A stretch of DNA of 64,000 bases from NCBI GenBank assembly GCA_002633005.1, contig NMRA01000001.1:4501384-4565383 (forward strand), read 5' to 3'. Of this stretch, positions 1 through 64,000 are shown piece by piece. Position 1 is the first letter of the stretch. Each line of letters begins with the position of its first letter. This DNA is from Phoronis australis (lineage: Eukaryota; Animalia; Phoronida). The notes under the pieces were generated by a model. The model did no database searches, was not told where the DNA came from, and was given only the letters and a program-made list of their open reading frames with translations. The position numbers and the translations under genes were made by a program.

Positions 1-2794
1 CCGTTATCAAACTTTTTCTTTAAGCAGTCCCTATTTCAGTTCCCAAAATCGTGAACTCACCATTTTTATGCTGCGTCAGGCCTTCATGCAGCGTACGTCC
101 AAATGGATGCCCTAGCACTAATATGGACGCTCTGGCAAGGATGCCCAATGTATCATTTGGACGCCCACTGTCAGTAAGAACCTTTCAAGTTTGGACATAC
201 ACATTGTAATGATTACTAGGACGCCTCTGAAGGCTCAGTGGGGGCTCTTTTTTTCAAAGCAGGGACAAATATACAAAGTATATATACAATGTTGCTATGC
301 TCACACTTGGTTGATAGCATTGTAAAAGTCTTGGTCTACACCAATTTTTTATTAAAAATGCTCACCACAGAAGACTGTTTTGTAAAGTTAGATGTAAAAA
401 CCTTGGTCTATGCATTTTTTGTAAAAAAATGTGTTTGTTTGGGGGGATTGCTGCGGGTGGGGGGTTACGTGTCGGAATTATGGATGCCCTGGAATAATGG
501 GAACCCCATTTTGGACACCCTATTTTCGAAATCCTGGATAAAGGCCTGTACTGCGCATGCACCAATTTTTACCGCACTCGTTAGGGGATGTGGCTTCATG
601 ACATCAATCTTTAAATAGGCCAAAGGTGAGCCATTGCGATCCAAATGTTCGATTCCAAAATGCCACCACTACTTGTCTTTAATTGGCATTACTCGAAACT
701 GATTGTATTTCAATGAATTATTGTTTGTATTTGATAAAAATAAATGCGGTTGATATGACATTTAATAGTCTTTTTGCACATATTTGACATTTTAATGTTT
801 AACAACACGGCAAATGCACGGCTGGTTCCCTGCAGCACGTACGCAGAGGGCGGGGACTTCAGCTTTCAAATTTCGCCGGTAGGACCGCAACTTCTGACCT
901 TCGGCCTGGTTAAAAGAATGAGGTCATATCTCTTGGCGTGTGCCGAATGAAAATGGTTGAGTTCACGATTTTGGGAACTGAAATAGGGACTGCTTGAAGA
1001 AAAAGTTTGATAACGCGAGTACTTGTTCGAGTTGGAAGGAATTAAACACATCGACAACCTCCTAAGTGTTCCTCTATGCGCAAAAGGTACTTATAACAAC
1101 GTGACTTTGATGTTTTAGTCGGTGCGAGGCATAATTCGCCGAAAATCTTGCGGCCTATGGAGCACTTATAGGAGCTGCATCGCCTCTGGTCGGGCCAACA
1201 GAGGGATGGTCAGTGCCTAGCCTGACCCGAGGTTGCGACCCAACAAACAAAGTCATAAAGCCCACCACCTAAATTTGACAAAAGATGTAAGTTTAAATCC
1301 CAAAATAAAGGAAGCGTATTAATTATGAAGAATAACAGACATACCATTCACCTCCTTGTCCACGCGCACATATAATCCTTCACACTTCAGCAAAGGCACG
1401 TCTTGAAAAGAAAACCACTTATTCAACACCCGGAAGTGTGAGCATTATGAAACATGAAAGCGAGGCAAATGTACTCCGTTTCACAGTATAAAATCCTAAA
1501 ACAAAATTATAAAGTATCATTTGATCTATATTTCATAACATTTATAAAGTGTTTAATGTAAAAGGTTCACAAGAATAAGAGTTCTCTAAGTATATTTTGT
1601 GGGCAAGGGGATTGGGTTTTTTAGCGTTACGTCAACACTTGAAAACAACTCATTTCTTTTTTTTCTCAAACATCACAACAATCTAAACTAGAGTTGAGCT
1701 GTTTTAACTTGTAGTGCGTAGTGAAAGAGAAGCCCTGTAGGTAATTGTTTTCATTTTAACACATATTATTTTCGGTGTTTAAAAGTTACAAATCGTGCTA
1801 CCTACGAGCCTAATTCAGACTCAGTGCGACTTACGCGAGGAGGGAGACGGGCGTACCGCAAAAACGGTAAGATTGGATGGGAAGTGGCCGTGGGAGAATT
1901 TGGCGTTCATCATATTCCTTAAATTTCGGACTCAGCGTTTTGTATCAACAGAGTCTTAAAATAGACTTAGCAGGCAACGAAGTCGCTAGAAAAAAGTCAT
2001 TGCTGCCGATGCAACCTTTCCATGTGTCCCCACAGCATACAGCTCATGGGTGGNGGGGGGGGGGGGGGGGGGGGGGGGGGTATAGCCCCCACTTATTTCA
2101 GTCTGCGACGCCTATGTAGCGTGTAATGTCAAGGTGACCCGTTGAAATGAAACTGCTGGTTGCGAAAAATAGGCAAGGTGTTTTCAACGTGAATTGCATT
2201 GCCTGTGGCTGTGGCTGTGGCAGGCTGTGGTCACTGCTCAGGCGTCCAAAGTTGATAGTGTAGGCAACATGTAGCCCCTCAGCTAGTATACTGTGAGTAA
2301 CACCATCTCAACTGGTCATATCCCCTGGCATGAACATTGTAAAAATAGCCAGTTGCCGATTTGGACAACTGAATGAAGGACTGTTCGAAAAAAGGTTGAT
2401 TTAGCAAGTATTTGTTCGAGATGGGTAGATATAAAGAAATCAATGGACTCCTAAGGTGTCCACCTCTACTAGGGCCAGTTGAGGCAGTTTGTTCTGTCTA
2501 CTCATCTGGCTGTCCAGGAAATACAATATTCCCCATCGTTTCCATACTAATCTCATTACGTGTATTTTAAACGGGTGGTAGTCTAAATCTTGTCACAGAA
2601 TAAGAGGTTTTCACCTCGTCAAAATTACATTTTACACTTAAAAATGTCACTCAAAGAGTGCTTACTTTCTTCAGCGATCATTTCTTGTTCTATACACATC
2701 CTTGATGAAGTATGTGTACAGGAATCAAAATGACTGGTGAAGAATTCCAACTCCACTTTTAGGTCGTCCTTACCTTTTTCACCGTGGGCGCAAT

Positions 2795-2802
2795 TGACGT
2801 CA
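2795..2802. promoter_or_regulatory. Palindromic CRE (TGACGTCA) upstream of the putative IP3K first exon
   Basis: Perfect TGACGTCA ~250 bp upstream of ATG 3055 in a CpG-containing stretch; CAAAATGGC (YY1-like) at 2962-2970. Function inferred only. Confidence 0.35.
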
Positions 2803-3054
2803 CACGAGTTAAGCAACAACAAGCGTGAGAATGTGCAAAGAACGTGACCTGCCGCGTGACACTTGCAAAACTAAGCATGGGAAAACATTCAGTGGAATTT
2901 GTAAGATTTGTGTCCCTTGGACTTTTTGTTCACCAACAGGTGGTATTTTGTGTAACTTCTTCAAAATGGCACCCGCTGAAGGAAGTTTGAGTGAACTGCG
3001 ACAGATTTTTAATGGATATGTTCGAGTTATATTGTCTAAATTGTCTCCAGAGTC

Positions 3055-3145
3055 ATGGAAAATATTAATTTTGACTCTGTATACGTGCGTGTTTCATTTG
3101 ATGTTATTGACTGTAGTTTGACATATCGAGTAACTTTTTATGGAG
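3055..3145 (+). CDS. ITPKA/B/C: IP3K candidate coding exon 1 ([30 protein letters not shown])
   Basis: gtcATGg context, in-frame TAA upstream (3037), donor GAG|GTATGA at 3146. Phase 1 joins in frame to the acceptor at 8451 ([14 protein letters not shown]...). Could instead be 5' UTR with the start at 8480. Confidence 0.5.
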
Positions 3146-6100
3146 GTATGATATCGCCTGTGAATGCCTGTGCCATACGGTAGTGTAACCTCCCATAATT
3201 CTTTGGAAAATTTTATCGGCCAACATTGGATCTAGGATGCATGGACAACATATCTATTGCAAGGTTTTTTTCCTGTGTAGGAAGGGGAGAAATCACTGTG
3301 GTGCACTCTGAATTACAGCTGGTACTTATTCAAGCATAAAAGCAAAGAATATAAAAATAAAAGCGTTTATGTTCTATTAATTATTGATCAAATGAATGAT
3401 AAAATTTTTCATCCAGAAGAGTTCATAATGCCATGATCCCCCTCTTCGTCGTGTTTTTGCTGGAAGCAAATCAACTATCAAGTGGTAGGCACAGGAAAGA
3501 TGAGCCGTCTTCATCTACTACATCAGAAACCGTGTGGCGCTGTGTGCCAGAATTTTGTCCATGGTTAATTTTGCTGCATTTCTGGTGATTCTGGAATTAA
3601 GTATGGGCAGTATTGCCTATTTCTAGAATTTGGGGCAAGCTCCAGCCTTTAGCAAAATTGTAAATTTTTCACTGTCCCAAATTGGAGAAGTTTTACCTTG
3701 CTAATAACTGAATTTCTGTCATCTAAATCTGAATTGAGATCAAACAGAAGATGCTTTTGTGCTCTCATTATTCTAGTGAGTGCTGCCAATGACAGAAAGA
3801 TGTGATCTTCTCTTGGAATAAACATGGAATGGAGAGTGCGAAAGCTGAGTTAAACGAGTGGATGAGTTGGCGATTCATTGTGTAATGGATTGACTCACTG
3901 GCATGATTTCACTGCAATTCGAACAAATTTTCAGTTTGTCTTTGAAACACAATTAACCGTCAAATCTATTAAACAGCAAATATGAAGACTATCTTTCTAA
4001 GACTTATAAGGACATAAACTTGGAAGACTTGGCAAAAGACTACAAAGATTTTGTTGCAGCAGGGGAAGTAGCGTCAAATGTTGAAGGACCGATACAATTA
4101 ACTTTTTCACTTCATTCACAGATAGTCTAGGCGGAACAGTTCCCAATGTTGTGGTACTTTGTGTGTGTTGTTGACACATGCAATTGGCACTATAAGTTGC
4201 GGAAGGTGCTTTTCGAAACTCTTTGAACTGATAGCAAATTATTTGTGGCCAACAATGAGTCAAACAGGGCTGACTGACCTACCGTATTTGCCCTAGTAAC
4301 CGCACAGGGTGCTTAGAAAAATTTGTTTCAGGGGGTGCTTATTGTAACCCAAGGCGGTTGAAACTCGGTCTCCGAAACGGGTGAAATCAGAAGCTAAGAT
4401 TTATCATATTTACGCTCTGTGACCTATCTGTAACCTATGAAAGACTTTCTACAAAATTGTGGTGCATTGCTATCAAACTTTGCTGTTAAATTACGGTCAT
4501 TTTACTGAAAATTATGCATAAATCCCAAATAAATCGTCAATATGGCAACTTGAATGCTTGAATAAAAATACAGTTTCAGCTCAATCAAATTACTTGAAAT
4601 CTTCGTTAAGTTTTCCAGATAGCATCCCTAAAATTTTTAAGTTCCCTTAGAGTTGGGATTATGGGCAGGTTAAGTCCAAATCTGGGCTAGATCCTGCCGT
4701 CTATGATCGTAGGCCTACCCGGTAACACATGAAAAAATCTCTGGACATGTCATATGACGTTTGTTTTGAAGTTTGTCTGCGTGCCGTGTGTGAGTAAGCG
4801 AGCGCGTTCGTGTCACTGGAGTTCATTTGCCAGAGTAAATGCAATCTAACAAGTACATGTGCATTGTACACTAACAGAAAGCAGAACGTGTTTCATTCAG
4901 CTCTTGCTGGTCTCATCTGCTAAAAAATATTTGGCAGTCTTCTCGGTAAGGCCCATATTATAGTCGGCGTGTGGCTGGATGCGTACATGACTGTCTGACA
5001 GTTATTTTTCGTGTGGGAGCAGTCACTGTCAGTAGCCATTTTATTGGATATTTGGCTTTAAAAATAGTTATGATTAATCAAACAATCCTTCTTAAAAATA
5101 ATGCAATTTTATGGTATTAGAAACTGTCGGAAATTAGTGCCAATATTTATTCTTGCCGATTCTATACTACCCGTTTCATGAATGGATATTTCAGGACTAA
5201 TGTCTTTGATGACAGCCGGTACATGTATGTGGCGCACGGTTCCTGGCCACTTGCTATTAACACTGGTCGGGGTTTTTTTTATTAGTCTTCAATTCCCAGT
5301 TTTCACGTGTACGAAGACATTTGGATTCCTGTTGAGGGCAGGAAATATCTACAATACCATCCTGTTGACAAGTACGCTGCATCTGTTCTATAAAGGATAG
5401 ACCATTGTACGACACATTCCTTGCAAAATCAGCAAAAACTTTGAGTTCTTTTTGAGGCACGGCAGAAGTTTGAAGTGTATGGTCACGGCTAAATACTGAC
5501 ATAGAGGCGAGGCTCGTCTACAAATTCTGCGCACAATGAATTTTTCGGGTCTGTCGGATATTATTGATAAATTGAAGATGTTCTTGTAGAATTCTAGGAC
5601 TGTAGGTAAGGCATTTTTCGCGCGTACATGTTCATGGTCTGGGCACTTATTTTAACAAAGTCTGAAAACGCGTGGGGGGCCGCTTATAGGGGTATGGGTG
5701 GTTATTAGGGCGAATACGGTATCTATTATTTTGATTGAGCACGAGGTGGTTGACACATTTGATTTTTGAAAAGGAGTTTGAAGAGCAAAGGATAGAAGAA
5801 TATACAAATGAAATCATTTAATCATGTCTGGGGTGTGTAGCAATTTTTTATCGTTCCAGGCTGTGTAAACTTATGTATTGTTCATAATTTCGCTATATAT
5901 ATGGCAAAGTGAGGTGTTGTTCATAGTTTTGTGACAATACGTTTACTGATGAGCTGTCTGACATGGTTTAGAGAGTTGGTTATAACTCCTGTGTTTGAAT
6001 AAAAAGTCAATGGGTTTCTTGCAAGAGAGTACTTTGACCATTGTGTGCTCAAATTCATTCAGTAAATAAATTATTAATATCCCCCCCTATGCTATTGCCA

Positions 6101-9100
6101 GCATCAAATTTGAACTCAGTCAGTTACTTCTAAATTAAGATTTTATAGCATTGTGCATTCAAAGTGTGCAGTGAAGCACAGGATGAATTTGCCACTCTAA
6201 ATATTTTATTTTCACACTTGGGAGGTTTGAAGTGTTGATTTAAGACTTGTTAAAGTTTGTGTCTTCTTTTAACTGTGTTGATTGATAACATGTCTTGTTA
6301 TCTTGCCTGTAGGAAGTGGTTCAAGTGAGATAAGTGTTTCATAATGGGTCAGGGTTAATGTGTTCAATTTAGATAGCACTGGCAGTGCATCTGTAAAATA
6401 ACTGTTATGGCAACTTTTTGAAATGTGAGATATGACTAACACAATGGAATGACTAAAACCTAGTAGTAGTATAAAAATTATTGTATAATAGAAATAAAGT
6501 AGTAATTAGTTAATTAAAATGACTACTAATTTTGTATATACGTGGTGGAAAACATCATTTAAATGCCCACATGTAATGTGGTCGCATCCAGTCATCATCC
6601 TGTCAGATCCTGTCTGGTTGTCTGGGTGTCCTCTTGATATCTTATCTAACCCTGGTCAGATCTTGATGAAATCTGGTGTGTGAAGGGCATCACTAGAACC
6701 AGGCCTGCCACTTTTCAATAGGCCCTGCTCTCCAGGACTAGAAGACAGGACTTTTCAATTCACTGACTTTTGCGGAAGATCATTTCGGGATGATATCTAT
6801 AGAATTGATGGATGGATATCACTGAAATTAACACAGAGGTATGTGATGTCAATGTGCCCGCACTAGGTGATTTTTAGGTGGATTTGACCAGTGCAGCTCC
6901 ACCTCGTATCACAAGGGGCTGATACCTAGACAGATCAAATTAACGGATATCAAAGAAACTTTCCACAGTAGTATGTGAGGACAATGCCTTGGCACCAGAT
7001 GATGGTGGGCAGATTTGGCCACTGCAGCACCCCCTAGTGCTTGCTTTGATCTCGGCGAAGGCTTCTATAGAACTTTCGCAAGGAAGAATGATTATATAGA
7101 TCTAGGCAACACAATTGACTGAGTGCATTGAGACTAATTGACGCAGGGGCATGTGATGATGGCATTGTGTCAACAACAGTCATAAGGCCCTGATTGGATC
7201 TTGATGGCCAATAGGAAAAGTTGCAGTCATCGAAAATGCCCAACAATCTGCTGGTACCGGCACAATGCTGTCACATGCCTCTTCATCAAGTTTCATTGAA
7301 ATCCATTTATCTGTTCTCGAGATAAATTCCAGAAATTTTGCTCGTCTCCCTCAAGAGTACTGAAAAAGTCTGTTATCGAGATCAAAACAGTCACAAGGGG
7401 TGCTGCAGTGGTCGAATCTGCTCAACAATTAACTGGTGCTGGCTCTTTGTTTGTTGTCACATACTGTTGTGTCAAGTTTCATTGAAATCCATGTACCAAT
7501 TCTCGAAATATCGTTCAGTAACATTGTTCCCCAAAACGCCCATTTCGAAGGATTGGTTTCTGTACTGCTTCAAAACTCACTTCCTAGATTGACCAAGTCT
7601 GTGCTGTTTTTTTGCAGTCAGGACCCTCTAATATTGAACTTTGGTTAAATGCTTTTCAGCACTTGTTCTATTTCTTTAGGTAATTTAACCAAATTTTGTG
7701 CATGAAAGCCCCATTCACACTAAGGTGGTTCTCACTAGATGTCGCCACTTTCTGAGAAAAATGTTCAACGGAGAGAACGGCTGGAAGATTAGTTTGATTG
7801 CTCTACTGCCATTAAAAGCATAATTAATGTGTGCTCCATAGGTGTTTGCACTGCAATTCCAGCCCTCAGGCTTAACCAGCAGTTAGCCTGCATTTTGATT
7901 GTGTTGATTATAAAGCCGCTTATCACTGAATTCAACATAAACGGTGAAAAAATCATCCATCAGTTTATAAAAATTGTGACCGCATCCATTTTGAACACAG
8001 ACAAGATAAGTGACACACAACCTGTGGAACAAGTCGTACGATCAAAGAGTTTACCATGGCCATGCACTATAGTGATGAATTACTTTGACGTCAACTTGTG
8101 GTTTCTAAAATGTTTGATATTTGAATGTAAGTGTTTTGCAAATCCAGGATGCCTAAGGCTTAACATCAGAAATTCACGGAAATTTCCTTTAATATTTTTA
8201 TGAAGTTAGGCTGTTAGAGTAGCTCATCGTGCTCGAGAATAGCGGAAGACATGATTTTGAAGAGGTATTGTTTGTAGAGTGTGTGCTGTTGACTCCCTGA
8301 TGTGTTCAAAATATGTTGCATGTTTTTCCAGGTTCTGTTGATTCATAGTCAGCTGTTTTCAGCACTTGACTGTATCGTGGTGTAGACTGTGCTATTTATA
8401 GTATTTTCCTTGTCTTGCTTATAGCACTAATTACTATTGTCTGGTTTCAGATAAGACAAAGAGTACGAGTGGAAATGTCATGGATGACTACAGGCCACGT
8501 GCCCGATGGACTAGTCCGGCTCCGATGCAACACAGAGTGCTGCAGCAACGACGGCCATCTATTGAGGAACTGATTCGAAAGTACTCTCCAGCCAAGGAGA
8601 CTTCCTCTTCTCATGAGTACCAGCGCCACTCTGTGGAAGAACTTGTAAAGAAGTATTCCAATGCCAGCCTTGCCTCTAGTTGGTCTCCGGGCGATGCTCA
8701 AATCTGTCGTAGCTCGATCACCGCTTCTCATCATTCCAGTCACCAGCGAGGTCGCCAGTCATTCCAACTTGCCGTCTCGCGTTTAACTCCAGCTAGAAGC
8801 TGTGATTCTATTGATCAGCTGTCTGACTCTTCTCGCGATGTTGCCACTAGATATAGAAGTCATTCCCAGAGAGACATTCAGTATAGGCCAGCCCAGTTTA
8901 CTGCCTCTTCACCACCTTACAGTCCAAATCATAATCCTTGGAATGGAGAAATGTCTACCAGTGAGAAGCCGTGTTCTGTTGAATTACTTAGTGAAAAGAA
9001 AAGCATGGACGATGAAGTGACCAATCAAATGTCATTTCTATTGCCAGATGAATATAATCATGGTCGCCTCAGTCGCAAGTCGAGTGGATGTGATTCTGCT

Positions 9101-12100
9101 GTGGATCTTGATGAGGCTGACCATGAAATATCTTCATTTGAACTGTCTCATACCTCAGCTGTCTCAGAAGACTGCACTCAGTGCACTAATGACCAGGATG
9201 GTCCACCTTCTAATCAGGGAACCACGAGCAATTGTTCATTCCAAAAACTCATTCCCGACCTTGCTAGAACGCCCTCGTTAAGCATCTGCAGCCAGAACCA
9301 CAACTTTTCTGGAACATGTAAGGTTCCTTCAGAAACATTTAAGGTCCCTTTGGAGACGTGTAAAGTCCCTTCGGTGGTTGTCAGTGATTACAGCTGTGAT
9401 GAGATTGAGAGCACCAGGCTACACATCAACTGCGCACTTAAGGGTAGTAGTAGTGGGGGTCATCAAGATCAGTTGCGTCAGGTGACTAGTGACCGTGAGG
9501 GTCCCCAGGATCAGTTGTGCCATGTGACTAGTGTTCCCGTGTCTCTGTCAAGGAACTGTTCGAGTACCAGTATCAGCTCCACCATATCTATTGACTCCAC
9601 AGCTGATGAGCTCGACTCCCCCCAGGAGATGGTCAACTGGCGCTGGGAAGGCAAAGCAGTAAGTAAAGACCAAAGTTATTAGTTAGCCTTCTTATGCACT
9701 CACATATACCTGTAGCTGTGTGTATTTGCTGCCGTCTGTCTATATGAGCATCAGTGTGCATGGTTGCATGAAACAGTTGCAAACAGGTATTTCACTATAT
9801 TCCTCAATTTTTAACCACTAGTGACATTTGTGGACTTCAGAAAGGACTGATTGTCTTTTCTTGATGCTGTTTTATATTCACAACTAAGTCACTTTTGGTT
9901 TTAATATAGACTGAAAGTAAACTATTCGTTGAATTTTCAACATTATTGAAAATAAGTAGGGATAATTCAACGCCTCCAAATTATGGGCTGGGCCTCTTAT
10001 TTATTTTCACTGAAATGAGGGCCCAGTTTTTAGATATTTTCATAGAATACGTCAGATATGTCATATTTTTGAAGGGATCCAACTATTGGCAATTTTAGTT
10101 TTTGCGTTTGCTTGTGCCAAGTTCCTCTAGGGATCTTTACCAAACTTTGCAGATGTGTTAGTCAATTTTAAATTCAGTGGGGTTGCTCATTTTAAGTGCG
10201 TGAAAATGTTTGTAAAATGAGTACCCCTTAAACGTTGTGATCCTCATGCGGACCGCATAATAACTGAACACTATGCGCTGCTCTTGTTCTGTTTCAAACA
10301 GCTTTTAAATGAGAATGCCTCTCGATTTAATTAGTTACCTTCTTAATCAGTCTATATCCACATCACCTTGTATAGGGTCGATCTCACCTATCCAAAAGGT
10401 GCCGCGCTAACCTGTGAGGAAGGTGAGTACACGACGCAGCGACGTCAGTGGTTCTTCAGCCGAGTGTGTGCCGCTATGGTGTGGCGTATTGTTCCCGCTT
10501 GTGTGAACCACGAAGCTGCTGTCTATAAATCCATAACTTACAGTGAAATAAAACGATGCATTTGTTTAAAAACTCAATTCATTTGTAAGGGTTTTACATC
10601 GAATTTTGATGAATGAAAGTGATTTATTGGTGTAAAACGATGAACTCAAGCGATAAGCTGACACCAGTAAGCCCCTTGTGAACTGCTGACTGTGTTAAAA
10701 CCTGTGACGTCATTGGTTAATTTCAACACCTCCGTCTGCCGTCTGGTGTCAGGTAGAAGAACTGAACGTGCTGTTTTCGAGTGTGACTACTCGATCTAAA
10801 TTAATACAAAATACATTGTTTTTTCGTGGCATTCTCCTTAAATGTCATAGTTGTCTAATGATAGGTATATCTCAAATTTTGATGTATTCTAAAAATAAGA
10901 TAGTAAACTATACTTGTCATCTGATATCACTTAGATTTTGCCTTGGTTTTACAAATATAGTCAAAATCCATCGTCCAAGTCATTTCTAAATACAGCAGAA
11001 AACATGTCAAAACTCATTGGTAAAATCATAAAATAGCTAAATGTGCATCCATTAGGGCATTCTCCGGTTCAGTGACTTTAGGAGACCTAGAGTGGTTGTG
11101 AGCTTGTGATAACATGTAGCTCTTTGTTAAGTGCAGAGCACATTTTTTGTCTGGTATGACAACATGCAAACTAATTATCTACCAGGCTTAATTTACCGAC
11201 CACCTGTGAACACAGTCAAACCCAGTGCGTTGGTATATTGGGACAGAATAGATTGTCTTAACTTTGGTTGTAGTTGGGCGATTTTGGTGGTTAAAAAACT
11301 AACCATGATCAGCATTTGAGGAGGAATTCAGATTATGTTATTAGTTTATGTTCAAACATCTTGTGGCTTAACTTTTTATTTTTAACAGCACAGCAGGCTA
11401 GATACGGGATTTGAGCAATTATCGAACAAAAGAGAGCTGACCCTCCAACCATAAATGCCAAAAGGGACCCAGTTAGCCATTGTAAGATATTGTCTACAGG
11501 GGTCATCCGCCCAACTTGTGCTGTACAACCCAACAAGTTGGACTCATCAAGATCACCCTAATGTCTTGTCACCTGTTTTATCTTCATATGTCACCTGTGT
11601 CCCTTTGTTTGTCATTTGTTCTCTTTTTAGGTTCATATGTCATCATTCATTAAAAGCAGAAAGATGTCTCATCCTACAAGAGTGCATTTAGTCAGTTGTT
11701 TTCATCAGACTTGATCACTTGTACCATGTCAGCATGTTTTACATTAATTACAAAAATGATTTTTTTTAATGTTTATTACGAAATCTTCAGAATACAATGA
11801 ATATACATAACCCAGAAAGCGCCAAGAGGCATTAGATCTGGGTAAAATGATCATCTTCAGTGTTACCATCTCTTCATTGTGAGCTAGTGCTTGAAAAAAG
11901 TTACGAAGTGGCCATATTTATTTTGAAAAATGTGGTTTGTTAATAAATGTTTTCTGTCTCTGGAAGTGATGACCTGACAGGAATCGTCTTTGGCAAATAA
12001 ATGCAAAATTTAGACATTGCTGTGAACTACCAACTTTGTGTGCCGGCATAGGTTTCATAATAGCCAGTATCTTCAGTCTTGTTTGAATAACTGCTGTTGG

Positions 12101-15100
12101 GATGGTTGTTCTAGCAACTGGAAGTGTTTTCTTATCTTCAAATGTCACACTGACTCTTTTGACGTCATAAGATTAACAGTTGTGACGTCTGCTGGTCAAG
12201 TCACAATCGTTCTGCGTGACCTGTTTTACTTGTTTGCTCAAATTAGTAGCACTAGATGCAGGTTCTTTTGAAAGTCAATCTGCATGTTTTTTTTTCTGTA
12301 CAATGTTAGGTGTCATTATAGGTGTCAGAGTATGGTGGGCTAGAGACTGAGACTTGTTGCATCTCTGGCCCTTCCTATTGTTAGTAGGTCAAAGGTTATC
12401 CAACTTATCTTGTCCTTCACACTAAACATTGCCACTAGTCATGTGCTATGTGTGCTACCCTCCTGCTGTGAAAGGGTTGCCAGAACGTGGTGTAGGTGTT
12501 AATGACTAGCCCCGTTTCAAATTATCGACATTGTCGATGGAAAAGTTGTGCGACATCCAAATTGCACTTGTATGAATGACTCTGCAACATGTCGTTCAAT
12601 GCATTGACTGACAAGTTGTGGATAAGTCGAGCAATGTTTCAACCTAGCGCAACATTCCAACCAAGATTTTGCAGAACTGGGGGGAATTATCTAATCACAA
12701 ATCATGTTTGTGACCTATGTTGCTCATTCCCATGGTCCCATTCACTGTTGGGTCGTGTATTATAGTGCAAATTTACAGAAAGTTTAACTAAATACAAAGC
12801 TGTGTGGAACTCAACGTCCAAAGATTACAGTTAGTAACGACAAAACAGCTGTATGTTGAATGTTGCATCATAGGTGTTATCTAGCATTGACACACAGGCC
12901 TTCATATAGAAGGTGTCCTGACTCAAATTCGGACACTCTGTTTGGGACGCCCTGTTCAGCAGTTGGACGCCCAAGTGAAGTAAACAATAACATCGGTGTC
13001 TCTTTAACTTGCCAGCAACACTTTGGGAGGTCATTGGTCTGACTAGAATAAAAAAGTTTGTTTAGAAATTATATAAAGAACGGAGACGTTATTACTGCAG
13101 AACAATGCTGCAGTGGGACGTAGGCGCACGTAGGCGCACGTAGGCGCAGCCAACCACCTTTTGGCATTTGAACGTGGCACGTACTCGGTAACTTACGTTC
13201 AGTGCTCAAGGTGATACGATGGGCTTTGGGTGCCTACTTACCTCTAATTTTACCACTACACCACTGCTGCAGAACCATGCGTCCACAGTATGTACCATGC
13301 TATAACAATATAAATTTGGCTGGTGTCATATTGGCCAATACCAAGCATGACAAACAGTCAGTTAGATTGGAACACCTTACAGGATGTGTTGCATTGTTAT
13401 TCACACATGCGCTTTTGTTGTTGGCTAATCCGTTGTGCAACTTTTGAGCTGGTAATATCGCTCGTCTGAAACAGGCTTCGCTTGTGTGACTGCCTTAAAT
13501 TGCTTTTCTCAAAGGGCAATCTAGATCAAAAACTTAAAAATATATATACGAAATTAAGTAGTATTTAACATGGCATTATGCTCACCTCCTTTCTGTGATC
13601 AAGCTAAAATCCTTTTTTGTGCACAATTTTGTACCTCGGCCGCGATCAGAAAATCATCGACTATTCCCGTCTATTTCTGTGACCTGAGTTCTTGTACATC
13701 AGTTCAGGAACGATTCCTGAATGCCAGTCATGTTCTCCTAATGAAAACGTATTGATATCACTCTGAGCATAAATGCATTGTTATTTGGTTGTTCTTGATT
13801 CTCATTTTGGTTCTTTTTGATACAAACTTGGTAATTTATTGTCCAAATTTTACCTGTTCTTTGCGTATGACTAATTGTATTTAATGCATAAGTTTGTGAT
13901 GCGGGCGTACATCGCATCTCTCGCTTAAGATTGAGGTCAGTCCTGACTCATCACGAGGGTACATCAAATTTCAGCTACAGTACCCGTTTAGGTAATAAAT
14001 TAGATGAAAATTTTTCTAGATCAGCAAATGTCTTATCCTTATCAGCATATCGTGAAACTGATGCCAAGTATCAGCCTGGAGTGAGCAATTGCAGTGTGTC
14101 TACCCGGATGTGTGAGCGCATTTCTGCGTACTTGGCAGCAAATCGGCACCGGCTTTACTGGCCGTTAAAAAAAATTTAAATGAAAAATGTCTACACACGG
14201 CGATGTTTCAACAAACAAAAACAACTTTTATCTCATAACAGTGACTTTCATATCTCAATTGCAATAACACGCACCTGTGCTTGATTTTGCTGTTCGAACA
14301 CACTATGCGGTGAAGTAATTCCCCTGTAGTTGCCGTGACTCTTCGCCGGAAAAATAATCAATTGCTAAATTGGCTTTGATTTTCAATTATTTGGGAAAAT
14401 ATATTTTAAAATGTGACAAAAACATACAATACATACCTTTGTTGACTAAATATAAAAGTATCGCGCCGCGAACGGGGGGGGNATTGTAATTAGTGAGCTG
14501 AATGTCGGCGATGGGAAAACAATGCAGTGTTAGGAGCATGACCCAGTATTTTTTAACTCTTTGTCATCCGAATTCCACCCATGCAAGACCAAGGCGGCTA
14601 ATTAATGTGTTTATCTTGCACCATGGAGCGCAGTCCGTGCGTGCCAGGCGGTCAGGCTCCATTGGGTAGTAGCTCACATGAATGCTTCTGGATGAGTGGA
14701 AATTATTTCGTTTTCTTTAAACTCATTTTAGTTATGTTATATCATTTGGCACCAATTTTTTTCTGATGATATTTCGCCAGCAAATGATATTCTGTTGTTC
14801 ATTGTTGGCCGTCTGCCGCCTGGCCGTAACGGAAGTCGTGGGAGACCACCGGGTATCTTAGTTTCCGTCTAAATTTATTTTCGATATTTTCACAGATTTA
14901 ATTGTCAGGATACTCTAACTGCATGGCAATTTTAGTTAGTTCTTTTGATATTGCATGTTCGATGTTACGTTTATATTGTTTACCACTCAATTACACCCAA
15001 TAAAATGAGCACATCCGTGTTATTCAACTGGCACAGGATTTTGACTAGTGCATAATTACATGTAAGCGTCTGAAACTATCTTTGGATGTATCCAGCATTT

Positions 15101-18100
15101 ATGATTTGAACCATTTACTCCGATAAAATCACCGGCGACGGCATGCCTTTGCCTTTCGCCAGTGCTGGTCTCGGTCTGCACCCGGTCATCGGCTGCAGGT
15201 CTGAGTCTGGCAAAATAATTTCTGTCAAAATTTATTTGCCATACTTTGTCGACAGTTTCAATACAAATCGTCCCTACTTTGGTTTTATCAAAGTTAATGT
15301 CTGCTGCCGATTATTTTATCCTCGTTTGCAGGTTGGTAACAGACACTGCTCCACTCGCACAGCCAGCGTTCTTAAGCCTGGGTTCCTGAATTAATTGTAC
15401 TTAAGGTTTTGCGGTTAATTGAAAATGCCTATGGTTGTGTGTTCTTCAGGTCGGAATAATGAGGAGCGCGTTTATTTAATCTTTCTTCGATTGGTTATGG
15501 GATAGGTACTGCTTGGGTCCTTATTACTTCTTCCAACCATTTAATAAGGGTTAAAAATGTGTGCTACTAGGACTTTAACAAGATTGGGTTGTAATGTTGT
15601 AAGCTATCACTAGGTGTCGCCCCTACTATTCTTAGTTAAGTGCTTTTATTAAGAAAAAGCCTTAAAAAGCTGTTTTCTAGATATCCTCTTGTATTACTGG
15701 TGCTTGATGTATGTTGTACTTGTTAACCTGTATCTGCTCTATATTCTAATATGAAGATGCGGATGTATCAGTTATATAACACTATTTCATAACTAGATAA
15801 TGATAGAAGCAGACCTTGAATGTCAATACAGTTGGTTGATAAGGTAGTTTGACTGACACTGGAACAAGCTGTTGCTCAGGGTAAGCTGCATGTCGATTTC
15901 TTTTCTATCCTTTTTAGTTTTTCCAAATAGCAAGCAATTGCCTTCGTGGGGATGAAATGAATCCCTCCCAAAAATAACAAAGAGACTAGCTATTCTGAAG
16001 ATTTGTTCACGAGCATTATGTAGTTTTAAGGACTGGTTGGTAGAAATTCAGTAGTGCTAGCCTGTTGGTTCAAACTCCAAACTTTAATTGGTAATCCTTC
16101 TTCAAGGAACTGTGTTTAGTTGGCAGTTGTACTCCAGACTGCCTATTTTCCTTGTTGTGGTGATACCAAAATCACAGCTTCACCATTAAGCTACCTCAGA
16201 AAAGAGACCTGTAGCAAATTACAAAGAATTATGGCTTCCATGTCACCATATTTCTATTGAGCTCGAATAATGTACCTGCATGATATTTTATACCTGCCTT
16301 TCAATTGGTTATGTTCCAGCTTGTTCAAGTATTTATTGCTCTGTGATAGTATGGTTTATTGGTACCTGTCTGATATGGAAAGCCAAAGCGGAAAAAAATG
16401 CAGGACACATGTTTTGTATTCAAGAATTAAAATTTGCAGGACCAACAAACAACTCAAATTTTGGTCTTGAGTTTCTTGGTCTTGAGTTTTTTGATCTTGC
16501 ATAATGTTGTGGATTGTTGTTGATTATTGGATGAGTGAAAATTCTAGTTTTGAGGATTTTCTTGGTCCTGCAGAGCAAAAATGTTTTGGTCTGTTTTGCA
16601 ATTTTGCATAAAAATTATACTTATCCTAGAATTTTTTCCGCTTAATGGCTTTCCATAGTCTGAAGACTTTGTTAGAATACCATAATTTAATTTAGGTCCT
16701 ACAATTTCCGATATGAAACTTTTCTTGCTCATTTTTATAGATCATTAGATAAAAAGTTTGCAGATATCTTTGGCAGCTAGGATTGTTGCCACCCAGGGTG
16801 GACAGTACAGTGATCCGTGCCTAGTTCGATGGGTGCTTCCTTTAAGTTAAGAAACAGTCATTGGGTTGACGAGTGGCCAATATAAGCTTTCATGTTTGCA
16901 TGAGAATGTATGTTTAAGGAGAGTGCACCATACGTGAGAATGTAACTTTCATGAGGATGTGTCATACATAAGAATATATCAAAGACGAGGGTGCACCCTG
17001 CAGGAGAGTGTGTGCCCTGCACTAGAGCATGTTGTTCATAACGCCATGCCATGTACTAGAGCATGTTGTTCATAACGCCATGCCATGTACTAGAGCATGC
17101 TGTTCATAAAGCCATGCCATGTACTAGAACATGCTGTTCACAAAGCCATGCCATGTACTAGAGCATGCTGTTCATAAAGCCATGCCATGTACTAGAGCAT
17201 GCTGTTCATAAAGCCATGCCATGTACTAAAGCATGCCGTTCATAAAGCCATGCCATGTACTAGAACATGTCGTACATGGAAGTGTACGGTTCATGAAAGT
17301 GTGCCCTTCATGAGATAGTTCCGTACGTGAAAATGTACCTTTAATGGAAATGTACCCTTCATGAGAGTTATTGTGAGTGAGAGTGTAGCGTACATGACAG
17401 TTTACCTCTGTGAGACATTTATTTCCTCGTTAGGTCTAACTCATCATATGAAGCTTGTTGCTTGTGATAATCTGCTAATCCAGTAGGTCAATCATGGCAA
17501 GGATTATTAAGCAATAATGATAAAATGTGGAAGGGAAAAGATGACTTTCAACGTGGGTTTGGATGATTGATTGTACCTGAAGGTGCTGAGAAAAGCTATG
17601 GTATTCAATACACTGGGTCCCTTGGTGTCCATATGAGATTCCATTTCCAAGATTTCATTTGATTTTAAAAAGTAACATGACACTGAAAACGGCCAGAACT
17701 TGGCAAAGGTCAGCGAAGGACAAAGGTTATTTTTAGCATTTATTTACCTTTGCCTATCCCTAAAGTGTTTTATTGTTTTATCAACTGGGTTAAGTTGGCA
17801 TTTTCCATCAAGTTCATCCTGTATGAAAATTATAAGTCAAATGTAAGGCATCATTCATCCATCTCTGACCTCTCCTTAATATTTTTGTAGTTTGATTTGA
17901 TAAATGAAACTGGAGTACTTAGTTTACATTCCTTAATTGCTCAAAGGGTACAGTGCAGAAACATTGAGGCAAAGTTCATCATTTGTGATAACCCCAACAG
18001 GTTGAATTACCTGTTCAACAAGGTGGGATAGGTGTACAGAAATGTGACTATGAACTGGTGAGGAATGGTTGATTATTGTGTAATGCAATTCTGCCTATGC

Positions 18101-21100
18101 AATATCAACTCTAACTGTAGATTATGATATTTTTAAATGGAATGTTTGTGTTTGTTATGGTAGTCAACTGACTGCAGGTGGAGGCAGCTCCCCCTAATGC
18201 TGCCTATGCAAAATCAAGACTGTAGCTTGTATGCTCACGATTCTCATACAGTCTGTCATTTGAGAGGATGTTGTTCTGTCATATCGTCCAACTTGTTCTT
18301 TCTTTTTATATACTCAAGGCTAAGTCACCTTTAAATGTCAATTGCTATTTGTCAGTAGGTAAAACTACTTATCTGCAGATCGTGTTACTGCAACTGTTAA
18401 CCTTCCTAAACTGTTCGAGGCGAGCAGCTGTGGCCAACATGCACATGGTTTTACTTGTACTCTGAGTAAAACTGTTTCGGTGCAAATTGGGTTCATTATG
18501 TACCAAGCGCTTTTGGGCGGGTGTATGATGGGGTGTTGGTACACCTCTGGAGCGCTACTGCTGTTGTTGGTAGTGACGGAGAACTGGACGGTAAGCACTG
18601 GAGTGTGGAGTTGATTAGAGGAATTTTCGATTTAAGGTTTTCTTCTGAAGTTGGGATTGGAGATACATCTTGTTAAGGGCTATTCAAGGTCTGTCATCCG
18701 TTTACTCGATTCCACTAAACTGTTGTCATATTATTTGAAAAATCTTAAATGAACCTTTTATTGGCTCGTCAACTTCACTGTTTCGTCAATTGACTCCTGT
18801 TCTTGAAGTCTCTGTTTCTTCACCTTTTTGTCATTGATGTTTCTTGGTGATGGTGGTCATGACGAAGTTGACAATGGTAGAAATGATGATGCTGTTGTTT
18901 TCAGCGTCATTATTGGTGTCATCGTTAGTGGCCTCATGAATATCACGGCTATCTTGTGGCAAGATCATTGCACTTGTGTTGCTGTTGCTGGCATTGTCGT
19001 TCTTGGCTGTGGTTTCATGGCAATGATGTCATCAATATTTTCAGCTTTACAGTCATTATTGGCCATCACTGTTGTTACCAGTGTTGAAGGAGGCAGTGTC
19101 TTTATCAGTATCATTGTTGTTTCCAGCGGCATTCTCGGTGTATATTACACTATTAACGGTAATGCTGTGCTCGTCCAGGTCATCCTCTGTATTACCGTTG
19201 GTGCTGTAGGCATTTACCATCTTCAGTATCTTCATGCTTCCCTTTTCAGTCGATATTGCCAAATGTTGCTCTGCTGAGCCCTTTCATTTGTTGATTCTGT
19301 AGTTTGAGTCTTGTGACGAATTTTAAAACGGAATAAACACCAGTTGCTGAAAACCAACTTGATTTTGGCCATTTATTGTAAGAAAGACAGTCTTATCTTG
19401 TTCCATATTTGATTAAGAAATTAATTCTAGGTTTGTGTAGCAGGAGGTAGAGGCTGTTATAATGTAGATGTAGGAGAACGCACGAGGTCCGTTTTGGCGA
19501 GAGTTAAAGTGTTGGTCCACTTAATGTAGTAAGAGTCGTAATTACAGCTTTTTGCAAGTCCTTGCAGTCATTGGTAAAGTATTAATAGTAACTTGTTGCA
19601 AACAGTGTACAGATACTGTCTGCTAGAATCAATAGTAACTTGTTGCAAATAATGTGTACAGATACTGCCTACTACCGTAAACGTTCGGGTTAGCGCCCTG
19701 GGCAGTTTAATTGGCAAACCCAAAATTTCGAGGGTGGGCTGTTAATCAGACATGGGCGCTTAACAGAGAGCAGTGCGCTTATATGGAAATCTTCAAAAAT
19801 CCGAGAGGTGCGCTTAACCGAGCAATGGGCGCTTAAATCGCACATCCATCTAGTTGGTGGTGGGCTGTTAAGTGAACATAGGCGTTAAATGAAATGTTTA
19901 CGGTAGTATCAACATTAACTTGTTGTTAGACATGTGTGCAGGTACTGTGTACGCAGCAGCTGTTGACAACTGTATTGTCATGGTACATAGCAAAGTTTGT
20001 AACAGTCTGTCATATTGCGAATAGACTGCGACTTTGAAACTTACATGGACTAGCAACTACACCAGGAAGTGAGTCATTGGCCAATTTTAAAGTCCACTTT
20101 TTGTGGTATTGCATCGCGATTTGAAATTTCGAAAGGGGCAGGATAGTTATCAGTGTCACAGTTTTGCATGGTAAAACTTAAGTTGTCGCCATTTCTAAAA
20201 ATGGGACTACAGGCTAGAGAATTACAATCAAACAATTCGGTACAAAAATGTTGGAGATTTTGACAAGTTTAGATAGAATTAAAACGGATATTTGTAGCAA
20301 TGAAATAGATATTTAGCCACACAGGTATTGACATTTAGTCAATGACAGCTCTGCATTTTCCAATTTATTTTGCAAAACTACTGTATACAATACTGTAAAT
20401 TAGAAAAATACACTTAAGGTATAACATTTTCAGAGTGCCATCTAGTGGTACCTTTGATGACCCACAAGTCAAACTTAAAACTTGGATGTGCGCTAAATTA
20501 ACCAACGCAGGTTTAAGAGGTTCAAGTAACTTGGCTGTTTATGTCGACGTTCCTGTGGTACCAGTGTAAAGTTGGTACGATAAGGTCTTTTAACATGCAT
20601 GTTAATTAGATTAACTTGATTTCCCAAGTTGCCTCACCTTTACGGTCAGGTATGATTTATCTTACCTGTCTCTGCACTGACAGGCTAAGGCTTGGTCTTC
20701 TGTTAGTTCAATTTCTTTAAGGTTAAACAGCTGTATTCTGACACTTTGTGTTGCCATAGAATGGATTGAAGTCACTCCTGGGCCCGGTCTCCAATCTCCG
20801 TACTCAGACTCATACTCATACTCGAGATTCCATACTCAAAATCGTGCTTACTGGAGTCGTACTCAAAAAAGCGTATCTAATGTCGTATTTCGAGTAGACT
20901 CCAAACGTACTCAAATCTGACACTCATACTCGAGTTGCTATGGAACTCTTTATGATGTGAAATGCAAAATCACGCAAAGCCGCGCTGATTCATCGCTCCC
21001 TATTGGAANNNNNNNNNNNNNNNNNNNNNNNNNNNNNNNNNNNNNNNNNNNNNNNNNNNNNNNNNNNNNNNNNNNNNNNNNNNNNNNNNNNNNNNNNNNN

Positions 21101-24100
21101 NNNNNNNNNNNNNNNNNNNNNNNNNNNNNNNNNNNNNNNNNNNNNNNNNNNNNNNNNNNNNNNNNNNNNNNNNNNNNNNNNNNNNNNNNNNNNNNNNNNN
21201 NNNNNNNNNNNNNNNNNNNNNNNNNNNNNNNNNNNNNNNNNNNNNNNNNNNNNNNNNNNNNNNNNNNNNNNNNNNNNNNNNNNNNNNNNNNNNNNNNNNN
21301 NNNNNNNNNNNNNNNNNNNNNNNNNNNNNNNNNNNNNNNNNNNNNNNNNNNNNNNNNNNNNNNNNNNNNNNNNNNNNNNNNNNNNNNNNNNNNNNNNNNN
21401 NNNNNNNNNNNNNNNNNNNNNNNNNNNNNNNNNNNNNNNNNNNNNNNNNNNNNNNNNNNNNNNNNNNNNNNNNNNNNNNNNNNNNNNNNNNNNNNNNNNN
21501 NNNNNNNNNNNNNNNNNNNNNNNNNNNNNNNNNNNNNNNNNNNNNNNNNNNNNNNNNNNNNNNNNNNNNNNNNNNNNNNNNNNNNNNNNNNNNNNNNNNN
21601 NNNNNNNNNNNNNNNNNNNNNNNNNNNNNNNNNNNNNNNNNNNNNNNNNNNNNNNTCAAAATCGTACTCGAAATATAGATGAGATACACTTCAGTTCGAG
21701 TACACTCGAAAACTGAGTACGTGCTCGAAATTTCGAGTACAGATTTTTCGAGTATGACATTGAATACACCAAAGCTGAGTCTGTACTCGAGTTGAGTATG
21801 AAGTGTGAGTTTGAGCATGATTCGAGTCTGAGTACGGAGATTGGAGACCGGGCCCAGGTTAATCTGTAGATTTCATCTTTAAAACATCTGACTATGATTG
21901 CAGCACCAACTCAGTTATGGAGTCTCAACTGTACAGATGGTTGGCCATGCCGTAGGCGTAGGCAGCATGTAACTAAAGGGCATTTCATGACAATGTGGGT
22001 TTTGGCCTGTATGAATCGTTAACTTTGGTCCTCCATTGAATCAAAGTTAACAGCACGGAAGTTAACTTCACAGTAAACAGGTGATTTTAATAGCACAGCT
22101 TCGATTTGGCTTGAATGGTTAACTTTGGTGTTGTCAAAGTTACCGCCAGGTGTAACTCAGTAATGACATGTTTTTTGTTACATGTTATTTTTATCAAGTA
22201 TAACACTTTAAGGTAACTGTAAAGTAGCCTTGTTTACCAGGTTGTACTTAAATTCTATTAACTCTAACCCCTACGAAGTATTTATTTTCTGAAAGGTGAA
22301 TAAACTTCCAAACAAAATTTATTCTTCTTATTTATTTTTTCATGAGATATGCGTTTTAGTAAAAAAATTGTTTTGTCTTTGAACAGAGATTTTAAAAATA
22401 GTGTTCCTCCAATCATATTCGTCTTTTGTCAACAAGGGAACCGTGTCCCAGATTTTTAAATAGGTCCAAGTTTTTCTGAACGAAGTATTTAAAAATTAAG
22501 AGAGCGCCCGTTTTAAGTAAAAATGCTAAAAAATCAATCATTAAAATTCTAAGATCTATTTCAAAAATCAGAGACACAGTTCCCTCGACATGTTGACAAA
22601 AGACCATTATGATTGGAGGAACAATACTTTTAAAATCTGTTCAAAGTAAAAAAAATTTTACTAAGAAACACATATCTCGTAAAATAATAAAGACAAGTAA
22701 ATAAGAATAATAAACTGTGTTAGGAAATTTATTCACCTTTCAAAAAATCTACACTGTAGGGGTTAGAACTAATGGAATTTAAGGTATTTGCGCATAAGTA
22801 CAAACTGGTAAACAAGGTTCACAGTAGCACTTCATTTCATATTAAAGTTCGACCATATATAATACTAAAAATTTTATGAGTTATGCCTGCACAACGTTTT
22901 CAAAGCGTCATTTTGTAATAACTGCCATAACTGACACAATCAAACTGCTGTAACTTAAGTGTCACAAATTGCTAAAGCTCATGTGAAATGTTCAACTATC
23001 TTTGAAGTTAACATTGACAATCTTCTCAATGTACTGGAGTTAACATGCTGTCGCTAAAGGTCGGTTAACATCTCTCCAACTCTGTAGACTTCAGAAACTT
23101 ATGCAGGTTTGTCGTGATTTGCTGGGGGTAGACAGTGTCAAATTAAACACTATTGTAGTAGGGTACTCTAGTAGCAGGTGAATGCTGCTTTATACAAGCT
23201 TCACCCTCAGAAATTGTTGCGCTCATAGTTCACATCATTCCCAAGGGCAATGCAGCTATTTTTGGAACTTTGTTTAACATTCTCAAACCAAACAAGTTTG
23301 TGCTATTTCTGGGGATATAATTACAACAATTATGAAATTAGTGGCACACCATATGTTGACTGTCAAAGCATTTGTTCTACTAAATATGTAGCTAGCTGAG
23401 TTGACGATTATATTTCATGTGTTTTAGTAACTTACCATATGTTTACTTAATGTCTAAACATGACTTCTACTAAACATGTTGCTAGCAATGTTGATGACTA
23501 GATATTTTGGGTGTCAGAACCAGTCGTTGCAACAGGATACACATCCGTTTTACATAGTGTTTTACACCTCTCTTGTTCAGCTATTGTTCCCAGCCTATGT
23601 TGGCTACAGTTTCTTTTCACTTTGTTATCATCATAATTTTTATGAAAAACTCATCTTCTATGTTAGTCTACAGGTGCTTGTCTTAAGTTATGTGCACATT
23701 TTATTCGCAGCAGGCTTATTGTTTCGGAATAATGAGTTTAAAGACGGTACTTAGAATAATAATCGTTATAGGTAGAAAAACTGAAATCATTATTAGGCCT
23801 ACTGCTGTCTTAATACTAATTAAACTCCATCCGGTTTTCTGGGAGTGACGACCATTTTACAAGGTGCAACGTCCCCTCGCGCCTCCACAACAACCCAGGT
23901 TTGGTGACTAATGGTCTCTACCCATTCCAGTCTGATAACAGTTTGTTGCATTTCCATTCACAGTAGTATCTAAATTGTACACCAGGGGGCAGTAACTGTC
24001 CAGCAATCACCTCTTCAGTACTCTGGAACAGTAGTTTGGTGAGGTCTCTCTTACTACAGTCCACATTTCAATCTTCACATTCACAATCAATTAAGTCCCT

Positions 24101-27100
24101 TGCTGCTAATCATGTTGTATTTCATATAAACCAATCAAACCTGCATTTTGCCTTGTTTAGCTGGCTAAAAAATTAAAATCCTATTCCAAATAGACCTTTT
24201 ACTCTCATAAAATTGGTCTCGACTTAAAATTGCTTACCATGACTGGATGGTATTTCTGTTATGAACAAGAACATTAAAACCATCAGCGACTCAAAGTAAA
24301 CGCTTCATAGTTTATTGAGGTTGGCCAGCCCTAAAATTTCTAATTTCAGAATGGCACATGTACGAATTGCTTTGACTTAACTTTTGCCTTATCTACAATT
24401 CTACAAGATCAAGTGATAGTGGTAATGTTTTTAAAGCTCAAAATGCTTTGGTTTAAGAATTCAATTTTGACCTACGAAAAAGTGTGGGAATGGAGGATTT
24501 CCACATTTAGTTTAATTAAAGTGGCTATTTACGGGCATTCTGTCCAAGTAGGGAACTTTTGATTTAGTTCACAATTGGTCTCAAGTTGTTCCTTAATCTG
24601 ATGAGAAGTACCTGTAATACATTGTTTTGCAGAGAACTGACAATTCATTATTGTTTGAGACCAATATTGCTTAGCATATAAAATGACAGGACATGACAAA
24701 GCAACTTGTACTGCCTAGTCTCAAGCAATAAGTCTCACTTCTTTCGAAGCACTTAAATAACTAATTTGAGTGGTGTGGAACAATCACGGTAAATTTTTTA
24801 AATCAAAGATTGGTTTTTGTGATGCTAAGTGGGTTAATGCAGCCACTTTCATAAAGACATAGTAAAGCTCCTTCATGTATTTTACTCTGCAACAGACTTA
24901 TGTTTTGCTAAGGATTAACTTGGTATTGAAACAGAGTGGTTCATTCCCTTGTTGTCACCATTGGCTGATAAATAAGATATAGATTTGCATTTTTTTTTGT
25001 TGAATTCACTATAATCTTGCGCATTAAAGTGCAATTTTCCAGTGACACTGATATATTACATCTAGTAACTTGAGCATGTTATATCTATCCATATTCAGTA
25101 ACTGGGTTCCAAGAATCGTTTTTTTTAATATTTAACTATTGGACTTTGGTAAGAGTTACAATTACAATTTAGCTGCACCCATGAGACCTGTATGTATTGT
25201 CAAATTCACGCTTGACAATGTAAAAATGGGCAGTTGTAGCAAAAGGCAAATTTGAACAGTGAGGTTGACTTGTTAAGTACGACATGGCATAAATATAGGT
25301 TATTGAATGGTTCTGGGGTTATCAAACATATTGTGAGGAATGCGATGGCTTTTAGAAAAAATATCACTTGAAACCATTCAATAACCTATTTATCTCTCAC
25401 TCCTCTGTGATATAAATAACACTTGCTGTCTGGTAGAAACCTTTAATTCCTTCATGTTGACAGTGGCGGATTTAGAAGGGGGTTATGCCCCCCCCCCTAA
25501 AATTCTCCTAGATTCCATTTGGCAATACTCTGCCTTGGGCCCCCCTAACTAAAATCCTGGATCTGCCCCTGGCTGATGCTTTTGAAACTACCTGGATGAT
25601 GTCATAGGTCATCAGGTCAATACTAATGACAACAATATTTGTCCTTTGCTATGTCAAAATGGCTTATAAGTTCAGTGAAGAAAGTTTACCAAGATTTGAT
25701 GTTGTTTTAACGGAGGGAATATTGTTTTTTAAAGTTTGATTGTTTCGCTTTTATTGATAAATAAATGTTTGAAAGTTCCCTTTTTACATCAAGTAATGTT
25801 ACAGTCAAGTAATACCGCTCAGACATTGAGTATCCTTGCGCACGTCTAGTTCGTGTACATTTTTTCAACTCTGCTTGTAATGCGTGTGCCATGGCTTAAA
25901 GTGGTAATGTGGGTGCTTGCAAATTCAGAAACTGAAGTTCAAATCCCTCGCAAGCAAAGTTTCGAATTTCCCACCAAATCGATATATCACTCCGTGACGT
26001 AACTAAAATGTTTATTAAATGGTCATATCTCTAGAAAAATCACTATAAGCGAGGGATAAAGTAATGTTATTTTATGGCAAATCTTCCTGAATACTGCTAA
26101 TCAGCAAGCTATTCGTTCTTAACTCAGAATGTTTTGGAAAGATTTTGATAAAACTTCCCTGTGAAGCTTGGAGTTGAGAAAAGAGCCATCGAGTTTTGAG
26201 CAGATACCAAGGTTTGCAGTAATGCAAAGGTTCTTAAAACAATCTACTTTTGATTTTATATCAAAACAAAATTCTTATTAAGACAATTGTTAGCCGTCTG
26301 TGCACATCTATGCTTTCTACGTTAATGACAGCCAGTCAGCATATTATCCTTTGATTACACACTTTTTATGATACAAGGTGATGGGGGAGGGGGGGGGGGC
26401 TGTAATGTCTTAAAGAAAGTTTGCACTGACTGGTGTTTTGTATTTTGAGGTTATCTAAAACAAATGTTATGTCAGAACCCAAATGCCTTAAAAAGATTTT
26501 CAAGTACAGTAACAAATCTAGATGAGATATCTAGTAGTTCACAAACAGGTTTGAACAGTGTTACCGTAGCGACAGCTAATAAAATATGAATAACTTATCG
26601 CCACAACAGCGGTCAGTGCTAACAGTGACTCAGACCAATTTGCTGTTGGTGAGGTTTTAAAAACTTCATAATATGTCCAATAATTGATTGTAGCAGTTAC
26701 AAACAGCTGTCGACAACATATCAATCTGTAATTTGCAAGAAATCAGTGATAAACAGTGACACTCCCATCTCAGTCCCTGGCAAAGACACCGGAAGATAGA
26801 AACAGAAGTTTACTGTGATCCTAGCTCTGAAAATAAATGTACAAGTCCCCTATTAAGTTTTTATGTACAGTACCTACCACCTTTGACCTAATTCAATGAA
26901 TCGAAACATTTACTATTCTTTTTTGCTACTAGTACTTTTGTATGAGGTCACATTGATAGTGTCCATGCTATCTGAACCTTGTCGATAATAGTAAAATATG
27001 GGAAGTCTTTATCAGCCACGCTGTAGGAACTGTTTGAACTTGATTCAGAAAATGAAAGTGCTCTGCAGAGCGACACTCACTGAAATTGAACCTTAACGAG

Positions 27101-30100
27101 AAAAAATCTGCCATGCTTGGTGGATAAATACTCAAAAACATCACACTTTACAAAGAATTGGGTCCAGACTCCCACACAGTGTGGCTCAGTGGTTTGGGCT
27201 CCGGACTCCTGTTTGGGAGACCTTGTGTTCGAATCCTGGCTTCACTGGCTGACCATCGACTACTATGCAAAGGTGTCTCCGACTCCTCTGAGCTCGGTCT
27301 TACTAATGAATGTATGCAAGGGAATGAATGAGAACCTGAATATAATGCGAAANNNNNNNNNNNNNNNNNNNNNNNNNNNNNNNNNNNNNNNNNNNNNNNN
27401 NNNNNNNNNNNNNNNNNNNNNNNNNNNNNNNNNNNNNNNNNNNNNNNNNNNNNNNNNNNNNNNNNNNNNNNNNNNNNNNNNNNNNNNNNNNNNNNNNNNN
27501 NNNNNNNNNNNNNNNNNNNNNNNNNNNNNNNNNNNNNNNNNNNNNNNNNNNNNNNNNNNNNNNNNNNNNNNNNNNNNNNNNNNNNNNNNNNNNNNNNNNN
27601 NNNNNNNNNNNNNNNNNNNNNNNNNNNNNNNNNNNNNNNNNNNNNNNNNNNNNNNNNNNNNNNNNNNNNNNNNNNNNNNTCGATTTCCGGGGCTGTGTTC
27701 ATATTAAGAGACTCCTGCACAAAGGCTATTGTTGCATACTTTAAACTTGCTGTATGTTAAGGATCTCCAAAAGATCCTCAAAGGCTATTTCAGAAACCTC
27801 CATTTTTCTGAAGTGAGTTAGTGTCAACTGTGAACAAAAAGGTCTCGGTGGGCTCTTGGGGGAAAAAATGGTGGGGCTCTTTTGGAAAATTGTGACTGAC
27901 CAGGTGACCACTGTGCCATCATTCAGCAGTGGGCTTTATAGGTGTTGTAACAGAGTGCCTTAGTATGAGATTAGACAATCCCCGCAATGACCTAATGCTA
28001 CTTATATTTAGTTCTTGATTTTTGTTTACTTTTCTTCGTCTTGGATGACAGCATAAAATGGACTGTTTTGAAATAAACTTTATATTATAAAATGCATGTA
28101 AGCCTACTCTTAAGTACTCATTAGACACCATGTTACTTTATGCAAACATTTCTCAAGCAATGTCTACTTGGTTGTCCCGGCTTGCAACCACATTGAGTGT
28201 ATCTTTTTTCTGTTTCCTGCTGGGTGACAGCAGTATCTCTAGTAGCAACTTCCTCAGGAAGTCTCCAGCTAGGTGACTATACATACCTGTAGCTTGTTTT
28301 GGAGTTTCCTGCTATGCGAGTAAATTACCTCTAGTAGCAAGTTTGTCCTGGAATCTCCAGGTAGGTGGCTATACCTGTAGTAGTAAGCTTGTCCTGGAGT
28401 GTCCTGCTTGGGGGTCTATGCCTCTTGCTGCATGTTTGTCCTGAAGTCTCCTTTTTCACAACTGGTGACCTCTAAGTAGCAAGTTTATTCTGAAGTAAAC
28501 TTGAATTATTTTAAGAGTCCTTTTAAGGATTCAAATTGAGAAAATAATGACATTTTCCATGTACCTTTGACCTGTACCAGGTGTGCAAAACCATCCCTAA
28601 AAAGCTCAAAGATGTTAGTGGTGGATCTTTAGAAAATCTCCTGTAATTGAGTTTGTGTATTCTTCTGACTGGTATGTCTTAAAACTAATACTGTCCCTCG
28701 TGTACAAGACCCTACACAACCAGGTTGCCATCCCCACACATACCTTTCACCCCTACATATTTCTAGACCACGTAATTCCCACGCTCATACCTTTGAGAGA
28801 ACATACATTCACACTGCATACTACGCAAACTTTTTCTTCCCATTTACTATTTTACTCTGGAATAGACTTCCACAACATGGTCAGAAACAATAGAGATGTT
28901 CTCGAGTCACATCTCGAACATCAACCTTACCCAGTGAACAATAAAACTTGTTTTTATCGTGAAACTTACACGCACTTTGTTTTGTTGTTTTTTTCACAGT
29001 TATGCACAGTTCAGTTTATCACTATCATGCGCCAACATATACGTAAGGATTCGGTATTTGGATCGTTTGTTGAAAACTAGAAGATCTGACCATGTTGTTG
29101 GGTAGGAGTTCTGTATCAACCTGTGGCAGACATACTGTGTAGTGATGGCGGGTTTACTTACCAGTCACATAACTAGGTTTGACTGATGTGTGTTGAATGG
29201 CATACTAATTGATTTGAACATTGTGTTAATTGCAACAACCCAGAGAATGGTTGACCTGCAATTCACATCAATAGCAGTAAGCCTGGCTATATGACTGGTG
29301 GCTTCAGTGCTCAGTTAACAGTTAGTGACTGTTCTCTAAAATTTGGAACAGTCGTGATTGTTTTCAAGTACTGGTGCTCAAAACATGCTTTTAAGTTCTG
29401 TAACCATGCAGACAGTCTTTTGAAGACTAGGTGACATTTGTGGAAGTGTTTGCAGAGCTCCTGGAGTGAGAGATAGTGTTTATTTGCTGAGGTTAAAGAT
29501 AGGTCTTTTATGAAGGCATTATTTATGTAGGCTGCAACTTGGATCAAAAGCTTAGTAGCGTGAGGGCAACCAGACTCTGACAGTAGTGTGCAGGAAGTTG
29601 GATAAGGTGGACTAAACCTTGAACTTATCCTGTAGCAGTGTGGTTATGACACAAGTGGTGTATTTCATTACTGACCAATTACTACTGGAAACATCACCCC
29701 TGTGTGTTGAGGTGTAGGGTAGCTTGGTTTGACCTCTGGGGCTACCTGTGTCAGTGTAGAGTGGCAGTCTGGACTTCCAGGCCAGGACTGGAACACTCAT
29801 CATTAATCATACACTGATGGTTTAATGAAAAAGGGAATTAGCTGGTATTGTTTCAACTCAGCTCCTAATCTTTGGATACTTTGGATTTAAGCGTTTTTAC
29901 GTCACAGTCTGTGACAGCGTGCCATAGTCTCTAGGACTGGAGTTTGGTTGGATTATAACGTGTGATTATTTGGTGACTCCTGGCCATTCCTTGACCATGT
30001 CTGTGACAAGAAGTGTTAGTTGTGATGAAGGTTCAGGACATGAAAGTGAACCGTGTGAGTGTGATGCTTGCTTTCTGTCGCTGGGAGACAACAGTAGACA

Positions 30101-33100
30101 AGAGATCAGCTGTCCACCGACCAAGAAACGCTTAACTGTACGTAAGACATGAGTATAATTGTGATTACTTACATGATTAGCACGAGTGTATTATTAATAT
30201 ACCGATAGCAACTACTACCATGTTAGGTCAATAACTGAGTACTTCCAAGTAAGATTTGTTATAATGGAGCTAATACTATACTATAATGTGGATGTGTTAT
30301 TGCTTCTTTGACTAGTTGATCAATATCATTTCCTTCAAGATCTGCCTCATGATCACATGTGTCTGGGCATCAGTCCTGGTACAGCAGTATGCCTTGATTA
30401 AATTACTGCTTCAATTAACTGGACTACATCTGCTAATTCAGATAGACTCATGGGATATCCTGCCAATATTCAAGTTCCATGGTGCAGCATTGTGGGAAGT
30501 CTGAACTAAGTTAGGACCAAGGTGTCTGGTCTCACTTGTTCTTCATGGTCCATTTCAAAGTATTCACTTTGCAAAGGGATGTGAAAGTGCTTTTGGAAAA
30601 TTTAAGTGAAATTTATCAATCTTATCAGGAATAGCAATCATATTAATTGCACTGATGGACATTTCCAAAATGGACAGTAAATTTTAAACATCTACTCTCA
30701 AGTCTGCTCCATTGCTCTCCCTATAAATGTTTGCTTTAAAATATGCATTTTTGAAAACTTCGTATATACTCTTATGAAGTTTTATGGTGCCACATGACCA
30801 ATGTCTGGAGGTTTTACTGTATGTTTGTCCAGTAGGATGTGCAGTGCTACAGAGTGCATGCTCATTGGGAGAAATTATGTTGAATTGAAGCTACGAGTAT
30901 AGTCATTGAAATGTCTCCACTCCATTGTGTGCCAAAATTTACATAGTGATTTTTTGTCTGTGATCCCATGGGTCATATAATTTGACATAGGGAATTGGAC
31001 GTACGATGTGATTCTGAGGAATAGTATCATAACAATTTAATATATATCTGCATGGTGCACCTGGTTACTGCAGTGAAATCTATCCTAGCAGTCACTGCCC
31101 TCAAGATATACGTAATTCAAGGTCACCAGGTCAGGTCCTGTTTGCTTTATTCAAAACCATTGATATGATTCTAGTCTTTGAATGAATATGGAAAACTTTA
31201 TTTTCCCTTGTTCAATTGCAAACTCGTATTCACAAAAACTTAAGCCTTGGAAAATAACGATTAATAGATTGTAACCTTTGATTAGCGCCTTCTCAGTTCT
31301 CTTTTGCTCATTTGTTTACATTGAATGAGGCGTGTCACCAAAGCCAACAGCGACACGCGCTAGTCGACACTTGTGTTTGCTTTCGTTCAAGCTTATAAAA
31401 AACATTTTGTCCCAACTTGATGCACTGATAAAAGTGGAATTTAACTGGGTGCCAAAAGGAACACAACCTAAAAATAGCCCAGGGTGATAAGGCATCATGT
31501 GAATACATTTTATATGTGCAGATCTGTCAGATAATCTGTGCTCAGGAGAAGGTGATATTTGATTTTCCTTTTCTTTATCAGGGTGGATATCAGCAGGGAT
31601 CTATACACATTCCTGCCTGGTTAGTTAAGTTCCATATATTGTCAGATTACAATACTATTCAGATAATTTTTGTATTGTGTCAGTACACTTCAATAAGCAG
31701 TTAAGCCCCCTGAAATGGACACTTCCTGTTTTTACAATAATTCAGGAGGATTATGGCCTTTCTCTTTGTATTGTACAGGATTAATACTGTAAACATTTGT
31801 GTTAATATCCTGTGCTTTCAGTTTGGTCAATCTGGAAATTCAGGTGGGGAAACAGGAGGAGATAATGCACATTGTAAACAGGCACCAAAATTCTTAAGAC
31901 TGCCTCCATCCTTGTGTTTTTATTCAAATTTTCTGATTCAAAGGTTTAAAAAAACATCCTGTCACAAAACTTCTACAAACTACAACAGAGGCATAGCTTA
32001 GTCGAATGATGTGTTGGTACGCAGGAACTATACTGTAGTGAACATTTCAGTGCATAAAGAATCTTTTGGCTAATATTTTGTTTACGTGCTCAGTGACTAG
32101 TTTTGTCTGAAATAAAAAGCCTTGACTTCCATAATCAGGTGATTCAATTTTGTTTCCTTGGCACTGAATCTGTGCCATGTATGAAGAAAATAAGTCATCC
32201 ACAAAATATCACTTGAACCCACCAGTCCTGTCACTATGGAAGTAACAAGACTGTTTAAGGCCAGTAAAACTTCGAGAAAATATGTGTTATATGGAAAATA
32301 AATTTGTTGTAGCATAGAATGAGAGTCTGAGGCTGACTAAATGGTGAAATGATTTTTCTCCAAGTGTCTTTCTTGGCCATAAACTTATGTTTTTACTGGT
32401 GAAATGAGTATGTTGCTTTGTCATAATTTGTTTGTTTGTTTCTTTGCTCGCGTGCTGCAGATCACAATTCTTTTCGGATCAACGTGAAGTTTGCACACAA
32501 TGTGTCTTGCGAATGGCTAGAAGACTATTGTTTTTGGTTGAACTCCATGGTGCTGTAGCGGCCATATCTCTATTTCTCATGTCATTTTTTCTCTAGATTT
32601 TACTGTTCTCGAGTTATTCGAGACTTTCTGAGGACTGGTCTTCAAATAACTGTTTTTGTACCGCATCTTAGGCATCCCTTGATGGATCAGTGCCTGAAAA
32701 TTGGGATATGGATAAATCTTTTCAATTGCTTTAAGCACTGTGATACCCGTTTTTTGCAAAGACTTAACGTTCTCGCGATGTTCGAGGTTTACTGCTCAGG
32801 TGACTAGTTATTGATTTAATCTCACAGGTATATGGTGGGTGCACTGCGTAGCAATGGGTGCTTGGTTCCAAAAATTTAAAATCAGGGTTGATCACTTCCC
32901 TGAGTATGAGCTATCACTGGAATATTTACAATACTGTCTGAGCACTGCTACATTGCTGTAGGCAGAGATGTGTGTCTTGTTGATTGTTGTCACCCGACTA
33001 ATGCCTTGTAAATTTTACAAAAAAATCTCATCTCATTGTATGTAATAATCCAGCATAAAAAATCTGTCATGAATATTTGGTTATAATCATCTTGCCTTTT

Positions 33101-36100
33101 ACAGAATTGATTAATAGTAAGCTTAATATTTATCCCGGGGTAACTCCCATAGTAGAGGTAAACGGGACAAGACACTTGGATTGGTAACTTAGTCTCCCTT
33201 CAAAGGTTGCTTTTTTAGAAAAATTTCCACTTTACGAACTTGGAACTTTATGACAGGTTTTTGATATGGACTGTAATTTTGAATCTTCTATTGCTGAGAG
33301 TGAACTCATTGTTGACAACTCGACCTCTCTTATTGTATTATTTCAAAGTTACTTGTTCAAAATGCATCTGTCCAAGAATTCCGATGAAAGGATGGTGTTT
33401 GTAGATTGAGCCCCTACAAAATTTGGGGTTTCTGAAACAAGACCCTATGAATGTGTATCTGACTTTCTTATGGAAGTTCCCTCCAAATGGACCTCTATTC
33501 AAGTCTGATTTCTTAATGGGTGACATCCTTATTTCCAGCTGCCCCATCTTAAGGCGGTGGGCCAGAATTTGTAGGGCTTCTAGAAAATGGTTTTTGTGAG
33601 TACTTTAGGGGGGCAATTTTATTTTGGTGTTTTTTAATTCATTTGCTAGAGTGTTTTCAAAATCTAAAAAGTTCCCACATATAAAAAATGTAAAGTGACT
33701 CCTAGTGGCAGAAGTCTGAGTGTTACTAGGAAGTTACTCTGGCGTTGTCTGGCAACAAAATAACATAAAACACTTGAGACTGGGCAAAATTTGTGCCTCA
33801 ATGACTGAACCCTTGACTAATGGTGTAAACTATAGCTTGTTTGCATAATACACCAGAAATACGTTATAGAAAACAATATAGTTGAATGATCTCTGTGAAT
33901 GTGCACACAAACTATATGAAAATAATAGATTATTCTGACAGCGTTTATCAAGCAGTATGAGACATATACATGACAATGATCAAAGTATGTACTTTCTATG
34001 ACTTAATCAACAAATAAAATTAACTTTTAATACAAAAAAGGAAATAACGGGGTTGGAGGTCTATTTAGGGTTGACTTGTCAAAGAACTATCCAATGTTAT
34101 GCAGTCAGTGTTGCTGATGTTACTACAGTTGTCACTGATGCACATTTCTGTACACTTTGACCCAGCATTGCAGCACAAACTCAGTTTCCCTGCACACACG
34201 TTCTTTTTGCACTTTCAGCATACATCGTTTAGTACTGTCAATGGAGCTGTGGGCGTTGCCATACATTTTAACTGCAAAGCTCCACTGCCAAGGAGCCAAC
34301 TATGGTTAATTAGACCACATGCAATGAAGGGTCAAACACTAAGTCCTTGTTTGGAGGCGGGCATTCATATGCTGGTAAATTTGATATGAGCTATAATTTT
34401 ACAATGCTGCACAACCTAAATATTTTACTATACCACAAAATCTGAAAGAAAATAAGCATTTTTCTTGCAGTTCGCCATTATTTTTTGTAACAGCGTGGCC
34501 ATTGTTGTCACTGGTTTTTGGGGGTAGAACAAGTTGCGCTCGATCAACTGCTTCAGTTTCAATTACACATCTAAACACAAACTGGGGCATTGCGGAAGGG
34601 ATCATCTGTTACGCATGCGTAATAGTGTAGATATAAGTGATTCGCTAGCATTCCACGTGGTTTGGATGTTCGTTGTTGTTGATGTAAGCATGTGCAGACA
34701 GTCTTCATGCAAATGCTGATCTAGTTTGCCATCTAATGTCACGTAAATGCGTCTAAATTGGAGCAAGTCGCTCCGTGACAACTTGCACTGTGACAACTGT
34801 ACTCCGTGTAAAAACAACTACATACACTAAGGTGAATCCATGACAGCCATGATATACAGCCATGTTCAGTTTTGTTCACCTGAGGTCTCGGCACTCTTTT
34901 CCTGTTTTTATCCTCATCATCAGTGCAACCTTCATTTGGCAGGTCTGTACATTCAGCCTGTTATTGATGTCTGAGGGCATTAGCTCACTGTAATTACTTG
35001 TTGAGTTGCTGCGTTATTGATGACCAATCAAAGAGCTCTCTTAGGATTCCACAAAAGTCTTAAATGTCTCTGAACACTTTTTACACTCAATGAATTGTTT
35101 TTGAAATTATCCAAACTTCGGAAATCATCTTAGCTTCAAGCTTAGGTTTTAAGTTTTTTCACAAAGTTCTGGTTTGATTTGGGTGATTTTTTGAGTCATA
35201 ACCGGAGTAGTTGGCCTTTAGAACTAAGAGCAGGTAAATTGAAGGACTTTCATTTTTGCACCCCGAGCACTTGCCGTTGGTTTGAGTGGCCTGAACAGCG
35301 TGAGGTTGAGTCCATTTATACATTCATCCAGCTATAGGTATGTTCAAGGTGTGTTTCATAAATTTCAATTTCAAAATTTTTGCCTGTGGCATGAACAGTG
35401 GCTTAGTATGGATCTATAAGTTATCAGTGCTTTGCGCAAATCTGACCGACCTACCTACTAACTGTAGGCCTATGTGGTAAAAGTTAGCGGCAGGCATGGT
35501 AGAAATGTTTCCTGATGGAATCTCAACACATTACGGCAAATAATGGGGTGAGAACGAGACTTTGGCGACTGCACTGAATTTGATAGAGTCTCCCAGTAAC
35601 GTATGTTTTTGTTCTTTTTATTATGGCTGCCCAATAGAGATTTTTGCCAGAACAATCAGTAGCTAGAAGGTGTCTGCATGAGTTGGGTGTGAAAGGTGTT
35701 CTCCAATAATCTACCTTGTTGTACATGCGGTGTTTAACCATTTCAACGAAACAAACTAATTACGTGGTCACGCAGTGCAGCTGTATTTTCCCAACAGGGG
35801 GAGTTTCTCCAAGGTAACATTAATGGCCTCGCTGCATGCTAGGTTTTTATGTAATTCCTAGGTGTCGTTGTCAACATTTCATCTGTTTTCACCATAATTA
35901 TTTGCATTTCTGTCATGTAAACGATGCAACTTATTTCACTGGTTTTAAGTATACTTTTGCCATAATTTCAATGAAACCGGAAATCAGGCCATGTTTGGGC
36001 CTATTGTTCAGGTATGCTCTAGAAAGTTGCAATTGATTTGTATACCCAAGCTTAAAGCAAAGAGTTAGAGAACCACCTATGTGCTTGCTATCAAGTAGAA

Positions 36101-39100
36101 AACTGGTTCTAAAAGTTGGGAGGGGGGGCTATTATTTACTGTTACTGTTTCCTGACTGCTTTTAAAACTCATCAAAACCACATTGGTATCTATTCATGAT
36201 GCTGTTTAGACCAGTTAGATGATTCCATCTTATTATGACTATTATGTATTAATGTTGTTGAGACATGGTTTACATGTGGGCATTAAAATAATGATCTAAA
36301 ACTACAGGTTTGTTCCAATGTTGGAGTTGTGTCATTGAACTAATCTTGTTACTATAAATCAATAGATGTGTTTTGAAAGCTGGTGCCCGCATGTTCCATC
36401 TTACAAGCAGAGTTTTGATAGACACCGCTTTCTGTTGTATAAAACTGGTCTCAAGGTATTTCTTCTCATATGGGAAGTGGTTCGTGAGCTTGGAAAGAAC
36501 TAACAATTGGTTACTGCTTGAGATGAATGGATAACATGACCCCGTTATAACAAGCAATCTTGTCACTCCCAGGGGTCTGCGACTTGAGATTCATAAGACA
36601 GAAATTTGGTCTTGCCATCCCACTATATTTAAAGTAATAAAGGTTTAGAAATGTGGGGGGGGGGGTATTTCTTGTCAGATCTAAATGAAATTTGCTCTCA
36701 TGGGTCTTAGTAATAGATCAAAGACCTTTAAAGTTTTGTTACACAACTGATGTGCTGGACATTATGTTGCCTATATCTCACATACATGGGCCCCAAGTCT
36801 GAGGCTGTTTTTCAATATCACATCACACTACATCCCACAAGATTTGTCAACAAAAAAAGTATGTACCAGTTTTAATCTGTATGCTCCAACCTTCCGTCTC
36901 AGAGTAGAGGATCTGTAAATGAAAACCTTGCGTTTTTGTTTTCAACATTTTGATTCTAATTTGGCCAAAAACTAATATTAGCCAGCTATTCAGGTAGAAC
37001 TGCAACTTTAAGCCGAACATTGCCACTTGTGCATTGTCTATCTAAAGCCAAGTTCTCAAAAAATGCCAGTACTTGAGCATTTGAACACAAGGTATAAATA
37101 AGAGAAAATCTCACTATCCAGTGTTTACTAACAAGTTATTTTTATCTAATGACATAAAATTGTCACAAATCATTCCATGACACTTAATTGTTATAGTTAA
37201 ACCACAAAGTCTCCTCTTAACTTGTCAGATTCACCGACACTCTTGCCTTCCTGTTTTGTGGCAGCGCCAAGTTCTACTTAGCTTGTTACTATTTGTGTCC
37301 ATTTGAAATGTCCCTTGCGTCAAACTGACATCACAGTGACCTTTGTTCCTTATCATTGTGTAACCACAATGCATCAGTGGTCACATGACCTGGCCATTCA
37401 GCTGCTTGACTGCAGTGTGTGTTGTTATCAAAAGTCAACACACACTACTGAGGACCCAGAGGGAGCATGCCTGACGGTCAGTTGTATACTATTCTTCAGT
37501 ATTGGGCAAACACTGTCAAGAAAATGGTTAAAGACCTTAGCCAACACTGTATGGTGGCTTGTGATCTTCAGGTAGTTCTATCAAGATCATTAATTGGTGA
37601 TTTCTAATTAATTTTAAGTAATTTTATTTTTTTTCTAGTATGGCTCGTTTTCTGAAAGTCAGTGACAACATTTTGTCATGATAAATTATTCATGATATTT
37701 ACATAAGATTTGACGAAAACAAAATACCGGGTATGCTTAAAGGTTTTAACTGAGTTTTTTGACGATCCTCAAGAGTATTGTCACAAATAATTTTCAACTG
37801 TTAGGTTAACTTTCTTACTCTTAACATTCTGAGGCTGGCTAATGTGTACCACTTAAAGGCGTGGAATGACTCGAGTTTTAGCACACCATTTATCAAATCA
37901 TCAAATGTACACCAGCCAAGAGAGGTGTTATAATTTTCTATAGTTTACCTCGTTATGTGATCAATTATACCTTCAAAATGCTGATGATCTGTTTTTCACA
38001 TCAGTGTGTTGCATGTTAAAAATAGTAGTCTAATTTAGCCTGCCTGAAGTCATAGACCATGTGTTGTTTCTGCCAATTGATGTAAAAATAGACTTATGGT
38101 GGAAGAAATAGTTGCCAGATCACCCCAGTAACTCAATTAAACATATACAAAAATGTGTGAAACAGTTTTTCATGTCTGTTTTCAAGTTTATCTCACTTGG
38201 ATGTTTGTTGTGTTAAGCGGCACATGACCACTAAATAACCTGTTACTTAGTCTCAGTAAGGTCATGCCTAAACACTTATATTTTTGGGATGAAAATGTGG
38301 TAGACTTCGTATGCAATTGACCAATCAGTATGTGTAGACAAATGTTCCAATACGACTTTTCAAAAAACATATCGTACACAGTTGTCCAGAGGTCTTTACG
38401 AAATATTGGATTGACAGTGCATAGATCATGCTTTACCTCTGTAGTGTTACTGAATTAATGACAAGACATGATTTTAACTTGTTGGTTGCAAAAATTATGA
38501 AGTTTATGCTGCGAATGTGGGTTGTAGACATGTAGTTATGTTTTAGCGTCGGCATATGATTTAAAAATGGGTATATTCCAGTTTTCCCGGATTTTGAAGA
38601 CTAGTTTTAATTCATTCTTTTTAGCTGTTATTGATTTATAAAAAATGAAGATAAGATGAGATAAAGGGCACTTCAATCTCCTTACCCTATAATCACGAAT
38701 CAAAATTTTGAGATGATCTGTTCTCTTTTCAGCAGAGTTCATGGAGAAAAATCCGTAACATGGTTCACTGGTCACCTTTTGTGCAACAGTTTAAAAAGAT
38801 TCAGTATCCATGGATACAGTTGGCTGGTCATCAAGGTATGTCTTGCTTCTACCTGGTCAGTTATTAGTTCAATATTTTGTCATGGCTGTCTGTCAAAAAC
38901 GAGTCAATTTTTGTCACATTATTGTTCAACTCTTACTCTATAATGATGTGAATAGCTGTGACAATCTTCCCTCGCCATTTTTTTCATGTTTTGAAGGATT
39001 CGTGGTTCCTGCTCAAGAAAACTGTTTGTGATTTGTTGAATTTATGCTACAATCAAAAATTTTTTTCTAGATTCCTCGAGTGGTCTTTGGTTCTCTAGTT

Positions 39101-42100
39101 TATCACAAATTCCTGACATGAATCGGATCATTTGATGTAAAACTGGTTTATTAATAAAGTGACACAGAGCATTGTTGGTTTGCTAGGAACACTTACTAGA
39201 CATTGCATTGACTATTGAGTGTTTGGAGGTGATTGTGATAGAAAGTCACCTCTGAGGTTGCACCGATTACATCAAACAATGGTTGATCTGTTTCCTGTAG
39301 TAAATATTTTGGCCATTATGTTTCGCACCTGACACATCTGACGTGAAGGTGATTTCAGTTAATGTGTCGTAATACCTGTTATTGCCCGAAATTCCACTAA
39401 CTGACCTTGAAAGATAAGGGGTCGAGATGGACATCCTTTTGTGACTCTTACTTACGTCAATAGTGGTGACTCTTGTTGAGCTGTCTCTTATCTTCAGTAA
39501 GTTGGAAGCTTGCCAACTGGGCACGGGAGGCTAAACTTAAAAAGACAGTAATACAAATTTATTCATGCATTAATTCCGTCGTGACTCTTTTTTTTGCTTG
39601 TGTATTGAAATGCTGAAGTCGGGTTGTTGTGTTGCTGGTAGCAAAATAAAACATGTGTAGTATCATGTATTGTGTGACTTCCTTTTATAAAACATCTGTA
39701 GTATCACAGTGATATTGTGTGGCTTTTGTCTATGATATCACTCATTGTTGTTGTTTTCATTTGTTGGAAAATTTTCATTTAAATCAGAAATCAAGCTATT
39801 TTTGCAATTTGCAGGTTAAATTTACTGTTACCTTCTGTGGTCTATTTAGATTGCAAATTCACCTTTCAATCAGGTGTTTTCTTTGTAGCAATTGACATCA
39901 TGCTGTATGCGAAAGAAAAATGTGCATTTCAGTCTAATTTGGAAACAAAATTTGGAAACAAAATCTTTTAACAATACAGTATGTTGTTGTTATCTCAAGC
40001 AAGAAAACTCAGATAGCTATGTAGGGTTTAGTGATATCTCTTAAAAACACAATTTTAGTCAAACTTCTTTAAATATAATTTGTTATATTTGAACACAAAT
40101 TTGTTATCTTCATCAACTCTGTTAGAAGACGTGATGGTGATCAATAGTCTTGTCATCTGGTGTTTTTGAAATCTGTCAACTCAAGGAATACACGATCAGG
40201 GCACCATGCATTTTTTATGCGTGCTAGACATCAAAAGTCATGGACTAATGTTGATGTCATAGATGGTGAAAATAAATGTCAATTAGGTTAGGTGTGAGCA
40301 TTGTGCGTAGTTTACGTCAGTGGCTGCAGTAAATTCCCACCAATTTTGGACATCAACAATTGCAAATGTTTTTTCTCATTTTTCAAAGGCTTCTAACGTT
40401 ATTGTGACTGCGGCGCACTATTTCTCAGAATCATCGTCTGATGGTAACTGTGGTATAGATCTTTAAAAAATGTTTTGGCATTTATTTGGTGCTACTTATC
40501 ATTTATGAAAAATAGAGTTCAATTGTCGGACATATTGTGTCCTAAATTGGTGAGATTTTACCACAGTGAAAACAGGACAGTGGTTCCACCTGTTGCCTGG
40601 AATACAGCGATCTCTCCAGGACATGGTTTAATAATACGCTCCACCTCGTTTTCAATTAATTGATAGAATTCTCCTTCCCTGATTGAATTCATGTTCTGTT
40701 TTCTTTTCAATTCTCTTAAAGTTATGTAGGACCCTAGAAAAATTCCAATTTTGGGTAGCTTTGGAACGTGGTGTCTCAGAAATGGCTGATAGGATTCATA
40801 CTGTTTCACTTTTGTATGAGGGGCTATTCGAATAGTACTTCTATGTTTATGAAAAAATGAAAGTTGCTTAAAACAAAAACTAAACGGTAATTCAGAAAAC
40901 TGTTACAACGTTTTTGAGATTTATTTTGAACATTTATATCATACGAAATTTGGTTAATATGCCATTGATCCTTTTGTTTTTCTGTGAATTTATCTTTCTT
41001 TTTGCTAAATTTTCCTATGAAAGCAAGGTCAAGTGACCGACAAACAACACATTGTTGGGTAAAACGTATTGTTTGTTTTTCGACTTTTTGCAAGGGGAAA
41101 TTTTGAAAAACATTTGTGACAGTTAATTTTGTGATTCTGATGTTCAGGTTGTATAACAGAATGCCATGCATCTTTAACATTTCAAACTATAGTCTGAAAG
41201 AGTGAACCATTGCTTTTGTGAATCGTTTTTCAACTACTTTTCCTACCTTTTTCTAAAAACCGTGGTGTTCTTTCATCTCGGGATAAAAACTATTGAGACA
41301 CACTCCAAATTATCAAGAATTTCCTACTGAACACACAGGTGTATGCGCATTTCTTGAACTGCCTGGAAGTTAGGGGCTAAAACTGAAGGTAAATTTACTT
41401 TTATTGAAAATTTTAGTCGATTCTGAAGGATGAGAGACCCTGTAACAGAGAGTGGAAAAAGTGGCTATGAACTCGGCTGTGAAGCCACCAAGGCAAGAAG
41501 TTTGCATGTCACATTGTCACACCTTATTTGCTATGCTGGCTTCGGGCATGAAAACCACAGTTTTATGTATTGTTGATGCATACTTCGTTAATGTTCCATT
41601 TCTTTATGACCAAAATCACTGGAATGCCATAATTTTTAGGAACAGCGTGAAACTTTTTTGCCACGCAACATGTGACCAGCTGCATTTCTGTTTGTTGCAA
41701 GCTTTCTTTTCTGTTTAAGGAAACTTCAAGGCTGGCGACCAGTCAGGGACAATCATGAAGAAGTTCTGTTCACGAGAAGCCAAATGTCTCGAGCAGATCA
41801 TGTCAGACATTTTACGACCATACGTGCCAGAGTTCAAAGGTGAAGTGGAGAAAGATGACGAAAGTATCCTTGTTTTTTGAGTTATAGATGCGCAATAGAT
41901 TTGAATGAAAGTTGGGCAACTGCACGAGCATGTATGGTGCTCTTATCTTGATTAAAGATTTTGTGGAATTTGTTCAACAGTTTATTCTGGCAATCGAAAC
42001 TAATCGAACTGAAAATAGTTCTCAATTTGTGAGTCAAGGTTTACAACAAGTAACAGGAAGCAACATGATAGCTGATACAATCGGTCAATTTATTATTATT

Positions 42101-45100
42101 TTGTGACGAACCATGGATACAACTGAAGGCTACTGCTCCTCACTGTCGTAATAGTTTTATCTGTTTCTTATTTCAAAGAAACATGATGGTTGTATTTTCT
42201 CAGAGAATTACGCTTACCAGTCGAAACTCCTTTGAGGCAGTAGTTTCCTCATCAGCATTCGTGACCTGTATGATTTGCTTCAATAGCTCCCTACCTTGAC
42301 CACAATGTAATGTTTGTTCAGCTTTTGTTCTGTTTTTACATTGAACATAATTGACTTGTAGTTAAGTTGGTGCCTCTGGCTATGGTTCATGACTCAGTAA
42401 ATGAACCGTCATTAACCACTATTTTCTAACATCTGCCTATTGGTTTCAGACTTGACAACCTAAACCAGTTTAATGCCATTACCAGTTCACTTCACTTAGG
42501 TTGAATAATTTATCTGGGCTCTGTTGCATTAGACCTGTGTAAGGCCATCATGTGTTATGTTGGCATTTGTCCAACTGTCCTGTAGATGTCATCTGTTGGT
42601 TATCTATTGCATGCGCATACTCAGGATCGAACGAGCCCCCTATTTGGCGAAGTGGACAAAAAGGTCTGCCTCAGAGAAACAAAAACTCTGAAAAAAGTAG
42701 GAAATGAGACAATCGTCCACTAAAAAGGCAGGAACTACCTAAATTTGGCGAATGCACAATTTTTAGCTGTGAACGTACCCCGTTTTTATAGTAAAAGGTC
42801 TACATTCTCAAAAATTCAAGCCCCCCATTTTCTATCCTGGGAGCGCACATGTATTGGCAGTGATTAGTTTCATTGGCTCGTAAGGTCATGTGACTGACTT
42901 AACTATTGTGAGGTGGTGATTTTGTTGTAACTTTCAATAGTATGCAGCATTCTGGTCAAAAGCATTGGTCACTTATAAATATGCGTTTTGGGAGGTTTCA
43001 TTGTTATTATATACTTTCTTGCACTGACTGTTTATAGTTTCTTAACCACATTGCCAGAATACATTCAACTACAGGATCTACTGTGCGATTTCAATGGTCC
43101 AGCTATATTGGACTGTAAGATGGGTACACGGACGTACCTAGAAGAGGAGTTACAGAAGGCTAGGGAGAGCTGTAAACCTAGGAGGGTAAGAGGGGTGTGG
43201 GGCAGGGGTGTATCAAGGGTACGGGGACTGTGGATGTGTCTTCTCAACTGTGAGTTGGGTACATAGACCTATCTAGAGGAGGAGATAGAGGGGTGTAAGG
43301 CGTGATGTGGGTACACTGACATACCTAGAATGGGAATGAGAGTGGTGCAGTTTGGGAGGTGAGTACACAGACATTCCTAGAATGAGAATGAGAGGGGTGC
43401 ACGGTGGGAAGTGAGTGTACGGACATTCCTAGAATGAGAGGGGTGCAGGGTAGGAAGTGAGTGCGTGGACATTACTAGAATGAGAGGGGTGCAGGGTAGG
43501 AAGTGAGTGTAGGGACATTCCTAGAATGAGAGGGGTGCAGGGTAGGAGATGAGTGCACGGACATTCCTAGAATGAGAATGAGAGGGTTCAGGATGTGAGG
43601 TGAGGGCATGGACATTCATAGAATGAGAGGGGTGCAGGGTAGGGGTTGAGTGCACAGACATTCCTGGGATGGAAATGAGAAGGGTGCAGTGTGGGAGTAA
43701 AGTAACGTGCAGCATGGGTCGGGCTGCAGATAAAGATTAAAGTGTATTCCTTTTAAGAAGTCACAGTTATATTTTTGTTTAACATTGTTTACAAAAAACA
43801 GGAAGTTTACTGAGCAGTTTTATGTTACTGTGCTGTTGTTTCTTCACGTTTTTTGTTTCTGTGTGACAGGACATGTATGAGAAAATGATTCAAGTGGAGC
43901 CTAATGAGCCGACAGATGAAGAGAGACAGGCACAGGCCATCAGTAAACCACGTTATATGCAATGGAGGGAAACTATCAGTTCTACTGCAACACTAGGTTT
44001 TAGGATGGAGGGCAGTAAGGTATGTATCTAGACATTTAACCTTACCTGTGAGTGGGGACAATGGTGTCAAGTTGTCGATGGTATTCCAGGACAACCAGTC
44101 GTTTAACAAACACTCAGACAATGAAGGGCTTAGTAGGCTAAGTGGCTAGATTGATAGGGATGGCTATAAAGTTATTTAAGTTATTGTCCTCTCCTGTGGT
44201 AATTTATGGCCAGGAATCTGATAGGAAGACCAGAGAGCCCCTTGATAGGGATTTGAAAATCACTTTGTTTGTGTTCTCCACTTCATCTTGGGGTCTGGTG
44301 AGTAAAGCATATGTCCCAATTCTGACATTCAAATGACACTTATCTGGTCAGTTACAACTGTTCAAAGGGAGCATAATTAGTGAATAATTCATTACAAGCA
44401 ACTGGCAGTTTGTTATGAATTGCAGGCAAACAGTGGATTGAAGTGTCGGCGAAAACAGAAATTGGCTAAAAGTTGCCGCTCTTTTTCATGGCATTCAAAG
44501 TCTATGCATATGATCACTTCTCTGCAGAATAACTGACTGCATTTTTGCATTGCTAACCCCGTTAAGTTTGCTGAAGGAAGGTTGCAGTTTTTAATGACAT
44601 TAGATTTTCCTTTGCCCACTTTTTACTCAGATGGTTCCAAACCTGTATATTTATACAACTTTGTAGCAAAAGTAGAAAAACACCTTAATTGCCTCTCTGT
44701 AACCATTGCTGCACAAGCTTTAATAAGATTGCTGATCAGTTATTCAAGCTTTTTATCCAGCAAACGCAATCACCAAGCAAACCTCATTTTCTTACTATTT
44801 CTATTCAAAATATATGATGACCTGTTTGTGTGTGGCAATGTCACTGTACAGTACTCAAGTATGTCAGCATCGTTACTAATATGGTTATGCAAGCTTAGTG
44901 CGCATAGGTTCTCCCAAGAAGCTTATATAGTATTGGCCATGGTTGAATATTTTCTGAGCTTGAGGAAGGTTGTGTACTTTTGAGTCTGATCAATATTGCC
45001 AGTAAGGATTATTCAGACTGGATGACTTAGTGTTATACTCTGGTAGTAGAATCTAGAGTAGTGAAAAATACTGACATATCTGGCTGTTTGCGTATGTAGA

Positions 45101-46216
45101 ATGGTTAGATAATTTTTTAATGTTCTGTTGTAGAAAATTGATGGAAGCTCAAGCAGAGATTACAAAACAACCAAAACAAAAGACCAAGTGAAAGAGGCGT
45201 TGAAGAGTTTTACAGATAGCAACAAAACAGTTCAGGTGAGTTGGACCGTGTATTTCGTCACTTATTTAGGACCATATGCTTGGCCACCCACTTTGGAACA
45301 AAAGATATGCGAATATGTTAAAAACCCGTTGAAAATATTAAAGAACCAAGTAGTGGCAAGTTGTCTAGCCAAAAACAAAAAGTTCTCATCCTCAATTTTT
45401 GTTATCCGTGTTCTCTCACATTTTCAGGCCAAGTATGTACGTAGACTGAGAGCAATCAGAGCAACCCTGGAAAGCTCACCTTTCTTTGCAAGACATGAGG
45501 TAAGTGTTGGTTAGGGTCATGTTCTTCAAACATCTTCAGTGACTTCGTATATGTGACTGTAGGTTATATTGCATTCAGTGGTACTTTACTATACTCTGTG
45601 TCTTCACCAGTATGCTTGTGGACTCTTTGTTATGACAGGGATGACCAACTGTAACATTTGTAACTTTCTATTTAGTGAAATGTTTTGTCTGTGATGCGGC
45701 ATGTTTAACATTTGATCCTTAATTAATCACTGCAACAAGACAATGTGTCATAGAAAAGTACATGACAATGCTGCAAACAAACCTACAGATGCTTGGCAGT
45801 GTTATTGTTGACGCTGCTGATCAGTTTGATTGGTTTACAACCTGCTGGTGGGTTATATGGTCTTAACATATCTGTAGTGACATTGATAAAACTTCGTCCT
45901 TGGTTCACTATGTCATGTTTGTCTACCTACAGGTGATTGGTTAGTTCACAATGTCTTGTTTGTCTTCCTGCAGGTGATTGGCAGCTCATTATTGTTTGTC
46001 CATGACAAAAGTGACAAGGCAAGTGTGTGGATGATAGACTTTGGCAAGAGTGTGCCACTACCCAATGGAGTGACGATCACACACCGCAATAGTTGGAGTG
46101 AAGGGAACCATGAGGACGGATACCTATATGGCCTTGACTCTATGATAGAGTTGTTTGATGAGTTGTTGAGTGATTCAACTGACAATAATAATAGTGATGG
46201 GATGGACAAGGTATAG
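3055..46216 (+). CDS. ITPKA/B/C: Inositol-1,4,5-trisphosphate 3-kinase, spliced model: join(3055-3145,8451-9658,38733-38835,41720-41863,43058-43185,43870-44019,45134-45235,45428-45499,45974-46216), ~746 aa
   Basis: Exons join in phase (2241 nt including stop). IPK-family motifs: [13 protein letters not shown] (calmodulin-binding region), [19 protein letters not shown]-xxx-DCKMG-x-RTY, [33 protein letters not shown]. The catalytic exons are certain; attachment of the two 5' exons is inferred from phase and orientation. Which vertebrate paralog it matches cannot be resolved here. Confidence 0.9.
4282..5719. mobile_element. Non-autonomous Tc1/mariner-pogo-type DNA transposon (1.44 kb)
   Basis: TIRs CCGTATTTGCCCTAGTAACC / GGTTATTAGGGCGAATACGG, TA on both sides; no transposase ORF inside. 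Confidence 0.8.
6790..7530. repeat. Degenerate modular repeat with head-to-head inverted core units
   Basis: Core AAGTTTCATTGAAATCCAT...TTCTCGA.AT twice forward (~7288, ~7474) and in degenerate reverse orientation at ~6793 and ~6940. CAGATTTGGCCACTGCAGCACCCC (~7010) is inverted relative to GGGGTGCTGCAGTGGTCGAATCTG (~7397). Confidence 0.5.
8451..9658 (+). CDS. ITPKA/B/C: IP3K large Ser-rich disordered N-terminal exon
   Basis: 400-codon ORF (8480-9682), acceptor TTTCAG|, donor GCA|GTAAGT at 9659; phase 0 matches exon 38733. Large low-complexity N-terminal exons are typical of IP3 3-kinases. Confidence 0.8.
12508..13477. mobile_element. Old TIR element (Harbinger-like ends) with a nested repeat fragment
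   Basis: Left AGCCCCGTTTCAAATTATCGACATT versus right reverse complement AGCCTGTTTCAGACGAGCGATATT; internal CAGGCCTTCAT-family segment at ~12895. Confidence 0.35.
17021..17278. repeat. 34-bp minisatellite, ~7.5 copies (ACTAGAGCATGCTGTTCATAAAGCCATGCCATGT)
   Basis: Direct head-to-tail copies with few substitutions and no spacers. Confidence 0.95.
18200..19440 (-). pseudogene. Decayed coding-like segment, possibly a LINE ORF1 remnant
   Basis: The minus strand is A-rich with Asn/Asp/Thr-rich broken ORFs (19056-19262) and a coiled-coil-like piece (SKRMTDLE*); many stops. Family assignment is inference. Confidence 0.3.
19584..19950. repeat. ~47-bp tandem repeat (3 copies) interrupted by a MITE
   Basis: AATAGTAACTTGTTGCAAA...GTGTACAGATACTG at 19584 and 19631, with a diverged copy at 19911. 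Confidence 0.75.
19675..19903. mobile_element. 229-bp MITE, CCGTA termini, TA target duplication (Tc1/mariner-pogo type)
   Basis: TA|CCGTAAACGTT ... AATGTTTACGG|TA; internal repeated GGGCGCTTAA / GGGCTGTTAA motifs. Confidence 0.85.
20777..21858. mobile_element. TIR element with a 35-bp perfect terminal inverted repeat (PIF/Harbinger-like ends), centre in assembly gap
   Basis: CCTGGGCCCGGTCTCCAATCTCCGTACTCAGACTC at left and its exact reverse complement at right; subterminal TACTCG/CGAGTA repeats. Confidence 0.85.
21009..21655. other. Assembly gap (N run)
   Basis: Run of N. Confidence 1.
22208..22834. mobile_element. Foldback MITE with ~270-bp imperfect inverted arms (Kolobok-like TTAA|GG end)
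   Basis: CCTTGTTTACCAG..TTGTACTTA, TCTAACCCCTAC, GAAAGGTGAATAAA, GTTCCTCCAATCATA and GTCTTTTGTCAACA all have mirrored reverse complements on the right arm. Confidence 0.85.
25295..25389. repeat. Short inverted repeat, 18-bp perfect arms and 59-nt spacer (mini-MITE)
   Basis: ATAGGTTATTGAATGGTT ... AACCATTCAATAACCTAT. Confidence 0.75.
25461..25571. mobile_element. 111-bp hAT-like MITE
   Basis: CAGTGGCGGATTTAG ... CTGGATCTGCCCCTG; flanks GTTGA / GCTGA (5-bp duplication, 1 mismatch). Confidence 0.7.
27170..27352 (+). mobile_element. tRNA-derived SINE (5' head), truncated by gap
   Basis: Pol III A box TGGCTCAGTGG (27182-27192) and B box GTTCGAATCC (27227-27236) at tRNA spacing, but no closing acceptor stem. 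Confidence 0.7.
27353..27679. other. Assembly gap (N run)
   Basis: Run of N. Confidence 1.
28210..28495. repeat. Degenerate ~45-50-bp minisatellite
   Basis: Recurring TACCTCTAGTAGCAAG(T/C)TTGTCCTGGA(A/G)T.TCC.GC..GGTG motifs, about 6 copies. Confidence 0.6.
29997..30137 (+). CDS. ITPKA/B/C: IP3K candidate alternative first coding exon ([31 protein letters not shown]...KKRLT)
   Basis: accATG start, upstream in-frame TAG (29925), donor ACT|GTACGT in phase 0 compatible with exon 38733; CECDAC cysteine motif followed by a basic patch. Confidence 0.6.
37467..37571 (+). CDS. IP3K weak candidate alternative first exon ([35 protein letters not shown])
   Basis: agcATG, 35 stop-free codons, CAG|GTAGTT donor in phase 0, 1.16 kb upstream of exon 38733. 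No homology evidence. Confidence 0.3.
38733..38835 (+). CDS. ITPKA/B/C: IP3K exon: [35 protein letters not shown]
   Basis: Conserved calmodulin-binding region and QLAGH motif; polypyrimidine tract plus CAGCAG acceptor; donor AAG|GTATGT. Confidence 0.95.
41720..41863 (+). CDS. ITPKA/B/C: IP3K exon: [47 protein letters not shown]
   Basis: Phase 1 in and out; conserved D-x-LRPYVP-x-F/Y motif; followed by U12-type donor GTATCCTT. Confidence 0.95.
41864..43057 (+). other. U12-type (minor spliceosome) GT-AG intron
   Basis: 5' end GTATCCTTG matches the RTATCCTT consensus; branch TTTCTTAAC (43038-43046) lies 11 nt before the 3' end; no polypyrimidine tract between branch and AG; joins flanking exons in frame. 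Confidence 0.9.
42610..42851. mobile_element. 242-bp hAT-like MITE with 5-bp TSD, inside the U12 intron
   Basis: TIR CATGCGCATACTCAGGAT / ATCCTGGGAGCGCACATG flanked by a perfect TATTG direct repeat. Confidence 0.75.
43058..43185 (+). CDS. ITPKA/B/C: IP3K exon: [43 protein letters not shown]
   Basis: IPK signature PxxxDxKxG; donor AGG|GTAAGA. Confidence 0.97.
43246..43700 (+). repeat. Exon-derived G-rich minisatellite (~41-47-bp units, ~10 copies)
   Basis: The first unit is 31/39 identical to exon 43111-43149; later units read GTGAGTGCACGGACATTCCTAGAATGAGAGGGGTGCAGGGTAGGAA. Confidence 0.9.
43870..44019 (+). CDS. ITPKA/B/C: IP3K exon: [18 protein letters not shown]...[25 protein letters not shown]
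   Basis: Inositol-binding lobe motifs specific to IP3 3-kinases; CAG| acceptor, AAG|GTATGT donor, phase 0/0. Confidence 0.97.
45134..45235 (+). CDS. ITPKA/B/C: IP3K exon: [34 protein letters not shown]
   Basis: TAG| acceptor, CAG|GTGAGT donor, phase 0/0; matches the family motif DG-xxx-RDF/YKxTKT. Confidence 0.93.
45428..45499 (+). CDS. ITPKA/B/C: IP3K exon: [24 protein letters not shown]
   Basis: Conserved RL-x-AIR-x-TLE-x-SPFF-x-x-HE; TTTTCAG| acceptor and GAG|GTAAGT donor. Confidence 0.95.
45974..46216 (+). CDS. ITPKA/B/C: IP3K terminal coding exon: [11 protein letters not shown]...MIDFGKS...[14 protein letters not shown]...MDKV*
   Basis: SSLL, IDFG and EDGYL catalytic-domain motifs; stop TAG ends at 46216. 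Confidence 0.96.
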   Translation: MIGSSLLFVHDKSDKASVWMIDFGKSVPLPNGVTITHRNSWSEGNHEDGYLYGLDSMIELFDELLSDSTDNNNSDGMDKV

Positions 46217-47763
46217 TGGTCAACAGTGGTGCGGTGGACAAGGTATAGTGGTCGAATGTTGGGCAAGTGGTCAAAGGGGGCACAGTGAATGGATGAGCCC
46301 ACGGGAAGGGCTGATGCACTATTCAATGTCTCATATGGTTTCCTGTTCCATATGTGTGCATTTTTGAGTTCATTCGCCAAGATGTGAAGATGCGCCTGTA
46401 TCTGGTATTGAGCATGCACTTAACAAAGAACCTAAAAGCATCATTTTACATTGTAGCATGTTAGTAAAACTTGAGTTATCCACTGTGGCATCCAAAAATG
46501 GTGAGCTATGTGTATTAATGCAAATTAGCTTAGCTCGAAACTCATGTCTGTGGCGAAATGAGCTGTGAGGATTTTACCTTGCAAGGAAATGAGATGAATG
46601 TCTCACTTGTTTAATTTCTCATATGTGGTGACTGTAAATCCTCACAGCATGCGGTTGAGGTGAGGTATGTGCCAAATGATTATCTTTGCTAGCCAATGAA
46701 AATTCATCATTTCATCTTCTGACATCAAATCTCTCTTGTTGGTTCATTCTAACCCTATGTATTACATTTATGCTTATTAACACAAAATTTGCAGGTCATT
46801 GACCATTTTGCCTCGCTGTGTGACATCGGGTAAATAAATGTTCACTTGAGGAAAACACCCGAGTAGTAATTCTCCGTCTGCAGTGGCCCTTATAAAACTG
46901 TAGATGTCACCACATATTCAGTGCAACATGTACATCATGTTAGATGATATTATAAATTTGTACAGGTCTTTGCAAAAGACAAATTACTTGTTGTACAAGT
47001 CTTGGGAAACCAGTTTGGAGTTTTCAAAGTTGCAACTGGTGAATATTTTGTGTTGAAGCAAGGTGTTGAGCTACGTGGTTGTTAGGTGTCTGCACATTCT
47101 GAAGTCAAATCTGAGTTTACCATACACATTTTACTTCAAATTTCAATGTGTGCCAGTACTAGGAATTGGATGTTTGTTTAATTAATTTAAAGATGTGATC
47201 ACTCGGTAGGTGTATCATTTATTTGGCACAGGATTATTTTATGTGATTAATTACCAATGTGGGGATTATGGATATCCATGGCTTATTACCAATATAGTGG
47301 TCAAAACTGTGTTTGAACATTTTGGTGGTTTCATTCTTGTCTTGCCATCGTGTGTTGTTCTTTGCAGTTTGGGTTAGGATTTGTCTAGTATAATGCGGTC
47401 TACCTATCTCCGGAGGTGATGGTTTGTCCACAAATATGTGCTCTAGCTATCTTAGGGGACCCTTCGTTCACTATTTTACTGTCATCATTACTAATTAATT
47501 TTCCATCGGGTTATTTGTCCAAGGTTTGTGTTAACCTGAGCCTAACCACTGGTGTTGGCCAGTGTATTGTATGGCTTGTTGTTGCACAATATTGTTGTTG
47601 CACCATATTGTTGTACTATTTTACTATTTTGTTGTTCATGTTTTGTTGTGCTGTTAGCACAACACCGGAAATATTACGTTTCAGTTCTTGAGTAAAAACC
47701 TGACGTGTCTTATTTATTGTTCAAATGTTTACTTCAAGCTACCTGCTGGGCAGCAATGAAATT

Positions 47764-47769
47764 AATAAA
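47764..47769 (+). terminator. Candidate polyadenylation signal of IP3K (AATAAA)
   Basis: AATAAA followed ~25 nt later by a T/GT-rich tract; implies a ~1.55-kb 3' UTR. Another AATAAA lies at ~46833. Confidence 0.4.
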
Positions 47770-49780
47770 TTTATTTAATTGTACTTTCGATTTGTTTTTT
47801 CCCTTAAAAGTCATTTTCTTAGCTGGATTTTTTTCATGTAGAACTTGTTTTTAACATTTCGAAAACATTAATTTTTTCATTAGTCAGTGTGATATTTTGG
47901 ACTAATTTATGTTTCTGCTCTCTGCTCTGTCAAGTATCAGTATGTAATGACATGGGGTGTGCTCTCTGGGAAGCTCTGAGGAGGAGCATGAAGCAATCCC
48001 ATGTATGGCCTCAACCATGTTCGGTCACTGCATTGTGGATTGTCCAAACACTGATTGATCTTTCTAATGCTTTTCTGTCTTCATTACTAAGTTAATTTTA
48101 ACTTTGATACGCACTAGATAGTTCATTTTTATGCGCCCACATATTTATATGTAGGCACATAAAAGTGATTTTTTTTGTAAATAAAATACAATCGCACAGT
48201 ATAAAAGTGAAGATATGTGGGTAAATTTTCATTAAAATCTGAAGACCCAAATCTATTCTCAAAATATATAATGTGTGCTCACCAGAACATAGTTGCTTAC
48301 CTGTTAGGCTTTGCAATATGGGCCAGTGGCCTTACTACCAGAAATAGATTGATCATGGTGAGTGAACATTATGTTAAATTCTCAATATTTTTGAAAATAA
48401 ATGGAAACCTTTCAATGCAAAACAAGGCCTCAGTTTTCACATTACCAGAGTTAGAAAGCAATGTGAATAAAAGAGGAGCCCATAATAAATATAATAAAAG
48501 CTATGGAAAAACAACAGTTGTGCATAAACAAAGACACAATGTGCAGAAGACTGGGGGAACTGGGTGGAGTCCCTGTTTGTCTGCTTCTGCAACCAAGTAC
48601 AGGTCCCTTAAAATGCCTTTGGAAGCTAATTGAAGAGCCTATAAGGGCAACCTTTTATGAGCATTTTTTTACATTGCTGACGAAGCGCCTCATGGTTTTG
48701 TCGAGAAAGGCTTGGCTGAAGTTGTCGCTCAGCGTGTCCTCCACTGAATGTCTCAAATCTGAAGCAAAACGGGACAGGGTAAATCAAGAAAGTAATCAAT
48801 TATTTTTTGCGATGCCTTTCTTTGATCAGTTCAGTAAAAGCCTTTCTGAAAAAGTGATATCCGAGATATCAGTTAAAAAAGTTAGCAAATCGATTTTACT
48901 TATTAGACTGTCTAATCTGCTTAATAAAAGCGGATATAAAAATATTTATAATATAATAAATAGAAATCAATTGAAGCCTACTGCGCAGAGGACGTTTGAC
49001 TGAGATTTAGGGTACCTTATTGATACCTGTATTTGGAAGAGTTATTATAAAACCCTTCTGTGAGGTGTAAATGTTACAAAAAGCGCCATTTTCAATACAA
49101 ATTGTTGTACACGATCTTTTTTACAAATGCTAGACGGATGTTTGAAATTAATTGTTGATTCTGACTCCACTACCTGGTGTGTTACGCGTTCTTTGTGGCG
49201 CATATTGAGAGCAAAAAAGAAAAGGCACTCAATTGTTCTTTATTGTATACAAAACATTACATTTTTGCGTAACAGAAATTAAAAGCAATAATTTTAATTT
49301 GAATATTTTCGCAAATTATTTGAAAACAATTTTTATTACTGAAAATAATATTTTAAAACATAGCAATCCTGGATCGGTAGAACAACAAGAACTTTGGACA
49401 CCATGGAAGTCTACTTTTCCTCGGTAAATATTTCATTCGCTTAGACATGTGGTTTAGCAACTAGTCTGAGAGCACCTGCAAATGGCGTGTGAATGTGGTT
49501 TATGTCTTAAACTGATAATATTGTTAATTTGTAATGTTGTGTTTGAAGAATAAAGGGTTAAAAAGTAACCAAGAGCTCTTCTATTAGTAGGGACACAAAA
49601 TTTAAAATATCCTCAAATAATAAAATCCCCAGCTTGTAGCAGATGGGCTTGGTGTAATTCCTGAACTTACTTTGGCAGATGTGCTCCGTAAAGCAATCTT
49701 CTGAGTTGTCTTGACTACGACAGTTATTGATAGTCTATGATGCTACAGCGTACAAACGATGATGGAACATGAGAGAACTG

Positions 49781-50376
49781 CAGCCTCGTCCCCAGGCCTC
49801 AAGATGACTCAGATCAGTTAAACCATTTGAGGCTTGGTGAGGAGATAATCCTTCTGCGCGCTCATTGGCCGTAGATGACGCTCACCACTGAAAAGGCCGA
49901 CACAAGAAACTTTAAAACACTAAATACTTAAATACCAATTCTTGAATATTGTTGTCCTTACTTCTTTGATGTGATAAATTTGAATGTTTTTTTTTCTAGA
50001 AACTAAGCAAGATCCAAACGTAGATTTTAATTATTTTCATCGGTGTTGTTGTTCCCAGCAGATTAACTCAAGAGTCAGTTGATTCGGAAGCAGAAGACAT
50101 TGTTTTGATTATTGTTTTATTGATGGCAACATAAAATTATTCTGTTTTTAATCAAGATAATCCTTTTTGCAATAATCTAGACCTAAACTGGTGCATAATT
50201 ACCGTTAGTTTTGATTTTGGTATTATGCTACAGCACACTTAAACGTTGATGTAACTTTATATCGCCCGATTTCCGTAAAAATATGTTAGACTTCTGGCAA
50301 GTTAATTTTTGTTCCCCAATGAAACCTCAAATGGCTAAACCGATCATCGGCATCTTGAGGCTTGGGGACGACCCTG
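49781..50376. mobile_element. 596-bp MITE with ~50-bp imperfect TIRs
   Basis: TCGTCCCCAGGCCTCAAGATG...CCATTTGAGG mirrored by CCTCAAATGG...CATCTTGAGGCTTGGGGACGA; flanks GAGAGAACTG / GAGAAAATTG. Confidence 0.75.
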
Positions 50377-52699
50377 GAGAAAATTGTAGATTAGTTGGAG
50401 TATACGAGTTGCGCATGTCCGGGATATTTTATAACACACCTAAGTTATAATGAAGCTTATTCCATGACAAAATGACCACAAACACTCCCACTTGGAAAAT
50501 TAAACCCTGATACCAATTTTAGAATAGTTATTATTACGTAATTTTGGTATGTATGCATCATAGATACGTTTCTGTTGAAAATGAAGCAGTGTGCAACTGT
50601 TACAGATTTTGTCTGTGCTGCATGATAATTTGGTAAAATAATACGCGTGTCTCCATCATGGCATCAAAAGCAGTTAAATTGTTGAAATTGTTAACATAGC
50701 TTAAAAAATGAACAGACCAAGAACTGAACCTTGAGTTGCATCGGTATAACCTGCAAATAGATTCGGTGTGATTAAATTCATTAAACATAATGCGCACGAT
50801 TACGTGGCCCAGATAGGAGACGAATCATGAGTTATGTGCCAGGATGCCTGTGATGCCGCAATGTTCGAGGTTTTTCAGTAGAATAGTATGGTGTATTCTA
50901 TCAAACGCTTTAGAAAGATGGAGGAAGGTTGCAATTTTCCGAAGCCTTTTTGCGGTTGAAGTTGCTCTCAACAATTAAGTATACGTGTAATGTTGGTCGT
51001 GCATAACTTTTCGAAATATTTTTGAGATGACTGGCAACAGATATCGGTCGATAATTATTGAACTGTATATAGTCTAACCCGTCGACTTTAAAGACCTGTA
51101 TGGCTTTTGCAATTTTTGCAAGACAGGGAACTTAACCAGAATGCTATGTGCAGAGACTGGGCATAATGTAAGTCAAAGTTGAAGATAAATTATCATAGCC
51201 TAGTGGAGAATTTGGAAAACATATTGATAGTACTGAAGCGTCTTGTGATCTATGCACTAACCATTGCGAAATGAGTTCAACGTAGGGGAGATATGAAGAA
51301 AAAGATCGCAGTTTGCTGGCGTCCAAATACTTTAGAGTTAAGACCAATGTTCATGAAAAAAGAAACACAGGAAAACACGTTTCATCATCAGTAAACATTG
51401 TGTGCATGAGTCTCACATAGAACTGGGGTCATAAATGGGGCTACGGGGAATACAAAACATGCAGATACCTGTTTATAAGTGTATGAAAACTTGAGCAAAT
51501 GCAACAGAATTCATTTACTTGTTAATACCAACACTTCTGAATGAACAAAGAACATTCATGTTTTATTAATAATGAGTTTAAACTGAAAAAGTAATTATAG
51601 CTAAACTGGCTTCAAATCACACCCATAAATAAATTTGTGTTGGAGAGTTCATCTGGCTCCATTTCGCCAGTAAATGCACCTAAATACAAGTTTTTTCAAA
51701 CCATGTAATAACAATTCAAAGTTGGGGGCTACGGAGAATACAAAAGATATTTTTGCTTATGATCAATTCAAATCCAGGAATTTGTCTAATATTTTTTGTG
51801 GACCAAAGATAGCTTCTAGATTCCCAATGTGCAGTATCAAAAATCTTTTATTAATGGAAAAATTTAATGGAATTCAGACAGTGCTACGGAGAATAGACAG
51901 TTTTTTTAGGTGACGGTGATATTATTTAGTTGAGGAATCCAATCACCAGGACATCTGGTACAAATATGTGGTTTCTAAATCAAATTCTATATACCATCAA
52001 CCATTAAAAAACACACTTCAAAACACTAGTAATGCTTTTCTTTTTCAGCCATGTATGTAAGAGAAAGAGCACATGCAAATTTAGTGTTTTTGCATAACAT
52101 TAATATCATTTTGCAAGTTTGCCTGGAAATTGTGTTTGATATTTCAGATCCCTGCAATCACCTGAAGAAAAATAAGAAATACATCTTAAGATCATGAAAA
52201 AACATTAAATTTCAAATGAATGTGTGATTTAATTAAATGCCATGTGAATTAAAAACATGCAATGTTTCAGTGAAACAAAATAACGATGGATTTCTGGCTA
52301 TTTTCAGCTATATAAAGGATTACTCTGGCCATAATTAACATCTTCGTACTTTAAAATGCGTAAATGTCATAAGTACCGGTGCTATAACAAGATCACCATA
52401 CAAATATCTGCCAGAGGTGAAGGAATCCTGTCAATATGATTGCATAACATAAAAATGTAGATTTGCACCCTGAGTAAAAAAATGCCTTAGATTGCCGAGA
52501 TTTTTCTGTTCTGGTAACAAAGGAACATCAGTCGTGGTTGCGTCTTATCTCACTGGCTTTCAAGTTTTTCTATCTTGTTTTATGCTAACCCTTTATTGGC
52601 CCCTCTGGTTATTTTTAATAACATAATAAATCTGTCTCAAGAACATGCGAGAGACTATTTTTCTCAATTTAAAAATATTATTACGCTACGTTCCGTGGC

Positions 52700-52763
52700 G
52701 TTAGTTCATTTTCAACTGTCATGGCCGCTCCCTGTTAATTCTCGCGTACAAGACTTCTTGAAG
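52700..52763 (+). promoter_or_regulatory. MTIF2: Candidate non-coding first exon/promoter of MTIF2
   Basis: CpG-enriched patch with CATGGCCGC (YY1-like) and TCTCGCG, then donor GAAG|GTACGG at 52764; the next acceptor at 54165 sits 10 nt before the MTIF2 ATG. Left boundary approximate. Confidence 0.45.
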
Positions 52764-52929
52764 GTACGGATGGACGTCATGTCTTCAGATGCAGTTGCGA
52801 TTAAAATGAGAGCGAATATACAAAAAAGTACCCAAGTGATTGTTAATTGCAATTGTGCGTAACGTAGAGCTGAAAGTCTTTGTCTTACTCTGGCACAGTT
52901 GTAGGCGTCGTCTGGGCAGTGGGCACTGC

Positions 52930-53347
52930 CACTGGTCGGATACTACGCCAAATACGGACCCCATTTAGAGAACCAGTTCCATACACTGAGTTACAGACCC
53001 AGTGCTCAATGATGAAAAACAGACCCAGTACTCAATGATTGCCTAGCTCTCTAAATCAGAGACCACTATATCTGACCAGTGCCTCCTGTGGACTGGTGTG
53101 GATGCTAAAGAAACTAGGCTAATGAATTGATTAAGATTGACTGGGAGTGACTAGGGGCACAAAAAAAAATTCCTTTCTGCGAGTGTAGACAAGTTCCCCA
53201 GTATGTCCTACCTCCTGTTTACATGGGTAATAGGACAGTTGGTGCTGGTATGTGTCAGCCCCCAACTAGTTTCATCCACTGAATATCAGTCCTGTTATCC
53301 AGTGGCAGATCCATGGTTTCCTGCTGACTCGTAATATCCGACCAGTG
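52930..53347. mobile_element. 418-bp MITE with CACTG termini
   Basis: CACTGGTCGGATACTACG ... CGTAATATCCGACCAGTG (17/18 inverted match); no clear TSD. Confidence 0.7.
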
Positions 53348-53573
53348 TCCACCAACCCTGATTTTGCTTTGCATTGCCTACTTCTCTGGAATAATTGGTC
53401 TACCCTCTTTAATCAGGCTAGCAGGTCTACGTCTTCATTTTAACATTTTTAAGCGAGTGTACTGCATGATCTACATTGCCACAGGCAAAAATGCTATGGG
53501 ACATTTTCATAACCACTTGAGTTTTGCTTGGCTTTGGAATTTTCTAAAGAGGGTAAGCTTGAATTACTAGTAT

Positions 53574-53823
53574 CAGGGCTTGGAATTTCCCTCTTTTAAG
53601 AAAATTTCTTCTTTTTTGGCTTTGATTTCCTTTTATTTGATTTCCAGTTTGCTCTTTTTTCGTCTCTTTTATCATTATTTTGACTTTATTTATGCAAAGA
53701 CGTTCATTTCAGTTAAATTTTACGACAAAAAATTATTTGTATCACACAAGCCTATTTATTTGTGGAACGATACATCACCTGGAAAAATTTCCTCTTTTTT
53801 GTCATTGGTCATTCCAAGCCCTG
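53574..53823. mobile_element. 250-bp hAT-like MITE with 6-bp TSD
   Basis: Perfect 13-bp TIR CAGGGCTTGGAAT / ATTCCAAGCCCTG flanked by TAGTAT on both sides. Confidence 0.85.
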
Positions 53824-54174
53824 TAGTATGTTATGCAATCTTATTTAACCTTGCACAGGAATAGTTTCTAAGAGGCAAGGTTTTCAAGCTTGGAATTCAG
53901 TGTTGAAAAAAGTAACTGGCCCAACAACCTTGTTCTAGACTCTTGTCAAACCTGATTCACCTTATCCATCAGCAGTCTTTTTCAAGCTAACCGAGCAATG
54001 GTTAGTAAGAGAACAAGGAAATTCAAGCTTGGAGAAAAATATTAAATAAGGAACATTCTATTAAGCTTGACCAAGCTTGGTAAAATTTAATTCTAAAATT
54101 ACCGCCATTTTTAAAGATTTGCCCAACTCGGGATAATCATAATAACATTGATTTCATATTTTAGATCTAACGTA

Positions 54175-54390
54175 ATGAACTGCCTCCGGCTCGCCCTGAA
54201 GAGGTTTGACTTACTCTCCTTGGAGGCTGTTCTTCACCGTGTGCCTGCTGTCTACTCAGTGGGAACTCCAGCTGCATGCTGTTTTGACTGCACAGATACG
54301 AGGTCACGGACTGAGTGGAGTGTTCCACGAAGATTTAGCACGGCTAATGTTATGCAAGCAGCAAGAGCAAAGAATTCCAAAAAGAAACTG
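54175..54390 (+). CDS. MTIF2: MTIF2 first coding exon (mitochondrial targeting peptide)
   Basis: [11 protein letters not shown]...PRRFSTANV; acceptor TTTTAG| at 54165; donor CTG|GTAGTG, phase 0. Confidence 0.75.
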
Positions 54391-57300
54391 GTAGTGACTT
54401 GCGTATTTTGAACATTTGATTTATGACTGATACTTTTAGCTTTTAGTATTATTGCAACTGTTTTAACTTTAGAATGGGTATGATTTTAGGTATAGTGATA
54501 TCTTAGAAATGAAGAGAACTGATTCTAAGTGTTTTCCAAACTGTGTGTTATAGTCTTTAGAATTACGTAAATTTGAAACATGATCTAGATTCATGATCTT
54601 TTAAAACTTGTAGAGACTAGCAGATTCTTGAACAATGTCGTGTTCAGTCTTGTGTCTGCCTAATAATGATAATCTTACATACTGTATTGGATCACGGAGC
54701 AGATTTTAGTTATAATCTTACATATTGTATTGGATCATGGATCAGATCCCAATGATAATCTTACATACTGTATTGGATCATGGATCAGATCCTAATGATA
54801 ATCTTACATAGTGTATTGAATCGTGGATCAGATCCTAATGATAATCTTACATACTGTATTGGAACATTTATTAGGCTCCAAAACCAATCCAAGTGCGTCC
54901 CAAGAAGAAACGAAATAGTGTGGTGACTATATGGAAGAACATGACAGTGGCAGAGTTAGCGACATCTATGGGCAAGGATGTTGGTGGGTAGCAGCGATCA
55001 TTGCACATTACATAGTCCATGCTGATCATATTTATCTCACCATATTATGCATCAAAGGTTGTGCCAGTACAGCTTCCCTCTACCATTCTACTGTAGTTAT
55101 TCTCTGGAGTCATCTTCTGACCTGCGCGCTCATCGCCTCACTCACAAGGCTGTACTCTAGACTTTTTGTACCATGTAATTGCCTCCTTTTTAAAAACCCA
55201 CATTGGCATAGTTTTTCTTCACATATTTTTATATTGTTTGGAGCACTTTCAACTATTTATTACTGATCTAGGCATCACGTTATTAGATTCAAATTTGCGT
55301 GCCTGGCTGCTTTGCAATAAGAAGTTTTGTGACCTAAATGCTTCTGATAGAGTCCTTCCCATAGACATAGTATTAAGATGTCTAATAGAGTCCTTCCACT
55401 TTCCTAATGCATGAGCATTTTCATATACCCAAAAGCAAACAAAATTGGCTTGAAAACATGAGACGTAATGTGAGTGCAGTTGAAATGACATCGTTTACTT
55501 TGAACAGTTCTTTAGGGTCAGGCAAGAGCATTTCCTTGTTCTCAAAATATCTGTTTTAACTCCTCTGTCTACTGGGTTGGTGGATGTAATATCTGTTGTA
55601 TATTTAGGTGGAGACGTCAACCTGGAAATGTGTGCAAATTTTATACTTGCTGGGTGATCAACTCAGCTGCAGCATATGAGCCGACACACAACACATCTAG
55701 GCCTGCCTTGCTGTCATAACATGGCCCCACAACAATGTTTTGTTCATGGTATACAGCTAATGCTCTGTTTTGTAGATCATGTGTATGAAGTGATGATGTA
55801 CATTGAAAGTACAAATAAGTACGACCATGATTCTGCCGGTAAGTACATGTGTAGCTCTGCATACAATTGTATAGAATCAACATGCCATGTCTTGGAGACA
55901 CTAATCATGACATGTTTTCTAGTGTGGACATTGGTGCTGGTAAATGAAGAAAACAGTAACATTTTGTTAATCTTAACACGAAGAAGAGTATTCACTTTTA
56001 TGCACTCACCCACCCAGATAACTTTCCATGAAAAAGACGATAACACCGTTTCATTTTCAGATGGATTTTATGTATTGTATCCACCTTTCTTAGTGGAATT
56101 GTTTAAAATAATGATCATGCCTTACATCTGTGGTATATGCGATGAACACAGGAGCTGCATATCAACTTGGGCCCTTGCTCACCTAAGGAAAAGATGTCTG
56201 TTCCTTCTGGGAGATGAATTCTCTCCACTCCCCGCCCCCCCTCCGTACAACCAATTACACTCCCGCTCTTCCCTCATTGCCGCCCCCATCAGCTCTGCCA
56301 AGCCAAAACTTACATTTTGTGCTTCTTTCAAAATGTCGTCGATTGCACATGTAGGGATGTTATAAGGTTGTCAGATAGTGAATTTCTTTGCTCAATGGTA
56401 TATAATTACCCGTGCATTAGCTATAAACTATCAGATTATGTTCTCCTTATTGAGGCTGGTATCGCTGGTAAGGCATGCCTATGAAGTGAGGATTTTCACA
56501 GTTGATAAAACCTTCTGAAGTTAAGGTTCTGTGTGTAAGTTAAGAGTAATTCTAACCTTGAAGGGAATTCTTTAATCACTGGAGGGTATTTTTTCGGCCT
56601 AGTGAGGGTTCGGTAATTCTATGTATGTGTCAGAGGGAATCGGGGTGATAATGGGCCCCGAAATCGAGGCATCGAGAGCCCTGTCAACTTTGCGTTGCTC
56701 TTACTATTACTGGTGCTCAGTGCTGTCTTGTTTTGTTTATGTCTTATGTTTGTTATCGGTCAACTGTTTTTATCATATAATCACCATGACGATTATGATA
56801 GTTCATTGTGTTGTTTTCATAGCCATTGACAACATGTCAGTACTGCAGGAAATCTGTGAAAAGTCTGGCTTTCGCTACATCACTGGAAGTGCTCCAGGTA
56901 AAGTGGAAGTAAAGGAATGCCGTGATGTGTTCAGGAGGTGAGTGGTGATGGCAGGCTGTAATGGTTCAAGTGGTTCACACAATTCATCAACACATCTTGT
57001 CAATAAATATTTGTCTATGAATTACTGCAGTTTTGAAGTGTTGCCAACAAGCACTAAACTTGTATTATACCTTGTTAATGAATGTGAGTGCAAAACTGTG
57101 GTGAACTATTGCCTGATCGAATTTAAATGTTTTGATATCTGTGCAGGCCCAAAGAAGAGCATGTGAACATGGTGAAGCGCCCTCCTGTGGTGACTATTAT
57201 GGGTCATGTGGACCATGGTAAAACAACGCTATTGGACAGTCTCAGGAAGTCAAACATTGTGGAACAGGAGTTCGGAGGAATAACACAGCACATTGGAGCC

Positions 57301-60300
57301 TTCTCAGGTTGTAATCATTTCCACCCAGGACAAAAGATGAAACCACTCTAACTGCAAAACTATCCAAAATTTGCATCATTGTACCGGGAATTTTTTAATG
57401 ATTTGTACTTGTCATAAACATTTTGCATGAAATGACAATGAATAAATAAAGAGTAATGTTTGTCATTCTTAATTGTTTTAATTTATGGGAATGTTCCGTG
57501 TTTTGTGTTGCTTGAATGTAATAAGCAGCCTGTGATGTTTGTAATATAACAGTATGGGCATGTAGCGTGCAGCAAGCAGTAGGGGTGGATACCCATGCAG
57601 CAATATTGGTGCATGTCATGCAGCAATATGGGTGCATGCCATGCATTAATACAGGTGCATATGGATGCATATCATGCCTGGCAATATCATTGCATATCAC
57701 GCAGCAATATAGTGCATACCATACTGCGGTTAACATTATGGTATTGTTAATTTGTACTTTTATTAACCCTTACTATTCGTGTAATGTTTTCATGTTGTTC
57801 TCACTATTTCCAGTGTCACTGCCCTCTGGTGAGAGAATAACCTTCCTCGACACACCTGGTCACGCTGCATTCTCAGCTATGCGAGCTCGTGGGGCGCAGG
57901 CGACGGACATTGTTGTACTAGTCATTGCTGGGGAGGACGGGCTGATGAGTCAAACTATTGAGTCCATACAGCATGCACAGGAAGCACAAGGTAAAGGTGG
58001 TTACAGGATGCAGGGGTACAGTTTTTGGGATAGGGTGTTGTTGACGGATGAAGGGTAGGGGTGAATACAGGATGCAGGAGTACAGTTTTTGGGATAGGGT
58101 GTTGTTGACCGATGAAGGGAAGGGGTGGATACAGGATGCAGGGGGTACAGATATTGGTTAGGGTGTTATGTTGTGGGGTGCAATATAGGGATGGATATAG
58201 GATATGGAGGTTGGATGAAGAGGTGTAATGAAGGCTAGATTCATTGGTCACAGAGTCTTCTCCATTTCTTTGGTTTCAAATAGCCTAGACGTTAAGTTAA
58301 ACCTCATACCTACTTTCTTCCACTGAAACTAGTGATTTCTTTCAGCAATTCTGTAAAAAAACATACCCAATCCTCTTTGTTGAAAGCATATTACTTATCT
58401 TTATTTCAGTTCCAATTATTGTTGCCATAAACAAGATAGACAAACCTGAAGCTGATGTGGTGAGTGTTTTGATGGATTTAAATATCTTTTGAACTTCAGT
58501 TTAAAAGTCAATTAACTGTAACAGTTATAAATACTTTCAAAGAACATTTTAATTTATGGTATGGGGACACTTTAGCACACCAATTTGGAGATATTTAATT
58601 TAACAGTCGTAGGATTAGACTGTCCACAGAGATGCGCTTAAATATCCTGTAGTTCTCAAAGTAAACAGGACAACTTCAAACCTTGACAAAGTTTCAATGT
58701 TCAAATGCGCTGCCTGCTAAATACCCATCTCATTGTCTCAAAATTCTTTCTAAACGTCACCATATCTTCTATGGTTTTATGTCTTGTTGTTGACTGGAAT
58801 TCTATTTTGTCCACTTTGCCGAAATCATGACAATTTAATTTTTGGCTGGCGAAACTGTGACACTAATTGCCGTCATGCCTCAATAGAAATTTCAACTCGC
58901 ACTGCAGGCCTCAAACAGTGCACTTTTAAGATCAGGTCAGCATGACTCACCTCATGGCTCAAAACTGAGTTGCGTCTGTTTGTTTAAAGTCAGTCCACAT
59001 AAGTTTTGCAGTCGCAGCGTTTTCACCACCTGGCAGGTTGTTGCAGACATTGAAAGTATGACAAAACCACAGTTGTTAACAATGGTGGAACCTGCGAAAA
59101 GGCTGCGACTTTTACGGTGTTATGTGGATCAGCCTTGTTACTCTTTCCAGAATGGACCTTGTGCATTGTGGAAAGGTTAAGTGCAATATGTTTTACAGAT
59201 TAGACTGTATCGCTTCAGTCGAACACCAGTGACCAGTTTAATCATCAGTGAATTTGTACCTCTACTAGTCACCGCAAATTAATAGCCAACATATTTTTAG
59301 TACACCACAGACACATGGTTGACACCTGAAATAGAACAGCTCGGGTTCATTTCAGATACATCAGGGACTCGGAGGTGACTGTTCAAATTAACATAGAACT
59401 GGTAGTCCAACTCCAGTGAGTGACTTGTGTCCTCTGTTAGGTTGAGATTTCAAAGGACTGGCCGTGATTATTTGCTCTGTGTATTTCTGGTTGTTTGCTC
59501 CACTGAGTTTTGATCAAGTAATGTAGCTATCGAATCAAGCCTCTTTCGGAGTGTACACACATAGTGTGTGACCTTATGGAGGTGTACACACGAAGTGTGG
59601 CCTTAGAGAGGTGTACACATGTAGTGTGACCTTATAGAGGTGTATACATGAAGTGTGACCTTATAGAGGTGTATACACAGAGTATGACCTTGAAAAGATG
59701 CTGCCATTCCTGTGCTGCATGGCTGAGGTATTAAAAGTAATCAATATCATATTGATGAGGTCACTACCATGTGGCCTTGTTGGGAGGGCCAAAATGCATT
59801 TGACGTCATTCTTATGTTGAATTGCAATTTAGAAGATATTGGAATCGGCAAGTGCCTACTAGGAACTAGTGTATCCCACAATGCTGTGTTTCAGGAGAGA
59901 ACCAAGCGTGGTCTGATGTCACAAGGCCTCGTGCTTGAGCAAGATGGCGGAGATATCCAAGTTGTACCAATATCAGCTCTCAAGGTTTGTATTTGATCTG
60001 TGTATGTTGTCCATATATTTGTGTGTATGTTGCTCATGCTTGTGATGCTCATGCTTGTGATGCTTATGCTTGTGATGATGTTCATGCGTGTGATGTACGG
60101 GCGTGTGATGTTCGGGCGTGGGATGTTCATGCGTGCGATGTTCATGCGTGTGATGTTCATGCGTGTGATGTTCATGCGTGTGATGTTCATGCGTGTGATG
60201 TTCATGCGTGTGATGTTCATGCGTGTGATGTTCATGCGTGTGATGTTCATGCGTGTGATGTTCGTGCGTGTGATGCTCGTGCGTGTGATGCTTATACGTG

Positions 60301-63300
60301 TGAAATTCACATGTGCTATTTTGATTTGTATGATAGTCATGTGTGTGATGTTTATGGGTATCTTATTCATGAGCCTAAAAATTATGTTCCTTTTCAGGGC
60401 ACCAACCTGTTACAACTGCAGGAGGCCATAGTGACACTGGCTGAACTAATGGAACTGAAGGCTGATCCTGACAGTGCAGTGGAAGGTGTCGTGATTGAGT
60501 CAAAGACAGACCCCGGTAGAGGGTATGTGTTGATTGTAACAGTGAAGTAGATGGTGAAGGTGATAAGTCTAAGACAGACCCTGGGTACAGATCATCCAGG
60601 GCATGAAGTTGTAAAAAGAATGTCTGAATCGCTCCCTTTTAAAAGGGCAAACTTGGACGGCGTCAGTGTATCTGCATGAGGTTCTTAACCACTTCCTGTT
60701 GATGGCGGACCAGTCTTCCTCATGGCCAGCTTGTGTGTTTGCGTATGTAAAATGTGTTTGTGTGAGTGAGTGCCCACATGCGTGCCCAAGCTCTATCAAC
60801 CTTACATTCTTCTCCAGGAAGCTGGCCACAGTATTGGTGCAGAATGGCACTCTGAGTCGTGGTGCCAACCTTATTGCTGGTGTGGCATGGGCCAAGGTGC
60901 GAGGAATGTTTGATGAGCATGGGAAGCCAGTACAGAGTGCAGGGCCTAGCACACCGGTGGAGGTGATAGGATGGAGGGAGCTGCCATCAGCAGGGGACGA
61001 GGTACTGCATGTGGAGTCAGAGGTGAGTCGGGGAAGGATGCGATGTTATGGGGGGTGAGGTACTGCAGATGGAGAAAGTTGAGTGGGGGATGTGATGTCA
61101 TGAGGTGCGAAGTACTGCAGATGAAGACAGAGGTTAGGAAGGAAGGATGTGATGTTATTGGGGGTGAGGTAGTGCACATGGAGATAGAGGTTAGAGGTGG
61201 GGGGAGGTGCGAGTGGAAGTGATTTACTGTAAGGATGTGGCTTAACTTGAGAAATTGAAAAAATTCAATACTGGGGACTTATGTACACATTCAAGTCTTT
61301 CACTTTGAATTGCCTTTGAATGCTGAAGCAATGTGTACTTTTTGCTATTTAGTCAAGATTGAAGGAAGCACTTGCATGGAGAATTCAACAACAAAAGCAA
61401 GAGAAAATGGATAAAGATGCCGTGATAATTCAACAGAAAGCTGAAATATATCAGGAAATGTATCAACAGAAACTACAGGAGAGGTTGTCAAGTGGACGGA
61501 AACGATATCGTAAGACAATGAAAGAGAAGGAAAGTCAAGACATGAAGGAGGGACCTGAGTTATGTGTGGTAATTAAAGGTCAGTATCACTGTATGGCGGA
61601 GGGTTGCGATATCAATGAGAGGCCTCATGTTCTGTTTGGTGGTTAAAGGTCAGTATCACTGTATGGTGGAGGGTTGTGATATCAATGAGAGGCCTCATGT
61701 TCTGGTTGGTGGTTAAAGGTCAGTATCACTGTATGGTGGAGGGTTGTGATATCAAAGAGAGGTTTGTGTTATGTTTGGTGGTTAAAGGTCAGTGAGTATC
61801 ATTGTATGTATGACCGAGGGTTTTGATATCAAGGAAAGGCCTGAGCTATGTGTATACCTTTCTATGTGGTTGAGAGTATCAAGTTGTGTGTCATTAAAGA
61901 TGAAATGCACCTTGGTCAGTCTTGAGATCAAGAAAAGACTTAAGAGTTGATAATGTAGAAATATTTGTCTTTGGATGAAAAAAATATATTTGTTTTAAAG
62001 AGCCTTTGAAAAATGATCAATGATTTTGTGCTACTTAAATGCATGATACCACAACCCTATATCATACAGTGATACTGACCTTTTAAAAAGGACTTTGTCA
62101 AATAATTTCTTAAGCGTTTGAAACAAGTTTTGCTCATTGTAACAGACGGCTGAATTTGTGATGTTTTCACAAGTATCTGAGTGTATTGTCTCAGGTGAAG
62201 TGTTCACCCTTGAATGGATTGTTACAGGTGATGTAGATGGGTCAGTAGAAGCTATTCTGGACACATTGGATACCTATCAGTCACCACAGTGTCGTCTCAA
62301 CATCCTTCACTATGGAGTGGGGCCAGTAACTGAGGGAGATATTGAGAGAGCTGCTGTGTTTAATGGTAAAAATGCTGAACTTTACTTAAATGTATTTCGA
62401 GCACAGCTTAGGTAAACTGACCTTAGGACGTCTGGTTTTACGTCATTTGTGACCCGCCGATGTAGTGCTCAATATAATGATTGAGATTAGCATTTTTATA
62501 GTATTGGCAGTGATATAGAGTACTTATTGGTACGAAAATTTGGTGGTAATTGCTATCCATGCACAGAATTATGTAAGTTTGCCAGATGTTTCGAGTATCA
62601 TCAATTTTAATAAAAACAGCTTATTATTCAAAATGACTTATTCTTATTAAAATGACATGGGCAAGAAATTGAATTTTGACCTCAAAAGTGGGGCCGCCTA
62701 TATTAATAACGAGGGCCCGCTCTCGCTCGAAGGGGTCCGGAGAGCGGGAATGCCTATATTAATATAGAGAGCCCCGCTCGGAGGGGTCCCAAGAGCGAGG
62801 TCATCAATATTCATATAGGTGGCCCCACTTTTGAGCCCCAAAATTCAAATTGTTGCCCATGTCATTTTAATAAGAATAAGTCGTTTTAAATAATAAGCTG
62901 CTTAAAATGTATCAGGAAGTTGGCAAAGACCACTTTTAAGCCGGTAACATAACAATAAGGCTCACTCCTCCAGAACTGCCAAGCAGCGTTGGATTAGCAT
63001 TGGCTCTGCTGGCCATTCTTTCATCGATATCCCAATTCAGTTTGTAAGGGTCTCCATGACAACTGTAACCAAGGATCACTCTTGTGGTTTCATAACACAA
63101 CGCAATATTAATCAAGATGTGGACACCTAGATCATAATTACTGGTATGTATGGGGTGAACTAAATTTTTGTGTAGGATATCTTACTGTCATTTGCTTGCT
63201 GACATTTTCAGGTCAAGTTTTGGTTTTCAATGTGAAGACTGAAGAGAAGTTGAAGAAATTGGCCGCTTCTAAAGGCGTGGCAGTCAAGACTCACAATGTC

Positions 63301-63376
63301 ATATATCGGTTGTTTGATGATCTCATCGACTCCATTACCGCACTGCTTCCTAGCCTCACTGTGGAGGAAGAAATAG
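54175..63376 (+). CDS. MTIF2: Mitochondrial translation initiation factor IF-2, 3'-partial: join(54175-54390,54875-54983,55776-55838,56823-56937,57147-57307,57814-57990,58410-58459,59895-59984,60398-60522,60818-61022,61353-61578,62228-62365,63212-63376,...)
   Basis: IF2 GTPase motifs [20 protein letters not shown] (G1), [10 protein letters not shown] (G2), [10 protein letters not shown] (G3), AINKIDK (G4), ISALKG (G5), and [11 protein letters not shown] (domain III). Arg-rich presequence with RRFST. All 13 exons are GT-AG and in phase (613 codons); the C-terminus lies beyond the window. Confidence 0.97.
54668..54864. repeat. 43-bp minisatellite, ~4.6 copies
   Basis: GATAATCTTACATACTGTATTGGATCATGGATCAGATCCTAAT at 54668, 54711, 54754, 54797, 54840. 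Confidence 0.95.
54875..54983 (+). CDS. MTIF2: MTIF2 exon [36 protein letters not shown]
   Basis: IF2 N-terminal motif MTVxELA; phase 0/1. Confidence 0.88.
55776..55838 (+). CDS. MTIF2: MTIF2 exon [21 protein letters not shown]
   Basis: TGTAG| acceptor, G|GTAAGT donor, phase 1/1; continues the D-x-VYE motif. Confidence 0.85.
56823..56937 (+). CDS. MTIF2: MTIF2 exon [19 protein letters not shown]...RDVFRR
   Basis: Phase 1/2; donor AG|GTGAGT. Confidence 0.88.
57147..57307 (+). CDS. MTIF2: MTIF2 exon with P-loop GHVDHGKTT and GGITQ
   Basis: G1/G2 motifs; phase 2/1. Confidence 0.98.
57560..57730. repeat. Degenerate ~22-27-bp minisatellite
   Basis: Recurring CATGCAGCAATAT..GGTGCAT units. Confidence 0.6.
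57814..57990 (+). CDS. MTIF2: MTIF2 exon with DTPGH
   Basis: G3 motif and MRARGA; phase 1/1. Confidence 0.98.
57991..58215. repeat. 64-bp minisatellite starting at an MTIF2 donor, ~3.3 copies
   Basis: TACAGGATGCAGG.GTACAG at 58002, 58066, 58130. Confidence 0.9.
58410..58459 (+). CDS. MTIF2: MTIF2 exon [17 protein letters not shown]
   Basis: G4 NKID motif; phase 1/0. Confidence 0.96.
59548..59692. repeat. ~28-bp minisatellite, ~5 copies
   Basis: GAGGTGTACACA..AGTGTGACCTTATA units. Confidence 0.85.
59895..59984 (+). CDS. MTIF2: MTIF2 exon [30 protein letters not shown]
   Basis: G5 SAL motif; phase 0/0. Confidence 0.96.
60030..60355. repeat. 15-bp minisatellite (GATGTTCATGCGTGT)n, ~20 copies
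   Basis: Near-perfect centre and degenerate edges; fills most of intron 59985-60397. Confidence 0.97.
60398..60522 (+). CDS. MTIF2: MTIF2 exon [24 protein letters not shown]...[11 protein letters not shown]
   Basis: Conserved ELKADP and G-x-VIES-xx-D-x-GRG; phase 0/2. Confidence 0.96.
60818..61022 (+). CDS. MTIF2: MTIF2 domain II exon [15 protein letters not shown]...[13 protein letters not shown]
   Basis: IF2 domain II motifs GTL, AKVR, PS-x-PV, PSAGD; phase 2/0. Confidence 0.97.
60999..61200 (+). repeat. ~55-bp repeat made of exon end plus donor, 4 units
   Basis: GAGGTACTGCATGTGGAGTCAGAG|GTGAG is echoed at 61057, 61109 and 61166. Confidence 0.85.
61353..61578 (+). CDS. MTIF2: MTIF2 charged helical linker exon
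   Basis: Lys/Glu/Gln-rich helix ending LCVVIK|G; occupies the position of the mitochondrial-specific insertion between domains II and III; phase 0/1. Confidence 0.92.
61540..61855 (+). repeat. 70-bp repeat spanning an exon-intron junction, ~4.5 units
   Basis: TTAAAG|GTCAGT with GT at 61579 (true donor), 61649, 61719 and 61788. Confidence 0.93.
62228..62365 (+). CDS. MTIF2: MTIF2 domain III exon [14 protein letters not shown]...[17 protein letters not shown]
   Basis: [11 protein letters not shown] motif; phase 1/1. Confidence 0.96.
62617..62900. mobile_element. Palindromic MITE, copy 1 (~85-bp TIRs, internal GC-rich hairpin units)
   Basis: CAGCTTATTATT.AAAATGACTTATTCTTATTAAAATGACATGGGCAA... 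mirrored at 62820-62900; internal CTATATTAATATAG palindrome. Confidence 0.9.
63212..63376 (+). CDS. MTIF2: MTIF2 exon GQVLVFNVK...[11 protein letters not shown]...VEEEI
   Basis: FNV and VIY-x-L-x-DD motifs; phase 1/1; donor G|GTAAGT. Confidence 0.95.
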
Positions 63377-63802
63377 GTAAGTTGTTGTGCTGCCTATTCT
63401 CCCCCAAACATCACTTGGGGTGCATTCTTTGTAAGCATAGCAAGGCACTCTCTAGTGAAGCCAGATCACATGTTTTGCTTGTAATGCACGGCGACATCTG
63501 GCAGACTTGTGTGGACTTGCTTTTTTGTCTGTGTGTTGCATCTGCGTAAGGCAGCCCAGAAAATTCAGTTTTCCCCATTCTTGCCCATTTACCCAAGCAC
63601 GTCATGTTGGCAGTGAATTCAAGCAGAAGAAAACATGACAAAATGAAATATTCTGGGAATAACAGGTGTTTCTACCATGCAATTTTTTCCTATTTTGATG
63701 TACCTTTCAAAATGACATTATTTGTCATTCTACTTGTATTTATAAAGTTTTAAAAATTGCTTCTTGCATTCGACCACTTTTAAGTAGATTTGGAAGTTAT
63801 AA

Positions 63803-64000
63803 CAGCTTATTATTTAAAATGACTTATTCTTATTAAAATGACATAAGCAAAAAATTGAATTTCGGACCTCAAAAGCGAGGTCCCCTATACTAATATAGGG
63901 GGCCTCGCTGAACGGAAGCCGGAGAGCGGGGCCCCCTATATTAATATAGGGGGCCCCGCCGAAAGGAGGCCGGAGAGCGGGGCCCCCTATATTAATATAG
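63803..64000. mobile_element. Palindromic MITE, copy 2 (truncated by window end)
   Basis: Same terminus CAGCTTATTATTTAAAATGACTTATTCTTATTAAAATGACAT; internal ~52-bp units GGGGCCCCCCTATATTAATATAGGGGGCCCC. Confidence 0.9.

What the first reader, a model, noticed from the sequence alone, without database searches (positions are those of the whole stretch)
43111..62240. Recurrent exon-edge echoes: exon ends and splice junctions repeatedly tandem-duplicated into adjacent introns in two unrelated genes
Seen: about 8 independent cases within 19 kb where tandem or degenerate copies derive from the exon edge, usually including the splice site. Donor side: 43246-43700, 57991-58215, 60547-60590, 61057-61200, 61579-61855. 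Acceptor side: 45902-45983, 62180-62236. Stop-codon region: 46203-46253. Each has a different unit, so this is not a dispersed transposon family. By contrast, the 29-kb intron shows only a few arrays. Known: tandem duplication of AG|GT-containing segments is a proposed route to intron gain and splice-site shift. Inference: a junction-focused duplication process (slippage or repair linked to transcription or splicing), or selective retention, acts in this genome and leaves arrays of decoy splice sites the spliceosome must ignore.
Basis: partly seen in the sequence, partly recalled or inferred. Interest (0 to 1): 0.85.

Follow-up and report, generated by a model that had tools for sequence, protein, structure and literature searches.

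The report
Mirage repeats at invertebrate exon edges
In two neighbouring genes of a likely mollusc-like invertebrate, seven to nine exon edges have been copied head-to-tail into the adjacent non-coding DNA while the RNA reads seen join at the true sites; this repeat type ("mirage") is already described in lancelets and is likely a tolerated by-product of ordinary local DNA duplication.

Summary
Real, but a known kind. The region holds an inositol-trisphosphate 3-kinase gene (ITPK) and a mitochondrial IF-2 gene (MTIF2). Its other 2 are weak (p 0.009 and 0.02, uncorrected). Units are 32-70 nt with 1-9 extra copies. Public DNA contigs span five of the nine echoes. RNA from three other samples joins at the exon-proximal sites at all five echo junctions that were listed; depth is low and NMD would hide decoy use. 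These are "mirages", described in amphioxus (Adh3, globins, PGBD5) and matched by the human F7 intron-7 VNTR; this scan has noted them in at least six genomes. Boundaries carry about 4-5 times more duplications than the window's background predicts (P 0.001), but this weakens (P 0.04, or 0.07-0.38 for MTIF2 alone) once slower decay and local rate are allowed for, and the window was pre-selected. Intron-gain geometry is absent. One lead: exons with donor-side echoes have G-richer ends (p 0.003, post hoc).

The parts
8451..46216 (+). Inositol-trisphosphate 3-kinase gene (ITPK), coding exons 8451-9658, 38733-38835, 41720-41863, 43058-43185, 43870-44019, 45134-45235, 45428-45499, 45974-46216 (stop)
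   Evidence: Open frame; Pfam IPK PF03770; homologs named ITPK; junctions exon 3 to 8 seen in RNA; exons 1-2 joined by prediction only
54165..63376 (+). Mitochondrial translation initiation factor IF-2 gene (MTIF2), exons 54165-54390, 54875-54983, 55776-55838, 56823-56937, 57147-57307, 57814-57990, 58410-58459, 59895-59984, 60398-60522, 60818-61022, 61353-61578, 62228-62365, 63212-63376; continues beyond the window
   Evidence: Open frame; Pfam GTP_EFTU, EF-G_D2, IF-2; best PDB matches are mitochondrial IF-2; junctions exon 9 to 13 seen in RNA
43112..43704 (+). ITPK exon-4 donor echo: source 43112-43247 (135 nt across the donor at 43185/43186); 9 units of 46-52 nt (last one longer) at 43248-43704, each a fusion of exon 43112-43151 with intron 43189-43206, the true donor deleted; new donor-like motifs, best at 43358; very G-rich
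   Evidence: authentic donor used in 69 reads
45903..45984 (+). ITPK exon-8 acceptor echo: one 41-nt copy (45903-45943), 35 of 41 identical to the authentic unit; decoy acceptor before 45933 would shift the frame
   Evidence: authentic acceptor used in 92 reads
46190..46253 (+). ITPK stop-codon echo: 32-nt unit across the stop (46190-46221) copied once into the 3' UTR (28 of 32 identical); not at a splice site, though the unit carries a weak donor-like motif
54665..54879 (+).
   Evidence: this junction was not among the rows shown
57967..58224 (+). MTIF2 exon-6 donor array: 64-nt unit, 2.6 copies, starting at the donor (57990/57991); exon homology is short and weak
   Evidence: p 0.02 uncorrected
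60463..60592 (+). MTIF2 exon-9 donor echo: 68-nt unit copied once (60531-60592), 42 of 68 identical; homologous GT lost
   Evidence: authentic donor used in 18 reads
60974..61214 (+). MTIF2 exon-10 donor echo: about 57-nt unit, three decayed copies (64-66% to source), weakened GT in two
   Evidence: authentic donor used in 11 reads
61539..61855 (+). MTIF2 exon-11 donor echo: 70-nt unit, three copies plus a partial one; three decoy donors (61648, 61718, 61787) identical to the real one over 9 nt, all leading to a premature stop
   Evidence: authentic donor used in 23 reads
62178..62236 (+). MTIF2 exon-12 acceptor echo: one decayed copy 33 nt upstream (18 of 24 identical); decoy acceptor before 62195 would add 11 codons in frame without a stop
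   Evidence: p 0.009 uncorrected; authentic acceptor used in 23 reads
9453..9536 (+). Control case: 42-nt in-frame tandem duplication wholly inside ITPK coding exon 1

Best explanation
These are mirage-type repeats: short stretches across an exon boundary are present in tandem copies in the flanking intron or UTR, likely made by ordinary local duplication, likely kept because the copy still joined to the exon leaves the mRNA unchanged, and then likely amplified and decayed as neutral minisatellites. Shown: the copies, their geometry (donor copies always downstream, acceptor copies always upstream, the authentic unit at the exon-side end of the array), and use of the exon-proximal site in the RNA junctions listed. 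Inferred steps: (1) a 30-135 nt tandem duplication arises by slippage or break repair, as elsewhere in this window (22 non-coding events, 0.37 per kb); (2) duplications inside coding exons are mostly purged (only one survives, in frame, in the poorly conserved N-terminal exon), while boundary-spanning ones survive; (3) unequal exchange or slippage amplifies some units and homogenises internal copies; (4) the copies drift, losing C on the sense strand, and stay recognisable longer because the exon template is conserved; (5) exon definition and 5'-proximal donor choice make the spliceosome pass over the decoys, with NMD likely removing rare errors.
For: 7 clear and 2 weak echoes among 42 boundaries. 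Background near-tandem duplications are common: 22 non-coding events, 2 hits in a shuffled window. One in-frame 42-nt duplication inside ITPK exon 1 and none in the MTIF2 coding sequence. An echo at the stop codon, a constraint boundary that is not a splice junction. Internal units are more like each other (82-91% matches in TRF) than like the source (50-76%), as in amphioxus globin mirages (PMC3087553 section 16). Authentic sites used: 69, 92, 18, 11 and 23 junction reads at five echo junctions; no RNA depth inside the exon-10 and exon-11 arrays. Copies lost 19 of 36 C but 18 of 84 G (Fisher p 0.001), in the direction of the G over C excess of the 29-kb intron and 3' UTR. Human F7 shows that identical downstream pseudo-donors stay silent (PMC1557585 abstract).
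Against: Exons with donor echoes have G-richer ends than the rest (0.32-0.43 against mean 0.26; p 0.003, post hoc), and arrays reach 40-44% G, far above the intronic 20%, which neutral decay alone explains poorly. The stop-codon unit carries a donor-like motif (score 5.8 where real donors score 1.4-12.0), so it is not a clean non-splice control. The intergenic stretch 48500-52600 has a similar small G excess, so the transcription link of the skew is not shown. In run X7, up to 4 reads ran unspliced through the exon-9 echo into intron 9 and no spliced read was listed there.
Confidence: 0.65

Rival explanations
1. A junction-focused mutation process: G-rich exon ends and splice junctions form R-loops or G-quadruplexes during transcription, or lie in break-prone linker DNA, so tandem duplications arise there more often than elsewhere.
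For: 4-5 fold excess at boundaries; G-rich source exons (p 0.003); 27, 13, 5 and 4 G-runs and no C-runs on the sense strand of four donor-side arrays; the mechanism of mirages is stated to be unclear in PMC3087553; earlier notes of this scan report many junctions affected in other genomes (unchecked).
Against: Window selected for the pattern; excess not significant for MTIF2 against its local rate (P 0.07, or 0.38 with persistence); acceptor-side echoes are not G-rich (exon-2 array 17% G); only 1 of 5 donor arrays holds a canonical four-run motif; G-rich sources may simply favour later amplification, not the first duplication.
Confidence: 0.22
2. The arrays are kept by selection because they work: as G-run intronic enhancers next to the donor, or as regulated decoy sites that tune output through NMD.
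For: G-rich arrays sit directly downstream of donors; three exon-11 decoys keep a 9-nt donor identical to the real one while exon-derived parts diverged; donor-like motifs arose anew in the ITPK exon-4 units.
Against: Most introns of both genes have no such array and splice without one; splice signals are lost or weakened in the exon-9, exon-10 and ITPK exon-4 copies; no decoy junction was listed; amphioxus mirages gave no aberrant mRNA (PMC3087553, PMC3902484 passages).
Confidence: 0.08
3. The introns themselves were gained by tandem duplication of an exonic AG|GT segment (Rogers model), and the echoes are its traces.
For: Several junctions have AG|GT on both sides (2-6 ambiguous bases); the mechanism is real (review PMC3443670, passages).
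Against: That model puts the downstream exon's start at the intron 5' end and the upstream exon's end at the intron 3' end; 0 of 38 such tests passed correction (best p 0.007 and 0.027). The observed copies lie the other way round.
Confidence: 0.03
4. The arrays are assembly artefacts or chance similarity.
Against: Copies differ from each other and from the source by 10-50%, which mis-assembly does not produce; contigs of run X1 span five of the nine echoes' sites (six counting the stop echo with the exon-8 acceptor separately) with 0-2 differences; seven cases exceed all controls.
Confidence: 0.02

Closest known systems
Amphioxus 'mirage' minisatellites: Adh3 (Canestro et al. 2002, not held; known here only through PMC3087553 and PMC3902484), globins BflGb6 and BflGb9 (PMC3087553, section 16 read), troponin C and PGBD5 (PMC3902484, one passage read)
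   Same: Tandem units spanning exon-intron boundaries on both donor and acceptor sides; several per locus; units 10-160 bp against 32-70 nt here; many but not all copies keep AG/GT; internal homogenisation; normal splicing.
   Different: The host is not a lancelet as far as tested (best ITPK matches are molluscs at 63-70%, no Branchiostoma among the 120 listed). Copies here are older (50-88% to source, against 81-100% for BflGb6; PGBD5 copies are also imperfect). One echo spans a stop codon. Copy-number variation was not shown here.
Human F7 intron-7 37-bp VNTR (PMC1557585; abstract and outline seen)
   Same: First repeat spans the exon-intron boundary; identical pseudo-donors downstream stay silent, as at MTIF2 exon 11.
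   Different: Single locus, young and polymorphic, tested by mutagenesis; nothing here was tested experimentally.
Intron gain by tandem genomic duplication of AGGT (review PMC3443670, passages seen)
   Same: Short tandem duplication that contains splice signals.
   Different: Needs an exon-internal duplication whose two AGGT copies become donor and acceptor; geometry not found here.

Membership tests
Mirage minisatellites | Tandem repeat whose unit spans an exon-intron boundary | tested here: met
   Clear for ITPK exon-8 acceptor and MTIF2 exon-2 acceptor, exon-9, -10, -11 donors; ITPK exon-4 units join exon and intron sequence across a deleted donor; weak for exon-6 donor and exon-12 acceptor; the stop echo is outside the strict definition
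Mirage minisatellites | Duplicated potential splice sites in many but not all copies | tested here: met
   Homologous GT or AG kept in 6 of 9 cases; three identical decoy donors at exon 11
Mirage minisatellites | Normal splicing at the authentic, exon-adjacent site | tested here: met
   69, 92, 18, 11, 23 reads at five echo junctions; no decoy joint listed (floor 3 reads); joint table was cut (113 rows not shown); exon-2 acceptor and exon-6 donor junctions not displayed
Mirage minisatellites | Internal homogenisation of units | tested here: met
   TRF 82-91% matches among units against 50-76% to the source
Mirage minisatellites | Length instability between alleles or somatic cells | tested here: inconclusive
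   Only one DNA sample; the contig over the exon-10 array has depth 16 against 25-40 nearby, which could mean a divergent second allele or G-run bias
Intron gain by tandem genomic duplication | Intron 5' end resembles downstream exon start and intron 3' end resembles upstream exon end | tested here: not met
   0 of 38 tests significant after correction
Intron gain by tandem genomic duplication | Intron absent in orthologs | not testable with these tools
   No eukaryotic genomes could be fetched (no relative's gene structure available)
Dispersed transposon family | Shared unit among loci, high copy number | tested here: not met
   Units differ and each matches only its own exon; DNA depth over echoes 16-79, against thousands over true repeats at 62557-62984

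The most novel reading that the evidence does not exclude
G-rich exon ends are mutational hotspots: co-transcriptional R-loop or G-quadruplex formation at the exon-donor boundary seeds tandem duplications there several-fold above background, so that roughly one boundary in five of ordinary housekeeping genes in this animal carries an echo. Mirages would then be a genome-wide footprint of a splicing- or transcription-coupled mutation process across marine invertebrates, not a lancelet curiosity.
Probability: 0.2. Interest if true: 0.65.

Novelty: new member of a known kind. Interest (0 to 1): 0.27.

Why it matters
As it stands it extends a published but little-studied repeat class to a dense cluster in another invertebrate, adds a stop-codon case and a G-richness lead, and warns annotators that such copies can mislead gene models and read mappers. 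The origin of mirages is stated to be unclear in the literature read, so a genome-wide test in a species with this density could separate biased mutation from survival and detection bias, and the arrays are natural tests of how splice sites are chosen among near-identical decoys.

Tried and rejected
Whole-genome control: no genome is held for this window, so all controls are within 64 kb. Reverse-complement controls gave no hits. Intron-gain geometry: rejected. Intron-only arrays at 57558-57722, 59543-59700, 60034-60371 and 39646-39725 showed no clear likeness to nearby exon edges (scores 14-25) and were counted as background. A borderline echo of the MTIF2 exon-1 donor (54385 against 54604, score 35) and weak hits at ITPK exon-6 donor, exon-5 acceptor and MTIF2 exon-4 donor (p 0.02-0.05) were not counted. 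No listed holder of the stretch is on record as RNA in the index; the RNA evidence comes from three raw-read runs with the same species label, of which 18-19% was read. A>G against T>C asymmetry in the copies was not significant (11 of 74 against 2 of 44, p 0.13). Papers not held: PMC117041, PMC2791625. Searches found no genome-wide enrichment test of mirages and no report from molluscs or annelids, but the library lacks most subscription papers, so this is weak. Searches gave only background (PMC2927911 abstract seen; PMC2812944 listing only). No supplements were opened.
Full report
What the region is. The window is intron-rich animal DNA with two + strand genes. I built exon chains that give open frames with GT-AG at all 19 introns. 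The first is an inositol-trisphosphate 3-kinase (Pfam IPK on three exons tested, one below the curated cut-off; named homologs). The second is mitochondrial IF-2 (Pfam; best PDB matches). The best named ITPK matches are molluscs (63-70% over one exon) and no Branchiostoma is among the 120 listed of 477, so the host is likely a lophotrochozoan; this rests on one 80-residue exon. No whole genome is held.

Noticed in passing
window 9453-9536: 42-nt in-frame tandem duplication inside ITPK coding exon 1 (two 14-residue repeats in the long, low-complexity N-terminal region).
   Followed up: partly
window 54385-54415 and 54604-54634: Borderline decayed copy of the MTIF2 exon-1 donor region 219 nt downstream (score 35); not counted as an echo.
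   Followed up: partly
   Followed up: partly
window 62615-62900 and 63806-64000: Very high-copy dispersed element (DNA depth up to 50,000) with internal 51-nt repeats and apparent inverted ends, present twice in MTIF2 introns 12 and 13.
   Followed up: no
window 42627-42800, 48126-48152, 53597-53824: Other high-copy repeats with heavy DNA and RNA coverage on both strands.
   Followed up: no
window 46217-48400: ITPK 3' UTR appears about 2.1 kb long from stranded RNA depth.
   Followed up: partly
window 60523-60737: In RNA run X7, up to 4 sense reads run unspliced into MTIF2 intron 9 and no spliced read is listed there.
   Followed up: no
window 43080-45219: All three RNA samples differ from the reference at fixed exonic sites (five within 48 nt of ITPK exon 6), suggesting a divergent population or cryptic species.
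   Followed up: no
window 38730-38735: ITPK exon 2 starts at a tandem CAG-CAG acceptor (NAGNAG), which would allow a one-residue isoform.
   Followed up: no
window 20760-21860: Inverted terminal repeats with short 6-nt periodic units flank an assembly gap in the 29-kb intron; likely a transposon.
   Followed up: no
window 16899-17396 and 28198-28496: Deep-intron minisatellites (34-nt unit, 7.6 copies; 92-nt unit, 2.3 copies).
   Followed up: partly
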